The position numbers were made by a program, and so were the translations under genes. Positions 1 to 43,158 of a DNA stretch of 43,158 bases are shown here, piece after piece. Origin of the DNA: Hyphomicrobiales bacterium (GTDB lineage Bacteria; Desulfobacterota; Desulfobacteria; Desulfobacterales; SpSt-501); assembly GCA_050257775.1 (NCBI GenBank), contig JBLMXM010000139.1, positions 1 through 43,158 on the forward strand, in the 5' to 3' direction. The notes under the pieces were generated by a model. The model made no database searches and was not told the origin of the DNA. It saw only the letters and a list, made by a program, of their open reading frames with translations. The number at the start of each line of letters is the position of its first letter. Position 1 is the stretch's first letter.

Positions 1-30
1 ATTGCGATGGGAGCGGAATATGGACGCTCT

Positions 31-1632
31 CTATCCCCGAACAAGATAATTGCGCATCATGCCCATATCTTCATGCTCGAGATTGTGGCAGTGATACAGA
101 TAGAGCCCGGCATAGTCGTCAAAGCCTACCAACAGCCGGATGCGCTCACCGGGCATCAGGAGCACGGTATCCTTCCAACCCTCGTCGACGTAGCCGGAGT
201 GCATGACCCCTCCCCGTTCTATGACCTGGAACGGCTTGCCGTGCAAGTGAACGGGATGGGGCATATTCATCATCCCCATCATGCCCATGCCGCCGCCGGG
301 ATTGGAGAACTCCCACACTTCCATCGACCCCAGCCTGACGATTTCATCGTCGGCCACATCGTCCATTTGAAAAGTGCGGCCGTTGATGGTCCACTGCATG
401 TGCCCCATGGACAGCTGGAAACGGCGGGGAGAGTAGAAATTGATCGCATTCCGGGGATTGTCGCGGGCCACAAAGGAGAGCTTCTCCGGAAGAGGCTGGC
501 TGTCTTTAACTCGACGTTCGACCTTGATCCCGAAGACCGGAAACTCTGAACCGTTGGGAAGGCGCTGAAAGGGCCTTCTGCCGCCGCCCCTCATCATGCC
601 GCCCCCCATGGGTCCGTTGGCCCCTATGCCGGCATCAAACGGCAGGCTGATAAGGGCCGTTTCATAGCTGACGGGGTCGTTGCTGAAATCAACCCAGAGT
701 TCCACGCGCTCCCCGGTGCTTAGATACACGTATCTGCGATGGACCGGCTTTTCCAGCAATCCCCCGTCGGTGCCGATCACGGTGAGCGGGCGGCCGTCCT
801 GCCAGGCCAACCTGTATACGCGCGAGTTGGACCCGTTCAGAAGCCTGAGCCGGTAGGAACGGGTGGAAACCGTCAGCCGGAAATCCGGCACACCGTTGAT
901 CAGGATCCGGTCGCCTATGAATCCGGTCATGGATTCCATCCGGCCGCCGGGCATATATACCAACTGGTTGTCGCCGTCGAAGGAGCGGTCTTGAATCACC
1001 AGGGGAATGTCATATTCACCGGCGGGCAGCCCGGCGGCCTTTTCCTCATCGTCTGAGACCAGGAACAGCCCGGCCATTCCGCCGTAGACTTGGTACCCGG
1101 TCTGGCCATGCGGATGGGGGTGATACCAGTAAGTGCCGGCCCGGTTCTTCACCTCGAACTCATACAGATACGATTGCCCTTTCGGGATGACATACCGCGG
1201 GTGGCCATCCATGGCGGCAGGCACATGCAGCCCGTGCCAGTGCACGATAGTGTTCCCCGGAATCTGATTGGTGAAGCGGATGCGGATCTTGTCTCCCTTG
1301 TTCGCCTTGATGATCGGCCCCAGATAACTTCCCGGAAGTTGGATTAGCCGGTTGGCGTCTCCCTTGAGCACTTTGGCCGTGTAACGCCAAACCTGGGTGA
1401 GCCTTCCCGGGAATATGGAGACTTCATCGGAAAACGCCGTGAGGGCGATATCCAGGTCAGGCACGAATCCGGCTTGCGATTGCATGGCTTGAGCAATGTC
1501 CATTGCCGCTTGACCCGGACGCAGGCCAACAGCCCCTGACATTGCACCGATGGTTCCAAAACCAACGGCCTTCAGAAACTGCCTACGGTTGAACCGAATC
1601 GAACCTTGAGCGAGAGGATCTCGAATTGGCAT
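31..1632 (-). CDS. Tat-exported multicopper oxidase (CueO/CopA-like) with Met-rich insert
   Basis: ORF 31..1773(-). Start placed at the ATG at 1632 (MPIRDPL...) because a twin-arginine signal follows (NRRQFLKAVGFG...AMSGAVG). Copper-ligand motifs HWHG, WYHPHPHG, HPVHLHG and HCHNLEHEDMGMM are present. Met/Gly-rich stretch GGGMGMMGMMNM. Confidence 0.9.
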   Translation of the reverse strand: MPIRDPLAQGSIRFNRRQFLKAVGFGTIGAMSGAVGLRPGQAAMDIAQAMQSQAGFVPDLDIALTAFSDEVSIFPGRLTQVWRYTAKVLKGDANRLIQLPGSYLGPIIKANKGDKIRIRFTNQIPGNTIVHWHGLHVPAAMDGHPRYVIPKGQSYLYEFEVKNRAGTYWYHPHPHGQTGYQVYGGMAGLFLVSDDEEKAAGLPAGEYDIPLVIQDRSFDGDNQLVYMPGGRMESMTGFIGDRILINGVPDFRLTVSTRSYRLRLLNGSNSRVYRLAWQDGRPLTVIGTDGGLLEKPVHRRYVYLSTGERVELWVDFSNDPVSYETALISLPFDAGIGANGPMGGGMMRGGGRRPFQRLPNGSEFPVFGIKVERRVKDSQPLPEKLSFVARDNPRNAINFYSPRRFQLSMGHMQWTINGRTFQMDDVADDEIVRLGSMEVWEFSNPGGGMGMMGMMNMPHPVHLHGKPFQVIERGGVMHSGYVDEGWKDTVLLMPGERIRLLVGFDDYAGLYLYHCHNLEHEDMGMMRNYLVRG

Positions 1633-1675
1633 ATGGCAGGCCTGTGCGGGTTGATTGGGGAGTTCCAAATCGGAA

Positions 1676-2029
1676 TCAGGCTCGCAGATCGCGGCGTTTG
1701 GCCTCGTATTCGGCCTTGTCGATTTCGCCCCGGGCATAGCGCCGCTTGAGGATCTCCAGCGCATCGGACGCATCGCTCGTTTCGTTGCCGCGGTTGCGGA
1801 TCCCGGAGGCCGCCCCGAAAACCACCAGCACCAGGGCCACCAGGAGCACGACCCAGAACAGGACCATGACGATGCCCATTCCGTTCCCGAGCATCATCCC
1901 GGGGCCGATCGAACCGCGCCCCTGACTGTAAAACATCCCGATGTGGTGGTCATACAAATACCAAATGCCTGCCGCGATCATCGCTGCGGCGATCCCGACG
2001 GCGACTATTGCTGAAGAATTGCGGTTCAT
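1676..2029 (-). CDS. SHOCT-domain membrane protein
   Basis: 117 aa with two hydrophobic segments. C-terminal LEILKRRYARGEIDKAEYEAKRRDL matches the SHOCT short C-terminal domain pattern. Same strand as the metal genes and tightly packed with them. Confidence 0.75.
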   Translation of the reverse strand: MNRNSSAIVAVGIAAAMIAAGIWYLYDHHIGMFYSQGRGSIGPGMMLGNGMGIVMVLFWVVLLVALVLVVFGAASGIRNRGNETSDASDALEILKRRYARGEIDKAEYEAKRRDLRA

Positions 2030-2133
2030 GGTCTAAATAACTCCATAGCTGAAAAACTATTCTTTTCGGCAAGGCCGAATCCGGCCACATCCGCTTTGCT
2101 GCGGCGAACTGCAGGCCATGCGCTGGCCCGGAC

Positions 2134-2379
2134 CTAGTGACAGCAGTTGATCGGCTTGCCGTCGGTCACCTTCCTCACCCGGTCGAGATACCGGGACCAC
2201 CAGCCCTTACGTTTGACGCCGTAACGTTCCGGGTTTTTCTCGAACTCATCCCGGCACGTCAGGCTGCAAAAATAGAATAGTCTACCCTTGGCGTCGTATG
2301 CGATGGGCGCATTGGAGCTGTCCGCTTTCATACCACAGACAGGGTCGACTGCTTCCATGGAATGAGCCGTTTTCGACAC
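2134..2379 (-). CDS. YHS/TRASH-domain metal-binding protein
   Basis: 81 aa. DPVCGM...YYFCS-like pattern (DPVCGMKAD...RLFYFCSLTCRDEFEKNPERY) and C-terminal CCH. GTG start at 2379 is preceded by GAAGGAG at good spacing. Confidence 0.8.
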   Translation of the reverse strand: MSKTAHSMEAVDPVCGMKADSSNAPIAYDAKGRLFYFCSLTCRDEFEKNPERYGVKRKGWWSRYLDRVRKVTDGKPINCCH

Positions 2380-2449
2380 GATTATTACTCCTTCTCCGGT
2401 TAAAAAAGTTATCTCTATTTCAGGCTGCCCGCCTGAACAAATGCTGCGC

Positions 2450-2486
2450 GGGAGAGAGGCGGTATCTTCAAAACCGCCTCCCTCCC
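2450..2486 (-). terminator. Strong 13-bp hairpin just downstream of the ZraP-like stop (attenuator or mRNA-stabiliser candidate; no U-tract)
   Basis: Minus-strand RNA would read GGGAGGGAGGCGG-uuuugaagaua-CCGCCUCUCUCCC. That gives 12 Watson-Crick pairs plus one G:U on the transcribed strand; the same position is A:C on the other strand. It starts about 15 nt after the stop at 2502. No T-run follows, so it is not a canonical intrinsic terminator. Confidence 0.35.
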
Positions 2487-2501
2487 CAAGAGGGGTCTGA
2501 A

Positions 2502-3047
2502 TTACCAGCCGCAGTACCCTCCGCGGCCATAACCCTGCCCGTAAGCAAAATTGCCTTGCGGAAATTCCTTACGCACTTCGAGCTGATGATCCAGGGCCTT
2601 CTGGTCGAACTGGGACTCGAGCTGACTCAGCTGCTTCTGCAGGTCGGCGACCTTGGCCTTGTCCGGATTGGGCTTCTGGAGTTCATCGTTCAGGGCGAAC
2701 TGCTTATCACGGATTGAGTTCCGCAGGTCGCGGGTTTGATCGAAGAACTTGTCCTGGGACTGCTGGAGCTTGCCGGCGTCTTCCTGGGAAAGATTACCGT
2801 ACGCGTTGGGTCCGTAATTTCCCCACATGTGTCCGTAGCCCGGACCGTAGCCCATCATGCCGGGGCCGTATCCTCCGCCATAGCCCATCATGCCAGGACC
2901 CATCCCATAGCCGTACCCCCCCCCACCGTAGCCCATCATGTGGCCGCCGTACCACGGGCCGTAACCGTCATAGGCAAAGCCCAGCGCAGCGATACCGACA
3001 GTGAGAACCACCGCGATGATTGCGATACTGGATTTTCTCGGCTTCAT
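2502..3047 (-). CDS. Periplasmic ZraP/CpxP/Spy-family heavy-metal stress protein with Gly/Tyr/Met-rich repeat region
   Basis: Start at the ATG at 3047 (MKPRKSSIAIIAVVLTV signal-like N-terminus, AAAGGAG RBS). C-terminal helical part (LSQEDAGKLQQSQDKFFDQTRDLRNSIRDKQFALNDELQKPNPDKAKVADLQKQL) resembles the ZraP/CpxP family. Lies downstream of a sigma-54 promoter and next to ZraSR-like genes. Confidence 0.8.
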   Translation of the reverse strand: MKPRKSSIAIIAVVLTVGIAALGFAYDGYGPWYGGHMMGYGGGGYGYGMGPGMMGYGGGYGPGMMGYGPGYGHMWGNYGPNAYGNLSQEDAGKLQQSQDKFFDQTRDLRNSIRDKQFALNDELQKPNPDKAKVADLQKQLSQLESQFDQKALDHQLEVRKEFPQGNFAYGQGYGRGGYCGW

Positions 3048-3131
3048 TGTTTGATGCTCCTTTCGTTTGTGACGTTTTGTTATTCCGTGAACCAAGCAGT
3101 CACGGTTTGATCGGTTTGATGTTAGGTTAGA

Positions 3132-3146
3132 GCAACGGGCATGCCA
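3132..3146 (-). promoter_or_regulatory. Sigma-54 (-24/-12) promoter for the ZraP-like/YHS/SHOCT/MCO genes
   Basis: Minus strand reads TGGCAT-GCCCG-TTGCT. GG and GC have canonical spacing, against consensus TGGCAC-N5-TTGCW. About 85 nt upstream of the start at 3047. A sigma-54 activator is encoded directly upstream. Confidence 0.75.
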
Positions 3147-3386
3147 CAGTTCTCAGCGTATTGCGATATCATCTGTAACTAAATGAAAATACGTTAAATA
3201 AAAACTTGAAACTTTCTGCGCGTGCGATCGATACTTGTGGGGCACAATGAAGGATGGGTAAAAAGGTTACAGATCTGGGCTGGACTAGATTGGCGGTGTG
3301 TAAGAATAACCCAGCATCACCATGCCCGGGCCGGTGGTCTGCTTGGAAATCCGAGCAGGTACATTTGCCATGGCTTAGAGCTGGGC

Positions 3387-4766
3387 CTACGCCAGGCCAT
3401 AACCCTTCATTTTGTTATGCAGGGTCTTGCGGGTGATGCCCAGGCGCCGGGCAGCCTCGCTCTTGTTCTGGCCGGTGGCCTCCAGGGTTGACATGATCGC
3501 TTCCTTTTCAATCTCCTCCAGGGAGCGCGATCCGTCGGACGACGGGGGCGCGGGAGAACGCTGCTCTTTGTTTTCAGCGTATTTCTGGACGATGTGGAGG
3601 GGCAGCTGCTTTTCGGTGATGTGATCCCCGGTCAATAGAATCACTGCTCGCTCCACGGCGTTTTCCAGTTCCCGAACGTTGCCGGGCCACTCGTGCTTGA
3701 GAAGCATATCCATGGCCAGGGGTGTGAAGCCCTTGACCGTTTTGCGGTTCTGGGCGGCAAACCGTTCCAAAAAGTGCTGGGCCAGCACGGGAATGTCCTC
3801 CAGGCGATCCCGCAGCGGCGGAACCATCAAGCGCATCACGTTCAGGCGGTAAAATAGGTCTTCGCGGAAACGGCCCCCGGCGACCTCGGCTTCCAAGTCG
3901 CGGTTGGTGGCGGCCACCACCCTCACATTCACCGGAAGGACTTCCTCTCCGCCCACCCGCTGAATCTCCTTCTCCTGCAGCACCCTCAGCAGCTTGGCCT
4001 GCATGGTTGAGCTGGTTTCGCTGATTTCGTCCAGAAATATGGTGCCGCGGTTGGCCTGCATGAAACGACCCTCGTGGCGTCTGTCTGCGCCCGTAAAAGC
4101 GCCCTTTTCGTGGCCGAATAATTCTGACTCGAGCAGGGTTTCGGTAATGGCCGCGCAATTGACCACCACCAAGGGCTTATCTTTGCGCGGGCTGTTGAAG
4201 TGCAGCGAGCGGGCGATCAGCTCTTTGCCCGTGCCACTCTCGCCGGTAATCAACACCGTGGCTTCGGAGGGGGCGACCATGGCCACCATGTCGATCAGGG
4301 ATTTCATCGCTTTGCTTCGTCCAATCAGATCGGTGAGATCCAAGTCGGCGCCCAGCTTGGATCGGAGGAGCATGTTTTCCGCCTTGAGGCCGACATGCTC
4401 GCGTGCCCGTTCAATGGCCCGCTTCAGGACCTCGAAGTCCAGCGGCTTGATCAGGTAATCGTAAGCACCGGCCTTAAGCGCTTCCACCGCGGATTCCACC
4501 GATGAATAGGCGGTCATGATGATGATGGGGATAGAAGGGTTGTAGGCCTTGATCTTCTCAAGGGCTTCGATGCCGCCCATGCGGGCCATGCGAACATCCA
4601 TCAGAATCAGATCAACCGCCCGGGTCTTGACGGTTTCCACGGCGACCGCCCCGTCGTCGACTGTATCGACGTCATACCCCCAGCTCCGGGTGATGGTCTT
4701 CAGCGCGCTTAAATGACCGGGGTCGTCGTCCACGATCAGAATCCGGGTTGAAATTGAAGCAGCCAT
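3387..4766 (-). CDS. Sigma-54-dependent response regulator (ZraR/HydG/NtrC family)
   Basis: Start at the ATG at 4766 (MAASISTRILIVDDD). REC domain (DLILMDVRM), AAA+ Walker A GESGTGKE, GAFTGA motif (EKGAFTGA), C-terminal Fis-type HTH (AARRLGITRKTLHNKMK). Confidence 0.92.
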   Translation of the reverse strand: MAASISTRILIVDDDPGHLSALKTITRSWGYDVDTVDDGAVAVETVKTRAVDLILMDVRMARMGGIEALEKIKAYNPSIPIIIMTAYSSVESAVEALKAGAYDYLIKPLDFEVLKRAIERAREHVGLKAENMLLRSKLGADLDLTDLIGRSKAMKSLIDMVAMVAPSEATVLITGESGTGKELIARSLHFNSPRKDKPLVVVNCAAITETLLESELFGHEKGAFTGADRRHEGRFMQANRGTIFLDEISETSSTMQAKLLRVLQEKEIQRVGGEEVLPVNVRVVAATNRDLEAEVAGGRFREDLFYRLNVMRLMVPPLRDRLEDIPVLAQHFLERFAAQNRKTVKGFTPLAMDMLLKHEWPGNVRELENAVERAVILLTGDHITEKQLPLHIVQKYAENKEQRSPAPPSSDGSRSLEEIEKEAIMSTLEATGQNKSEAARRLGITRKTLHNKMKGYGLA

Positions 4767-4773
4767 CGCAACC

Positions 4774-6573
4774 TCAAGAGGGTTCACTGCCGCGGCAGGG
4801 TAACCGGATGGCGAAAAGGCTTCCCCGGCCGGGAGCGCTCTCCGTGGTGATGTGGCCCTGATGAGCTTCGATAATCTTGTAGACGATCGGAAGCCCCAGG
4901 CCGGTTCCGGTTTTCTTGGTGGTAAAATACGGATCGAATATCTTGCCGAGGTTTTCAGGGGTAATTCCTTTCCCGGTATCCGATACAGTAATTTTAAAAT
5001 CCGTGGAGCCGTCAGCAAAGCAATTCACGGCCAACACGCCGCCGTCGTCCATCGCCTCGATGGCATTGAGATAGAGATTCAGCAGGCACTGAGTCAATCG
5101 ATCCGGATCGATCATCGCCCGGCAGACTCCCTCTCCAACGGTCAACTCGATGCGAATGCCCTTGGCGGCCGCATCCTGCTGAATCAGTTTAAGCGAACGG
5201 TCGAGCAGGGGCGCCAGGTCGGTTGCTCGGCGCTTCACATCCGTGGGCCGGGCAAATTCCAGAAGCTCCGTTATCGCCCGGTTCAACCGGTCCACCTCCT
5301 GGATCATGACGCCGGCGGCCTCGTGCGCATCGCTGCCGCTCTCGAACTGGCCGGCGAAAAAGGATGCCAGGCCCTTGATGGCGCTCAACGGGTTGCGGAT
5401 TTCATGCGCAACGCCGGCGGCCAGACCGCCCAGCGCCGCCAGTTTTTCCTGGCGTCGGATTTCCTCCTGCAGTCGGCGCACCTCGCCCAGGTCCCGTAAG
5501 ATCATAACCTCTCCGACAAAGTCCCCCACCTCGTTGACAATCCGGGCGGCGCTGACGCTGACCGGCACACTGCGGTTCCCCGCAAAACGGCACTCCACCT
5601 CCTGCTCGGTGATCGGTGCGCCCAAGTCGAGCGCTTTTTGAAGACGGCACAAACTCGCCGGAAGAAATTCGACCGGTTCCTTGCGCATTACTGCTCCGAC
5701 CGCAAGCCCGGTAATTTTTTCCGCGGCCTCGTTGAAAAAGGTGACCCGCCCGCTGCGGTCTGTCGCCATCAACCCGACCGGCAGATGGGCCACCACTTCG
5801 TCGGCGAATGCGCTGGTGTCGCGCAGCGACCGCCTGGCGCTGCGGTAACTCTGCATCCAAAACAAGGACACCAATCCGCCGAATCCCAGAACCAGAAGGA
5901 CAGCCGACAAAACCACCGTAGTCCGGATATCGGCTCGGGCCGCTTCCTCAAATGGGGTGACGTCCAGCCCCGCGACGATAATAAGCTTCTGGCGGGTTTG
6001 AGGTGCAAACCAATCATTCTCCGGTCCGCCAAATCCCATGGGGTGGTGGCCCATCATACCGGCCATGCCGCCAAGGTCTCGTTCCTCGCCGGCCGCCAGC
6101 GGACGGAAATAGCGGTGAACCTCGAAAGCTCTCCGGCCGCCGCCCAAATCAACCAGCTCCCAGTCTTCCTGAAAGTCGGGCCCGATATGGGCCAGCTTGG
6201 CGCCCTTGCGAAAAGCGGTTCCAATTTTGGACGGGTCACTGTCGGCCACAATCTTTCCGTCCTGGTCGACAACCGCCATGAAAAGGACATCCGGGAGGCG
6301 GGCCGTTTCCTCAAGCAACCGTTGCACCTGCTGGCCGCCCCAGTTCATTCCCATCATCCCGGTTCTTGCGCCGGCCTCAACGGCGCGAATCAAGGCCGCC
6401 CCCTTGGTGGTGAGCAACTCCGACATGTAACGCTCCTCCCGGTTGGTATTCTGAACGGCCAGCACGATCACCACCACCAGAAGAATGGCGGTTGATCCGA
6501 GAATGATCCACGGGGAGGTCTGCAGCGCGTTGTGAAAACGCTGTTGAAGCCGATAAAACATCCTGGTTCCCAC
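4774..6573 (-). CDS. Sensor histidine kinase (ZraS/HydH-like; periplasmic loop, PAS, HisKA, HATPase)
   Basis: H-box HEIRNPLSAIKG, N box LNLYLNAIEAM, G boxes DTGKGI and GTGLGL, and two TM segments flanking a roughly 170 aa loop. GTG at 6573 or ATG at 6561 as start. Stop lies 8 nt before the regulator start. Confidence 0.9.
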   Translation of the reverse strand: MGTRMFYRLQQRFHNALQTSPWIILGSTAILLVVVIVLAVQNTNREERYMSELLTTKGAALIRAVEAGARTGMMGMNWGGQQVQRLLEETARLPDVLFMAVVDQDGKIVADSDPSKIGTAFRKGAKLAHIGPDFQEDWELVDLGGGRRAFEVHRYFRPLAAGEERDLGGMAGMMGHHPMGFGGPENDWFAPQTRQKLIIVAGLDVTPFEEAARADIRTTVVLSAVLLVLGFGGLVSLFWMQSYRSARRSLRDTSAFADEVVAHLPVGLMATDRSGRVTFFNEAAEKITGLAVGAVMRKEPVEFLPASLCRLQKALDLGAPITEQEVECRFAGNRSVPVSVSAARIVNEVGDFVGEVMILRDLGEVRRLQEEIRRQEKLAALGGLAAGVAHEIRNPLSAIKGLASFFAGQFESGSDAHEAAGVMIQEVDRLNRAITELLEFARPTDVKRRATDLAPLLDRSLKLIQQDAAAKGIRIELTVGEGVCRAMIDPDRLTQCLLNLYLNAIEAMDDGGVLAVNCFADGSTDFKITVSDTGKGITPENLGKIFDPYFTTKKTGTGLGLPIVYKIIEAHQGHITTESAPGRGSLFAIRLPCRGSEPS

Positions 6574-6613
6574 TTGCGACTCGTCTGTTCAGGTAGATAT
6601 TGAATATAGTATG

Positions 6614-6642
6614 AAATTAATCGCCTGCAATCGATTTGTAAA
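6614..6642 (-). promoter_or_regulatory. Candidate sigma-70 promoter for the kinase/regulator genes
   Basis: Minus strand reads TTTACA-17 nt-TAATTT, in the AT-richer spacer between the MFS stop and the kinase start. Sequence match only. Confidence 0.3.
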
Positions 6643-6676
6643 CGCCGAACGGGTTCAGTAGCGCATGCACAGCAGG

Positions 6677-7921
6677 TCACTTAGGTAGAGAAGTAGAAGG
6701 CCCGGGGCTGCCCCAGACGGCATAGAATGCGGTCCCCAACGCGCCACAACAAAATGCCCCGATGAAGTTTACCTGTGGACTGATCTCCCACAGAAACGCG
6801 CCTCCGAACGCTGCAACCGATACAACAATATCCCGGACCAGGTAGTACAGGCCGAACATGCCCGCCCGGTGGGTCTCCGGTGAAAGTTCGACGATCAGGG
6901 CCTTGCGGGTCGGCTCGCCGAACTCCTTGAGCCCTCGGACGACGAAAGCCGGGACAAGCCATGCAAAACTCTCAGAGAACATCAGCACCAGTGGAAAGCA
7001 GGTAAACAGGACAAAGGTGGTGAGCACAAACGGCTTCTTACGGCCACGGTCGGCAAGCCAGGCGACGGGTATGTAGATGAGCACGGCCGTTGCCATCTCG
7101 ATCGTGGTGAGCGCCCCGAACTGCACCGCGCTCACCGGTTCGGCAATCCGCTTCATGCACCAGACTACCACGAACGCTTGGGTGATCTGTTCGCAGAACC
7201 GGATGAGGATATCGGAAACCAACAAATTCTTGAGATCAGGGCCCATCAACCGCCACATGGACCGGGGCGATCTGCCGGCGGGGTCCGAGACCGCGGCAGT
7301 CTCTCCCGGAGGAGGATCCTCGATAAGCTTCTGTTGCAGCATGATGGCCAGGAGGGCGAACACGAGGGCGAAACCGAAGGCCCAGCGCACCCCGTCGCGC
7401 TCCCCCCAGGCCTCAATGCAGAATCCTCCGAGAACCGGGCCCAAGGCCATTGGGATCCGGTTGACCAGCGAATGCATGCTGACCCCCATGGTGCGCTTGC
7501 CCGGTGGAAGCACGCGGGCGATCAGGCCCATGGTGGCGGGAAGGGATATCGACGACCATGAAATGAACAGCACCGAACCTGCAATCACGGCCTGCCAGGC
7601 CGGGACCAGGATGACGATGACGAACCCGGCCATGGCGATGAGGTTGAACACCAGCAACGCACGCTTGGTGCCGACCCGGTCCGAGAGATACCCTCCGGGG
7701 AAAGAGTAGAGAGCGGACAGAAGGTTGTCCAGTCCGTTCAGAAAGCCGATGGAAATGGCCCCGCCTCCCAGAGCCATCATGTACACCGGCAGGAACCGCT
7801 CCGACATGCGCTCGCCCATGCCGACGAGCACTACCATGCCCAGAACGGCGATGGTGCTGCGCTGAAGACCGAGAAAATTCAGAATTCTTCCCGGCAGGGT
7901 CGTTGAGGTGTCTGCGGCCAT
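6677..7921 (-). CDS. MFS transporter
   Basis: Roughly 12 hydrophobic segments across 414-430 aa, with a typical MFS two-half organisation and a central loop (PPPGETAAVSDPAGRSPRSMWR). ATG at 7921 preferred; GTG at 7969 is the alternative. Confidence 0.8.
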   Translation of the reverse strand: MAADTSTTLPGRILNFLGLQRSTIAVLGMVVLVGMGERMSERFLPVYMMALGGGAISIGFLNGLDNLLSALYSFPGGYLSDRVGTKRALLVFNLIAMAGFVIVILVPAWQAVIAGSVLFISWSSISLPATMGLIARVLPPGKRTMGVSMHSLVNRIPMALGPVLGGFCIEAWGERDGVRWAFGFALVFALLAIMLQQKLIEDPPPGETAAVSDPAGRSPRSMWRLMGPDLKNLLVSDILIRFCEQITQAFVVVWCMKRIAEPVSAVQFGALTTIEMATAVLIYIPVAWLADRGRKKPFVLTTFVLFTCFPLVLMFSESFAWLVPAFVVRGLKEFGEPTRKALIVELSPETHRAGMFGLYYLVRDIVVSVAAFGGAFLWEISPQVNFIGAFCCGALGTAFYAVWGSPGPSTSLPK

Positions 7922-7973
7922 GGGATCCGAAGCGGCCGGCGGCTTGCGTGCCCGGCGCCGGGCTTTCACCAGG

Positions 7974-8417
7974 TTAGTTCAGGGACTTCTGCTTGGCCGC
8001 TTCCAGCCGGCACCAGGCGTAAAGCGCGTCGTAGACCTCGAACTGGCGCTCGAGGTTTTGCAGATCGTCGGGATAACGCAGGCTGTAGCCGACGGCAATC
8101 GCCTCCAGTCCGGCGGCCAGGGGGTCCTGCTCGAGGCGGTCGGTGTCTGCGGCGTTGACGATCCGTGCCATGCGCTGCAGCGCCCGGTCGGTCAGGTTGT
8201 AGTTGCGGATGATGACATCGAAGGTGCACAGGTCGCCGTCGTGGGTCAGTGCGGCGCCCGGCGTGTCGAACGGGATGGCCCCTTCCCGCTCGGCCACGGC
8301 CATGACTTCACTCTTGGGTGCAAACAGGAACTGGGCATCCGAATCGATGAAACGGGTAATCAGCCAGGGGCAGGCCACCCTGTCTACATGGACATGCGAC
8401 CGAGTGATCCAGAGCAT
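7974..8417 (-). CDS. ChrB C-terminal domain (chromate-resistance-like) protein
   Basis: Start at the ATG at 8417. MLWITRSHVHVDRVACPWLITRFIDSDAQFLF is the characteristic ChrB_C N-terminal pattern. 147 aa. Confidence 0.75.
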   Translation of the reverse strand: MLWITRSHVHVDRVACPWLITRFIDSDAQFLFAPKSEVMAVAEREGAIPFDTPGAALTHDGDLCTFDVIIRNYNLTDRALQRMARIVNAADTDRLEQDPLAAGLEAIAVGYSLRYPDDLQNLERQFEVYDALYAWCRLEAAKQKSLN

Positions 8418-8625
8418 GGATGCGGTCCTCCAGCAAGCACGGCGCAATGTGCGTCGTTCGGGATGGTAATTCTCGTTCAGCGGTCTTAAGTCGACGGAAG
8501 CATAATAACACCCGTATCCGAAATTGAAAAGGGTGGCTTGGGGCCGTGTCTACGCTGGGAATCGAGCGAGAGCGGACGGGCCACTTCATGGATCCAGCTA
8601 ACATCCCCGGTGAGGTTGACAAGCG

Positions 8626-8654
8626 CCGCGAGCTTTTTTATAGTCGATTGTCGA
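8626..8654 (+). promoter_or_regulatory. Near-consensus sigma-70 promoter upstream of the FAD-oxidoreductase/OFOR-1 gene string
   Basis: TTGACA (8626-8631), 17-nt spacer, TATAGT (8649-8654). About 95 nt upstream of the ATG at 8751. Confidence 0.5.
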
Positions 8655-8657
8655 CAA

Positions 8658-8667
8658 ATTAAAGCCC
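8658..8667. promoter_or_regulatory. Palindromic operator candidate TTGTCGACAA (GntR-type GT-N-AC palindrome)
   Basis: Perfect 10-bp palindrome immediately downstream of the -10 box. The 13-mer CGATTGTCGACAA recurs at 42677-42689, next to another sigma-70-like promoter. Confidence 0.45.
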
Positions 8668-8750
8668 GAACTGATCGGGTCTTCCACACCCTTTCCGAGC
8701 CGTTCAATAATGACCGGAACCGACTCGCGGCGTCAGAGGGAACTCAGCGC

Positions 8751-9917
8751 ATGGCATATGATGTTCTAATCGTGGGCGGCGGTATCATGGGCTCGTCCAC
8801 GGCCTTCAACCTGGCCCGCCTGGAACCGGGGATCAAGGTCGCCGTGGTCGAGAGGGACCCGACTTACGCCAGATCCTCGACCACGCTCTCGGCCGCCAAC
8901 TTGCGCACCGTGGCGTTCAGCCTGAAGGAAAACTTCCTGATTTCGAAGCGAAGCTTCAAGATCCTGGAGACCTTCGAAGAGGACATGGCGGTCGACAAGC
9001 AGAAGCCGGGAATCTACCTTCGCGCCGAGGGCAATCTCTTCCTGTGTGATGCGGCGGGGCTTTCCCCCGCACGCGGGATCTTCGACCTGCACAAGAGCCT
9101 GGGATCGAACGCGGAGTGGCTCGAGCCTGAGGAGATGAAGCGGCGCTGGCCCCTTTACAACCTGGAAGGGGTCGCGGCCGGCACCTTCGGGCCCACCGAC
9201 GGCCATTTGGACGCCTACGGGCTGTTGATGGCCTACAAGTCCAAGGCGCGTGCCCTCGGGGCCGAATACCTCCATGACGAGGCTGTCTCGCTGACCGTGG
9301 AGGGCCGACGCGTTATCGGCGCGCGGCTCGCATCGGGCCGCGAGCTTCAGGCCGGTGTCACGGTCAACTGCGCCGGGCCCTGGGCCGCCCAGATTGCCCG
9401 GACAGCCGGCGTCGAGATTCCGGTCGTCCCCATCCGGCGGCAGATATTCGCCGTGGACACCCGGGTCAAGCCGGAACGCCCCCTGCCCCTGACACTGCAT
9501 CCGTCGGGGCTCTACCTGCGCTCGGAGTCCGGCGGGTTGATTCTGTGCGGCAAGTCGCTGGATGAAGACCCCGTGGCCTTCGATTTCAACTGGCAGCGGG
9601 AGCGTTTCATGGACGTGATCTGGCCGGAGTTGGCCGCCTTCGTGCCTGCCTTCGAGTCGCTCAAGCTCATCCGCGGTTGGGCGGGGCTCTACGAGGTCAA
9701 CACGCTGGACCACAACGCGATCATCGGCCCCTGGCCCGAACTCGAGGGCCTGCACCTGTGCAACGGGTTTTCGGGTCACGGCCTGATGCAAGGTCCGGCA
9801 GTGGGCGAACACATGGCCGAACGCATCACCGGCCGCCAGCCGATCCTGGACCTTGCGGCGTTCGGCCCGGAGCGTATCCTCCGGAACTGCCCCATGGGCG
9901 AGAGCGGCTGCTTCTAA
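8751..9917 (+). CDS. FAD-dependent oxidoreductase (DAO / glycine-D-amino-acid oxidase family)
   Basis: Start MAYDVLIVGGGIMGSSTAFNLA (GxGxxG dinucleotide fold). 388 aa, the typical DAO-family length. The ORF track extends upstream, but that extension has no family support. Confidence 0.85.
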   Translation: MAYDVLIVGGGIMGSSTAFNLARLEPGIKVAVVERDPTYARSSTTLSAANLRTVAFSLKENFLISKRSFKILETFEEDMAVDKQKPGIYLRAEGNLFLCDAAGLSPARGIFDLHKSLGSNAEWLEPEEMKRRWPLYNLEGVAAGTFGPTDGHLDAYGLLMAYKSKARALGAEYLHDEAVSLTVEGRRVIGARLASGRELQAGVTVNCAGPWAAQIARTAGVEIPVVPIRRQIFAVDTRVKPERPLPLTLHPSGLYLRSESGGLILCGKSLDEDPVAFDFNWQRERFMDVIWPELAAFVPAFESLKLIRGWAGLYEVNTLDHNAIIGPWPELEGLHLCNGFSGHGLMQGPAVGEHMAERITGRQPILDLAAFGPERILRNCPMGESGCF

Positions 9918-9932
9918 GCGCCGAGGCCAGGC

Positions 9933-10109
9933 ATGACGTACAATTTCGATCCGGATCGCTGGTACGATAACGAGCGCGCGGCGCTGGAGGCCCGACGCCG
10001 AGAGCAGGGCTGGAGCGAAGCCGAGTTCGAAGCGGCGTTGGAGGATTTGGAACGGCGCTACGACGAGATGCTCCGCCGCCTTGACGGCACCTACCAGATC
10101 CCGAAGTAG
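9933..10109 (+). CDS. Small hypothetical protein (58 aa, helical, charged)
   Basis: Below the 60-aa cut-off, so absent from the ORF track. ATG at 9933 lies 15 nt after the upstream stop, with GAGG/AGG upstream. GC3-rich codon usage matches neighbouring genes. Sequence: MTYNFDPDRWYDNERAALEARRREQGWSEAEFEAALEDLERRYDEMLRRLDGTYQIPK. Confidence 0.45.
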   Translation: MTYNFDPDRWYDNERAALEARRREQGWSEAEFEAALEDLERRYDEMLRRLDGTYQIPK

Positions 10110-10123
10110 GTGGTTGCACCTGA

Positions 10124-10159
10124 TTTGAATTTGTTTCGAGGTTCATGCTTAGAATTTCG
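10124..10159. promoter_or_regulatory. AT-rich spacer with two copies of the 11-mer NGAAATTCWAA (inverted orientation)
   Basis: TTTGAATTTGT (10124-10134) and TTAGAATTTCG (10149-10159). Their reverse complements are ACAAATTCAAA and CGAAATTCTAA. Three more copies lie at 13510-13568. Confidence 0.4.
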
Positions 10160-10197
10160 AATTTTGTTCCGGCTCGTCCGGGACGGGGAGGCTTGAT

Positions 10198-10764
10198 TTG
10201 ATCCGACAGCGACGCTTTGAGATCCGCATCGCCGGGTTCGGCGGCCAGGGCGTCGTCACCATCGGCAAGATCCTGGGCACGGCATTTTCCGTTTACGGCA
10301 GCTGGAATTCCGTCAACACACAATCCTACGGGCCTGAATCCCGCGGCGGCGCCTGCCGCTCTGAACTGGTCGTCGCAGATGGCGACATCAACTACCCCTA
10401 CGTCCGCAAGGCCGACGTGCTGGTCGCTCTGTCCCAGGTCGCGCTGGACACCTATGTCGCCGACATCAAGGATGACGCCGTCCTGCTCATCGACCCTCAG
10501 GCCGTCAGCCGCGCCCCCGAGGCCGGCCTGTTTCGCCTGTACCGGGTCCCCACCGTGGAGATCGCCCACCAGACCGGTGACATCAAATACCAGAACACGG
10601 TGGCCTTGGGCGCGCTGTATGCGCTGATCGCCGACATGATCAGCGAAGCCGCACTGTTGGAGGCCATCGAGGCAAACGTCCCGCCCGCGACCCTGAGCCT
10701 GAACCGGGCCGCCTTCGAGCAGGGCAAGCACTATGTGCGATCCCATTTCGCTCTGGAGCAATAG
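10198..10764 (+). CDS. 2-oxoacid:ferredoxin oxidoreductase, gamma subunit (paralog 1)
   Basis: TTG start. RFEIRIAGFGGQGVVTIGKILG is the GFGGQG gamma-subunit signature. 188 aa. Confidence 0.88.
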   Translation: MIRQRRFEIRIAGFGGQGVVTIGKILGTAFSVYGSWNSVNTQSYGPESRGGACRSELVVADGDINYPYVRKADVLVALSQVALDTYVADIKDDAVLLIDPQAVSRAPEAGLFRLYRVPTVEIAHQTGDIKYQNTVALGALYALIADMISEAALLEAIEANVPPATLSLNRAAFEQGKHYVRSHFALEQ

Positions 10765-11934
10765 ATGTCCATAGACCGCTCAACGGACACCCTGAAGCCG
10801 GGAGTTTACTATCTTCAAGGCGCCCAGGCCTGCACCGAAGGCGCTCTCACGGCCGGCTGCCGGGTTTACGCCGGCTACCCCATCACCCCGGCCACCGAAA
10901 TCATGGAGCACGCCGCGCACCGCCTGCCTCAGGTGGGCGGCCGTTTCATTCAGATGGAAGATGAGATCAGCTCGGCCAGCGTCCTGCTGGGCGCATCCTG
11001 GGCCGGCGCCAAGGCCATGACCGCGACCTCCAGCCCCGGGTTCTCCCTCATGCAGGAGGTCATCTCCTTTGCCATCATGACCGAAACGCCCCTGGTGATC
11101 GTGGATGTCCAGCGCCCGGGCCCCGGCCAGGGCTACATCTCCACGAGCCAGGAAGACGTGATGCAGGCCCGCTGGGGACACCACGGCGAGGGCTCCCTCA
11201 TCGCTCTCTCCCCGGCCTCGGCCCAGGACATGTTCGACTTCACCATCGACGCCTTCAACCTGGCCGAGCGCTGGAGAACCCCCGTGCTGCTCATGGCCGA
11301 GGAGACCGTCGCCCACATGCGCGAGCGCATCGTCGTCCCGCCGGCCGATGCCATCCCGATCGTCAACCGGACAAGGCCTCAGGACATGGGCATCCCCCCG
11401 CAGGGCTACCTGCCCTACGGCCACACCCTGGTCCCGCCCATGGCCATCTGGGGGGAAGGCTACAACATCAACCATGTGAGCCTGGTCCACCACGCGGACG
11501 GCAACGTCACGCGCTACAACCCGACCGTGCACCTGGAGAATGTCGGCCGCATCCACCGCAAGATCGAGGACAACGTGGATGCCATCGCCCGGCTGGAAGC
11601 CCGCGAACTGGAGGGATGCCGTCATGTGTTGATCTGCTACGGATCGGTGTCGCGCACCGGCATCGAGGCGGTGCTGGAAGCCCGCGAGCAACGGGGCATT
11701 CCTATCGGCTTCATCCGCCTGAAAACCCTGTGGCCGTTCCCCGAGAGGCGGCTGCGGGACCTGGTCCCTGTGGTGGACACGGTCTTCGTCCCGGAAATGA
11801 ACCTGGGCATGATGGTGCATCCCGTTACCGAGGCGCTGCGGGACCGCTGCCGGCGGGTCGTCCCGATTCCCAGCCTGGGAAGCCTGCATTCGCCTGAGGC
11901 GATCCTCGCCCGGATCTATGAGGAGATCCCATGA
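10765..11934 (+). CDS. 2-oxoacid:ferredoxin oxidoreductase, alpha subunit (paralog 1)
   Basis: GAQACTEGALTAGCRVYAGYPITPATEI (GYPITP motif). 389 aa. Starts immediately after the gamma stop. Confidence 0.9.
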   Translation: MSIDRSTDTLKPGVYYLQGAQACTEGALTAGCRVYAGYPITPATEIMEHAAHRLPQVGGRFIQMEDEISSASVLLGASWAGAKAMTATSSPGFSLMQEVISFAIMTETPLVIVDVQRPGPGQGYISTSQEDVMQARWGHHGEGSLIALSPASAQDMFDFTIDAFNLAERWRTPVLLMAEETVAHMRERIVVPPADAIPIVNRTRPQDMGIPPQGYLPYGHTLVPPMAIWGEGYNINHVSLVHHADGNVTRYNPTVHLENVGRIHRKIEDNVDAIARLEARELEGCRHVLICYGSVSRTGIEAVLEAREQRGIPIGFIRLKTLWPFPERRLRDLVPVVDTVFVPEMNLGMMVHPVTEALRDRCRRVVPIPSLGSLHSPEAILARIYEEIP

Positions 11935-12770
11935 AGAAGCACCCCATGCTCAAATACCTGAAAGAGGATGCCGCCGCGGGGCCGCGGCTGCCCCTCATCA
12001 TGTGCCCGGGTTGCGGGGCCGGCCAGGTGCTGAATTATGCCCTGCGTGCCGTGGACGGCGTCATCCAGGCGGACGGCCTGCGCAAGCAGGATTTCGTCTT
12101 CATCTCCGGCGTGGGCTGCTCCTCCCGGCTGGCCAGCCACTATCTTAACTTCGACAGTGCCTGGACCCTGCACGGCCGCGCGCTCCCCGTCGCCACCGGC
12201 GCGCTTCTTGCCAACCCGAAACTGAAAATCATCGTCTTCACCGGCGACGGCGATGCGGCCGCAATCGGCGGCAATCACTTGATCCATACCTGCCGCCGCA
12301 ACCTGGACCTGACTATCCTGTGCGTGAACAACGGCCTGTACGGCATGACCGGCGGCCAGGTGGCGCCCACGACGCCTTTCGGCATCCGCACGGTGACCAC
12401 TCCTTACGGCAATGTGGAGGAAGAGTTCGACCTCTGCCGCCTGGCACAGACTGCCGGCGCCACGTATGTGGCCCGCTGGTCCACGGCCCACCCCCATCAG
12501 ACCATCAAGACCATCCAAAAGGGCATCCGTAAAAAAGGCACGGCCTTCATCGAGATTCTGTCCCAGTGCCCGGTGCACCTCAAGAAAGCCCCGGCCGAGA
12601 TGTTTCGACAGTTGAAGAAGTCCACCGTTTCCCTGAAAAAGGCCGCCACCGGAGCAGCCGGTAACCGGATCCCGGTCGGTGAATTTTGCGACATCGACAA
12701 GCCCGACTGGATGTCCCGGTATCAGAACGTCATCGACCGACTCCGGAGCGACGAGCGCACCCATGAATAA
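11931..12770 (+). CDS. 2-oxoacid:ferredoxin oxidoreductase, beta (TPP-binding) subunit (paralog 1)
   Basis: CPGCGAG Cys motif and TPP motif FTGDGDAAAIGGNHLIH. ATGA overlap with alpha. Confidence 0.9.
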   Translation: MKKHPMLKYLKEDAAAGPRLPLIMCPGCGAGQVLNYALRAVDGVIQADGLRKQDFVFISGVGCSSRLASHYLNFDSAWTLHGRALPVATGALLANPKLKIIVFTGDGDAAAIGGNHLIHTCRRNLDLTILCVNNGLYGMTGGQVAPTTPFGIRTVTTPYGNVEEEFDLCRLAQTAGATYVARWSTAHPHQTIKTIQKGIRKKGTAFIEILSQCPVHLKKAPAEMFRQLKKSTVSLKKAATGAAGNRIPVGEFCDIDKPDWMSRYQNVIDRLRSDERTHE

Positions 12771-12984
12771 GCTGCATGTGAACCCCGCCTACTGCAAAGG
12801 CTGCCTGATCTGCGTGGAGGTCTGCCCGGCCGCCGCAATCAGGCCCTGCGCGACGATCAATTCCAGGGGTCACACCCTGCCCGAGGAAGACGACATGGGC
12901 CGCTGCACCGGCTGCCGGCTGTGTGAAACCGTGTGTCCGGATTTTGCGATCGCGATTGAAACCGACGAAGATCGAGGAGAGTGA
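12763..12984 (+). CDS. 4Fe-4S dicluster ferredoxin (OFOR delta subunit, paralog 1)
   Basis: Start at the ATG at 12763 (MNKLHVNPAYC), overlapping the beta stop. Two CxxCxxCxxxCP motifs (CKGCLICVEVCP, CTGCRLCETVCP). Confidence 0.85.
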   Translation: MNKLHVNPAYCKGCLICVEVCPAAAIRPCATINSRGHTLPEEDDMGRCTGCRLCETVCPDFAIAIETDEDRGE

Positions 12985-12987
12985 AAC

Positions 12988-13443
12988 ATGCCGCAGGACA
13001 AGCCCTTCTCAACGCTGCATCACCTGTCTCTGGTCGTACGAGACATCGACGCCGCCATGAGGTTCCTGGAGTCGATCGGCATCGGGCCCTTTTTCGAGTA
13101 CCCGCCGATGACGGAGTACACGCAGCTGAACGTCCCTGACCAGGAAGGGTTTTTCAACACTGTCATCAAGTGCGTTCAGATCGGTCCGGTTCAGCTCCAG
13201 CTCGTGCAGCCCGGCCAGGGCCGCAGCATCTACAAGGATTTCCTGGAGAAGAACGGCGAGGGGGTGTTCCACCTGGGCTTCGTGGTGCCGGACATCGACC
13301 GGGCCGAGGCCGAAGTGAAGGCGGTGGGCCTGAACGTGCTCAGCAGCGGCCGCCGGGCAAACGGCAGCGGCTTCGCCTATTTCGACACCGTGGGCCAGTG
13401 CGGCGTGACCCTGCTGGTCCGCCAGAGCCCGCCGGTAACATAG
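12988..13443 (+). CDS. VOC (glyoxalase/bleomycin-resistance/dioxygenase) family protein, methylmalonyl-CoA-epimerase-like
   Basis: 151 aa. LHHLSLVVRDIDAAMRFLESIG and LQLVQPGQGRSIYKDFLEKNGEGVFHLGFVVPDIDRAEAEVKAVG resemble the epimerase pattern (IELLEP...FLEK.GEG.HH.AF.V.DI). GAGGAG RBS. Confidence 0.7.
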   Translation: MPQDKPFSTLHHLSLVVRDIDAAMRFLESIGIGPFFEYPPMTEYTQLNVPDQEGFFNTVIKCVQIGPVQLQLVQPGQGRSIYKDFLEKNGEGVFHLGFVVPDIDRAEAEVKAVGLNVLSSGRRANGSGFAYFDTVGQCGVTLLVRQSPPVT

Positions 13444-13505
13444 TGCCTGGTGTCGGAAATATTCTCCGTTGGCTGAGCCGGGTCTGAGGCTGGCGTTCGG
13501 AACAG

Positions 13506-13568
13506 AATCCGAAATTCAAATATCGAAATTCAAAACTTCGGATTTCGGGTTTCGTGCTTTGAATTTCT
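13506..13568. promoter_or_regulatory. AT-rich spacer with three NGAAATTCWAA copies and nested inverted repeats
   Basis: CGAAATTCAAA at 13510-13520 and 13524-13534. Inverted copy TTTGAATTTCT at 13558-13568. AATCCGAA (13506-13513) pairs with TTCGGATT (13537-13544). Lies between the VOC stop and the activator gene start. Confidence 0.4.
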
Positions 13569-13666
13569 AAGATTTTCGGCTGTACTTCGAAAAAGGGATT
13601 GGGTAAAATGGCGGCACCTTGAAGGCGCTTTCCACATAGCTGCTCCAGGGCCCGAGACAAACACGC

Positions 13667-15208
13667 ATGCATTGGGACACTACCGCCAAGTATGAATTCC
13701 TGCTGAAAGTCACGAATGCGGTCGTCACCCAGACCAACCGCGAGGACATGTTTGCGGCCCTGGCCCGGGAGTTGAAGAAAAGTTTCGCTTACGATCGGCT
13801 GAGCATCTACATATTCATGCCGGACACCGAGGAGCTGGTGTACTTTGCCTCGGCCACCGGCGTGATCCCCAAGAATATGGCCGACCCCTCCGGCCGGCCC
13901 CTGGACAAGGCCTCCATCGCGCGCGAGGTCATCACGTCCAGGCGCCCGGTCTACCTGGAGGACCTGCGCCAGTACCGCCATTTTTCCACGGTGCCGGAAA
14001 TGTTGAAGTCCGGCCTCAAGGCCACCATGGCCTTCCCCCTTATTGTCCGGAAGAAAATTCTCGGCACGATGCACGTGTCCTTCAAGCAAAAACCGGCCGC
14101 ATTCGCTGAACTGGCCAGCGTGCTGAACGACCTGTCCCGGCAGGTCGCGATTGCCGTCGACAACATGTGGGCTCATGCCAGCCTGCAGGAACTCAACCGG
14201 AAGCTTCAGGAGCAGAACCGTTTTCTGCAGCGCCAGATCAAGGGCGACTGGGTCAAGAAAGAGAGCTTCGAATTCGCTTCCCGATCCATGCAGCAGGTTA
14301 TGGAACGCGTGAACCTGGTGGCCGGCACGGCCGCCTCCGTGTTGATTACCGGCGAAACCGGAACGGGGAAGGGCGTGCTGGCGGAATACATCCATGACCT
14401 CAGTCCGGTTCGGGACAACCTCTTTGTCAAAGTGAACTGCCCCGCCCTGGTCTCGGACCTGTTCGAAAGCGAATTGTTCGGCCATTCACGCGGGGCATTC
14501 ACCGGCGCTCACACCCAGCGGATCGGGCGCTTCGAGATGGCCCGGGGCGGGACGGTGTTCCTGGATGAAATCACGGAACTGCCCGTGAGCCTGCAGGCCA
14601 AGCTGTTGCATGTGCTCCAGGACCGCTCGTTTGAGCGGGTCGGCGATTCGCGCCCGATCGAAGCCAATTTTCGGGTCATCTCGGCCACCAACCAGGACCT
14701 GCAGCAAGCCATCGAGAAGGGCCGGTTCCGCCGGGACCTGTACTACCGCCTGGCCACCGTCACCATCGAGCTGCCACCCTTGCGTGAGCGCCGGGAGGAT
14801 ATCCCGATCATCATCGAACGGCTGTCTGCGGTCGAAGAGGCCCATTCCAACCGCCCCATACCGGTTTTCTCGCCGTCGGCGTTGGATTACCTCTGCCGGG
14901 GCGACTGGCCCGGGAACATCCGAGAACTGAGCAATCTCCTGAAAACCGTATTCGTGCTGAGGGCCGGCAAGACCATTTCGGTTGGCGACGTCAAACACTT
15001 CCTGGGGGAGGTTTCCATCAAGAACCCGGAGAATTTGAGCGCTCTGCTTGCTTCGGAAAAAAAAATCATCGAAAAGGCGCTGCGGGAATCGGGCGGCCGG
15101 GTGGCCGGCCCGAGGGGAGCCTCGCGCAAGCTGGGCCTGCCGACTTCGACCCTTCAGTACCGCTTGAAAAAGCACGCGATCAATCCGAAAGATTTCCTTC
15201 CGGCGTAG
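13667..15208 (+). CDS. Sigma-54-dependent transcriptional activator with N-terminal GAF-like sensor domain
   Basis: About 170 aa N-terminal sensor region. AAA+ Walker A GETGTGKGVLAEYIH, GAFTGA motif (SRGAFTGA), C-terminal HTH (ASRKLGLPTSTLQYRLKK). 513 aa. Confidence 0.9.
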   Translation: MHWDTTAKYEFLLKVTNAVVTQTNREDMFAALARELKKSFAYDRLSIYIFMPDTEELVYFASATGVIPKNMADPSGRPLDKASIAREVITSRRPVYLEDLRQYRHFSTVPEMLKSGLKATMAFPLIVRKKILGTMHVSFKQKPAAFAELASVLNDLSRQVAIAVDNMWAHASLQELNRKLQEQNRFLQRQIKGDWVKKESFEFASRSMQQVMERVNLVAGTAASVLITGETGTGKGVLAEYIHDLSPVRDNLFVKVNCPALVSDLFESELFGHSRGAFTGAHTQRIGRFEMARGGTVFLDEITELPVSLQAKLLHVLQDRSFERVGDSRPIEANFRVISATNQDLQQAIEKGRFRRDLYYRLATVTIELPPLRERREDIPIIIERLSAVEEAHSNRPIPVFSPSALDYLCRGDWPGNIRELSNLLKTVFVLRAGKTISVGDVKHFLGEVSIKNPENLSALLASEKKIIEKALRESGGRVAGPRGASRKLGLPTSTLQYRLKKHAINPKDFLPA

Positions 15209-15246
15209 AACCCAATATTGGGTTATAAAAACCAAAATTGGGTTTT
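15209..15246. promoter_or_regulatory. Tandem palindromic sites (candidate enhancer/UAS for the GAF activator)
   Basis: Perfect 16-bp palindrome AACCCAATATTGGGTT (15209-15224), followed by the related imperfect AAAACCAAAATTGGGTTTTT (15227-15246). They lie about 75-110 bp upstream of the sigma-54-like promoter. Confidence 0.5.
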
Positions 15247-15320
15247 TCCTGAGTGTACGCGACCTATCGATTACCTGTCAACTCACTGGAATAGTAATGA
15301 AATAAATTGAGACGCTCGCC

Positions 15321-15336
15321 TGGCATAGATATTGTA
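15321..15336 (+). promoter_or_regulatory. Sigma-54-like promoter for the flavoprotein/Rieske/cytochrome b operon
   Basis: TGGCAT-AGATA-TTGTA. The -24 element and spacing are canonical; the -12 element has TTGT instead of TTGC. It is 86 nt upstream of the ATG at 15422, with palindromes upstream and an activator gene adjacent. Confidence 0.5.
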
Positions 15337-15421
15337 GCGATATCCCATGATCCGGTTCGGATCACTCGGGGGAAGGCCCTTGTGCCTCCGGCCATTCCGT
15401 AACAGCCGTTCAAGGTGACCC

Positions 15422-17149
15422 ATGACGTTCGAGAAACTGAAGGCCGACATCCTGATCGTCGGCATGGGGGCAGCCGGTCAACTCGCAGCCTTGTACGCCC
15501 ACGACGCTGACCCGCGCCTGGACATCGTCATCGTGACCAAAGCCCTCAAGGGCAAGGGCGGCTGCAGCCGGATGGTGCAGGGCGGGTTTAACGTGGTTTT
15601 GAACTCGGCCGACTCCCACGACAAACACCTGATGGACACCCTCAAGGGCGGGCAGTACATCAACGACCAGGAACTGGCGAAAACCCTGGTCGAAGAGGCC
15701 ACACCCACCATCAAGGAGATGGAGACCCGCTTCGGCTGTTTTTTCGACCGCAACCCCGACGGAACCATTCACCAAAAACCCTTCGCCGGCCAATCCTTCG
15801 ACCGCACCGTTCACAAGGGCGACCTGACCGGGATCGAAATCATCAGCCGCACGACCGAACAGGTGATGAAGCGCAACATCCGGGTTCTGGAAGAGTGTCG
15901 CGCCGTCGATCTCCTGAAAGATGCCTCCGGCCGGGAGGTGACGGGGTCGTTGCTGTTGAATATCCGCACAGGCCAGTTCATCGTCGTGGAAGCCTCGGTG
16001 ACCCTGGTCGCCACCGGCGGCGGCCCGACTCAATATCGGTTTCATGCGCCCGGGCCGGAAAAATCAGTGGACGGCCTGGGCATGCTGTATCGCGCCGGAG
16101 TGGTCATGCGCGATATGGAAATGATCCAGTTTCATCCCACCGGCCTGATCGTTCCCGACAGCGTCGTGGCCGGGTCGCTCCTGGAAGAAGGCCTTCGCGG
16201 CGCGGGCGCGCACTTGCTGAACGGCCAGGGTGAGCGCTACATGCAGCGCTACGCACCGGATCTGGCCGAGCGTGCCACGCGCGACGTGGTCAGCCGCTCC
16301 GCCTTCCTGGAAATGACGGCCGGCCGGGCTTGCAAAGAGGGGGGCGTTCACATTGTGGCCGCACACCTGGGAGCGGATTGGGTTGAGCGCAATTTCCCGG
16401 GCATGTGCAAGCGATGCCGGCAGTTCGGCTATGACCTGGCCCGCGCCCCAGTCCCGGTTTCTCCCTCAGCGCATTTTTTCATGGGCGGCGCCCGGATCGA
16501 CAAGCACGCGAAAGCCTCTTTGCATCGGCTGTTCGTCGCCGGCGAAGATGCCGGCGGCGTGCACGGCGGCAACCGGTTAGGCGGCAACGGCATCTGCGAG
16601 TCATGCGTATTCGGACGCCAGGCGGGCAAGGCGCTGGCCGCCTTTATGCGGGACGACGACCGCCGCCCCCCTGAAACCGCACCCGGTCTGGCGGCGGAGA
16701 CAGCGGCACGACTCATGGGCCCCCTGCAGCGCTCGACCGGCGAAGGCCCGTTCGGACTGCGGGATGAGCTGCGCGAGATCAACTGGTCCAAGGTCGGCAT
16801 CGTGCGCAACGGGCCCGGCCTCGAAGAGGCTTTGGATGCCTTCGTCTCCCTGCGCAGCGCCGCACAAAAAGTCCGGATCACCGGACCTCCAACCTACAAC
16901 ATGCCCTGGAACACATACATCGATCTTCTGAACATGATCGATGTCTCCATCCTATCCGCCTCGTGCGCGCTCGCCCGCCGGGAGTCGCGTGCAGCCCATT
17001 ACCGCAGCGACTGCCCGGAGCAGGACGACGCGAACGGACTTTACAATATCTTTTCGACCCGGGGTCCGCGGGGGATGCCCGAACTGAAGACCGAGCCTGT
17101 CCAGTTCAAATACAAAACCCTTGAGGAATGCCAGAAGTATAAAAAGTAG
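15422..17149 (+). CDS. Fumarate reductase/succinate dehydrogenase-type flavoprotein subunit (SdhA/FrdA-like)
   Basis: ADILIVGMGAAGQ FAD fold. Catalytic motifs FHPTG, EEGLRGAGAHLLN, RATRDVVSR, SAHFFMGGARID and HGGNRLGGNGICESCVFGRQAG. 575 aa. Confidence 0.9.
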   Translation: MTFEKLKADILIVGMGAAGQLAALYAHDADPRLDIVIVTKALKGKGGCSRMVQGGFNVVLNSADSHDKHLMDTLKGGQYINDQELAKTLVEEATPTIKEMETRFGCFFDRNPDGTIHQKPFAGQSFDRTVHKGDLTGIEIISRTTEQVMKRNIRVLEECRAVDLLKDASGREVTGSLLLNIRTGQFIVVEASVTLVATGGGPTQYRFHAPGPEKSVDGLGMLYRAGVVMRDMEMIQFHPTGLIVPDSVVAGSLLEEGLRGAGAHLLNGQGERYMQRYAPDLAERATRDVVSRSAFLEMTAGRACKEGGVHIVAAHLGADWVERNFPGMCKRCRQFGYDLARAPVPVSPSAHFFMGGARIDKHAKASLHRLFVAGEDAGGVHGGNRLGGNGICESCVFGRQAGKALAAFMRDDDRRPPETAPGLAAETAARLMGPLQRSTGEGPFGLRDELREINWSKVGIVRNGPGLEEALDAFVSLRSAAQKVRITGPPTYNMPWNTYIDLLNMIDVSILSASCALARRESRAAHYRSDCPEQDDANGLYNIFSTRGPRGMPELKTEPVQFKYKTLEECQKYKK

Positions 17150-17186
17150 CGGACGGCCATCCCTTTTTGCAGGAAGAGAGACAACC

Positions 17187-17531
17187 ATGCAGACCGAGCA
17201 AACCCGCATCGAATACCGCAAACCCCTTCAATGGGGCGAATTCGACCCGAACCGGCGCAGACATATCTATGTGGGCATGTGGGCCTGGCTGTGGCAGCGC
17301 ATCTCGGCCCTCGCCATCATCGTCCTGCTGGCCCTGCACATCACGCTGACGTACAAGCCGTGGCTGCAATTCCTGCTGCTGCTGGCGGTCACGTTTCATG
17401 CCGCCCTGGGTTTGCGCGTCATTCTGCTGGACTTCAACCTCGTGAACGTCAAATATCAGCGCGCCCTGGTCTGGGTGCTGACCGGTTTAGGGTTAATCGT
17501 CTTCGTCCTCGTCTGGAAGTCCATCTATTGA
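17187..17531 (+). CDS. Small 3-TM membrane anchor (SdhC/SdhD-like)
   Basis: Start at the ATG at 17187 (MQTEQTRIEY...). Three hydrophobic helices with His residues (LALHITL, VTFHAALG). WLWQRISALAIIVLL resembles anchor-subunit helix I. Sits between the flavoprotein and Fe-S genes. Confidence 0.7.
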   Translation: MQTEQTRIEYRKPLQWGEFDPNRRRHIYVGMWAWLWQRISALAIIVLLALHITLTYKPWLQFLLLLAVTFHAALGLRVILLDFNLVNVKYQRALVWVLTGLGLIVFVLVWKSIY

Positions 17532-17569
17532 TGCCAGGGTTTCACGGGTGAGGCCATAAGGAGTCTTAC

Positions 17570-18850
17570 GTGTCGAGCGCTCAACATAACAAACGAAAAA
17601 TCGAAATATACCGGTTCGACCCCACGCAGGGCGGCGAGGGCCATTTCGACCGGTTCGAACTGCCGATCCAGGACGAGACCTGCACCACCATCCTGGATGT
17701 CCTGCTCCGGCTTCAAAAGGAACAGGACCCGAGCTTGTCGTTCCGCTATGCCTGCCGGGTCAACATGTGCGGCTCGTGCGGCATGGTGATCAACGGCCGG
17801 GAGGGACTGGCCTGCAAAACCAACGTGTCCGACTTTCCCGGGGGCCAGACCATCACCCTGCGGCCGCTCAACCATTTCCCGGTGGTCAAGGACCTGGTGG
17901 TGGACATGGGCCCCTTCTTCCAGAGCTACGAATCGTGCCTGCCCTTTTTTGACCCCCGGGAAATCCAACCGGAGCCGGCTATCATACGACCCGATTCCGC
18001 GGAGCGGCAGGCCATCGGCCTCGCTACCGAATGCATCGCCTGCGGCTGCTGCGTTTCCAGCTGCACCATGGTCAATTACCATCCCGGCTACGCCGGACCG
18101 GCGCCGTTGAACCGCGCCTTCACCCTGCTGATGGACAGCCGCGACGGTCTCTATGAGCAGCGCCTGGAGCGGGTGCTGGACTCCTGCTACCACTGCCGCA
18201 CCGAATTCAACTGCACCGAGGTCTGTCCCAAGGAAATCAGCTGCACCAGGGCCATCAAGCACATCCAGCGGCTGGCGATGAAAGGCCCCTTCCGGAGCAA
18301 GGAGGCGGAACCGGCGCCGGGCACGATGCCGCCGGCCGAGCCTGCGTCCGCTGCCGCCGAGGCGGCCTGTGCCGCAGACGACCCCGCCATGAGCCGCCGG
18401 CGTTTTCTCACCCGGCTGACCGCCGGCATCGGCGCCGCGTCCACCCTGCTCGTAGGAGGTGTGCTGGCTTCGACCTTCGCAGGCCCGGGCCTGCGCCGCA
18501 CTCCCCCTCAGTGGATACGGGCCGGAGGCGTGGACGCCTTCCCGGCAGGAGAGGTGTCCACGGTTCGATTGACCTACGCCGAAACCAACGGTTTTTATGT
18601 ACAGGAGATGGCCAGGCCCATCATGGTGTGGCGCCAACCCCAGACGCATGAGTTCGTGGTCTACAGCTCCGCGTGCACGCACTTGGGCTGCACTGTCCGC
18701 TGGGACGCGAATCAGAAGCTGTTCCTGTGTGCCTGTCATGGCGGGGCATTCAACCTGGACGGCAGCGTCAAGTCCGGTCCACCGCCGCGGCCACTGGACC
18801 GCTTGGCGCTTCGGATCGACAGTGGGAACCTCCTGGTCAAGATGGTGTGA
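17570..18850 (+). CDS. Fusion protein: SdhB/FrdB-type iron-sulfur subunit + Pro/Ala linker + TM helix with twin-arginine motif + Rieske [2Fe-2S] domain
   Basis: GTG start with AAGGAG RBS. N-terminal part has CRVNMCGSCGMVINGREGLAC, CIACGCCVSSC and CYHCRTEFNCTEVCP. Then linker SKEAEPAPGTMPPAEPASAAAEAACAADDPA and MSRRRFLTRLTAGIGAASTLLVGGVLAS. Rieske boxes are CTHLGC (18674-18691) and CACHGG (18728-18745). One uninterrupted frame of 426 aa. Confidence 0.85.
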   Translation: MSSAQHNKRKIEIYRFDPTQGGEGHFDRFELPIQDETCTTILDVLLRLQKEQDPSLSFRYACRVNMCGSCGMVINGREGLACKTNVSDFPGGQTITLRPLNHFPVVKDLVVDMGPFFQSYESCLPFFDPREIQPEPAIIRPDSAERQAIGLATECIACGCCVSSCTMVNYHPGYAGPAPLNRAFTLLMDSRDGLYEQRLERVLDSCYHCRTEFNCTEVCPKEISCTRAIKHIQRLAMKGPFRSKEAEPAPGTMPPAEPASAAAEAACAADDPAMSRRRFLTRLTAGIGAASTLLVGGVLASTFAGPGLRRTPPQWIRAGGVDAFPAGEVSTVRLTYAETNGFYVQEMARPIMVWRQPQTHEFVVYSSACTHLGCTVRWDANQKLFLCACHGGAFNLDGSVKSGPPPRPLDRLALRIDSGNLLVKMV

Positions 18851-18851
18851 C

Positions 18852-20279
18852 ATGCCGAAGATGAAGGAAACCATCAGGCATCGCATCGGATGGGAAACCC
18901 ACCTGGAACCCTTTCTGTACAAGAAGCTGCCCGCAAGCCTGGGGTGGTCCGCCACTCTCGGCAGCCTGTGCGCCCTGCTCTTTACCCTGATGGCCGTGAG
19001 CGGAATGTTTTTGGCGATGTATTACAGCCCGTCGCCCGACCGCGCCTACCAGTCCATCGACTACATCATGACCCAACTTCCGTTGGGGCCCATCCTGCGC
19101 GGAATTCATCACTGGGGCGCGGCGGCCATGGTGCTGGCCGTCGTTGCACATTTGGCCACGGTCTTTTTTGCCGGGTCCTTCAAGACCCCGCGCGAGTTGA
19201 CCTGGGTGCTGGGGGTCGGCTTGCTTTTGGCGACTCTCGGGCTCGGTTTCACCGGCTACCTGCTGCCCTGGGACCAGAAAGCCTACTGGGCCACGGTCGT
19301 CAGCGCCAACATCCCCAGGGACATGCCCCTGGTCGGCACAACGTTGACCCGGCTGGTGCTAGGGGGTGACTCGGTGTCGGGGCTCACTCTCACCCGTTTC
19401 TACGCGATCCACATGCTCGTCTTGCCGGCCCTGGCGGCCTTGATGATGGCCGCCCACATCTACCTGGTCCGGCTGCACGGCGTCTCCGAGCGCGGCCCGG
19501 AACCGGATGGGATGCCTCAAACCCCTCAACCGGAATCCCCGCCGCTCTACCGATTTTTCCCGGAGCACACGGCTCGAAGCTTGATGGTGTTTGCGGGGGT
19601 CCTTGCCCTCATCTTGGCTCTGTCGGTGTTCGCGCGCATCCCCAAGGAAGACATCGCCGGAACGGTGGATGAATCTTACCTGCCCCGTCCGGAGTGGTAT
19701 TTCATGTGGCTCTTCCAGTTGCTGACCTATTTCCCGGGCTCCTCCGAGGTGATCGGCAGCCTGGTGCTGCCCCTGGTTGGAGTGCTTTTGCTTTTCTTCC
19801 TGCCCCTTCTGGATCGATCCAAATTCAGGGGGCCCGCCGATCGGCCCCTGGCAACCGCCGCGGGGGTCACCGGGATCGTCTGCATCGTCTATCTCACGGT
19901 GACCGGTTTCGGCGGAGCCCTGCCCTATGGCCGCTACCTCCGGATGCCTGATCGGCCGCTGACCTTTAGTGAAGAAATGGGAATGCAGGCCTATGTCAAG
20001 CACGATTGCGCCTACTGCCACAACATCCAGGGTCAGGGCGGCCGGCGGGTCGGCCCGGACCTGGCCAATATAAAAGCCAAGGGTCGCACGGTCGCGGAAT
20101 TGGTTGCCTTTATCAAGAATCCACAGTCGAAAAGCACGTGGTCCATCATGCCCAAGTACGATCTAACTGAGGCGGAATTGCGAGCCCTGGCGGATTTCGT
20201 GCTTTGCCTCGACTTCGATCGTCACAACGCAAAAACCATCACCAAAGAGGAAATCCTCAAGGGTGTCGTCACGAAATAG
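18852..20279 (+). CDS. Cytochrome b (b6 + subunit-IV-like in one chain) fused to a C-terminal monoheme cytochrome c domain
   Basis: Start at the ATG at 18852, 1 nt after the Rieske-fusion stop. Heme-b His pairs in RGIHHWGAAAMVLAVVAHL and RFYAIHMLVLPALAALMMAAHIYL. Qo motif PEWY (19689-19700). C-terminal CAYCH (20007-20021) with downstream MPKY. Confidence 0.88.
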   Translation: MPKMKETIRHRIGWETHLEPFLYKKLPASLGWSATLGSLCALLFTLMAVSGMFLAMYYSPSPDRAYQSIDYIMTQLPLGPILRGIHHWGAAAMVLAVVAHLATVFFAGSFKTPRELTWVLGVGLLLATLGLGFTGYLLPWDQKAYWATVVSANIPRDMPLVGTTLTRLVLGGDSVSGLTLTRFYAIHMLVLPALAALMMAAHIYLVRLHGVSERGPEPDGMPQTPQPESPPLYRFFPEHTARSLMVFAGVLALILALSVFARIPKEDIAGTVDESYLPRPEWYFMWLFQLLTYFPGSSEVIGSLVLPLVGVLLLFFLPLLDRSKFRGPADRPLATAAGVTGIVCIVYLTVTGFGGALPYGRYLRMPDRPLTFSEEMGMQAYVKHDCAYCHNIQGQGGRRVGPDLANIKAKGRTVAELVAFIKNPQSKSTWSIMPKYDLTEAELRALADFVLCLDFDRHNAKTITKEEILKGVVTK

Positions 20280-20378
20280 AGTGGCCAAACGACGCGAGGC
20301 CGTTTAAGATCGAAACATCATTAATGGGCTGGATCGGAGCCGGTTGGCACGCTACATTGGCTTCAGGGGGTTAGGCGC

Positions 20379-22532
20379 ATGCAGCATTTCGATTTGGGTG
20401 GGGCTCGGATCGAACCGCCGGAACCTGTCGTGGCCGGATGCTACACCACCCTGACGTTTACTTACACTGCCGGTCATCCCATCGACGACACCGGCTTTGT
20501 GAAGCTTGCGTTTCGGTTTGCCAGCGATTTCGGAACCCCTCAATTCGACTCCCCGCAGCTCCCTAACTACTGCAGCGTAGCCACCACGGGAGACTGCCGG
20601 ATCGAATACCGGTGGGACCCCAAGGGCCACACTCGGCCCTGGGGACGATCCCTGTTCCTGAAGGTCATGGGCGGGTTCCTCGATCGGGGGCAGACGATCA
20701 CCGTCGTCTTCGGGGACAGGTCCGCCGGATCGCCGGGATGGCAGATGCAGACCTTTTGCGAGGAGAGCTTCGAATTCAAGACCCTCGTGGATCCCATTGC
20801 CACCTATGAGTTCAAAGAGCTCCCGCAATCCCCCACCCTTCGCATCGTGGCCGGCCGGCCTGCGCGAGCGGTTTGCATCGCACCCTCTGAGGTCCTACTC
20901 GGCGAGGGCTTCACCTACCATCTCAAACTCGAAGACCGCTGGGGGAATCCCACCGCGCTCCCGGTCCCATTGAATCACCCGGGGCTCAACCGCGCAGGGT
21001 TCTCGCGCCTCACCGCCACCGACGAGACCACCGGCCTGTCGGCTGCCAGCAACCCGGTCCTCGTCTCGGATGGCGCAGTTCGCCTGCGACGTTGCTGGGC
21101 TGATCTGCACGGGCAGTCGGAGGAAACCATCGGCACCAACTCCATCGAGGATTACTTCAGATTTGCCCGTGACTATGCCCGCGTGGACGCTTGCGGGCAC
21201 CAAGGCAACGACTTTCAAGTCACGGACGACTTCTGGAAAACCATCGACAAGACCACCCGGAAATATTACAAACCGAATCGATTCGTCACGTTTCCCGGCT
21301 ATGAATGGAGCGGAAACACTCCGTTGGGCGGCGACCGCAATGTCTATTTCACATCCGAGGGAGGCCGCATCACCCGCAGCTGCACCGATCTCCTGCCGGG
21401 AAAAACTTCGATCTACAGGGATTCCCCCACGGCCGTCCGGCTCTTTGAGAACCTCAATCGCAGCAAAGGCCCCCAACCTTTTGTATTCGCCCACGTGGGC
21501 GGGCGATACGCGGACATGCGGATTCATGATCCGGAGGTGGAGATCGCCGTCGAGGTGCATTCGGCCTGGGGCACCTTCGAATGGCTCGTGGATGACGCGC
21601 TTTCGCGAGGATACCGCATCGGCATCTGCGCCAACTCCGACGATCACAAGGGCCGCCCGGGTGCATCCTATCCGGGGGCCGGGAGGTTCGGCTCCCTGGG
21701 CGGCCTGACCTGCATCCTGACGCGCCGGCTCGATCGCCAGCATCTCTACGACGCGCTCAGGTCCCGTCATTTTTACGCGACAACCGGCAACCGCAGCCTC
21801 GTGGACGTCAGAGTGATCATGGCCGACAACCGCCAGGCCATGATGGGAGATATCGTGGAGGCTGGATCAGGAACTCCGGTGCTGCACGTCGACGTCGCGG
21901 GCACCGCGCCGGTGGAGCGGGTTATCATCCGCAATGGTCTGAAGACGGTGCAGGTGCTGCGCCCTTATAGCCGGGAGGATCTCGGCCGGCGCATCAAGAT
22001 CCTCTGGAGCGGCGCCGAGGTCCGCGGCCGCGCCCGAATGACTTCCTGGGACGGGCATCTCCAGGTAACCGGCAATCGCATCCTGGATGCAGTGCCCATC
22101 AATTTCTGGAACGCCAACCGTCCCATTGTAAAGACCGGCGAAAATCGCCTGGCGTGGACATCGGTCACGACCGGCGGAGTCGCCGGCATGATCCTCACGC
22201 TGGAAAGCCCCCGGGAAGGTTCGATAAGCCTGAAGACGGCCCAACGATCGGTCCGCCTGGCCGTCAGATCGGCAGGGCTGGATCCCCGGACTTGGGCCTG
22301 CGGCGGTCTTTGTAAGAAAATCGAAATATGTCGATTACCCGATCAGCCTCCGCCGCAGGAATTCTCTTTTTCAATCCCGCTGCCCGGCCTGGCGCGGGGA
22401 GACAACCCCGTTTTCATCTGCATGGTCCAGGAAGACGGGCACATGGCCTGGACCAGCCCGGTTTATCTCGTAAAGGGCGGGCTCAAAGCGTCAAGCAGTG
22501 ACCGGAAAAAACGCCCCCGTTTTCCGTTTTGA
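20379..22532 (+). CDS. Large hypothetical protein with PHP/DUF3604-like metal-dependent hydrolase core
   Basis: 717 aa with no signal peptide. After a roughly 230-aa N-terminal beta-rich region come PHP-like motifs: WADLHGQSEE, ACGHQGNDF, PGYEWSG, HVGGRY, EVHSAWGTFEW, ICANSDDHKGRPG and LYDALRSRHFYATTGNR. The family call is made from motif memory only. Confidence 0.6.
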   Translation: MQHFDLGGARIEPPEPVVAGCYTTLTFTYTAGHPIDDTGFVKLAFRFASDFGTPQFDSPQLPNYCSVATTGDCRIEYRWDPKGHTRPWGRSLFLKVMGGFLDRGQTITVVFGDRSAGSPGWQMQTFCEESFEFKTLVDPIATYEFKELPQSPTLRIVAGRPARAVCIAPSEVLLGEGFTYHLKLEDRWGNPTALPVPLNHPGLNRAGFSRLTATDETTGLSAASNPVLVSDGAVRLRRCWADLHGQSEETIGTNSIEDYFRFARDYARVDACGHQGNDFQVTDDFWKTIDKTTRKYYKPNRFVTFPGYEWSGNTPLGGDRNVYFTSEGGRITRSCTDLLPGKTSIYRDSPTAVRLFENLNRSKGPQPFVFAHVGGRYADMRIHDPEVEIAVEVHSAWGTFEWLVDDALSRGYRIGICANSDDHKGRPGASYPGAGRFGSLGGLTCILTRRLDRQHLYDALRSRHFYATTGNRSLVDVRVIMADNRQAMMGDIVEAGSGTPVLHVDVAGTAPVERVIIRNGLKTVQVLRPYSREDLGRRIKILWSGAEVRGRARMTSWDGHLQVTGNRILDAVPINFWNANRPIVKTGENRLAWTSVTTGGVAGMILTLESPREGSISLKTAQRSVRLAVRSAGLDPRTWACGGLCKKIEICRLPDQPPPQEFSFSIPLPGLARGDNPVFICMVQEDGHMAWTSPVYLVKGGLKASSSDRKKRPRFPF

Positions 22533-22596
22533 TTATTCTGTTGCGCCGTGGGGGGCGTGGCTCGGACATCCAACGTCAAAGGAGGCTGAGTTCGCC

Positions 22597-23478
22597 ATGT
22601 CGAGTTTCAACTACGGGATCATCGAGGACGCGGCAAAGGAATTGTACATCCGGGCGCTTTGCGATCTTCCACCGGACGTCCGCGACGCGCTGAAGAAGGC
22701 CTACGCAAGAGAAACCAAGGCCGCCGCTAAAGAGGCTTTCAAAGCGATGCTGAAGGCGGTTGACATCGCCGACCGTCAGAAGACCCTGGTGTGCCAGGAC
22801 ACCGGCCTGCCCATTTACATGGTCAAGCTCGGAACCCGCTTTCACTGGGACGGCGCCGAAATACAGGAGCGGCTCAGCGTCGGGGCCCGGCGCGCAACCC
22901 AGGAGTTCCCCTTCCGCGGGAGCTCCACCCATCCCATCCACCGGGTGAACCCCCAGACCTCGGTGGGCAAGAATCTACCGGTAGTGTATGTCGACTTCAT
23001 CAAGGGCGCGGAGTACCTGGATATCCTCATGGTGCCGAAAGGCTCCGGGTCGGAAAACATGAGCGCCATGAAAATGTTCATACCGGCGGATGGTGTAAAG
23101 GCGATCAAGAAGTTCATCATCGACACCTTCATCGCCTCGGGGGCCAACCCGTGTCCTCCGGGCGTCATCGGCGTGGGGATCGGCGGAACGGCCGACCTGG
23201 TGATGCGGCTGGCCAAGGAGGCCATCGCACGGCCGATCGGCCGGCGCAACGAGGATCCGGACATCGCCCGGTTGGAAACCGAGCTCGAGGAGGCCATCAA
23301 CGCGACCGGAATCGGCGCCATGGGGCTCGGCGGGGATGTCTCCACCCTCGGAGTGCACATCGAGATGGCCTATACCCACATCACGCAGAACCCTGTCGCC
23401 GTGAACACCCAGTGCTGGCCGGCTCGGCGGGCGCGGGCCCGGATCTTCCCGGACGAACGCATCGAATATGGCTATTAG
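22597..23478 (+). CDS. Fe-S hydro-lyase, tartrate/fumarate subfamily, alpha subunit (class I fumarase-type)
   Basis: Start at the ATG at 22597 with AAAGGAGG RBS. LVCQDTGLPIY (CQDTG motif). 293 aa. Confidence 0.88.
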   Translation: MSSFNYGIIEDAAKELYIRALCDLPPDVRDALKKAYARETKAAAKEAFKAMLKAVDIADRQKTLVCQDTGLPIYMVKLGTRFHWDGAEIQERLSVGARRATQEFPFRGSSTHPIHRVNPQTSVGKNLPVVYVDFIKGAEYLDILMVPKGSGSENMSAMKMFIPADGVKAIKKFIIDTFIASGANPCPPGVIGVGIGGTADLVMRLAKEAIARPIGRRNEDPDIARLETELEEAINATGIGAMGLGGDVSTLGVHIEMAYTHITQNPVAVNTQCWPARRARARIFPDERIEYGY

Positions 23479-23496
23479 AAGCCATAAAAGATTATA

Positions 23497-23719
23497 ATGG
23501 CACGCCGTAGCCCGGATGAACGATTGAGGCAGCGGCTGACGGTCTGAGCCGCTTACGGGCGCTTGGACCGGACCCGATAACAAAGCTACATCAGAGCCCA
23601 ACCAACCGCGCTAACCTCCATCCGTTTATCCGGAGACTGGCCTGGTCCGGTCCTAGAGCCCGTTGGCGGCGAGTTTCAGCCGCGTACGAAACCGCTTATC
23701 CGGGTGGAGGCGCCTACCT
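23497..23719 (+). repeat. Structured intergenic repeat element, copy A (223 nt; candidate ncRNA or MITE-like element)
   Basis: Aligns end to end with 32781-33003 (+) and with the reverse complement of 38765-38989. The 20-mer GGCGGCGAGTTTCAGCCGCG is identical in all three copies. Shared hairpin AGCGGCT-N9-AGCCGCT and long-range stems (details in findings). No conserved ORF. Confidence 0.85.
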
Positions 23720-23767
23720 TATATTGGTGTTAGCGCGAGCGAGCTTGACAGGAAGGAGCATTGAGCT

Positions 23768-24358
23768 ATGGGGCAGCATCATCTTCAAACACCGTTCTCG
23801 GAAGAGGTTATCCGGAAGCTCAGGGTCGGCGACATCGTCTATTTTGACGGAACCCTTTTTGGAATCCGGGACCTCACCCAGATTTACATGTTCGATCAGA
23901 ACCACGAACCGCCGGTAAGCCTTGCCGGGATGCCCTGCATCCACACCGCCCCCAGTTTGAGGAAAGTCGGCGACCGATGGGAGCCGATCTGCGTGGGAAC
24001 GACCACCAGCGGCCGCATGGATCGGTTCACACCGGCCCTGATCGAACGGTATGGTGTTCGGGCGGTGATCGGCAAAGGCGGGCTGTATGAGGGAAGCCTC
24101 AAGGCCATGCAGAAATGTGGAGCGGTGTATCTCGCCATCGTGGGCGGAGCCGCATCCCTGGAGACCCAGCAGATCGTCGGGGTGGAAGCGGTCTACTGGG
24201 AACACCTGCATCCCGAGGCGCTTTATCAGTTCCGCGTGAAGGACTTCGGCCCGCTCACGGTGGCTATGGACTCGCATGGCGGCCATCTCTACCAGGACAT
24301 TAAGGCGGAGGCTCAGCGAAGACTCACCGAAATTTACAAACGCCTGGGCGTCGAGTGA
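23768..24358 (+). CDS. Fe-S hydro-lyase, tartrate/fumarate subfamily, beta subunit (class I fumarase-type)
   Basis: 196 aa. LRVGDIVYFDGTLFGIRD and RAVIGKGGL motifs typical of the C-terminal/beta subunit. GGAAGGAG RBS. Confidence 0.88.
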   Translation: MGQHHLQTPFSEEVIRKLRVGDIVYFDGTLFGIRDLTQIYMFDQNHEPPVSLAGMPCIHTAPSLRKVGDRWEPICVGTTTSGRMDRFTPALIERYGVRAVIGKGGLYEGSLKAMQKCGAVYLAIVGGAASLETQQIVGVEAVYWEHLHPEALYQFRVKDFGPLTVAMDSHGGHLYQDIKAEAQRRLTEIYKRLGVE

Positions 24359-24374
24359 CGGGGGGATATAACCG

Positions 24375-24842
24375 ATGGAAAAAACGCAGAGCCATTATGA
24401 CCGCATCGCAGGGGTGTTCTTCTTCGGTGTGGGAGCATTTTTTGCCCTGTATGCCACCACCATCGAGATAGGGGCCTGGAACGAACCCGGCCCGGGATTC
24501 TTGCCGTTCTGGGGCGGGATTACCCTGGTGACGATGTCGGCAGCCTTGCTGGCCAGAACATGGAAGCGCAAAGGTATTGCCCTCCCCCCTTTTTTCCCTG
24601 AACGTGACTCCTGGAAAAGGGTTGCGGCCACCTTCGCAGCCCTGATCGCGTACAACCTGGTTTTCGATGCTCTCGGCTTTACGGTGACGACCTTCTTGTT
24701 TATCGGCGTCCTGGTTAAATTTATCTTCCCGCAAAGCTGGCTCAGGAGTTTCGTTGTCGCGGCGGCGGCAGCACTCATTGCCAGGCTCCTGTTTGTCAAC
24801 TTCCTGCAGACGCAATTGCCGCAAGGCTTCCTGGGGATATAG
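24375..24842 (+). CDS. tctB: Tripartite tricarboxylate transporter, small membrane subunit TctB
   Basis: 155 aa with 4 hydrophobic helices. Directly precedes TctA/TctC homologs. Confidence 0.8.
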   Translation: MEKTQSHYDRIAGVFFFGVGAFFALYATTIEIGAWNEPGPGFLPFWGGITLVTMSAALLARTWKRKGIALPPFFPERDSWKRVAATFAALIAYNLVFDALGFTVTTFLFIGVLVKFIFPQSWLRSFVVAAAAALIARLLFVNFLQTQLPQGFLGI

Positions 24843-24851
24843 GTGGGCCAC

Positions 24852-26369
24852 ATGGAACTGTTGAATCACATCCTGCTGGGAGCCCAGATCTGTCTGACGC
24901 CGACCAACCTGTTTTTTTGCTTCATGGGCGTACTGATGGGGACACTGGTCGGCGTTCTTCCGGGTTTAGGCCCGACCGCCGCCATCGCCATTTTGCTCCC
25001 GAACACGTTTCATGTATCCCCTGTCACCGCCATCATCATGCTCGCAGGCATATACTACGGGGCCATGTACGGCGGCTCGACCACCTCCATCCTGGTGAAC
25101 ATTCCGGGTGAAGCCGCCTCGGTCATCACCTGCCTGGACGGGTACCAGATGGCTCGGCAGGGCCGCGCCGGAGCGGCGCTGGGGATTGCCGCCTTCGGCT
25201 CGTTCATTGCGGGAACCGTTTCGGTCATCGGGTTGATGCTGGTGGCGCCGCCGTTGGCCAAATTTGCCCTGGCCTTCGGCCCGCCGGAATATTTCAGCCT
25301 GATGCTCATGGGGATTGTCATCCTGATCTACCTCGCGGCCGGGTCCATCCTTAAGGCGCTGATGATGGCCATGTTCGGCTTGCTCATCGGCACGATCGGG
25401 ATGGATACGATTTCAGCCACGCAGCGGTTGACCTGCGGCCTTCTGGAACTCTGCGACGGTGTCGGCCTGATCCCGGCCATCATGGGGCTGTTCGGCGTCG
25501 CCGAAGTCATCGCCAACGTCGAACAGGAAATCAAGAGGGAATTCGTCACCTCCCGGGTTAAGAACCTCCTTCCTACCCTGCAGGACTGGAAGGATTCCAT
25601 CTGGCCTATTCTTCGCGGCAGCTTTTTGGGGTTTTTCATCGGCATACTTCCCGGCCCGGCTCCGGTGATTTCGGCATTCAGCTCGTATGCCATCGAAAAG
25701 AAGCTTTCCAAACACCCTGAAAAATTCGGCACCGGCATGATCGAGGGGGTGGCCGGGCCCGAGTCGGCCAACAATTCCGCCACCGGCGGGGCGTTCATCC
25801 CTCTGTTTACCCTGGGGATCCCATCCAACTCCGTTATCGCCATCCTCCTAGGGGCCTTCATGATCCACGGCATTCAGCCCGGGCCGATGCTGATCACAAA
25901 ATATCCTGACCTGTTCTGGGGCACCATCATCAGCATGTATGTGGGCAACGCCATGCTGCTGGTGCTCAACCTGCCCATGATCGGCATCTGGGTCAAGGTC
26001 TTGAAAGTCCCCTACCCAATCCTTTTTCCTCTGATTCTGCTGTTCTGCCTGATAGGGGTCTACAGCCTGAATTACAGCAAGGTGGAAGTAAGCCTCATGA
26101 TCGGCTTCGGTGTCTTCGGGTATCTGGCTCGCAAGTTCCAGTTCGAAATGGCACCGCTGGTGCTGGCGCTGGTTATCGGGCCGATGATGGAGAGCAAGCT
26201 GCGTCTTTCGCTGGTGATCTCGCACGGCAGCCCGTGGGTATTCATCGAAAAACCGATCTCGGCCATATTTATTTTTATTTCCCTGGCGCTGCTGCTGTCT
26301 CCCATGGTATCCAAGATCAGCAAGCGGCGGCAAAAACTCCAGGAGTTGGTGGAAGGCGAGGACGTATGA
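24852..26369 (+). CDS. tctA: Tripartite tricarboxylate transporter permease TctA
   Basis: About 505 aa, polytopic. MELLNHILLG...GVLPGLGPTAAIAILLP is typical of TctA. ATG at 24852 preferred over GTG at 24843. Confidence 0.88.
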   Translation: MELLNHILLGAQICLTPTNLFFCFMGVLMGTLVGVLPGLGPTAAIAILLPNTFHVSPVTAIIMLAGIYYGAMYGGSTTSILVNIPGEAASVITCLDGYQMARQGRAGAALGIAAFGSFIAGTVSVIGLMLVAPPLAKFALAFGPPEYFSLMLMGIVILIYLAAGSILKALMMAMFGLLIGTIGMDTISATQRLTCGLLELCDGVGLIPAIMGLFGVAEVIANVEQEIKREFVTSRVKNLLPTLQDWKDSIWPILRGSFLGFFIGILPGPAPVISAFSSYAIEKKLSKHPEKFGTGMIEGVAGPESANNSATGGAFIPLFTLGIPSNSVIAILLGAFMIHGIQPGPMLITKYPDLFWGTIISMYVGNAMLLVLNLPMIGIWVKVLKVPYPILFPLILLFCLIGVYSLNYSKVEVSLMIGFGVFGYLARKFQFEMAPLVLALVIGPMMESKLRLSLVISHGSPWVFIEKPISAIFIFISLALLLSPMVSKISKRRQKLQELVEGEDV

Positions 26370-26390
26370 GAAACCGAAAGGAGGGAAATC

Positions 26391-27344
26391 ATGAATAGAT
26401 GGAGAGTGGTTCTCTTGACGACGGCAATTTCTTTCCTTCTAGCCATGAGCGCGGGAGCCGTGGATTTTCCCAAGGGGCCGATCACCTACATGAACCCCTT
26501 TAACCCGGGCGGGGAGGTCGACATCGCCGCCCGGGCCATGCAACCGTACTTGGAAAAAGAGTTCGCCCAGCCCTTTATCATCAACTATCTCCCCGGCGCC
26601 GGTGGTGCACTCTGCTGGTCGAAGCTCGCGGCCGCGAAGCCGGACGGCTACACCATCGGAGGCTTCAGCATCCCGCACATCATTCTCCAACCGATCTTCA
26701 TGAAGGACGTGTCCTACAAGACCGACGACTTCGTGATCTTCTCCATTGTGGAATACACCCCGATCGGCCTGGCCGTTAAGAAAGATTATCCGGTCAACAC
26801 CTTCAAGGAATTCGTCGAATACGCTAAGGCCAACCCCGGCAAAATAAACTGCGGGGGCGTGGGCAAGTTCACGGGCCACCACTTCGCCACCCTGCAGTTC
26901 ATGAAGCTGGCAGGGGCTAAAGTGAATTATGTCACCTTTCAGGGGACGTCCGAGGTCCAGACCGCGCTGCTGGGAGGGCATATCGATGCGGCTTTCACCA
27001 ACTCCAGCCTGCTGGTGACCAGCCGGGACCAGATCAAGGTTCTCGCGATCGGATCCGCCCAGCGGATGCCCCAGCTCAAGGATGTCCCCACCTTCGAGGA
27101 ACTCGGGTTCAAGATGTACCCCCGAATCGCCCGCGGCGCCATGGGCCCCAAAGCCATTCCCGGCGACATCCAAAAGGTGATCGAAAAAGCCTTTCTCGAT
27201 ACGACCTCACAGCCGGATTTCAAGGCCAAGATGGAGAAAGCCGGTTTTGTCCCGCAGGTCATGGGGATCGCCGAATCCCGCAAATTCCTGGAGGCCGAAG
27301 CCGTGACCATCAAGGAGCTGGCCAAAGAATTTGATTTGAAATAG
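26391..27344 (+). CDS. tctC: Tripartite tricarboxylate transporter substrate-binding protein TctC (Bug family)
   Basis: Signal peptide MNRWRVVLLTTAISFLLAMSAGA. Also PITYMNPFNPGGEVDIAARA and NYLPGAGGAL. AAAGGAGG RBS. Confidence 0.88.
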   Translation: MNRWRVVLLTTAISFLLAMSAGAVDFPKGPITYMNPFNPGGEVDIAARAMQPYLEKEFAQPFIINYLPGAGGALCWSKLAAAKPDGYTIGGFSIPHIILQPIFMKDVSYKTDDFVIFSIVEYTPIGLAVKKDYPVNTFKEFVEYAKANPGKINCGGVGKFTGHHFATLQFMKLAGAKVNYVTFQGTSEVQTALLGGHIDAAFTNSSLLVTSRDQIKVLAIGSAQRMPQLKDVPTFEELGFKMYPRIARGAMGPKAIPGDIQKVIEKAFLDTTSQPDFKAKMEKAGFVPQVMGIAESRKFLEAEAVTIKELAKEFDLK

Positions 27345-27372
27345 TCGGTACGCAGTCCTGGCGACGGCTATA

Positions 27373-27398
27373 GCCTGCTCCCCCCAAAGGGGGCAGGC
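27373..27398. terminator. Bidirectional hairpin between convergent tctC and meaB
   Basis: GCCTGCTCCCCCC-AAA-GGGGGCAGGC, a GC-rich stem with one bulge. Located in the 62-nt gap between two convergent stops. Confidence 0.55.
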
Positions 27399-27406
27399 CA
27401 AGCCGG

Positions 27407-28387
27407 TTATATCCCTTCGGAACGACAGGATCCGGCATCGCCGGCCAGATCCTCGAGAGCTCTGAAGGGGTTGTCTAGGTCTGCGGCTCTGAGCCTTTCC
27501 AGTATTCCGCCCTCCCCGCCCAGCCGTTCGACGCCGTGGCTCCCGAAACGCTCCAGGAACAACAGGTAAACCCAGCGGATGCGATGCTCGCGGCGCAGCT
27601 TGGCGAGATCGTCTGCTTTCAGATGCCGGCAGCGGGCCTCCAGCGCCTCCACCAGTTCTTTCTGACCCCAGCCCTCCAGGGCGCTGGCGAGGATCAGCGC
27701 GGGCTCCCAGCCGTCCTCACGGCAGCCGGCCCCGGCCAGCGCCTGCAGCTCGTGGTAGACCTTGAGAGCGAGGTTTTTATGATCGGCCTTGTTGACCACG
27801 AGGACGTGCGGGATTTCCATGATCCCGGCCTTCATGAACTGCAGACTGTCCCCGCTGCCCGGCTGGACGACGTAGACCACCGTGTCCGCCACGTTTTCGA
27901 TCTCGGTTTCCGACTGTCCCACGCCGGTGGTCTCGACCAGGATGCGGTCGAAGGCGGCTTCAAAGAGGGCCAGGCAGTGGCGGGTCCTCCAGGCCAGTCC
28001 TCCCAGGTGGCGACCCGCGGCCATGCTGCGGATGAACAACCCCGGATCAGCCGGGTCGCAATCGATGCGGGCGCGGTCACCGAGCAGCGCTCCGCCGCTC
28101 CTGGGGCTGCTGGGGTCCACCGTGATGACGCCGACTCGAAAACCGGCAAGCCTGTATTCGTGGACGAGACGGGAGATCAGCGTGGATTTTCCCGCGCCGG
28201 GCGGACCGGTGACTCCGATGACATGCCGGCCGGCCCGCGCATGGTGCGCCAGGGTTTCGATCAGCTCTACCGCAAGCTCTTCCACCTCCGGCCTGCGGTT
28301 CTCGAGAAGGTTCAGCGCGGCAGCCACGGAGGTCTTTCGACCGGCCAGGATGTCCTCCAGAGCGATGCCGGCAAAGGTTGGGCTCAT
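27407..28387 (-). CDS. meaB: Methylmalonyl-CoA-mutase-associated GTPase MeaB/ArgK
   Basis: P-loop GVTGPPGAGKSTLISRL, plus VETTGVGQSE and VVNKAD. ATGA overlap with the mutase stop. Confidence 0.92.
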   Translation of the reverse strand: MSPTFAGIALEDILAGRKTSVAAALNLLENRRPEVEELAVELIETLAHHARAGRHVIGVTGPPGAGKSTLISRLVHEYRLAGFRVGVITVDPSSPRSGGALLGDRARIDCDPADPGLFIRSMAAGRHLGGLAWRTRHCLALFEAAFDRILVETTGVGQSETEIENVADTVVYVVQPGSGDSLQFMKAGIMEIPHVLVVNKADHKNLALKVYHELQALAGAGCREDGWEPALILASALEGWGQKELVEALEARCRHLKADDLAKLRREHRIRWVYLLFLERFGSHGVERLGGEGGILERLRAADLDNPFRALEDLAGDAGSCRSEGI

Positions 28388-30396
28388 GGCTGCCCCGCGG
28401 GAATGGGGATGTTGTTGGCGGCCGCCACGATATTGACGAGTTCATTCATGATCCGGTTCAGGTCGTAATCCCGTGACGTGAATACCCGCCGGATGGATTC
28501 CTGCGGCATCTTGGCCAGGTCGCCCTGTGGGATGACGCCGCCCAGCACGACCGGCAGGTTTTTTAACCCGCGCTCCTCCAGGCCGCGAATCACTTCCGGG
28601 ACCAGCCTCAGGTGCGAGCCGCTGAGAATCGACAGCCCCACCACGTGCACACCCTCCTGCAGAGCGCTCTCGGCGATCTGCTCCGGTGTCAGGCGGATGC
28701 CCTCGTAGACCACCTCCATGCCCGCATCTCGCGCCTTGACAGCGATCTGCTCCGCGCCGTTGGAGTGACCGTCCAGCCCCGGTTTCCCGATCAGCACCTT
28801 GAGGTTGCGGCCCAAACGCTCGCTCAGTTGGTGCACCCGCCGGATGACGGCCTGCAGCTCTTCGGCGCTGGCATCGCCGGCGACGATGCCCCCGACGCCG
28901 GTGGGGGCGCGATATTCGCCGTAGACACACCGGAGCGCATCGGCCCATTCACCGGTGGTGACGTCGGCCTGCGCGCAGGCGATGCTGGCTTCCATGAGCT
29001 CGCCCCCGCAAGACAATGCCTTCCGCAGGCCATCCAGGGCGCGAGCCGCCCGGTCGTCATCGCGCCTGGACCTAAAGGCCCGCAGCATCTCGATCTGTTC
29101 ATTCTCCACGACGTCATCAACAGTCAAGAAGGATTCTTCGAGAGCTGCAGTCAGCGGCGAAGGCTCCGCCTCCGCAAACTGGTTCACGCCCACCACCACT
29201 TGCCGGCCGGCCTCAACCTCGCGGATGCGCCGGGCGTTGCTTACCACCAGACAGCGCTTCATGTAGCCGTTCTCAAGTGCCTCGACAGCGCCGCCCATGG
29301 CGAGGATCTGATCCAGCTCGGCCTGAGCTGCCTCCTCCAGTTGCTTTTCTTTGGCGGCAATGACCGTCGATCCTTCGAAAATGTCCTCGTATTCCAACAG
29401 GTCGGTCTCATGGGCCAGAATCTGCTGGATGCGCAGGCTCCACTGCTGGTCCCATTTCCGCGGAAGCCCCAGGGCTTCGTTCCAGGCGGGAAGCTGCACC
29501 GAACGGGCCCGGGCGGACTTGCTCAGCACCACTCCGAGGAACTCGTAGATGATGCGGGCGATGTTGTTCTCCGGCTGGCGGCCGGTCAACCCCAGGCTGT
29601 TGACTTGGACCCCGTAGCGGAACCGCCGCAGGTCCGGGTCGGACACTGCGTAGCGCTCCCGGCAGATGCGGTCCCACATGCGTCCGAATACGCGCACCTT
29701 GCACATCTCCTCGATGAACCGGATGCCGGCATTCAGGAAGAAGGCCACGCGCCCGACGACCTGGGGGAATTCCTGTGCAGCGATGTCACCCGCCGCCCGT
29801 ACCGTGTCGAGCACACACACGGCGTTGGCCAGGGTGAAGGCGATCTCCTGAACGGGCTCGGCCCCGGACTCCTGCAGATGGTAGGAGCAGATGTTGATGG
29901 GGTTCCACTTGGGCATGCGGCGAAAGGCATACCGGATCACCTCACCCGCCAGCCGGATAGACGCCTTGGGCGGAAAGATGTAGGTGCCCCGGCTCAGGTA
30001 TTCCTTCAGGATATCGTTCTGGGTCGTCCCCCTGAGCCGGGAGGTGTCGGCCCCCTGCCTGAGGGCGGTCGACAGGTATAGGGCCAGGATCCAGGCCGTG
30101 GGCGCGTTGATGGTCATCGATGTGTTCATGCGCTCGATCGGGATCCCCTCGAAAAGGATTTCCATGTCTTCGCGGGTGCGCATGGGGACGCCGAGTTTGC
30201 CGACTTCCCCGCGGGCCAGGATGTGGTCCGAATCGTAGCCGGTCTGGGTCGGCAGGTCGAAGGCGATGCTGAGCCCGGTTTGCCCCTTGGCGAGGTTGGC
30301 CCGGTAGAGCCGGTTCGATTCCGCGGCGCTGGCATACCCGGAATAAGTGCGCATCAACCACGGTTGTTCTTTGGCGGGGTGCTCCATCTCCTTCAT
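28384..30396 (-). CDS. Adenosylcobalamin-dependent acyl-CoA mutase (MCM family; catalytic and B12-binding domains in one chain)
   Basis: 670 aa. GLSIAFDLPTQTGYDSDH, SRGTYIFPP, CSYHLQESGA. C-terminal B12 domain with the DxHxxG motif (GLDGHSNGAEQIA) and SILSGSH. Confidence 0.9.
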   Translation of the reverse strand: MKEMEHPAKEQPWLMRTYSGYASAAESNRLYRANLAKGQTGLSIAFDLPTQTGYDSDHILARGEVGKLGVPMRTREDMEILFEGIPIERMNTSMTINAPTAWILALYLSTALRQGADTSRLRGTTQNDILKEYLSRGTYIFPPKASIRLAGEVIRYAFRRMPKWNPINICSYHLQESGAEPVQEIAFTLANAVCVLDTVRAAGDIAAQEFPQVVGRVAFFLNAGIRFIEEMCKVRVFGRMWDRICRERYAVSDPDLRRFRYGVQVNSLGLTGRQPENNIARIIYEFLGVVLSKSARARSVQLPAWNEALGLPRKWDQQWSLRIQQILAHETDLLEYEDIFEGSTVIAAKEKQLEEAAQAELDQILAMGGAVEALENGYMKRCLVVSNARRIREVEAGRQVVVGVNQFAEAEPSPLTAALEESFLTVDDVVENEQIEMLRAFRSRRDDDRAARALDGLRKALSCGGELMEASIACAQADVTTGEWADALRCVYGEYRAPTGVGGIVAGDASAEELQAVIRRVHQLSERLGRNLKVLIGKPGLDGHSNGAEQIAVKARDAGMEVVYEGIRLTPEQIAESALQEGVHVVGLSILSGSHLRLVPEVIRGLEERGLKNLPVVLGGVIPQGDLAKMPQESIRRVFTSRDYDLNRIMNELVNIVAAANNIPIPAGQP

Positions 30397-30453
30397 GACC
30401 AGCTCCTTGCGCGGCTTTGCGGTGGCTTAACGGCCACGCGCTGCCGGGGGGCG

Positions 30454-31152
30454 TCAGGCGGTGTCCGCCAGATCGGGGTAGGTTTCCTTCAGAAACTGGA
30501 CATACTGGTCGACAGCAGCAAGGATGTGGGTGCGCACAGCGACTTCGACCTCTTCGGGTTCGCCTTTGCGAAACAGGTCGACAATCCGCCGGTGGATCTT
30601 CTGGGATGCCTGGTGGTTGTGCTCGAAGTAGGTGACCGAATAGCTCAGCCACAGGGATTCGCGACGCATGGCTTCGACACGCACCCGGAGCTCTTCGTTC
30701 CGGCTGCCCTCGCTGAACACCCGGTGAAAATCCCAATGCCGGTAGAAATACGCCTTGAACCGCTTCTGCTGGGCCAGCAAGGCCATGTCCGCCAAGATCT
30801 TCTCCAGGCGGTCGGCGCAGGATGGGCCCTCCGTCTCCGCGGCCAAGCGGGCGGCCAGCCCTTCCAGCCAGGCCCGGACGGTAAAGATTTCGCTGATCCA
30901 CCGCGGTGTGATCGCCCGGACAAACGTTCCCTTCCGGGGGACTATTCGAACGAGCCCCTGGCCTTCGAGCTTGAGCAGCGCTTCGCGCAGAGGGGCGCGG
31001 CTCACGCCCAGCACCTGCTGCAGATCGCTTTCGACGATCTGCTGACCAGGGTGGAGCCTGCCCTCGAAGATGGCGTCGCTCAGCTGGCCGGCGATATCTT
31101 CGACCAGCGAACGCGGCAGATCGATGTGATCGAGAAAGCCGGTTGGTTCCAT
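30454..31152 (-). CDS. GntR-family transcriptional regulator (FadR/FCD-type C-terminal domain)
   Basis: N-terminal winged HTH ESDLQQVLGVSRAPLREALLKLEGQGLVRIVPRKGTFV, followed by an all-helical C-terminal domain. 232 aa. Confidence 0.88.
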   Translation of the reverse strand: MEPTGFLDHIDLPRSLVEDIAGQLSDAIFEGRLHPGQQIVESDLQQVLGVSRAPLREALLKLEGQGLVRIVPRKGTFVRAITPRWISEIFTVRAWLEGLAARLAAETEGPSCADRLEKILADMALLAQQKRFKAYFYRHWDFHRVFSEGSRNEELRVRVEAMRRESLWLSYSVTYFEHNHQASQKIHRRIVDLFRKGEPEEVEVAVRTHILAAVDQYVQFLKETYPDLADTA

Positions 31153-31180
31153 GGCGCGATCCTCACCCGATTAAGTTCCA

Positions 31181-31426
31181 TCAAGTCGAAGAGCCCGATG
31201 AACTTTCTTTGCAGACCGTGATCGCCACGTCCGGGCAGACGACGTAGCAGGCGCCGCACGCCGTGCAGCGCTCGCCGCCCCCGGTTTGCGCCACGTGGAT
31301 GCCCCGCCGATCCGTACCGGCGGCGAGGCGGATGTCGCCCTTCGGGCATGCAGCCACACACAGGCCGCAGCCTTTGCAACGTTCGACGTCGATGCAAATG
31401 GTCCCCCGTGCTTTTTTCTTACCCAT
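31181..31426 (-). CDS. 4Fe-4S dicluster ferredoxin (OFOR delta subunit, paralog 2)
   Basis: CKGCGLCVAACP and CTACGACYVVCP. 81 aa. Overlaps the end of gamma. Confidence 0.85.
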   Translation of the reverse strand: MGKKKARGTICIDVERCKGCGLCVAACPKGDIRLAAGTDRRGIHVAQTGGGERCTACGACYVVCPDVAITVCKESSSGSST

Positions 31427-31973
31427 GCGCCATGGCCCTCGCGACAGCCTCGATTCCGCTCCGGATGGCAGCTTCGTTGAGCGCGATGGTTTCGTGCCGG
31501 TGCCTGGGCAGCACCCGCTCCAGCCCCTTGATTAGCGAGGCCGGGCTGATGCGTTGAAGCATGCCCACCAGTCCTCCCATGGCCGCCATGTTGGCGGCCT
31601 GGGGGGCCTGCAGCTCCGCCGCAATCCGGTTGGCCGGCACCCCCACCCGCGTCACGTCCTCTCGCACCGGGGCCTGCTCCACCAGCGATTGGTTGTAGAC
31701 GATCACCCCGCCGGGTTTGACCCGTTCACCGAACTTGTCCACCGAGGCCTGGTTCATAGCCATGAGGTGAGTAAACCGGTTGCGCACCGGCGACCCGATG
31801 CGGCTGTCGGCGATGACCACCGTGCAGTTAGCCGTGCCGCCGCGCATTTCCGGCCCGTAGGATGGGTAGAACGTGACCTCCAGCCCTTCATAGATCGCAC
31901 CGTAGGCCAACAGCCGGCCCATCAGCATGATCCCCTGCCCGCCGAATCCGGCGATAAGAACCTCGTCGATCAT
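31419..31973 (-). CDS. 2-oxoacid:ferredoxin oxidoreductase, gamma subunit (paralog 2)
   Basis: MIDEVLIAGFGGQGIMLMG. ATGA overlap with the beta stop. Confidence 0.88.
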   Translation of the reverse strand: MIDEVLIAGFGGQGIMLMGRLLAYGAIYEGLEVTFYPSYGPEMRGGTANCTVVIADSRIGSPVRNRFTHLMAMNQASVDKFGERVKPGGVIVYNQSLVEQAPVREDVTRVGVPANRIAAELQAPQAANMAAMGGLVGMLQRISPASLIKGLERVLPRHRHETIALNEAAIRSGIEAVARAMAHG

Positions 31974-32722
31974 GAGCCGGCCCCCTTCTGGCGAGCCGGG
32001 AACTCGCCCAGGGGATAATACGCCATCATGTCGGACTTGATCTTCTCCATGGACCGAACCGGGTCCAACCGCCAGTTGGTGGGACAGGCGGCCAGGATCT
32101 CGACCATGCCGAAGCCGCGGTCCTGCAGCTGCATCTCGAAAGCCTTGCGGATCGCCTTCTTGGTTTTCAGGATGTGTGGCACGTCGTGAACGGAGGCCCG
32201 GGCAATGTATGCTTCGGGCGCGATCACGGAGAGCATCTCGGCCATCCGCAGCGGGTAGCCGGTCTGCTTCGGGTCGCGTCCGGCCGGGTAGCTGGTCGTG
32301 GCCTGGCCGATGAGGGTCGTGGGGGCCTGCTGCCCGCCGGTCGCCCCGAACACGCCGTTGTTCACATAGATCACGGTGATGCGTTCGCAGCGGCCGGCGG
32401 CGTGCACGATTTCGCCGGTGCCGATGGCCGCCATGTCCCCGTCGCCCTGGTAAGTGAACACGACCGCCTGCGGCTGGGCGCGCTTGATGCCGGTGGCCAC
32501 GGCCGGTCCGCGGCCGTGCAGGGCCATGACCATGTCGCAGTCAAATTGGCGCCAGTTCCGAACCGAACAGCCGGCGGAGGTCACGCCGATGGCCCGCCGC
32601 GTGATGTCCAGCTCGTCCATGACCTCGGCCACGAGACGATGAATCGTGCCATGGGAGCACCCCGGGCAGTACGGGAACGGGATATCCGTCATGGCATCCG
32701 GTTTCTTGAAGACGATCTGCAT
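31970..32722 (-). CDS. 2-oxoacid:ferredoxin oxidoreductase, beta (TPP) subunit (paralog 2)
   Basis: MQIVFKKPDAMTDIPFPYCPGCSHG and YQGDGDMAAIGTGEIVH. ATG at 32722 preferred over GTG at 32734. Confidence 0.88.
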   Translation of the reverse strand: MQIVFKKPDAMTDIPFPYCPGCSHGTIHRLVAEVMDELDITRRAIGVTSAGCSVRNWRQFDCDMVMALHGRGPAVATGIKRAQPQAVVFTYQGDGDMAAIGTGEIVHAAGRCERITVIYVNNGVFGATGGQQAPTTLIGQATTSYPAGRDPKQTGYPLRMAEMLSVIAPEAYIARASVHDVPHILKTKKAIRKAFEMQLQDRGFGMVEILAACPTNWRLDPVRSMEKIKSDMMAYYPLGEFPARQKGAGS

Positions 32723-32780
32723 GCTGAACCCCACTAAGCACTCATGGTCCGCCTTAGCGAGACCCCTATTATGGATGAAA

Positions 32781-33003
32781 ATGACGCGCCGCAGCCCGGG
32801 TGAGCGGTTGAGGAAGCGGCTGACTGTCTGAGCCGCCTACGGGGCCTCGGCCCGGGCCCCATACAAGAATATCGGCAACGCCATGACGGGCCGCAACTTC
32901 TACGGCAGCTTTCTCGGAGACGGATCCGGCCTGGGCATAGGCCCCGTTGGCGGCGAGTTTCAGCCGCGAACGAAATCGCTTGCCCGGGCTGCGACGCCTA
33001 CCT
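32781..33003 (+). repeat. Structured intergenic repeat element, copy B (223 nt)
   Basis: Same length and ends as copy A (ATGACGCGCC...GACGCCTACCT). Central region diverged, but stems are retained through compensatory changes. Splits the OFOR-2 alpha and beta genes. Its plus-strand orientation is antisense to that operon. Confidence 0.85.
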
Positions 33004-33013
33004 CATTTTCCTT

Positions 33014-34138
33014 TTAACCGGAGCAAAACCGGACGACCTCCCGATGGATCTCATCCGGGCTGAAGATGTGGCCGCCGCCGGTGCCGTAATGCTGAACTTC
33101 GGCCTCGCCGCAGGCGGCCAGACGGACATCTTCGATCATCTGGCCGTTATTGGCCTCCACCACCAGCAGCCGCCTGAGGCCGGACCCTACCGCCTCCTTT
33201 AGCGCCTTCGCCGGGAAGGGACAAAGCGAGACAGGCCGGAAAAGCCCGACCGAAAGGCCTTCATGTCGAGCGGCCTGCACGGCGTCCAGAGCGATGCGCG
33301 CCGAGCTGCCGAACGCCACCACCCCGGCGCGGGCCCCATCCAGCAGAACGGCCTCGTGGCGCTGCTCCCGTTCCACCATGCGCTCGTACTTGGCCTTGAG
33401 CTCGCGGTTCCAGGCGATGAGCTCTTCGTCGGTGTGGGGCGCCACCTTGATGACCTTGCGCGGCTGATCCCCCTTGCCCCGGACAGCCCAGTCCTTCTCC
33501 GGCGCTGTCTGCCGCGGGAGTCCGGCGGTGTCCACCGGCTCCATCATCTGACCGAGGATGGCGTCCGAAAGGATGATGACCGGGTTGCGGTAGAGGTCCG
33601 CCAGCTCGAACGCACGGTAGGTCAGTTCGAAGAGTTCCTGGGCGCTTGCCGGCCCGAATACCAGGCACTGGTAGTCGCCGTGCCCGCCGCCCCGGGTGGC
33701 CAGCCGGTAGTCCGCCTGGGACGACGCGATCCGACCGAGACCGGGACCGGCCCTGGACACGCACACCACGACAGCAGGCAGCTGAGCGGCGGCGAGCGCC
33801 GTGAGGCCTTCGCCTAGCAGCGTGAAACCCGGCCCGGAGGACGACGTCATGCAGCGAGCACCCCCGGCCGCTGCGCCGAACACCATGTTGATGCCGGCCA
33901 GCTCGCTTTCGCTCTGCAGAAAGGTGCCTCCCGCCTGGGGCAGGTACTGGGCCATATACTCGAACAGTTCGTTCTGGGGTGTGATCGGGTAGCCGAAGAA
34001 GAACCGGCACCCGGCCCGGATGGCCCCCTCCCCCACGGCCTCGTTGCCCCGCATGAGCGTGAGCTCGCGTGTGTCCGTCATGAGGACCTTTGCCCTTTTT
34101 CCCTTGATCCCTTTACCCCTCGGACCCTTTTTAATCAT
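33014..34138 (-). CDS. 2-oxoacid:ferredoxin oxidoreductase, alpha subunit (paralog 2)
   Basis: LMRGNEAVGEGAIRAGCRFFFGYPITPQNELFEYM. The start at 34138 (MIKKG...) forms an ATGA overlap with the CoA-transferase stop. The ATG at 34081 (MTDTREL) is the alternative. The longer track ORF up to 34453 is unsupported. Confidence 0.85.
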   Translation of the reverse strand: MIKKGPRGKGIKGKRAKVLMTDTRELTLMRGNEAVGEGAIRAGCRFFFGYPITPQNELFEYMAQYLPQAGGTFLQSESELAGINMVFGAAAGGARCMTSSSGPGFTLLGEGLTALAAAQLPAVVVCVSRAGPGLGRIASSQADYRLATRGGGHGDYQCLVFGPASAQELFELTYRAFELADLYRNPVIILSDAILGQMMEPVDTAGLPRQTAPEKDWAVRGKGDQPRKVIKVAPHTDEELIAWNRELKAKYERMVEREQRHEAVLLDGARAGVVAFGSSARIALDAVQAARHEGLSVGLFRPVSLCPFPAKALKEAVGSGLRRLLVVEANNGQMIEDVRLAACGEAEVQHYGTGGGHIFSPDEIHREVVRFCSG

Positions 34139-35400
34139 ATCGCCCCGCCGGCGTGGAGCTGCGCCAGTTCTTCTCCGGAATACTCCAGCAGATCGCGGTA
34201 GATCACCTGATTGGCCGAGCCCAGCGGCAGCCCCGGGAAGCGAATCCGGCCCGGGGTCCCGAGCAGGCGGAAGGGCACATTGGGGATTTTCAACAGAAGG
34301 CCGGTGACCGGGTCCTCGACTTCGACCATGCTGCCCCGTTCGCGGCAGTGCGGGTCTTCGGCCACATCCTGCATGCTGGCGATGGGGCCGATGGTGATCC
34401 CCAGCTGCTCGCAGGCGCAAATCACGTCCTTCAGATCCCGGTTTCCGACCCACTCGGATACCACCTCGTTGATGACGCGCCGGTTCGATTCCTTGATGCG
34501 CTCTTCATTCGTCATGAAGCACGGATCGGCCTTCATCTCGGGATGGCCGACGCATTCCATCAGGCGTTCGAAGGGCTTCTGCGCTGCGCAGGACATGGTC
34601 ACCCACCGGCCGTCGCGCGTGCGGTAGTTGTTCCGCGGCACCACATAGCTGAGCTCGTTGCCCTTGGGCTTCGGGACTTCACCGGTGAGCTGACAGCTCA
34701 GAAAATCGGGCCCCAGCATGCACAGCAGCGGCTCGTAAAGCGAGATGTCGATGACCTGGCCCCCTTTCGCCCCGCGCTCCTGATGGCGCAAGGCCACCAT
34801 GACTGCAAAGGCCAGATGCACGCCGGCGATGTAATCGGCCAGCGCCATGGGCGCATTGGTCGGAGGGCCGTCCGGCTGTGCGTTGAGATAGGTGAACCCG
34901 CTGAACCCCTCGGCCAGCGTTCCGAAACCCGGGCGGCCGGCATAGGGGCCGGTCTGGCCGTACCCGGAGACCGTGCCGATGATCAGCCCGGGATTCGCCC
35001 GCATCAGGTCCTCTCTGCCGATACCGAGCTTCTCCATGGCTCCCGGCCGCATGTTTTCGATGAGCACATCCGACCGGCGGATGAGATCCACCAGGATCCG
35101 GCGACCCGCGGGGGTCTTGAGGTTCAGGGTGATCGGGAACTTGTTGCGGCCGACCACGGCCCAGAAGGGTTGGATGCCTTTGTCTTCTACGACCCCCCAC
35201 CCCCGGATGGCGTCGGGGCTGGAGGGGTTTTCCACCTTGATCACCTCGGCGCCATAATCGCCCATCAACGTCGCGGCATAGGGCGCGGCCATCACGGTCG
35301 CCAGGTCGATCACCCGCACACCGCGGAGCGGCAGCCCGGAATAGCTTTCTTCGCGCCGCTGTGCGGCAATAAACGCTGACAGTTCAACCTCGGATCTCAT
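34135..35400 (-). CDS. Type III (CaiB/BaiF family) CoA-transferase
   Basis: LRGVRVIDLATVMAAPYAATLMGDYGAEVIKVE is the family N-terminal signature. 421 aa. Confidence 0.88.
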   Translation of the reverse strand: MRSEVELSAFIAAQRREESYSGLPLRGVRVIDLATVMAAPYAATLMGDYGAEVIKVENPSSPDAIRGWGVVEDKGIQPFWAVVGRNKFPITLNLKTPAGRRILVDLIRRSDVLIENMRPGAMEKLGIGREDLMRANPGLIIGTVSGYGQTGPYAGRPGFGTLAEGFSGFTYLNAQPDGPPTNAPMALADYIAGVHLAFAVMVALRHQERGAKGGQVIDISLYEPLLCMLGPDFLSCQLTGEVPKPKGNELSYVVPRNNYRTRDGRWVTMSCAAQKPFERLMECVGHPEMKADPCFMTNEERIKESNRRVINEVVSEWVGNRDLKDVICACEQLGITIGPIASMQDVAEDPHCRERGSMVEVEDPVTGLLLKIPNVPFRLLGTPGRIRFPGLPLGSANQVIYRDLLEYSGEELAQLHAGGAI

Positions 35401-35407
35401 CGTGCTC

Positions 35408-36112
35408 CTATAGGCCCAGGTACGCCTTGCGGATCATGTCGGACTGCAGGAGCTCCGCCCCTTTGCCCTGCATGATGATCCGGCCACGCTGGAGGACGTA
35501 ACCCATGTCGACGATTTTCAGCACCTCGGTAACCTTCTGCTCCACGATCAGGATCGTGGTGCCGTTTCTTCGGATCTCCTCGCAGGTGTGGATGACCTTG
35601 TTGGACAAGATGGGGCTCAACCCCAGCGAGGGTTCGTCCAGCATCAGCAGCCGGGGCTTGGCCATCAGGCCGCGGCCGATGGCCAATTGCTGGCGCTCGC
35701 CGCCGCTCAGGGTCTCGCCCTTCTGGTTCTGGCGCTCCCGCAACTTGGGGAAAAGCGCGAACATCTCCTCCAGGGTTCTGTGGACCTCCTGGTCGTTGTT
35801 GCGGGTGTGGGCACCGACCAGCAGGTTTTCCCTGACCGTGAGCTTGTCGAAAATCTTGCGCCCCTCGGGGATGTGGGCGATACCTTTGGCGGCAATGTCA
35901 TAGGGCTGGGCCGCCTGAATCGCCTCGCCGCGGAATTCGATGCTGCCCGCGAAGGGGTGGATGAGCCCGGAAATCGTTTTCAAAATGGTGGACTTTCCGG
36001 CGCTGTTGGCCCCGACGATGGCGACGAACTGGCCCTCCTCGACCGAAAAGGAGACATCCTGCAGCACGGGTATGATGCTGTAACGCACGGATATGGAATG
36101 GACCTTAAGCAT
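35408..36112 (-). CDS. livF: Branched-chain-amino-acid-type ABC transporter ATPase (LivF-like)
   Basis: Walker A GANSAGKST, signature LSGGERQQ, Walker B LLMLDEPS. 234 aa. Confidence 0.88.
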   Translation of the reverse strand: MLKVHSISVRYSIIPVLQDVSFSVEEGQFVAIVGANSAGKSTILKTISGLIHPFAGSIEFRGEAIQAAQPYDIAAKGIAHIPEGRKIFDKLTVRENLLVGAHTRNNDQEVHRTLEEMFALFPKLRERQNQKGETLSGGERQQLAIGRGLMAKPRLLMLDEPSLGLSPILSNKVIHTCEEIRRNGTTILIVEQKVTEVLKIVDMGYVLQRGRIIMQGKGAELLQSDMIRKAYLGL

Positions 36113-36827
36113 GGTACTCCTCGCCCAGGTAAGCCCTGATGACGCGTTCGTCCCGAACGACCTTGTCGGGCGGACCCTCGACGATCAACTCCCCCGAGTC
36201 GAAGACGGCGATGCGCTGCGAAATATTCATGATCACTTCCATGACATGTTCCACGACAATGAAGGTGAGGCCCATCCGGTGGATGGCCCGGATCAGCTCG
36301 ACGGCTTCGTCGGTCTCGGTGGGGTTCAGGCCGGCCATGACCTCGTCGAGCAGAACGACGTGCGGCTGGGTTGCGATGGTGCGCGCCAGCTCGATCCGTT
36401 TCTGGTCGGCCAGAGTCAGGCTGCCGGCAATCTGATTGCGTTTGTCCTTCAACCCGGTGATCTCCAGGATCTCCTCGGCCTGGTCCGCTGAAGCGCGAGT
36501 GGTGGCATACCGGCAAAATGCCCCCATCATGATGTTTTCCAGAACGGTCATCTCGTGAAAGCTCTGCACGATCTGAAAGGTGCGACAGATGCCCAGGTGG
36601 CAGATCCGGTGCGGGCTCAGGCGGGTGATGTCCTGGCCCTTGAATAAGATTTGACCGCTAGTGGCGTTGAGAAACCCCGTTACGCAGTTGAAAAACGTTG
36701 TCTTGCCGGCTCCGTTCGGCCCGATCAGCCCCAGAATCTCGCCCTTTTCGACCGACAGGTTGATATTCTGAAGGGCTGCCAGCTCCCCGAAGTGCATGCT
36801 GACGTTTCTGCATTCCAGAATCGCCAT
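36105..36827 (-). CDS. livG: Branched-chain-amino-acid-type ABC transporter ATPase (LivG-like)
   Basis: Start at the ATG at 36827 ([14 protein letters not shown]), 5 nt after the LivM stop. Walker [21 protein letters not shown]. Confidence 0.88.
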
Positions 36828-36831
36828 CGCT

Positions 36832-37794
36832 CTATCCTCTCTGACGCGTGAGCCGCTGGAGAAGGCCAACAATCCCCTTGGGTTCGAAAATGCAGATCAG
36901 CATGATCAGCAACCCCAGCACGATCAGGTCGATGCCCATGCCGGTCCCGCCCAGCCAAATCCGGCTGTACTCCTGCAGCGGGATGAGGATCATCGCCCCG
37001 AGCAAAGGACCCCACAGCGACCCCGCCCCTCCCAGGGCGGTGACCAGCACGATCTTCATGGAAATGTCCAGGGAGAGCACGGTGGCCGGTTCGATGTGCA
37101 GGATGTACATGGCGTAAAAAGCGCCGCAGATGGCGGTGAACAGGGCACTGATCATGAACGCGTATTGCTTATAAAGCGAGATGTTTACCCCCATGGCCTG
37201 GGCCGCCTCCGGGCGCTGCCGGATGGCGCGAAAGTAATACCCCATGCGGGAACGCTCCATGTGGAAGGTCATCACCATGACCACCAGGAAGAAAGCCAGC
37301 GTGGTGTAAAGGTAGGGCATCTTGGTCTTGTAGAACATGAAGTTGTAAAACCCTTGTGCCAGGACCGGAGCGTCGAGCCCAATGGGGCCGTCGACCCATT
37401 TCCAGTTGGAGAACAGTTCCTTGACCACCTCGGCCACGGCGAAGGTGGATATCGCGAAATAATGTCCTTTCAACCGGAACACGGGGACGCCGATGACGAG
37501 CGCCACGACGACGGATATCACGGCACCGATCGCCATCCCGGCCCAGGGGGTGAGGCCCCACTGGCTCAGCGGGGCCATGGCGGCATAGGCGCCGAGGCCG
37601 AAAAACACCGCGTGGCCGAAGGACACTTGCCCGGCGTAGCCCCCGATGAGATTCCAGGCCTGGCTCAAGGTGGTGTAAAGCAGCAGCATGATCAGCAGGT
37701 GATGGAAGTGGACGCTGGTGATGATCAGCGGCGCTACGGCGAACGCCAGCAGAATGAACGCCAGTGTTATCGAAAAGCGTTTGGTCGTCTGCAT
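36832..37794 (-). CDS. livM: Branched-chain-amino-acid-type ABC transporter permease (LivM-like)
   Basis: 320 aa polytopic protein with GYAGQVSFGHAVFFGLGAY. Confidence 0.85.
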   Translation of the reverse strand: MQTTKRFSITLAFILLAFAVAPLIITSVHFHHLLIMLLLYTTLSQAWNLIGGYAGQVSFGHAVFFGLGAYAAMAPLSQWGLTPWAGMAIGAVISVVVALVIGVPVFRLKGHYFAISTFAVAEVVKELFSNWKWVDGPIGLDAPVLAQGFYNFMFYKTKMPYLYTTLAFFLVVMVMTFHMERSRMGYYFRAIRQRPEAAQAMGVNISLYKQYAFMISALFTAICGAFYAMYILHIEPATVLSLDISMKIVLVTALGGAGSLWGPLLGAMILIPLQEYSRIWLGGTGMGIDLIVLGLLIMLICIFEPKGIVGLLQRLTRQRG

Positions 37795-37855
37795 TGCCCT
37801 TAACTTTCAGGTAATGTATCCCTGCAGTGATCGAAACCGCACGGGGCTCGCGCCG

Positions 37856-38722
37856 TTACCAGCCGAAAAGTCCCTTGGGCCGGACCGAGATGACCGCCAG
37901 ATAGAGCACGAAGACCAGGGTGTACTTCAGCTCCGGCCCGATCAAGAAACCGCCGACGTTTTCAATCAGCCCCACCAAGATGCCCGCCACAAAGGCGCCG
38001 CCGATGTTCCCGAACCCGCCCAGGGCCACGATGACGAAGGACAGGACGGCAAAGTTCAAGCCCACCTCAGGGAAGATCGGGTAGAAGTTGGCCAGCAGAC
38101 CGCCGGCCACCCCGACGCAGCCTGCCCCCAAGCCGAACGTCAGGGCAAACACACGGTTGGTGTTGATCCCCATGAGCAACGCGGTGTCCCGGTCCAGGGC
38201 GGTCGCCCTCAAAGATCGGCCGAACTTCGTCCGCGCGATCAGCAGGTAAACCCCGTAGGTGATCAGCACGCAGCCGACGGCTGATGCCACCTGGGCAACG
38301 CTGAAGTGCAGACCCAGGAAGGAAACGTTCTTACCCGCCAGGATGGACTGGTTGATCACCCGGTAGTTCGGCCCCAGGATGAAGAGGGTCACATTGCGGA
38401 TGAAGATGCTCAGCCCGAAGGTGGCCAGCAGGGCGATCAGGCCCGGGTAGCCCAGCACCGGGCGGATGACCAGCCGGAACGTGAGCAGGCCGATAAAGAA
38501 CAGCAGCGCCACCACCAGGGGCAACGACCAGAGAGGGTCGAGGCTGAGGTTGGCGAACATCAGGAAGCTGCTGAACATGGCCAGCATCAGGAAATCGCCG
38601 TGGGCGAAATTGAGAATGTCCATGACGCCCCAGATCAGAGTCAGCCCCACGGCGATCAGGGAGAAGATGAAGCCGATCAACAGGCCGCTGATGATCAGTT
38701 GCAGGAAGATGGCTGAGTCCAC
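37856..38722 (-). CDS. livH: Branched-chain-amino-acid-type ABC transporter permease (LivH-like)
   Basis: 288 aa polytopic protein with LTLIWGVMDILNFAHGDFLML. Confidence 0.85.
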   Translation of the reverse strand: MDSAIFLQLIISGLLIGFIFSLIAVGLTLIWGVMDILNFAHGDFLMLAMFSSFLMFANLSLDPLWSLPLVVALLFFIGLLTFRLVIRPVLGYPGLIALLATFGLSIFIRNVTLFILGPNYRVINQSILAGKNVSFLGLHFSVAQVASAVGCVLITYGVYLLIARTKFGRSLRATALDRDTALLMGINTNRVFALTFGLGAGCVGVAGGLLANFYPIFPEVGLNFAVLSFVIVALGGFGNIGGAFVAGILVGLIENVGGFLIGPELKYTLVFVLYLAVISVRPKGLFGW

Positions 38723-38764
38723 GGGTTGCCCTCGGCTGGCGACGTAAAGCCCATTATTAATTTA

Positions 38765-38989
38765 AGGTAGGCGCCTCCGCCCGGGTAATCGGTTTCGGTT
38801 CGCGGCTGAAACTCGCCGCCGACGGGCTCTAAGACCGGACCAGGCCCGTCTCCGGATAAACGGCTGGAGGTAAGCTCCATTGGCCGGGCTCCGATGCAGC
38901 GTTCGCATGAGGTCCGGTTCAAGAGCCCGTAAGCGGCTCAGACAGTCAGCCGCTGCCCTCTACCGATCACCCGAGCTGCGGCGCGTCAT
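38765..38989 (-). repeat. Structured intergenic repeat element, copy C (225 nt, inverted relative to A and B)
   Basis: The reverse complement aligns along its whole length with copy A. Lies between the binding-protein gene and livH, in the sense orientation of that operon. The track ORF 38695..38922(-) inside it is not conserved in copies A and B. Confidence 0.85.
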
Positions 38990-38998
38990 ATTTATTCT

Positions 38999-40240
38999 TT
39001 ACGGCTTCATCGGCCACACCGTTTTGGAGGTGGCCCATTCGGCCGGCCAGACGACCTTGTAGTCGCCGCCGATCACCTGGCTCATGGTGGAATCGATCCA
39101 GATGTTCTGACCGCTCTCGTCGAACTTAACCCCCTTGCCCGGCAGGGTGGCAATCTGAAGCTCGGTCGTCGCCAGGGCGTCCCGCACAGCGTCCGGGCTC
39201 AGGTCCTTGGCGCGATTGAAGGCATCCGCCGCCACGAAAACGGAGGTGAGCGCCTCCATGGCCACCCCGTCGAGATTGCTTTTGACCTTGGCCTTGAACA
39301 TGTCGTTGAGCACCTTCAACTGGGCCTTCTTGGCGATGAAATCCTCCGCAAACGTGCAGGACCCCATGTAGTTCTCCACGGTCTTGCCGAGTTCCTTGGC
39401 GAAGACCGGATTCTGGTAGCCCCCGCAGAAGGAGAGGTTGGCGGGCACCTTAACCCCGAGACTTTCATAGGCCTTGGCGAAAAGCATCATCTCGCTGAAC
39501 TGCGTGGCATGCAGAACGACGTCGGGCTGCGCCGCCTTGACCTTCAATACCTCAGCATTGACATCCGTGGCCTTGAACTCGTAGGGGATGTCGGCCACGA
39601 CCTGGTAGGCGCCCTTGGATTTGGCGACCGCTTTTTTGACTTCCTCGTTGGCATGGAAACCGAACTCGGTCTTCTCATACACCATGGCGATCTTGGATAC
39701 CTGTTTGCCCTCTTTTTTCATGTCGTCCAGGAATTTAAAGAACATTACGGTATCGTGGTAATCGGTTGGAGCGATGCGGAAGAAATACTTGAGGCCGCGC
39801 TCGGTCAGAGCGGCGGAGGAGGACTCCGCGCAGAGATAAGGGAACTTCTGCCGCTCGGCCACGAAGCTGGTAGGCTTGGTCACCGAGCTCTGGTAGGCGC
39901 CGATGATCAGCTTGGCCTTGCCTTCCTGGAGGATGCGTTCGGTTTCGGCTTTGCCGACCTCGGGCGAGCCCTGGGTGTCATAAAACTTGAGCACGATCTT
40001 GGCGCCGCCCTTGTTGGGGATGCCCTGGGTCTTGGCGTACGGAATCCCCGCCAGATCGTAAGAGCCGTTGATGACCTCCGCGGCCACTTCACACGCCGCC
40101 TTAGCCCGGTTTCCGGGGTCGGCCAGCGGGCCGGTCAGAGGGTAGAGCAGCGCAATTTCAATCGGATCCGCAGCGATCGCCACCGGGCAGAACCCCAGCA
40201 GCAGAATCAAGCCGAAGAAAAGGACAAGATGCTTTCTCAT
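38999..40240 (-). CDS. ABC transporter periplasmic substrate-binding protein (Leu/Ile/Val-binding-protein family)
   Basis: Start at the ATG at 40240 with AAGGAGG RBS. Signal peptide MRKHLVLFFGLILLLGFCPVAIA. Type I periplasmic-binding-protein pattern (IEIALLYPLTGPLA). Confidence 0.85.
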   Translation of the reverse strand: MRKHLVLFFGLILLLGFCPVAIAADPIEIALLYPLTGPLADPGNRAKAACEVAAEVINGSYDLAGIPYAKTQGIPNKGGAKIVLKFYDTQGSPEVGKAETERILQEGKAKLIIGAYQSSVTKPTSFVAERQKFPYLCAESSSAALTERGLKYFFRIAPTDYHDTVMFFKFLDDMKKEGKQVSKIAMVYEKTEFGFHANEEVKKAVAKSKGAYQVVADIPYEFKATDVNAEVLKVKAAQPDVVLHATQFSEMMLFAKAYESLGVKVPANLSFCGGYQNPVFAKELGKTVENYMGSCTFAEDFIAKKAQLKVLNDMFKAKVKSNLDGVAMEALTSVFVAADAFNRAKDLSPDAVRDALATTELQIATLPGKGVKFDESGQNIWIDSTMSQVIGGDYKVVWPAEWATSKTVWPMKP

Positions 40241-40363
40241 GGATGAGACCTCCTTCTTGGGGTAAAAGTGATACGCAATGGGGTCGTCGACCCGCGCAAT
40301 CACAATGCCTCGACGGGTTGGCAGCCCTAATGGTGCCGATCCGCTCCCTTCATCGGAGAGATG

Positions 40364-42259
40364 TTATGGCGTGCTGTCGAGTTTGACCCATCCGATTCCG
40401 AGTTCCACCAGCTTGCCCTCGGTCGGGATGCCGTTGCGGTCCCAGCCGTGCATGTCATAGTAAAGATCCAGCGATGATTCGAATCCGGCCCGATCCAGGG
40501 CGCGGCCCCTCAGCAAACCGCCTTCCAAGGGCTCGAAGAACCGCTCCGGGAGCCGGTCGTCCTTGCGGGAGGCACCCTGCCGCACCGACACGCAGCGCTT
40601 GAGTGTGACCGTGCGCTCGCCCAGCTTCATGATCTCCCACAGCCGGGTGTCCCAGCCGGTGGCCGCCGCGACCGATTCGGCCACCTGGTACATTTTCATG
40701 AGCTTGCCGGGACCGGCGGTGAAGATGCACAGCCCCAGGGTGTTGAACAGGTTCCAAGTGTACTGCATGTAGGTGAACTGGCGCACCTTGTCCGGGTTGA
40801 GCTCGACGGCCGGTGTCGGCGTAAGGATGCCGATCTCGTGCAGGTCCCCCACTCCCAGCGCCCCCGGCTGGAAGAGGTAGTCGTGCGGACCCTCGGTGTG
40901 GTTGGCGCCGGTCGAGGAAAGCGCATAGGCCAGCCCCAGGCTGCCCTTTCCCCGGGGTTCGTGCATCGCCAATTCCTGTCCCTTGACCTGCATGGCAAAT
41001 CGCTCGGCCCCGCCTCCGATCCGGCGTGCCGCCCGCAGCGAACCCTCGGCCAGGAGGTCGCCGAACCCCTCGCGCCGAGCGATCTTGTGGACACATCCGA
41101 TCATGGCCTGCGCGTTGCCGAAGCGCAGATCCAGCCCATCCGTATCCTTGGAGGTGAGCAGCCCGTTCTCGAAGCACTCCATGGCAAAGGCGATGGTCGC
41201 GCCGGTGGAGATGGAATCCAGGGTGTACAGGTTGCACAGCTCGTGGGCCTTGCACACCGCCTCAAGGTCCGATACGCCGCACAGGGAGCCGAACGCGGCC
41301 GCCGTCTCATATTCGGGACCGCCGTAGGTAGGGTCGACTCGCCAGGGTCCATCCGATCGCGCCACGCGCTTGCAGCGGACCATGCAACCCTGGCAGCCGC
41401 CGGCCTCGACGAAGTACTTCTGGTGGAACGTGTTGCCGCAGATCTCCTCCGCCTTCTCGAAACTACCGCTGCGGAAGTTGCGAGTCGGCAGGATGCCCGC
41501 CTCGTCCAGTTCGGTGACGTCCCAGCCGATAGTCCCGCCGTCGTGCAGCACCCGCTCGATGGGGTGGTCCATGAATTGGTCCGCGTACCATTTGATCATT
41601 TGCTTCAAAGCGGGCTTGTCCTTGAAGGCAATCGGCCGGCTGCCGCAGACCGCTACGGCTTTGAGGTTCTTTGAGCCCATCACCGCTCCCATGCCGCCGC
41701 GGCCGTTGGTGTGCTTCATGGCGTTGACCACGCAGGCGAAACGAACCTGGTTTTCTCCTGCCGGGCCGATGGCCGCAACGCGCACGTTCGGAGCGCCGAC
41801 CTGCTGCTCGATGATCATCTGGGTTTCGCCGGTGCCCTTGCCCCAGAGCGCCGCCGCGTCCCGGATCTCGACCTCACCGTCCCGGACCAGAAGGTACACC
41901 GGCCTCTCGGCCCGGCCCTCCACCAGTACGGCATCGAAACCGGCGCGCTTCAGCTCCGGTGACCACCATCCGCCGGCTTCCCCTTCCCCGTAGACTCCGG
42001 TCAACGGCGAAATGGCCGCCACGGAATACCGGTTGGCGCCGGGGATCCCGCTGCCCACCAGCGGGCTCGATGCGAAGACGAGCAGATTCTCAGGCCCAAG
42101 AGGATCTGCGATTTTGCCGCGCTCCCTGAGAAGGTAGTAACACGCCAGGGCGCTGCCGCCGAAGTAGGTCCGGTAGAAGGTATCGTCCGGCTCCTCGACC
42201 CGGTGTTTCCGGTCGGCGAGGTCCACCCGCAGGATCTTCCCGGTGACTCCGAACGTCAT
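40364..42259 (-). CDS. Aldehyde:ferredoxin oxidoreductase family (tungsten/molybdopterin) enzyme
   Basis: 631 aa. N-terminus MTFGVTGKILRVDLADRKHRVEEPDDTFYRTYFGGSALACYYL. [4Fe-4S] motif CQGCMVRC. Confidence 0.9.
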   Translation of the reverse strand: MTFGVTGKILRVDLADRKHRVEEPDDTFYRTYFGGSALACYYLLRERGKIADPLGPENLLVFASSPLVGSGIPGANRYSVAAISPLTGVYGEGEAGGWWSPELKRAGFDAVLVEGRAERPVYLLVRDGEVEIRDAAALWGKGTGETQMIIEQQVGAPNVRVAAIGPAGENQVRFACVVNAMKHTNGRGGMGAVMGSKNLKAVAVCGSRPIAFKDKPALKQMIKWYADQFMDHPIERVLHDGGTIGWDVTELDEAGILPTRNFRSGSFEKAEEICGNTFHQKYFVEAGGCQGCMVRCKRVARSDGPWRVDPTYGGPEYETAAAFGSLCGVSDLEAVCKAHELCNLYTLDSISTGATIAFAMECFENGLLTSKDTDGLDLRFGNAQAMIGCVHKIARREGFGDLLAEGSLRAARRIGGGAERFAMQVKGQELAMHEPRGKGSLGLAYALSSTGANHTEGPHDYLFQPGALGVGDLHEIGILTPTPAVELNPDKVRQFTYMQYTWNLFNTLGLCIFTAGPGKLMKMYQVAESVAAATGWDTRLWEIMKLGERTVTLKRCVSVRQGASRKDDRLPERFFEPLEGGLLRGRALDRAGFESSLDLYYDMHGWDRNGIPTEGKLVELGIGWVKLDSTP

Positions 42260-42299
42260 GGTCGACTTCCTCCTATCTCTCGAGTTGACGGGATCACGG

Positions 42300-42542
42300 C
42301 TAGCCGCCTCCGATCAGGGCAACGCATTTGACCTCGTCGCCGGCTTGAAGACGGTAGACTCCGGGCTGGGGGTGTCCATTGACGATGAAGAGGGAAACCA
42401 GGCCTTCGGGCAGGCCGATCTCTCGGCAGACCCTCTCCAGGGTCTGACCCTCGCGATCCGCCAGCTCGATGCGGTCCTGATCGTCGAGGAGCCCGCTGCA
42501 GTATGGTTTCAGAACTCCGATCGGTCTCAGGGTAACGCTCAT
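42300..42542 (-). CDS. MoaD/ThiS-family ubiquitin-like small protein (C-terminal GG)
   Basis: Start at the ATG at 42542 (MSVTLRPIG...). 80 aa ending ...VKCVALIGGG. Sits directly upstream of the AOR gene. Confidence 0.7.
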   Translation of the reverse strand: MSVTLRPIGVLKPYCSGLLDDQDRIELADREGQTLERVCREIGLPEGLVSLFIVNGHPQPGVYRLQAGDEVKCVALIGGG

Positions 42543-42636
42543 CGTGCATCTGCCGCCGACGGCCGCGTTTGAATCCGAAGTCGTGGGACTCCTCACGGTG
42601 AGTGCAGGCGCGTGAGGTCAAGGAAAAATCGAAGCC

Positions 42637-42665
42637 AGAATAGAGGGAGGGGACCAAAATGTCAA
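42637..42665 (-). promoter_or_regulatory. Sigma-70-like promoter for the MoaD-like/AOR transcription unit
   Basis: Minus strand reads TTGACA-17 nt-TATTCT. About 95 nt upstream of the start at 42542. Confidence 0.45.
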
Positions 42666-42678
42666 GTTATGGTTTACG

Positions 42679-42690
42679 ATTGTCGACAAT
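42679..42690. promoter_or_regulatory. Palindromic operator candidate ATTGTCGACAAT
   Basis: Perfect 12-bp palindrome 13 nt upstream of the -35 box. Shares the 13-mer CGATTGTCGACAA with 8655-8667. Confidence 0.45.
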
Positions 42691-42721
42691 ACAAAATAAT
42701 TCGCAGAACGGTTAGGCGGCG

Positions 42722-43158
42722 TCAGCTCTCCACCCGGTACCGGAAATCGCAATGAGGCGCCCCCTCCATTATAGTCTGCGTGCGCGTCAACCGAATCCGT
42801 GGGTTGAAACCTTCGATCAGGGTAAAATCCCGTGAACAGGACAGGACCGGGCCCAGCCGGAGGATGCCCATTTCACGATACATCTCGGCGTAGCGGCAAC
42901 GGATCACGTTGAACGCGAAGACCTTCTCCCCCTCTTCGACCACCTCGATCTCGAGGGCCTTGTCCCGGGTCCAGTGGTCGAGAGACTTACGGAAATGAGC
43001 CATTGAATTGCCGCCCATGACCTGAACCAGTTCCGCTCCCTGGCGGCGTGCGATCGCCACGATCGTCTTGCGGATCACTTGCAGAACCCGCTCCTCTCCG
43101 AATTCCGTTTCCAGGGCCGCCACTAAAGGCGCCAGCAGACGCGCTTCGACTTCGCGCC
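42722..43158 (-). CDS. ATC-hydrolase-family (L-2-amino-thiazoline-4-carboxylate hydrolase-like) protein, 5' end outside the window
   Basis: The C-terminal pattern FNVIRCRYAEMYREMG...GPVLSCSRDFTLIEGFNPRIRLTRTQTIMEGAPHCDFRY fits that family. The frame stays open to the window edge (…REVEARLLAPLVAALETEF), so the GTG at 43123 is probably internal. Confidence 0.6.
   Translation of the reverse strand, partial: REVEARLLAPLVAALETEFGEERVLQVIRKTIVAIARRQGAELVQVMGGNSMAHFRKSLDHWTRDKALEIEVVEEGEKVFAFNVIRCRYAEMYREMGILRLGPVLSCSRDFTLIEGFNPRIRLTRTQTIMEGAPHCDFRYRVES

Follow-up and report, generated by a model that had tools for sequence, protein, structure and literature searches.

An SdhB-Rieske fusion within a predicted complex II/III machine of about 190 bacterial species

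A complex II/III design in which an SdhB-type iron-sulfur protein and a Rieske protein share one polypeptide is present in about 190 bacterial species and is undescribed in the literature searched. In the window analyzed here, a 43-kb stretch of 43,158 nucleotides, the design is encoded by four co-directional genes whose intergenic gaps of 37, 38 and 1 nt (ORF coordinates) confirm the tight spacing reported in an earlier note on this DNA. The genes specify an SdhA/FrdA-type flavoprotein, a small membrane anchor, the fusion and a cytochrome b/c protein; the domain content first assigned to these products was recovered by Pfam and NCBIfam searches. Judged from these features, the four genes very probably form one membrane complex, with a complex-II-type enzyme hard-wired to a complete menaquinol-type Rieske/cytochrome b/c complex. 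We further infer that the two modules are in contact as one assembly and that electrons flow between them. A six-frame profile search of the whole window found no further SdhA, SdhB/Rieske or cytochrome b homologue, consistent with the earlier statement that no stand-alone SdhB or Rieske gene lies nearby. All features below are on the + strand unless stated otherwise.

The fusion protein (17570..18850; 426 residues) begins at a GTG start backed by the homologue alignment. As proposed, it carries an SdhB domain, a transmembrane (TM) helix and a Rieske domain in one reading frame, with Pfam matches to Fer2_3 (residues 10-117), Fer4_8 (153-223) and Rieske (344-410). The SdhB/FrdB-type domain (residues 1-238; 17570..18283) scores 231 bits against NF004616 (cutoff 228). 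Alignment with E. coli SdhB (1nek_B) assigns C62/C67/C70/C82 to the [2Fe-2S] cluster, C155/C158/C161/C219 to the [4Fe-4S] cluster and C165/C209/C215 to the [3Fe-4S] cluster. A variable Pro/Ala/Glu-rich linker of about 40 residues follows (239-275; 18284..18394), modelled with pLDDT below 50 and no predicted secondary structure. Next comes an internal twin-arginine motif, RRRF, and a single TM helix (276-305; 18395..18484), seen as a hydrophobic segment at 283-301, a modelled helix at 272-308 and a weak Pfam TM_PetC match at 269-307. The Rieske [2Fe-2S] domain (310-426; 18497..18847) is modelled with pLDDT 73-94 and holds the motifs CTHLGC (369-374) and CACHGGAF (387-394). Its nearest structure is the Rieske protein of the Thermus thermophilus bc complex (3fou/1nyk), with the Kuenenia Rieske domains 9rk3 and 9rk4 also among the closest. 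Neither the Ser nor the Tyr hydrogen-bond donor is present in CACHGGAF, so a low-potential Rieske center is expected.

Conservation was assessed in 66 fusions of 34-76 % identity. All eleven SdhB cysteines and the six Rieske ligand and disulfide residues are kept in 66/66, as is G392, with F394 in 65/66. The twin-arginine motif is nearly as constant (R276 66/66, R277 65/66, F279 61/66), while the stretch between residue 237 and this motif is anywhere between 18 and 79 residues long (median 40). With every ligand retained, both halves of the fusion are, on this alignment, under purifying selection. That the cofactor ligands are complete down to 34 % identity supports the proposal of two obligate partner modules sharing a single chain.

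The fourth gene (18852-20279) encodes, as described before, a cytochrome b with an intact PEWY motif fused to a monohaem cytochrome c. Its cytochrome b part (residues 1-365; 18852..19946; Pfam, NCBIfam) joins the b6 and subunit IV portions into a single chain of seven predicted TM helices, with haem b histidines 86/100/187/202; PEWY occupies residues 280-283 (nt 19689-19700), and sequence comparison found no Cys for haem ci in this part. The cytochrome c domain (377-475; 19980..20279; Pfam Cytochrom_C match 377-451) has the haem motif CAYCH at 386-390 (nt 20007-20021) and Met433 as the likely sixth ligand, and the C.YCH and MP.Y motifs are kept in at least 93 % of 59 relatives. The proposed topology, with the Fe-S domain inside and the Rieske domain and haem c outside, holds up because the flavoprotein has no predicted TM helix or signal, RRxF precedes the single TM helix of the fusion, and seven TM helices precede haem c, predicting a periplasmic location for it.

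The second gene (17187..17531) encodes the single small anchor that had been claimed: 114 residues, three predicted TM helices and a Pfam Sdh_cyt match of 31.7 bits (cutoff 25.8). H51 and H71 are both kept in 54/54 relatives. Both align with histidines of the top PDB match, M. smegmatis Sdh2 SdhC (6lum_C), and their placement at different membrane depths is the pattern of that His-bearing mycobacterial anchor. An unfused SdhB of the same lineage adjoins the same anchor type with no cytochrome b gene beside it, so the complex II module may be able to function by itself.

Turning to the flavoprotein (15422..17149; 575 residues; Pfam FAD_binding_2 and Succ_DH_flav_C), the top NCBIfam match is TfrA (500 bits; cutoff 718) and the top PDB match M. 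smegmatis Sdh1 SdhA (7d6v_A). The earlier attribution of all catalytic motifs did not stand, as the FAD-linking His is absent and the active-site Thr is replaced. E. coli SdhA H45, which forms 8-alpha-N3-histidyl-FAD, aligns with Gly47, after which Cys48 is inserted; this flavin-site motif, GKGGCSRMVQGG, is kept in 55/58 relatives. At the position of the active-site Thr (SdhA T254 / FrdA T244) stands Glu255, in the context LLEEGLRG in 55/58 relatives; the His/Arg residues H238, R287, H351 and R385 are all conserved. Gln53 matches the FrdA E49 / SdhA Q50 position and is the SdhA-type residue; Gln (SdhA) versus Glu (FrdA) at this position serves as a rule for direction. Without the flavinylation His, FAD cannot be His-linked and reductase behavior is therefore expected. 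Relatives with non-covalent FAD reduce fumarate only, and the covalent-FAD His is present in every known succinate oxidizer (PMC9557727), which weakens the suggestion that the machine runs in either direction.

A search for the fusion returned 787 homologues at E<=1e-10, and both Fer2_3 and Rieske are present in nearly all of the best 120 of these. The proposed survey of public genomes for the fusion and its four-gene synteny found both widely: 191 species-level genomes were positive in a genome scan, and about 60 of the best 80 loci from them keep the order SdhA-anchor-fusion-cytochrome b/c, an arrangement far beyond chance. The core order is also kept at 39-44 % identity, and the flavoprotein and anchor genes always lie 5' of the fusion, with the cytochrome b-c gene 3' at -4 to +2 nt in four called loci. 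No published account of an SdhB-Rieske architecture was found in a full-text search of the literature, so the impression that no such enzyme had been characterized is borne out as far as that search reached; public annotations of the homologues are generic only. An assembly artefact (frameshift, lost stop codon or chimeric contig) or non-functional fusion, for which no supporting point was found, is rejected as having a negligible chance of being true: the same frame and domain order recur in hundreds of independent assemblies, isolate genomes among them (Desulfosediminicola CP050699.1, Desulfovibrio cuneatus DSM 11391), and purifying selection acts on all ligands in both halves, which together rules out the domain-separating frameshift or stop named at the outset as a refutation.

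Upstream of the core lies a gene for a sigma-54 enhancer-binding activator that carries a GAF sensor domain at its N terminus (13667..15208; Pfam GAF_2, Sigma54_activat, AAA_lid_14, HTH_8), a family that adjoins the core in 36 related loci. Sequence comparison identified a sigma-54-type -24/-12 promoter-like element, TGGCAT-N5-TTGT (15321..15335), 101 nt before the flavoprotein start. In 14 other loci, TGGCAY-N5-TTGC closely precedes the flavoprotein gene; the window copy has GT rather than GC at -12. Two tandem palindromes read from the sequence, AACCCAATATTGGGTT and AACCAAAATTGGGTT (15209..15247; no strand assigned), form a probable activator-binding site; their distance of about 100 nt from the downstream -24/-12 element is typical of sigma-54 promoters.

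Downstream, a class I (Fe-S) fumarate hydratase alpha subunit (22498..23478; likely true start ATG 22597; Pfam Fumerase) scores 308 bits against NF004885 (cutoff 276). The beta subunit (23768..24358; Pfam Fumerase_C) belongs to a divergent subfamily: it reaches 157 versus an equivalog cutoff of 269, scores above the domain model TIGR00723, and has GIRDLTQ in place of TARDEAH plus a 3-residue deletion (compared with 7xky_B, 2isb and 40 relatives). TctA and TctC of a tripartite tricarboxylate-type transporter (24843..27344; Pfam TctA, TctC) are the probable substrate importer; members of this family take up carboxylates as well as sulfoacetate or sulfolactate (PMC10413351; PMC10507020).

We tentatively favor the view that the complex is induced by its substrate and acts as a fumarate-type reductase tied to menaquinone and periplasmic cytochrome c, whose substrate may be a C4 acid or a C3-sulfonate analogue. 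The adjacent sigma-54/GAF activator would switch on the operon as the last section of a C4-acid pathway, in which the class I fumarase would convert malate to fumarate and the flavoprotein fumarate to succinate. Menaquinol electrons would pass through the three Fe-S clusters to FAD, entering by way of the small-anchor haems and/or, once quinol has been oxidized at the outward-facing Qo site, by way of bL/bH, while the Rieske-haem c branch would swap the other electron with periplasmic cytochromes. These paths would make the complex a junction of three partners, namely a fumarate-type couple, menaquinone and periplasmic cytochrome c. Reduction is favored by the missing flavinylation His, given the fumarate-only behavior of non-covalent-FAD relatives, and by TfrA, a fumarate reductase, as the closest curated family; the activator and -24/-12 element support induction. 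Fumarate in particular is suggested by the conserved His/Arg set, a fumarase alpha gene over its equivalog cutoff and 3' of the core in 46 loci, a LarAH5 malate racemase over its cutoff in 3 loci, C4-type transporters near the core, and methylmalonyl-CoA mutase, MeaB and 2-oxoacid:ferredoxin oxidoreductases in the window. Against this reading, a forward-running bc module and a fumarate reductase both oxidize quinol, so that in the reductive direction no product-substrate relation would explain an obligate fusion. The possible independence of the complex II module, the SdhA-like Gln53 and the invariant Cys48, which could form an 8-alpha-S-cysteinyl link, also count against it. The original picture of a machine joining fumarate/succinate, quinone and periplasmic cytochrome c stands for the fusion and its cofactors. 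It is weakened for the substrate: the flavoprotein, like the fumarase beta subunit, is of a divergent subfamily, the active-site Glu and altered fumarase beta motif suggest a non-canonical substrate, and about half of the related loci carry sulfonate-type genes (SuyAB-like, TauE and others).

Those neighbors raise a possible, if somewhat unlikely, alternative in which the flavoprotein and fumarase-like hydratase act on 3-sulfopropanoate, 3-sulfoacrylate and 3-sulfolactate, which are sulfonate counterparts of succinate, fumarate and malate. The membrane complex would couple C-C dehydrogenation to the respiratory chain within a linear route that connects 3-sulfopropanoate with pyruvate plus sulfite, possible in either direction, with a racemizing step (LarA, or Ldh_2 plus 2-Hacid_dh), a SuyAB-like sulfo-lyase and TauE. 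Both enzymes diverge exactly at substrate-holding positions. SAF and GD_AH gene pairs (SuyAB family) adjoin the core in 28 loci, a count that rises once antisense shadow ORFs are included, and one pair is at a 39 %-identity locus (L086); TauE occurs in 21. An Ldh_2 neighbor has L-sulfolactate dehydrogenase as its top match, and a 14-gene one-strand operon (L003) combines SuyAB-type, TauE and sulfonate-type genes with a sulfopyruvate decarboxylase over both cutoffs. In D. cuneatus, the YihU-type sulfolactaldehyde reductase model reaches 323 of the 348 bits needed and an SsuA-type ABC binding protein is present. We know of no described breakdown route for 3-sulfopropanoate. It is newly recognized as an excretion product of anaerobic sulfoquinovose degraders (PMC11659671), and SlcC/ComC racemization is established as preceding SuyAB (PMC10507020). 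However, no SuyAB-like gene lies nearby in the window, Desulfosediminicola (L001) or D. cuneatus (L046), among several well-covered loci; fumarase alpha and LarAH5 pass the fumarate hydratase and malate racemase cutoffs; the active-site Glu is no obvious sulfonate ligand; and the GD_AH and TauE families are broad and matched no sulfonate-specific model.

More doubtful is an oxidative supercomplex, in which a succinate-type substrate would be oxidized and electrons would leave via the Rieske center and haem c. They would run from FAD through three Fe-S clusters and the two haems of the anchor, reaching menaquinone at a site on the periplasmic side in a step aided by the membrane potential as in Bacillus, and menaquinol would pass straight to the neighboring Qo site. 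For bacteria that have menaquinone only, the fusion would thereby overcome the weakness of succinate (+30 mV) as a reductant for menaquinone (about -70 mV). In no other arrangement does one module make the other's substrate, and the bc module resembles a normal forward quinol oxidizer (PEWY, disulfide-bearing Rieske, His/Met haem c). The two-His anchor resembles that of mycobacterial Sdh2; to our knowledge, all known menaquinone-reducing SQRs carry two haems and all host phyla found are menaquinone-only by quinone content. Gln53 is SdhA-type, and the strictly conserved Cys48 could replace His in flavin attachment, although E. coli FrdA H44C reportedly binds FAD non-covalently. Also opposed are the absence of the His universal in known succinate oxidizers (PMC9557727), the many sulfate/sulfite-reducing hosts with no obvious periplasmic acceptor above +30 mV, and a malate racemase neighbor with no role downstream of succinate oxidation.

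Improbable, finally, is a drained Q cycle (quinone-based bifurcation), in which menaquinol oxidized at Qo would send one electron through the Rieske center and haem c to a periplasmic acceptor and the other across the membrane via bL/bH to the SdhB clusters and fumarate, not to quinone at Qi. This would reconcile a reductase-type flavoprotein with a quinol-oxidizing bc module. It has a parallel in the NAD(P)-reducing Rieske/cytochrome b complexes that have been postulated in anammox bacteria, a hypothetical precedent for a cytoplasmic Fe-S flavoprotein on such a complex (bioRxiv 10.1101/2025.06.25.661457), and the Kuenenia structures noted above fit it. Whereas the anammox proteins need >+300 mV, a +30 mV cytoplasmic acceptor would permit the low-potential Rieske expected here. 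Nevertheless, menaquinol reduces fumarate with no need of bifurcation, the scheme still calls for a periplasmic acceptor, the conserved anchor suggests SdhB docking there rather than on cytochrome b, and the variable tether leaves SdhB unfixed relative to haem bH.

Between the core and the fumarase genes lies a recurrent accessory gene (20379..22532; Pfam DUF3604) for a 717-residue DUF3604-like protein with a weak CehA/McbA metallohydrolase match, a family that adjoins the core in 10 loci.

The operon is built from two known kinds of respiratory enzyme, complex II and complex III, and is widespread, uncharacterised and mechanistically puzzling. Its core comprises four genes on the forward strand: an SdhA/FrdA-type flavoprotein (g1, 15422-17149, 575 amino acids), a small membrane anchor (g2, 17187-17531, 114 amino acids), an SdhB-Rieske fusion (g3, 17570-18850, 426 amino acids, GTG start) and a cytochrome b-c (g4, 18852-20279, 475 amino acids), separated by gaps of 37, 38 and 1 nt. 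Parsing with Pfam and NCBIfam resolves the fusion into Fer2_3, Fer4_8, a gap and then Rieske, and the cytochrome b-c into the two cytochrome b parts (N- and C-terminal) with, behind them, a class I cytochrome c. By hydropathy, the flavoprotein has no transmembrane (TM) helix, the anchor three, the fusion one (residues 283-301) and the cytochrome b-c seven ahead of haem c. Since these counts would place the SdhA and SdhB parts in the cytoplasm and the Rieske domain and haem c in the periplasm, the topology proposed in an earlier note on this DNA is upheld. No further gene for SdhA, SdhB/Rieske or cytochrome b emerged from a six-frame profile search of the 43-kb window, in agreement with the same note's statement that no stand-alone SdhB or Rieske gene lies nearby. 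An assembly artefact is ruled out, as is the frameshift named beforehand as the possible undoing of the proposal: the fusion is intact and recurs in many independent genomes, including those of isolates, with the ligands of both halves conserved. As is typical of high-GC DNA, several real genes have long shadow ORFs on their antisense strand, at 17525-18955 (-) and elsewhere in the window. The one opposite the fusion gene, at 476 amino acids, exceeds the true product in length and would be chosen by a longest-ORF gene caller.

The flavoprotein contains the Pfam domains FAD_binding_2 (227 bits) and Succ_DH_flav_C (81.6 bits). It was aligned with E. coli SdhA and FrdA and with M. smegmatis Sdh1, as well as within a 58-member family. 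The catalytic set of E. coli SdhA (H242, R286, H354 and R399) corresponds to H238, R287, H351 and R385, conserved in at least 55 of the 58 relatives. The His that carries 8-alpha-N3-histidyl-FAD is absent from g1; SdhA H45 aligns with Gly47, next to which Cys48 is inserted, and this Gly-Cys motif, GKGGCSRMVQGG, is kept in 55 of the 58. Also absent from g1 is the active-site Thr of the capping-domain hinge (SdhA T254, FrdA T244), replaced by Glu255 in a motif, LLEEGLRG, found in the same proportion of relatives. According to Maklashina et al. (PMC9557727), relatives whose FAD is not covalently bound act solely as fumarate reductases and are unable to oxidise succinate. The closest solved relative is the flavoprotein of M. 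smegmatis Sdh1 (class F, 7D6V; 294 bits), with which g1 shares a 5-residue insertion ahead of the active-site loop. Sdh1 is the only known complex II with a Rieske-type cluster (PMC10238741), but that cluster lies within the membrane subunit and has no relationship to the Rieske protein of bc complexes. Moreover, Sdh1 has no cytochrome b/c partner and retains the flavinylation His and the Thr, whereas g1 has neither residue. Methanogen TfrAB resembles the core in two respects: the fumarate reductase TfrA is the top curated NCBIfam family for g1, and the SdhB-type domain of TfrB is extended C-terminally by a redox module. That extension is, however, a cytoplasmic Hdr-like thiol-oxidising domain, and TfrAB is soluble. 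Membership is rejected because the scores fall short of both equivalogs (TfrA 500 bits, cutoff 718; TfrB 133 bits, cutoff 385).

The anchor matches Sdh_cyt weakly, yet over threshold (31.7 bits; cutoff 25.8). Its nearest structure is SdhC of M. smegmatis Sdh2. Two His residues align with those of SdhC, the first where TM1 reaches the outer side and the second within TM2, and 54 of 54 relatives have both. If the subunit were to pair, this layout would suit two stacked haems. The di-haem menaquinone-linked complex II enzymes of type A/B (M. smegmatis Sdh2, 6LUM; B. subtilis SQR; Wolinella succinogenes QFR) have in common with the core the His/Arg/His/Arg set of the flavoprotein, the 11-Cys three-cluster subunit and the anchor His residues. 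Type A has two anchor subunits and type B one with five TM helices, whereas the core has one anchor gene only, encoding three. The core further differs in the missing covalent-FAD His, the Thr-to-Glu replacement and the continuation of SdhB into Rieske. By sequence, the complex II half is thus nearest to the di-haem menaquinone-linked enzymes and to Sdh1, but it departs from them in two defining flavoprotein features.

In the fusion, the SdhB half passes NF004616 (231 bits against a cutoff of 228). Conservation was assessed over 66 fusions of 34-76 % identity, all of which contain the 11 Cys of the [2Fe-2S], [4Fe-4S] and [3Fe-4S] clusters. Equally invariant are C369, H371, C374, C387, C389 and H390, which make up the Rieske boxes CxHxGC and CxCH and the disulfide Cys pair, while Gly392 and Phe394 are invariant or nearly so. 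Between the two halves lies an RRxF motif (R276 in 66 of 66, R277 in 65 of 66) that is internal rather than N-terminal, is followed by the single TM helix and stands 18-79 residues from the SdhB domain. In an AlphaFold2 model built from 22 close homologues (mean pLDDT 59), which served solely to set domain boundaries, confident prediction is limited to the Rieske domain and a portion of the 2Fe-2S domain; the linker comes out disordered and residues 272-308 form one long helix. An internal Tat motif is also found in actinobacterial QcrA (Streptomyces and Mycobacterium), where the folded Rieske domain is exported once the earlier parts of the protein have been placed. In QcrA two TM helices precede the motif, whereas in g3 it is preceded by a folded domain that lies in the cytoplasm and carries three Fe-S clusters, which raises the question of how a Tat-exported Rieske domain is translocated with such a domain ahead of its signal.

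The nearest structure to the Rieske half is the Thermus bc-complex Rieske, followed by two Kuenenia proteins (9rk3 and 9rk4). In bc1, a Ser and a Tyr of box II donate hydrogen bonds that raise the Rieske potential, and the Thermus protein has a potential of +140 mV. Box II of g3, CACHGGAF, is without both donors, so that its Rieske cluster is expected to be of the low-potential sequence type, below that value. In the cytochrome b-c, H86, H100, H187 and H202 align with cytochrome b6 (b6-like numbering), and at least 93 % of relatives keep them. YLPRPEWY is kept at the same level among 59 relatives, with the Qo-site PEWY at residues 280-283. The fused haem c is a monohaem (CAYCH with Met433), and both CxYCH and MP.Y are conserved. 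A haem ci of the b6f/Firmicute type is excluded because Thr replaces b6 Cys35. The core thus has in common with Thermus bc, Bacillus and heliobacterial b6c and b6f complexes the disulfide Rieske boxes, a twin-arginine signal-anchor, the b6-like His residues and PEWY, and in Bacillus QcrC a cytochrome c is likewise fused after the subunit IV part. It differs in that a 240-residue three-cluster domain precedes the Rieske domain and makes the Tat motif internal, that b6, subunit IV and haem c form one chain with no haem ci Cys, and that the box II donors are missing. As far as sequence can tell, the complex III half has every feature of a menaquinol-type Rieske/cytochrome b/c complex save a free-standing Rieske.

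A search of 5.8 billion proteins returned 787 matches at E<=1e-10; among the top 120, at 57-95 % identity, nearly every one contains both Fer2_3 and Rieske. They include proteins from Desulfosediminicola isolates and from metagenome-assembled genomes of Desulfobacterales, Nitrospirae and others, all under generic names. At 50 % clustering, only about six full-length fusion clusters are present among 1.84 billion representatives, and in the same search the closest unfused SdhB shows 52 % identity. The earlier note had proposed looking in public genomes for the fusion and the four-gene order, and both were found. An alignment of the junction and the Rieske half, scanned against one genome per species for 185,579 species, identified 191 fusion-positive genomes. 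Their best 80 loci belong to Desulfobacterales, Desulfocapsaceae, Desulfobaccales and Desulfovibrionaceae (the last including Desulfovibrio cuneatus DSM 11391, Bilophila and Mailhella) and to Acidobacteriota, Nitrospirota, Planctomycetota, Sumerlaeota and Myxococcota. To our knowledge, all of these groups are menaquinone-only. Experiments are made feasible by the cultured carriers D. cuneatus DSM 11391 and Desulfosediminicola.

When the ORFs of 85 loci were clustered, the order flavoprotein, anchor, fusion, cytochrome b-c proved fixed in about 60. Among called genes, the cytochrome b-c start lies -4 to +2 nt from the fusion stop, suggesting translational coupling of the two. On a single short contig (L085), that closest unfused SdhB (347-1090; 52 % identity) follows the same small-anchor type. 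Downstream, at 1385-3244, a 620-amino-acid protein with an N-terminal CxxCH, a TM helix and HEAT-like helical repeats is encoded instead of a cytochrome b; it may be an alternative periplasmic partner of the unfused SdhB. Because this unfused lineage exists, together with variants without adjacent cytochrome b or fumarase, the SdhB-Rieske fusion looks derived.

Class I fumarase alpha and beta genes adjoin the core in at least 46 and at least 40 loci, respectively, and antisense shadow ORFs add more. For the alpha subunit, the score lies over the cutoff of the fumarate hydratase equivalog NF004885 (308 against 276 bits). The beta subunit (23768-24358 in the window) falls below the fumarase equivalog (157 against 269 bits) and clears the domain model TIGR00723 alone. 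At the site of TARDEAH in archaeal fumarases, 39 of 40 beta relatives have GIRD[LA]TQ, with a 3-residue deletion and His replaced by Gln; the fortieth is N-terminally truncated. The operon-linked beta subunits make up a distinct subfamily. Between the cytochrome b-c and fumarase genes lies a DUF3604-like protein of 717 amino acids (20379-22532, +) with a weak match to the CehA/McbA metallohydrolases; its family adjoins the core in 10 loci including the window, mostly in Acidobacteriota and the closest relatives of the window.

A GAF/sigma-54 activator gene adjoins the core in 36 loci. In the window, two tandem palindromes, AACCCAATATTGGGTT and AACCAAAATTGGGTT (15209-15247), begin directly after the activator stop codon. 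Downstream of them, 101 nt upstream of the flavoprotein gene, lies TGGCAT-N5-TTGT (15321-15335), a sigma-54-like -24/-12 element with GT for GC at -12. Fourteen other loci have TGGCAY-N5-TTGC ahead of the flavoprotein gene.

A second group of neighbours is formed by SAF and GD_AH pairs, present in at least 28 loci, and by the TauE permease/exporter family, present in 21. The pairs resemble SuyAB of the sulfolactate sulfo-lyase family, an assignment made with profile libraries that contain no sulfonate-specific model. Both kinds of neighbour recur (L003/L067, L027, L086, L007, L018, L022 and others). L086, at 39 % identity, has the pair, fumarase and the core in one operon, and L003 has a 14-gene operon of core, SAF and GD_AH, TauE, Ldh_2, 2-Hacid_dh and an SsuA-type ABC transporter, beside which a sulfopyruvate decarboxylase gene scores over its cutoffs. 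These neighbours suggest a link to organosulfonate metabolism. Other recurrent neighbours include carboxylate- or sulfonate-type transporters and pairs of Ldh_2 and 2-Hacid_dh, while LarAH5 malate racemase is found over cutoff in 3 loci and glutamate mutase in 4. In cultured D. cuneatus DSM 11391 (L046), a beta-hydroxyacid dehydrogenase gene at 6088-7053, scoring 323 bits against a sulfolactaldehyde 3-reductase cutoff of 348, sits between a TRAP transporter and the core flavoprotein gene.

The best explanation, a tentative one, is that the core works as a reductase module of the fumarate type, induced by its substrate and linked to menaquinone and to cytochrome c in the periplasm. It is favoured because the flavinylation His is missing, the flavoprotein is TfrA-like, a fumarase is adjacent and malate racemase accompanies some relatives. 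The context of the window argues for it too, since methylmalonyl-CoA mutase and MeaB (27410-30396, -) and two sets of 2-oxoacid:ferredoxin oxidoreductase genes (10765-12984, + and 31970-34453, -) are present. With a weakly matching methylmalonyl-CoA-epimerase-like glyoxalase-fold protein (12988-13443, +), these constitute succinate/propionate pathway equipment around the operon. The cofactors would fit an electron path through FAD, [2Fe-2S], [4Fe-4S], [3Fe-4S], anchor haem(s), menaquinone, Qo, Rieske and haem c, with bL/bH as a second branch. How menaquinone-only anaerobes handle an awkward couple of the fumarate/succinate type, at +30 mV, is one question that the operon raises. Textbook complexes II and III are normally joined solely via the diffusible quinone pool. 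Here they are joined by a peptide bond, with all cofactor sites intact over at least six phyla, implying a functional coupling that models of neither enzyme predict. A fumarate-type reductase leaves the obligate fusion unexplained, since quinol is the substrate of a fumarate reductase and of a bc complex running forward alike, and for this reason three rival explanations are proposed.

The first, rather unlikely though it draws on the neighbour sets and above all on L003, is that the core and hydratase act on 3-sulfopropanoate, 3-sulfoacrylate and 3-sulfolactate, in either direction. A linear pathway would then run through dehydrogenase, hydratase, a racemising step, the SuyAB-like lyase and TauE. 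Divergence of both the flavoprotein and the fumarase at substrate-holding positions is consistent with a substrate of this kind; the absence of a SuyAB-like gene from the window and from some well-covered loci counts against it. We know of no earlier respiratory-chain-linked organosulfonate C-C dehydrogenase, and with a sulfonate substrate the core would be the first. Anaerobes that degrade sulfoquinovose have recently been found to excrete 3-sulfopropanoate (PMC11659671), for which the core would supply the missing route, filling a gap in the anaerobic sulfur cycle that extends to gut Desulfovibrionaceae.

In the second, which is unlikely, the enzyme works oxidatively as a II-to-III supercomplex whose anchor reduces menaquinone at the outer side and hands the product to Qo. 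No other scheme gives the two modules a product-substrate relation, and it would suit menaquinone-only hosts, but it requires a covalent flavin, perhaps attached via Cys48. The third, improbable scheme is a drained Q cycle in which the bL/bH electrons end on fumarate. It mirrors a proposal for anammox bacteria, where Rieske/cytochrome b is encoded with a cytoplasmic NAD(P) oxidoreductase (Kuenenia kuste4569-4574 and kustd1480-1485), a layout that prompted the idea that b-haem electrons exit to a soluble substrate (bioRxiv 10.1101/2025.06.25.661457). The likeness is one of general layout only, a Rieske/cytochrome b core with an Fe-S flavoprotein on the cytoplasmic side. The anammox partner is an unfused NAD(P) oxidoreductase, whereas that of the core is of the Sdh/Frd type and covalently tethered. 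The anammox complexes have multihaem c and HAO-like subunits, haem cN and a Rieske above +300 mV, in contrast to the monohaem c and low-potential-type Rieske of the core, and box II reads CPCHGS in Kuenenia 9rk3/9rk4 and CACHGG in g3. Membership of the anammox-type class is rejected on partner type, monohaem c and box II sequence. The core also raises the question of whether a cytoplasmic reductase can receive electrons from the b haems of a Rieske/cytochrome b complex, hitherto only proposed for anammox.

Two further schemes fare worse on calculated energetics. Mitchell-type injection of succinate electrons at Qi is unlikely because, in moving 2 charges per 2 electrons, it would require haem c at or above about +200 mV, while the Rieske is predicted to lie below +140 mV and the Rieske/c chain near +100 mV. 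A full Q cycle returning Rieske/c electrons via the anchor to fumarate is excluded on thermodynamics, since 4 charges per 2 electrons would require about 0.3 V at a proton-motive force of 150 mV and the menaquinol-to-fumarate span is only about 0.10 V (textbook potentials).

Taken at its broadest, the core could be a new energy-converting enzyme in which a succinate-like acid, maybe 3-sulfopropanoate/3-sulfoacrylate, is reduced (or oxidised) in direct coupling with quinol oxidation at Qo, although this is doubtful. Rieske/cytochrome b electron flow would then be wired through a peptide bond to a cytoplasmic substrate reductase or dehydrogenase. An I-II-III2-IV2 respiratory supercomplex that contains complex II has reportedly been described. 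In Mitchell's original Q cycle, succinate dehydrogenase was the second donor at centre N (Dibrova et al., PMC5600118). Both treat complexes II and III as one unit, but the association is non-covalent or the scheme superseded, whereas the core has a peptide bond. A review of non-canonical complex II covers classes A-F and supercomplexes, none like the SdhB-Rieske fusion (PMC10238741), and no description of the fusion was found in about 8.3 million full texts, a set that does not cover one relevant subscription paper.

Elsewhere in the window, a multicopper oxidase (34-1773, -), a PAS histidine kinase with a sigma-54 response regulator (3390-6573, -) and a tungsten-type aldehyde:ferredoxin oxidoreductase (40367-42259, -) are encoded, with no evident tie to the operon.

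Follow-up and report, generated by a model that had tools for sequence, protein, structure and literature searches.

A single gene in the 43,158-nt window (the whole stretch of DNA that was analysed) encodes in one reading frame a complete SdhB/FrdB domain, a linker, a twin-arginine (RR) motif, a transmembrane helix and a bc-type Rieske head, and this fusion probably joins complexes II and III of respiration in a single machine. The sdhB::rieske open reading frame (ORF; 17570..18850, on the plus strand, as are all features below) initiates at a GTG codon with an AAGGAG Shine-Dalgarno sequence 7 nt upstream, and specifies a protein of 426 amino acids (~46 kDa). Its translation around the junction reads ...FRSKEAEPAPGTMPPAEPASAAAEAACAADDPA-MSRRRFLTRLTAGIGAASTLLVGGVLAS..., with S243 at 18296, the internal ATG (M274) at 18389-18391 and R276/R277 at 18395-18400, and retranslation of 17570-18850 returned exactly the residues and positions quoted in an earlier note on this DNA. 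That note proposed that an SdhB-type subunit is fused in frame to an entire Tat-type Rieske protein, which is borne out by Pfam, PDB matches and homologues. Current annotations label such proteins as 'succinate dehydrogenase iron-sulfur subunit' or as 'Rieske 2Fe-2S domain-containing protein'; either label conceals half of the protein and, with it, the fact that these genomes encode a bc complex.

The SdhB/FrdB domain (17597..18283; residues 10-238) incorporates the ligands for all three Fe-S clusters. Pfam places Fer2_3 at residues 10-117 (E 4.6e-32) and 4Fe-4S dicluster domains at residues 153-224, the E. coli SdhB chain 1nek_B aligns to residues 10-237 (1.5e-45, PDB sequence match), and the best Foldseek matches of the domain are SdhB chains. 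Among the NCBIfam models, PRK05950 is matched with 231 bits (cut-off 228) and TIGR00384 is likewise above its cut-off, with no model specific to an SdhB-Rieske fusion found in this collection. The [2Fe-2S] ligands (C62, C67, C70 and C82) and the [4Fe-4S]/[3Fe-4S] ligands (C155, C158, C161, C165, C209, C215 and C219), the latter in CxxCxxCxxxC and Cx5Cx3CP motifs, are all invariant across 63 aligned homologues, as is the C219-P220 pair. Whole cyanobacterial PetC chains align from residue 268 onward (PDB sequence match), and the second half of the protein thus corresponds to a complete Rieske subunit, including the anchor; a Pfam match to the PetC transmembrane anchor at residues 269-307 is sub-threshold (E 0.0022). 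The bc-type [2Fe-2S] head (18506..18847; residues 313-426) includes a Pfam Rieske match at residues 344-410 (E 1.1e-10), and PDB sequence and Foldseek comparisons match it to the Rieske proteins of Thermus, b6f, Chlorobaculum and Kuenenia. Box I (C369-T-H-L-G-C374; 18674-18691) and box II (C387-A-C-H390-G-G-A-F; 18728-18751) hold the ligand and disulfide residues C369, H371, C374, C387, C389 and H390, all six of which are invariant in the 63 homologues. Across the family box II reads CxCHGGxF, without the potential-raising Ser and Tyr of the high-potential CPCHGS-Y forms, which suggests a low-potential Rieske protein, as expected with menaquinol, and leaves its bc-type membership unaffected. 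AF2 modelled only the [2Fe-2S] and Rieske domains well (pLDDT 85-95 for the Rieske head), with low confidence for the 4Fe-4S domain and pLDDT <50 in the linker.

Judged by its distribution, the SdhB-Rieske fusion is real and old, and dozens of anaerobes possess it. It is found in more than 120 full-length protein clusters sharing 57-95% identity (JGI, ENA, NCBI and Logan), with further fused clusters at 38-44% identity. The 63 fusion loci analysed derive from ~55 genomes, mainly of Desulfobacterota, Acidobacteriota and Nitrospirota (at least three phyla), and include those of isolates, namely a complete Desulfosediminicola genome (CP050699) and Desulfovibrio cuneatus DSM 11391. With few exceptions the genes are arranged sdhA - sdhC - sdhB::rieske - cytb::cytc - fumA - fumB, and this arrangement is unchanged in a 95%-identical contig (P0001); a look-up of the window's own protein returned no exact record. 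In the nearest unfused relatives, metagenome-assembled genomes (MAGs) of Syntrophaceae, the order is rieske - cytb::c - sdhA - sdhC - sdhB. In a rough neighbour-joining tree of the SdhB domain, a distance tree without support values, the fused proteins split into three or more groups, which are interspersed with unfused proteins. The earlier note considered stop-codon loss in this genome the probable origin of the fusion, and allowed that a sequencing error might have created it. The first proposal is contradicted by the >120 clusters and 63 loci that share the fusion and by the different gene order of the unfused Syntrophaceae, and the second fails on the same clusters and loci and on the complete isolate genome. 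The note further suggested looking for genomes with the halves as separate genes. Intact, neighbouring but separate sdhB and rieske genes, the state from which a simple stop-codon loss would have to start, were found neither among the loci inspected nor in an 82-locus survey. Split sdhB/rieske pieces occur in one locus (L063), amid frameshift-broken genes. Of the hits examined as candidate split orthologues, three short, seemingly stand-alone ones (P0138, P0131 and P0134) look like contig-end fragments, and the N-terminus of another (P0231) is of unrelated sequence.

It is therefore extremely improbable that the fusion is a non-functional product of faulty assembly or sequencing, or of a stop codon lost very recently. 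Indel errors can make such fusions, as exemplified by a 906-aa SdhB::Rieske::CytB::CytC ORF in a long-read MAG (L056). This triple fusion was rejected as a frameshift artefact, with the last ~20 Rieske residues out of frame, and would be topologically impossible, since the C-terminus of the Rieske protein is periplasmic and the N-terminus of cytochrome b, to which it would be joined, cytoplasmic. The SdhB-Rieske fusion, however, is in frame in independent clusters from all four sources and in both isolates, persists to 38% identity, and keeps its frame across many different linker lengths, with a GC3 of 0.75-0.90 throughout the linker.

The Pro/Ala-rich linker (18284..18391; residues 239-274) ends in the non-conserved Met274. 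Alignment of the homologues gives it zero conserved columns, and its length ranges from 9 to 73 aa across the family (median 37), with linkers of only 9-18 aa in some members. With length and sequence both variable and pLDDT low, it behaves like a translated spacer, as the earlier note had supposed. The same note had seen no Shine-Dalgarno sequence ahead of the internal ATG, and this was likewise found to be correct, with a predicted anti-Shine-Dalgarno duplex 5' of position 18389 of just -1.4 kcal/mol as opposed to -6.9 to -7.7 kcal/mol at the operon's four genuine start sites. Its reading of this codon as the Rieske protein's 'own' start does not stand: a Met occurs six or fewer residues before the RR motif in only 33/131 fused proteins, and the ATG is best regarded as a lineage-specific coincidence. 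These observations also bear on the quite unlikely explanation that the fused gene yields two polypeptides, through a restart near the RR motif or cutting of the linker after assembly, with the fusion then providing only for equal synthesis and co-assembly. Variable, Pro/Ala-rich sequences of predicted disorder are typical of protease-accessible tethers, and the window and its closest relatives carry an in-frame ATG two codons before the RR motif. However, besides the weak duplex and the rarity of a nearby Met, the 9-18 aa linkers leave scant space for a processing site, and no conserved cleavage motif was seen among the 63 aligned homologues.

The twin-arginine motif S275-R-R-R-F-L-T281 (18392..18412) follows immediately. 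R276, R277 and F279 are invariant in the 63 aligned homologues, and an RR pair followed by a hydrophobic stretch is present in 131/132 fused proteins (family consensus S-R-R-x-F-L-K), so that the arrangement is no chance juxtaposition. The motif is also kept in the fusions of 38-44% identity. As RR-x-F is invariant whereas the linker and internal Met drift, the alignment indicates that the Tat motif is under selection. It begins at residue 275 of 426, and not at the N-terminus as in usual Tat signals. The single transmembrane helix behind it (LTAGIGAASTLLVGGVLAS; 18416..18472; residues 283-301) is followed by GPGLRR, and is modelled by AF2 at residues 272-302. On the Hessa scale, in a sum that ignores position effects, it is the least hydrophobic helix in the operon (+2.70; other helices -2.2 to +2.07), and the family mean for the RR-adjacent helix is +2.14. 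Net positive charge is found in the ten residues after the helix in 89% of family members. A hydrophobicity scan found no hydrophobic segment in residues 1-280 of the fusion protein; with the region before the RR motif free of helices, a Sec step is not expected. Low hydrophobicity and C-terminal positive charges mark Tat-dependent transmembrane helices (Tooke et al. 2017, PMC5449189), and by these features helix 283-301 looks like a Tat-dependent helix. The membrane-insertion question that the earlier note raised for a Tat-type signal in mid-protein is a real one.

The genes surrounding the fusion complete both complexes. Directly 5' of the operon lies a gene for a sigma-54-dependent activator with a GAF sensor domain (13667..15208; Sigma54_activat 1.1e-66, GAF_2 and HTH_8 in Pfam), and many related loci have a homologue of this regulator next to the cassette. 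A weak candidate -24/-12-like site, TGGCAT-N5-TTGTA (15321..15336; ~86 nt 5' of sdhA, two mismatches), is favoured by position and orientation only; the scan of the window for sigma-54 promoters gave 13 matches against 21.7 expected, with no signal above chance. No Rfam matches were obtained in the window. The flavoprotein subunit of the SdhA/FrdA type (575 aa; 15422..17149; FAD_binding_2 6.3e-67 and Succ_DH_flav_C in Pfam) and an SdhC-like membrane anchor (114 aa, three predicted helices; 17187..17531; Sdh_cyt 2.7e-07 in Pfam) are encoded directly 5' of the fusion gene, both in the window and in nearly all 63 fusion loci. The SdhC-like protein is the sole membrane anchor encoded per cassette (112-114 aa, three helices), matches the SdhC of Mycobacterium smegmatis Sdh2 (6lum_C; 5.7e-10, PDB sequence match) and has two histidines, H51 and H71, that are invariant in 61 sequences. 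It could possibly form a homodimeric dihaem anchor. One nt after the fusion gene's stop codon begins a cytochrome b::class I cytochrome c fusion (18852..20279; Cytochrome_B 1.6e-45, Cytochrom_B_C and Cytochrom_C in Pfam), which also follows the fusion gene in 55 related loci. Its cytochrome b comprises a b6-like and a subunit-IV-like half with seven predicted helices (8.4e-47 against b6 in the PDB), with the class I cytochrome c at its C-terminus, and carries a PEWY motif (19689-19700) and a CAYCH haem motif (20007-20021). Within the family the former reads PEWY in 49/56, PDWY in 4/56 and PEWF in 3/56 proteins, CxxCH is present in 56/56, and the haem ligands in helices B and D occur as H-x13-H (51/56) and H-x14-H (51/56), all of them being present in the window sequence. 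A DUF3604/PHP-like metallohydrolase gene (20379..22532; DUF3604 1.2e-10 in Pfam, a weak CehA_McbA domain in NCBIfam) sits between the cytochrome b and fumarase genes; it occurs in two loci (L063 and L007), is missing from most related loci, and is lineage-specific and probably outside the core module. The class I fumarase genes (22498..24358; alpha 22498-23478, beta 23768-24358; Fumerase 1.3e-91 and Fumerase_C 3.2e-31 in Pfam) come after cytochrome b in most loci that reach far enough. All parts are maintained, as conservation extends to H51/H71 of SdhC, to the CxxCH motif and the four haem-binding histidines of cytochrome b, and to the ligands of every cluster.

The sides of the membrane on which the two halves would reside follow from these partners. 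The flavoprotein is without a signal peptide and a fumarase is co-encoded, an enzyme that is cytoplasmic in characterised bacteria, so the SdhB domain would have to be cytoplasmic. Conversely, the PEWY motif and seven predicted helices of cytochrome b place its c-haem domain outside, and this, together with the invariance of both extra bc-type disulfide cysteines, would require a periplasmic Rieske head. The sequence features are best accommodated by an uncleaved internal Tat signal-anchor which probably keeps the Fe-S domain in the cytoplasm, exports the folded Rieske head and thereby ties a complex II head to a menaquinol-type Rieske/cytochrome b/c complex. The N-terminal SdhB domain would fold, gain its three clusters and bind the flavoprotein in the cytoplasm, where the C-terminal Rieske domain would likewise be folded and loaded with its cluster. 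TatBC would then recognise the internal RR motif and helix as a signal-anchor that is left uncleaved. The Rieske head would cross to the periplasm in its folded state, and the helix would be released into the membrane in an N-in, C-out orientation. Each Rieske subunit of a dimeric Rieske/cytochrome b/c complex would then bear a tethered complex II head on the cytoplasmic face, giving an obligate complex II-III unit of fixed 1:1 stoichiometry. Through menaquinone such a unit would connect the cytoplasmic fumarate/succinate couple, fed by fumarase, to the periplasmic c-type haem, with quinone exchanged between closely apposed sites. The linkers of down to 9-18 aa, and the joint operons of succinate dehydrogenase and Rieske/cytochrome b genes in the unfused Syntrophaceae variant and a rearranged deep variant, make it likely that complexes II and III lie near each other.

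The same features weigh on the very unlikely alternative that the RR motif is a relic, with the helix inserted by SRP/Sec/YidC, or with the Rieske domain cytoplasmic as an extra wire cluster of complex II. A folded [2Fe-2S] domain is unable to cross Sec, the helix has Sec-avoidance features, and S-R-R-x-F-L-K is kept over 38-95% identity while its flanks drift, unlike a relic. Moreover, the Rieske head retains its bc-type disulfide cysteines, and cytochrome b its PEWY motif and periplasmic c-haem domain, although Tat signals are atypical at an internal position and the Sdh1 complex II of M. smegmatis does include a Rieske-type cluster (PDB 7d6v; PMC8054011). Counting against an internal Tat signal-anchor, the literature searched yielded no characterised natural case of TatBC recognising a signal that lies 275 residues from the N-terminus, follows a folded cofactor domain and has no membrane helices ahead of it. 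If this topology is true, Tat would have to cope with a large N-terminal passenger that is folded and remains inside.

Electrons could also pass between the two complexes without quinone, with SdhB docking on the cytoplasmic face of cytochrome b and the haem bL-bH chain exchanging with fumarate/succinate instead of a Qi quinone, although this is considered unlikely. In known bc and b6f structures the Rieske helix has its N-terminus beside cytochrome b on the cytoplasmic side, and some fusion proteins have very short linkers; but others have linkers as long as 73 aa, for which tight docking is not required. There is one three-helix anchor where two subunits or a five- to six-helix subunit are canonical, and cytochromes b fused to cytoplasmic Fe-S/flavin modules are listed by Kao & Hunte 2014 (PMC4122944). 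Furthermore, were the enzyme a fumarate reductase, it and a forward-running bc complex would both oxidise quinol, leaving simple channelling without benefit in that mode. However, the dihistidine SdhC anchor is retained everywhere, and one locus (L075) encodes an SdhA-SdhC-SdhB-FumAB module without a Rieske/cytochrome b partner, so that the complex II part can presumably work alone. A combined reading, in which the fusion protein would be a bitopic, Tat-only substrate of a new kind (internal signal, folded Fe-S domains on both sides) and the complex II-III unit would exchange electrons directly between cytochrome b and fumarate/succinate, is similarly doubtful. Its direct-exchange part would amount to a Q-cycle with fumarate reductase replacing quinone as the cytoplasmic-side partner. 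This recalls Mitchell's original scheme which, as quoted in PMC5600118, had succinate dehydrogenase give the second electron at centre N.

The direction of electron flow through a menaquinone-linked II-III unit may be reflected in the flavoprotein, which lacks the covalent-FAD histidine. HMMER alignments to 1nek_A, 2b76_A and 7d6v_A show no His at this position, with Gly/Cys aligned to His45 of E. coli SdhA and His44 of E. coli FrdA, and the motif GKGGCSRMVQGG found there is invariant in the main family, with R-S-H-T/S and its FAD-binding His absent. According to Iverson et al. 2023 (PMC10238741), succinate oxidation requires covalent FAD, which raises the flavin potential by ~100 mV. Its predicted absence hints that fumarate reduction is favoured, with electrons running from cytochrome c via a reverse-operating bc complex to menaquinol and fumarate. 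The invariant Cys at the position of the histidine possibly keeps succinate oxidation open, and the canonical FAD histidine is present in the deep fused variant, so that the direction may differ within the family.

The succinate/fumarate couple (+30 mV) lies above menaquinone (-74 mV), and in menaquinone-using anaerobes the succinate/fumarate-menaquinone step is an energetic bottleneck of propionate and acetate oxidation and of carbon fixation by the reductive TCA cycle. A hard-wired II-III unit would suggest a new answer to this bottleneck. Among the respiratory complexes, only complex II hardly ever occurs in supercomplexes (Iverson et al. 2023, PMC10238741); a covalent, evolutionarily stable bacterial II-III link, if true, would show that tight II-III coupling can be selected, and the unit would be a natural object for structural work. 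On the favoured reading the fusion would also need an unusual internal export signal, providing protein transport with a clean test case for a Tat signal behind a large, folded, cofactor-loaded cytoplasmic domain.

The SdhB-Rieske architecture is undescribed in the full-text literature searched (subscription journals being outside the search), and its parts can be compared with several known systems. Actinobacterial QcrA (Sco2149 of Streptomyces coelicolor) and the dual Sec/Tat proteins carry an internal RR before their last helix (Keller 2012, PMC3471235; Tooke 2017, PMC5449189). The fusion protein resembles them in having its internal RR before a weakly hydrophobic helix with positive charges after it, and in the predicted export of a folded cofactor domain with the signal uncleaved. 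Unlike in the dual Sec/Tat proteins, where two to four Sec-inserted helices precede the RR, and where an even number of Sec-dependent helices is diagnostic (Tooke 2017), the RR is here preceded by a ~270-residue soluble three-cluster domain with no such helices. Like SdhB (1nek_B) and FrdB (1kf6_B) of E. coli, which have the same fold and all three cluster motifs, the SdhB half has a partner flavoprotein, and M. smegmatis Sdh2 has an SdhC (6lum_C) to which the anchor is related. In contrast to canonical complex II, SdhB is predicted to extend C-terminally into the membrane and periplasm and the flavoprotein is without the covalent-FAD histidine, and unlike complex II classes A-F (PMC10238741) there is one three-helix anchor gene rather than two subunits, a five- to six-helix subunit or SdhE/F. 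An SdhB-type domain with a second, C-terminal redox domain is also seen in TfrB of the methanogen thiol:fumarate reductase (NCBIfam NF004898), and the best NCBIfam match of the SdhA is of the partner TfrA type, although the TfrA and TfrB matches are both below the equivalog cut-offs. However, what extends TfrB is an HdrD-like CCG domain, cytoplasmic and part of a soluble enzyme, whereas here the extension is a Rieske protein and is predicted to cross the membrane. Judged by architecture only, the cytochrome b::c resembles the 'PEWY-cyt c' clade (Kao & Hunte 2014, PMC4122944), with its PEWY Qo motif, C-terminal class I cytochrome c, predicted low-potential Rieske protein and taxa that include Acidobacteria and Nitrospira, but that clade is described without an SdhB-fused Rieske protein or linkage to complex II genes. 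Finally, as in the Tetrahymena I-II-III2-IV2 (8b6g), Perkinsus CII2CIII2CIV2 (9fq7) and obligate actinobacterial III2IV2 supercomplexes, a respiratory complex would be joined to a complex III dimer. Those assemblies of separate subunits are non-covalent, and among them complex II is present only in the eukaryotic ones, whereas the link described here would be bacterial and a peptide bond joining a complex II subunit to one of complex III.

The sdhB::rieske fusion gene (17570-18850, + strand) starts with GTG after an AAGGAG motif and encodes 426 residues, and re-translation of this open reading frame (ORF) reproduced exactly the protein text quoted in an earlier note on this DNA, with S243 encoded at 18296, an internal Met274 at 18389-18391 and an Arg276-Arg277 pair at 18395-18400 (all + strand). 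Pfam comparison distinguished an SdhB-type [2Fe-2S] domain (residues 10-117; E 4.6e-32), a 4Fe-4S dicluster region (residues 153-224) and a Rieske domain (residues 344-410; E 1.1e-10), with a sub-threshold match to the PetC transmembrane anchor at residues 269-307. Among the sequences of solved structures, E. coli SdhB aligned end to end with residues 10-237 (1.5e-45) and whole cyanobacterial PetC chains, from the N-terminal anchor on, aligned with residues 268-410. As the anchor is included in the latter alignments, the second half represents a complete Rieske subunit and not the domain alone. The [2Fe-2S] domain and Rieske head were modelled confidently by AF2 (pLDDT 85-95 for the head), which further predicted one long helix (272-302) and disorder at 239-271. 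Foldseek matched SdhB chains to the first half, and the b6f, Chlorobaculum and Kuenenia Rieske proteins to the second. Both halves are ordinary members of their own families, SdhB/FrdB and the bc-type Rieske proteins, respectively.

The fusion had been considered a probable stop-codon loss, but such a recent accident is contradicted by a phmmer comparison covering every locus retrieved, which located the SdhB::Rieske ORF in 63 loci (~55 genomes). A sequencing error is equally at odds with the data, as the fusion occurs in JGI, ENA, NCBI and Logan assemblies, which supplied the 120 best matches, and in a Desulfosediminicola isolate with a complete genome. These 120 best matches in a collection of 5.8 billion proteins are nearly all full-length fusions (57-95 % identity), the exceptions being a few truncated fragments. 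An exhaustive search of 50 %-identity representatives added fused clusters sharing only 38-44 % identity, every one with RR-x-F/G ahead of a hydrophobic stretch. Among contigs from one genome per species, where identity to the window fusion protein is at most 68 %, the fusion is found in the Desulfobacterota (Desulfobacterales, Desulfocapsaceae, Desulfobaccales, Syntrophaceae and Desulfovibrionaceae, the last including D. cuneatus DSM 11391, Bilophila and Mailhella), Acidobacteriota and Nitrospirota. Single fusion MAGs are labelled Planctomycetota, Myxococcota and Leptospirales, several of the MAG labels in the survey being based on short contigs. A 906-aa ORF joining SdhB::Rieske to CytB::CytC (L056, 6001-8721) was rejected as a true fusion, as a frameshift within the last ~20 Rieske codons puts these residues out of frame and causes read-through into cytochrome b; an indel error in this long-read MAG is the most likely cause. 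In a 95 %-identical metagenome contig (L083, 3099-3400), ~300 nt separate the fusion gene from the cytochrome b gene, versus 1 nt in the window.

In an alignment of 63 sequences, none of the cluster ligands in either half varies, nor do R276, R277 and F279. The motif consensus among 131 fused proteins is S-R-R-x-F-L-K, the textbook Tat consensus. Between the last SdhB helix and the RR pair, members of the fused family have a linker of 9-73 residues (median 37) in which no column is conserved. The internal Met does not appear to be a former start codon, as had been suggested, since a Met occurs within six residues of the RR pair in only 33/131 fused proteins. The absence of a Shine-Dalgarno sequence before the ATG at 18389 was correctly observed, with an anti-SD duplex of -1.4 kcal/mol, compared to -6.9 to -7.7 kcal/mol at the four true starts of the operon.

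The fusion gene is preceded by genes for a flavoprotein (15422-17149, + strand) and a small SdhC-like anchor (17187-17531, + strand), and the cytochrome b::c gene (18852-20279, + strand) starts 1 nt past its stop codon. Each cassette encodes one three-helix anchor (window, L001, L003, L074, L075) with one invariant His in each of helices 1 and 2, which amounts to one half of a dihaem anchor; two paralogous anchors are encoded instead in an acidobacterial relative (L079). The cytochrome b comprises a b6-like first half, a subunit-IV-like second half and a C-terminal class I cytochrome c domain. The four haem histidines and the Qo motif PEWY are present, and the seven predicted helices would place the c-haem domain in the periplasm. 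Its architecture is that of the 'PEWY-cyt c' clade (Kao & Hunte, PMC4122944). A DUF3604/PHP-like metallohydrolase gene (717 aa; 20379-22532, + strand) separates it from the two subunit genes of a class I fumarase. This gene, whose end shares 35 nt with the longest fumarase-alpha ORF, has counterparts in L063 and L007 but not in most related loci. The fumarase alpha and beta genes are separated by a 290-nt non-coding gap (23479-23767) with no Rfam match, containing a 27-nt inverted repeat (23548-23574/23644-23670; 85 % complementary). Upstream of sdhA, just 3′ of a sigma-54 activator gene, a perfect 16-bp palindrome, AACCCAATATTGGGTT, and an imperfect second copy (15209-15245) could be an activator binding site or terminator. 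The window also encodes two 2-oxoacid:ferredoxin oxidoreductases, methylmalonyl-CoA mutase, MeaB, a glyoxalase-family protein weakly resembling methylmalonyl-CoA epimerase (below the NCBIfam family cut-off), a family III CoA-transferase, a TctABC carboxylate transporter and an aldehyde:ferredoxin oxidoreductase, a TCA/methylmalonyl-CoA neighbourhood of an anaerobe. At its left end lies a metal-stress gene set (31-8447) encoding a multicopper oxidase, a heavy-metal resistance protein of the CpxP type, a protein with a ChrB C-terminal domain, an MFS transporter and a PAS histidine kinase/sigma-54 response regulator pair.

The flavoprotein begins directly at its FAD-binding fold, with no signal, and fumarase is a cytoplasmic enzyme in characterised bacteria. 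Since the co-encoded fumarase would supply the substrate, the SdhB domain is predicted to be cytoplasmic. The Rieske head would have to be periplasmic, as it retains both bc-type disulfide cysteines and as the Qo motif and c-haem of its partner are predicted on that side. A single helix joining the domains would fit this topology exactly, its N-terminal end facing the cytoplasm and its C-terminal end the periplasm. Sec is closed to folded [2Fe-2S] domains, which, together with the invariant RR on the cytoplasmic side of the helix, points to export of the head via Tat, with the internal RR motif as probable signal. This helix is the least hydrophobic of eleven predicted in the operon (scale values summed with no weighting for position), and 89 % of the family have a net positive charge C-terminal of it. 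Such features experimentally mark Tat-dependent helices and exclude Sec (Tooke et al., PMC5449189).

Gene order in the 63 fusion loci is nearly always sdhA - sdhC - sdhB::rieske - cytb::cytc - fumA - fumB. The deep variant L074 is arranged as sdhA - fer2 fragment - sdhB::rieske - cytb::c - sdhC - fumAB - sucC; the fragment, also present in L062, is a 136-aa ORF (L074, 5989-6399) directly 5′ of the fusion gene which duplicates the SdhB N-terminal [2Fe-2S] domain. SdhB domains of fused and unfused proteins were compared in a rough neighbour-joining tree. As to genomes with separate halves, a check proposed in the earlier note, Syntrophaceae MAGs (L065 and L066) encode an unfused SdhB (52 % identical to that of the window) in one operon with a stand-alone Tat-Rieske and cytochrome b::c; these Rieske and cytochrome b genes are only ~30 % identical to their window counterparts. 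In the unfused order (L065 1-6732, L066 1-6732 and L069), genes for an HdrD-like CCG protein and a small protein bearing two CxxCH motifs come first, followed by those for the Tat-Rieske (157 aa) and cyt b::c and then by sdhA, sdhC and sdhB; in the cytochrome b, FPWY replaces PEWY and the second helix-D histidine seems to be missing. Three further protein clusters (P0123, P0140, P0151) join an SdhB domain to membrane helices and a c-type cytochrome domain, with no Rieske head, P0123 resembling a fusion-family SdhB attached to the last part of cyt b::c.

All functional roles of the fusion and its cassette are inferred here from sequence. Where SdhA/FrdA have R-S-H-T...Q-G-G, the flavoprotein (residues ~41-52) carries GKGGCSRMVQGG, which does not vary in the main family, and thus lacks the covalent-FAD histidine; TfrA is the NCBIfam model that it matches best, at a score below the cut-off. 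Covalent FAD raises the flavin potential by ~100 mV and is needed for succinate oxidation (PMC10238741), so that its absence favours a role as fumarate reductase. However, the invariant Cys of the motif could form another covalent flavin link and the canonical His is present in the deep fused variant (L062, L074), which weakens a firm call on direction. Electrons in the fumarate-reducing mode would pass from cytochrome c via a reverse-running bc module to menaquinol and fumarate, a route proposed for autotrophs feeding the reductive TCA cycle with electrons at the level of cytochrome c (Lücker et al., PMC3578206). The family Rieske box II (CxCHGGxF) is without the Ser and Tyr found in high-potential Rieske proteins, which would be anticipated for a menaquinol enzyme.

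Linking subunits of complexes II and III by a peptide bond would impose 1:1 stoichiometry and hold the two close. Linkers of only 9-18 residues in some members, retention of the same parts in changed order in L074 and the shared operon of L065 and L066 suggest that the association itself is under selection. The most economical mechanism would be a reversible succinate/fumarate : cytochrome c oxidoreductase, with menaquinone exchanged between neighbouring sites. Docking of the SdhB domain on the cytoplasmic face of cytochrome b, with electron exchange at haem bH or the Qi site, is an unlikely alternative that would make fumarate/succinate the cytoplasmic-side partner of the Q-cycle. The single half-dihaem anchor speaks for it, and were fumarate reduced with the bc module running forward, both would oxidise quinol, so that channelling quinone between them would bring no benefit. 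Cytochromes b fused to cytoplasmic Fe-S/flavin modules are listed by Kao & Hunte (PMC4122944), and Mitchell's first Q-cycle scheme, as quoted in PMC5600118, has succinate dehydrogenase as donor at centre N. Menaquinone-mediated exchange is preferred.

Internal Tat motifs are known from actinobacterial Rieske proteins, Sco3746, polyferredoxins and the YkuE family (PMC3471235, PMC5449189), in all of which Sec-inserted helices precede the RR, whereas a soluble three-cluster domain does so in the SdhB::Rieske fusion. The searchable literature (subscription journals lay outside its scope) yielded no description of a natural internal Tat signal that follows a soluble cofactor domain, nor any mention of the SdhB-Rieske architecture, and no NCBIfam model fits the cassette features. 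When the SdhB-Rieske combination, internal Tat signal, single anchor and histidine-less flavoprotein are compared with the complex II classes of a 2023 review (PMC10238741), none fits this feature set.

Follow-up and report, generated by a model that had tools for sequence, protein, structure and literature searches.

A miniature transposable element superfamily of sulfate-reducing Desulfobacterota probably carries a conserved module read in single-stranded form

Correia/NEMIS of Neisseria, ERIC of the enterobacteria, RUP/BOX of pneumococcus and bcr1 of the Bacillus cereus group are all hairpin-forming MITEs, and long hairpins in mRNA are targets of RNase III, as is the case for Correia and ERIC elements. 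The miniature elements of the IS200/IS605 group (PATE) have other hallmarks: their hairpins are subterminal, they insert 3′ of a defined tetra- or pentanucleotide, and they create no target-site duplication (TSD). In the IS66 family, the inverted repeat begins with GTAAGCG and the direct repeat is 8 bp long (PMC11946415). The present analysis concerns a repeat that occurs three times in the window, i.e., the whole stretch of 43,158 nucleotides that was analysed (contig JBLMXM010000139.1). It has several of the features by which a MITE is recognised: a size of 225-275 nt, within the usual range of about 50-800 bp, no coding capacity, dispersed multi-copy occurrence, a target-site duplication and insertion polymorphism. 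We consider it probable that the repeat belongs to a superfamily of non-autonomous MITEs in sulfate-reducing Desulfobacterota, which carries a conserved module read in single-stranded form.

An earlier note, made by reading the sequence, had reported three structured copies in the window, and all three were recovered where it had placed them, with 85% mean column identity in the alignment. The rods, which fold into long hairpins, lie at 23497-23719 on the + strand (copy A), 32781-33003 on the + strand (copy B) and 38765..38989 on the − strand (copy C), and the 20-mer GGCGGCGAGTTTCAGCCGCG has three exact occurrences in the window for zero expected by chance. The element ends proposed in the earlier note hold for copy C, a bare 225-nt rod with termini ATGACGCGCC...GGCGCCTACCT, and have to be moved outward for the other two, which carry extra flanking modules. 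The complete insertion of copy A spans 23479..23729 (+; 251 nt) and is composed of a degenerate left module (AAGCCATAAAAGATTATA), the rod, which measures 223 nt without the outer modules, and a right module (TATATTGGTG). That of copy B spans 32739..33013 (+; 275 nt) and comprises a left module Y (CACTCATGGTCC...GGATGAAA), the rod and a right module X (CATTTTCCTT). The window thus contains three forms: C is a bare rod, A adds degenerate modules on its flanks, and B is the full composite. The 5′ half of the core, a motif that is invariant or nearly so across families, reads CTGACGGTCTGAG in copy A (23536..23548, +) and CTGACTGTCTGAG in copies B (32820..32832, +) and C (38937..38949, −), while the 3′ half reads GAGTTTCAG in all of them (23671..23679, + in A; 32955..32963, + in B; 38806..38814, − in C). 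Pfam agrees with the flanking gene pairs that had been read as fumarase, OFOR and binding protein/permease: copy A is bordered by Fumerase and Fumerase_C, copy B by POR_N + PFOR_II and TPP_enzyme_C, and copy C by Peripla_BP_6 and a BPD_transp_2 permease. Copies A and C have the same orientation as their host operons, and copy B lies antisense within the OFOR operon.

Empty sites in syntenic relatives, whose spacers measure 10-84 nt against about 280 nt in the window, delimit each of these insertions. For copy A, the spacer between fumarase alpha and beta is 289 nt in the window and 33-45 nt in three relatives with FumB proteins 89-93% identical (L231, L232 and L233); L231 keeps the entire order DUF3604-Fumerase-Fumerase_C-TctBAC, while L232 and L233 share the fumarase pair only. 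Alignment of filled and empty sites identifies the target duplication TTAG on the + strand, to the left at 23475..23478, where it contains the TAG stop codon of fumarase alpha, and to the right at 23730-23733; in their wider context, the junctions read TATTAG on the left and TGTTAG on the right, of which TTAG is the shared part. For copy B, the OFOR alpha-beta spacer is 10-23 nt in the empty sites L239, L241 and L242, and the flanks CTAAG (32734-32738) and TTAAC (33014-33018, the latter containing the OFOR-alpha stop codon) have only TAA in common. For copy C, the empty sites L234-L236 have a spacer of 84 nt vs 276 nt in the window, and both the reading of the sequence and the empty-site comparison reveal a perfect 5-bp TSD, TAAAT, located on the − strand upstream at 38990..38994 and downstream at 38760-38764. 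These data show that every window copy has inserted into a short run rich in A/T (TTAG, TTAA, TAAAT) that overlaps or adjoins a stop codon. The copies lie in tiny operon spacers because, in a GC-rich genome, A/T-rich and often stop-containing targets are mostly found there. The MITE-like option, which the earlier note had offered beside that of a functional RNA, is thus supported by empty sites for all three copies, by the perfect 5-bp TSD at copy C and by the clean TSDs of sister families described below.

Two observations were made in the vicinity of these insertions. The program-called OFOR beta ORF begins at GTG 32734, in sequence adjoining copy B; the empty-site comparison shows that the true start is an ATG with its reverse complement at 32720-32722. 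In the empty site of copy C (L234:2417-2500), a terminator-like GC-rich hairpin is followed by T residues (GGGACGCTCCCGC-TCGC-GGGAGCGTCC-TTATTGAT), and the window spacer (38723-38998) does not contain it, which implies that the region around the copy C insertion was also remodelled.

The insertion data bear on two explanations in which the repeat serves as an RNA and mobility plays no part. An immobile multi-copy family of stand-alone small-RNA genes, arisen by ancient duplication, would fit a strand-specific conserved fold with invariant loops that is absent from Rfam; however, insertion polymorphism and target duplications at the window sites, the dozens of copies per MAG at unrelated sites and the failure to find a conserved promoter make this origin extremely improbable. 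The other explanation, close to the processing/stability module for operons considered in the earlier note, is a cis-acting RNA module co-opted by the host as a processing site, stabiliser or terminator. The window copies do lie between functionally coupled genes, the structure is kept at orthologous sites, and the susceptibility of long mRNA hairpins to RNase III would provide a means of action. Orientation, however, was random across 107 distinct sites: between co-directional genes, 21 copies were in the same sense and 20 in the opposite one, and a further 17 lay between convergent and 16 between divergent genes. Such randomness argues against a cis-acting signal in host mRNAs, as does the antisense position of copy B. 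Close relatives, in addition, run the same operons without the element, and the preference for A/T-rich stop-codon targets accounts for its location. We consider such co-option very unlikely, and the view that a host-operon processing or stability signal is what the element is finds no support.

Beyond the window, more than 100 copies, 70-78% identical, were found in Desulfobacterales MAGs and sediment metagenomes. In species-representative genomes, the invariant 19-mer occurs at at least 109 loci. About half of these, comprising all the non-Desulfobacterales ones, were discarded as chance 19-mer matches in GC-rich genomes, since the 5′ motif was present in none of them. Among the matches listed, 47 are full-length copies, 70-78% identical to those of the window, and their hosts are Desulfobacterales, Desulfobacteraceae or 'deltaproteobacterial' MAGs, with no others. 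A metagenome scan anchored on two loop motifs added 120 loci, mostly from sediment, with 66 more full copies. Copies are dense, with three in the 43-kb window and up to about 12 contigs per MAG among the matches listed. The names given to homologues of its proteins put the window close to Desulfatiglandaceae, in the Thermodesulfobacteriota. Because the genome and metagenome scans were both anchored on core motifs and required them, the invariance of the core is partly an ascertainment effect; the shared layout around the core is not explained by how the copies were found. Copies that match the right end alone are truncations. Some copies, belonging to two families, lie directly downstream of tRNA genes (L005:2160-2260, L137:3420-3500).

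Database comparisons were negative. Rfam 15 gives no match at the gathering score in the window, in agreement with the earlier note, which could assign the repeat to no RNA family, and nothing relevant at E≤1 in ten loci (three GC-rich and seven AT-rich). BLASTN of GC-rich and AT-rich representatives against plasmids and a search of viral contigs with the core pattern returned no match, and no description of this repeat family was found among the papers searched. The absence of a conserved ORF also stands: a frame beginning MKMMRRSPDERLR... is open in many MAG copies, but frameshifts or stops interrupt it in all three window copies and in several MAG copies, and a protein-coding reading was rejected. 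One AT-rich contig carries a cobalamin riboswitch unrelated to the repeat (L122:472-661, −; Rfam RF00174, 86 bits).

Among MAG copies, the composite form is the rule, with a left module (CACTCATGGCCC-loop-GGGCCGCCACGGTGCATGAAA), the rod and TATTTTCGTG, bordered by YTAAA on either side. In the main family, no TSD was recovered at fixed offsets; when the copies were anchored by their outer modules, YTAAA emerged on both sides, but rare variants disagree between the two sides. Most composite MAG copies have no clean TSD, with only YTAAA-like sequence at both sides, so that the ends given for the composite form are provisional. Element termini include CAGAAATTTGAAAAC..., GTAACTTCTCAA..., CACTCATGG.../...CGTG and ATGACGCGCC.../...GCCTACCT. 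With nhmmer, the unit scores about 150 bits against its own reverse complement and about 200 bits in forward orientation; the extreme termini of the window form are imperfectly inverted (ATGACGCGCC vs AGGTAGGCGCC), and clear terminal inverted repeats are found in the two AT-rich sister families, AT1 and AT2. The outer modules can also stand alone, with no rod between them, as TATTTTCGTGTTAAA + CACTCATGGCCC...GGTGCATGAAA + ATTCTATTTTCG (L104:~7900-7990, L050:~7060-7130, L094:~3560-3650), so that the shell looks like a separate small element in which the rod is nested.

Short tandem arrays lie beside or inside many MAG copies (L104:7850-8000, L050:6990-7250, L013, L005, L026, L087, L084). One type is made of three to six 9-mer units, CCGTTGAGC or CGGTTGAGC, which resemble GAGCGGTTGAG of the element and are often followed by GAAGGATATCATCGATTTTATCGA. 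Heptamer arrays of three to five units, GAGTTTC or AAGTTTC, border some copies (L018:6050-6150, L011:690-790, L087:800-880, L107:7150-7250); GAGTTTCA is present both in these arrays and in the invariant 3′ core motif, a hint that one protein may bind both. At L029:1500-1620, a site orthologous to that of L049/L085, the 5′ arm runs directly into the inverted 3′ motif (…CAGCGGCTGAAACTCGCCGCCTACCT), and this short form reflects either a deletion by fold-back or a collapse of the assembly at the hairpin. None of the readings of the modules as integron attC, Xer/dif-like sites, k-turn, hammerhead, sigma-54 or LexA boxes fitted by eye.

The folding of each window copy is far stronger than that of shuffled sequence (z-scores: -5.3, -7.8 and -8.3), and their minimum-energy fold is a single long hairpin, not a set of local hairpins. 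The compensatory changes described in the earlier note can be read directly from the sequence, since the outer long-range stem is GGGCTCT/AGAGCCC in copy C and GGGGCCT/AGGCCCC in copy B, with further changes at positions 6 and 10 of the terminal stem, and they hold in larger sets. In 58 sequences obtained by a search that left the stems free, 96.2% of cells pair in the long-range structure, against 35-46% in slid controls, and double changes are found in 18 of 43 pairs. The earlier note had also drawn two local hairpins (AGCGGCT-N9-AGCCGCY and GGCGGC-GAGTTTCA-GCCGC), and here the data decide otherwise. In the disputed region, the long-range helix AGYCGC/GGCGGC has three compensated pairs, and the local alternative has one per hairpin. 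In a set of 29 sequences from several families, the long-range pairing holds in 94.5% of cells, with 67 double-change cells, while the local hairpins pair in 63.5%, no better than shuffled or slid controls; RNAalifold across families finds double changes in 29 of 39 pairs. The other families settle the question, and the element is a single rod interrupted at fixed positions. It is a near-palindrome of ~225 nt whose + strand is shown by these comparisons to fold into one long rod, and the predicted interruptions are a conserved asymmetric internal loop and bulge (5′ CUGA-CUG-UY-UGA-G opposite 3′ GAGUU-UCAG), a UA/UU loop and a U.U mismatch in UUAG/UUAG. Covariation between the arms is nevertheless partly expected for any inverted-repeat DNA element.

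The strand specificity of the structure was examined through its G.U and A.C pairs. In the paired columns, 261 G.U pairs are found vs 24 A.C pairs (11:1), and the excess does not come from a mutational strand bias, since G>A and C>T changes are equal in the unpaired columns (122 vs 114). Other families show the same direction, with 42 G.U vs 11 A.C. The comparison was extended to 11 pairs of copies from different MAGs or samples, the two members of each pair lying at the same genomic site. In these pairs, the differences at paired positions comprise 46 changes between Watson-Crick and G.U, five between Watson-Crick and A.C, and five double changes from one Watson-Crick pair to another; divergence is 9.7% at paired positions vs 17.8% at unpaired ones. 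Some of these orthologous pairs differ more in the rod centre than in the flanks, so that replacement or gene conversion could inflate the apparent in-place selection; with the comparison limited to the four pairs whose rod centre is about as divergent as the flanks, 13 G.U vs 2 A.C are counted. As far as sequence comparison can tell, the rod is thus shown to be kept by selection on the + strand only, as a single strand, and this appears to apply between orthologous-site copies too. One pair of copies (L050:1143-1364 and L088:2537-2757) has flanks about 94% identical and quite different rod centres and left modules, a pattern suggestive of gene conversion or replacement of the copy at an unchanged site.

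Sister families extend the comparison to unrelated stems. A further 45 hits of the metagenome scan escape the family HMM. They are rods of AT-rich sequence whose stems are unrelated but whose layout is the same: a stem, CTGACTGTYTGAG, a 5-6 bp stem, the TA/TT loop, a 6-bp stem, UUAG/UUAG with its U.U mismatch and a further stem. On the return strand, GAGTTTCAG stands opposite CTGACTGTYTGAG in the AT-rich sister families too, and in every family the core arms differ in a fixed, polar way. The AT1 family has termini CAG...CTG and clean 5-bp TSDs at seven independent sites; its host encodes QrcB and QrcD and is therefore a sulfate-reducing member of the Desulfobacterota. The AT2 family has termini GTAAC...GTTAC and 8-bp TSDs at about six distinct sites, of which four are exact and two match at seven of eight positions, so that both IS66 features, termini and duplication length, are found there in relaxed form. 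A third rod family, of mid-GC content, is represented by an inverted pair at L125:2620-2763 (−) and 6088-6231 (+), around a hemD-hemE fusion and a ferrochelatase gene, each copy being bordered by CACTTTC-type tandem repeats. This pair was considered as a parent transposon and rejected, as it encloses hemD-hemE and ferrochelatase and no transposase. Across these families, the interior appears constant while termini, stems and TSD length vary, which is the reverse of what would be expected if transposase binding alone were conserved.

These comparisons are what separates the favoured explanation from that of a purely selfish palindromic MITE, in which the rod would be a by-product of long terminal inverted repeats, the core a double-stranded site for a transposase or host protein, and nothing would be read single-stranded. 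Much of the behaviour of the element is ordinary in this respect: TSDs and empty sites are those of DDE-type cut-and-paste or copy-and-paste transposition, orientation is random, no promoter was found in the consensus scans, and arm covariation is expected of inverted repeats. A G.U over A.C ratio of 11:1 without mutational strand bias, repeated between orthologous-site copies, is not accounted for, nor are the polar difference of the arms at the core in every family and the conservation of the interior when the transposase-bound termini vary between families. We regard this explanation as unlikely.

The enzymes that would move the element were sought in its neighbourhood. Clustering of ORFs of at least 130 aa near the copies revealed no recurring protein family, only common metabolic paralogues and orthologous neighbours; no autonomous parent or transposase with matching ends was found among the 240 loci, in which the AT1 and AT2 termini occur at miniature copies only. 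A strand-specific hairpin could also be selected through a single-stranded DNA intermediate, as in REP/REPIN-RAYT, IS200/IS605 miniatures or IS91/Helitron-like elements, with the top-strand hairpin and its loops recognised and cut by an HUH enzyme. The selection is indeed strand-specific and tolerates G.T, the flanking modules and short tandem arrays form a BIME-like mosaic, and the reverse complement of the 3′ end of the window copies, GTAGGCGCC, recalls the GTAG head of REP. However, the clean 5- and 8-bp TSDs of copy C, AT1 and AT2 are not made by HUH/Y1 transposition, no recurring Y1 or RAYT-like gene lies near the copies, the unit of 225-300 nt is far above REP size, and orientation is unbiased relative to genes, with no hint of a replication-strand bias. 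Such an intermediate is therefore decidedly unlikely as an overall explanation.

The model that we favour remains that of a non-autonomous MITE superfamily whose core would be a recognition module read in single-stranded form. The module would stay constant while its outer shells differ, and different transposases would move these shells in trans, with junctions of three types (5-bp, 8-bp IS66-like and YTAR-type). The single-stranded form would preferably be an RNA transcribed from the + strand of the element itself and bound by an element- or host-encoded protein; the main alternative would be the folded top DNA strand during mobilisation. Independent transcription is hypothetical, since consensus scans inside the element predict no consistent sigma-70 promoter or terminator. 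A bolder proposal, which we put forward tentatively and regard as possible but doubtful, is that the core (CUGACUGUYUGAG opposite GAGUUUCAG, with its UA/UU loop and U.U mismatch) represents a functional RNA module of a kind not described before, repeatedly repackaged in the MITE shells of different transposases across the Desulfobacterota, which would make the element a mobile non-coding RNA gene instead of mere transposon ends. Such a module could, for example, be a protein-binding scaffold or a regulatory or guide-like RNA needed by the elements or exploited by the host.

The repeat also has practical consequences for the genomes that carry it. Operon spacers of about 10-80 nt grow to about 280 nt when it inserts, and ORF calls are distorted, as with the wrong OFOR beta start. 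The sole public contig that encodes the exact fumarase-beta protein of the window (L110; Logan SRR24208146, 1401 nt) ends 96 nt upstream of the gene; the corresponding position in the window falls within copy A, an indication that short-read assemblies of Desulfobacterota may be broken by the repeat. Its insertion polymorphisms are also readily usable for typing strains of sulfate-reducing communities. Should the core be read as RNA or in the form of a folded single strand, it would constitute a clade-wide non-coding module riding several kinds of miniature transposon, a combination undescribed for classical bacterial MITEs.

Comparison with the known systems places the repeat nearest to the hairpin-forming MITEs and sets it apart from them by its core. 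Like Correia/NEMIS, ERIC, RUP/BOX and bcr1, it is small, non-coding, multi-copy and intergenic, often inside operons, and the whole element is an imperfect hairpin palindrome with short TSDs and, presumably, a transposase supplied in trans. It has no known sequence similarity to these MITEs, and its core is conserved across families that differ in termini, stems, GC content and TSD length; the strong excess of G.U over A.C and the preservation of structure in changes between orthologous-site copies are measurements made here on the present element. The likeness to IS66 lies in the AT2 termini, which begin with GTAA, in their 8-bp TSD and in the reverse complement of the right end of the window copies, which reads GTAGGCG. 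Unlike IS66, copy C has a TSD of 5 bp instead of 8, the left end ATGACGCG does not match, no IS66-type transposase lies near any copy, and the arms of ~100 nt are much longer than the IS66 inverted repeats (20-30 bp), so that the window copies fall outside the definition derived from IS66. With REP/BIME and REPIN-RAYT, the repeat shares an intergenic location, a palindromic form, a hairpin under selection, mosaic modules and persistence at the same site across species. REP units, however, measure 20-40 nt, with a GTAG or CGTC head, and REPINs about 100 nt, without TSDs and with a RAYT gene, whereas the unit here is 225-300 nt, has TSDs and has no RAYT seen near its copies, which does not fit the REP/REPIN definition. 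The 5- and 8-bp TSDs and the absence of a TnpA(Y1)/TnpB gene nearby likewise do not fit an IS200/IS605 miniature (PATE). The omega-RNA of IS605/IS607, HEARO and the IS110 bridge RNA offer a parallel in idea only, as structured RNAs that serve a mobile element and have conserved loops inside variable helices; here, no Rfam match to HEARO or the others was obtained, genes for TnpB, IscB or IS110 are absent from the vicinity, TSDs of 5 or 8 bp are not made by those elements, and their multi-domain fold differs from the simple rod. Hairpin-forming MITEs are thus already known, but a strand-specific core common to shells with different transposition signatures is unusual.
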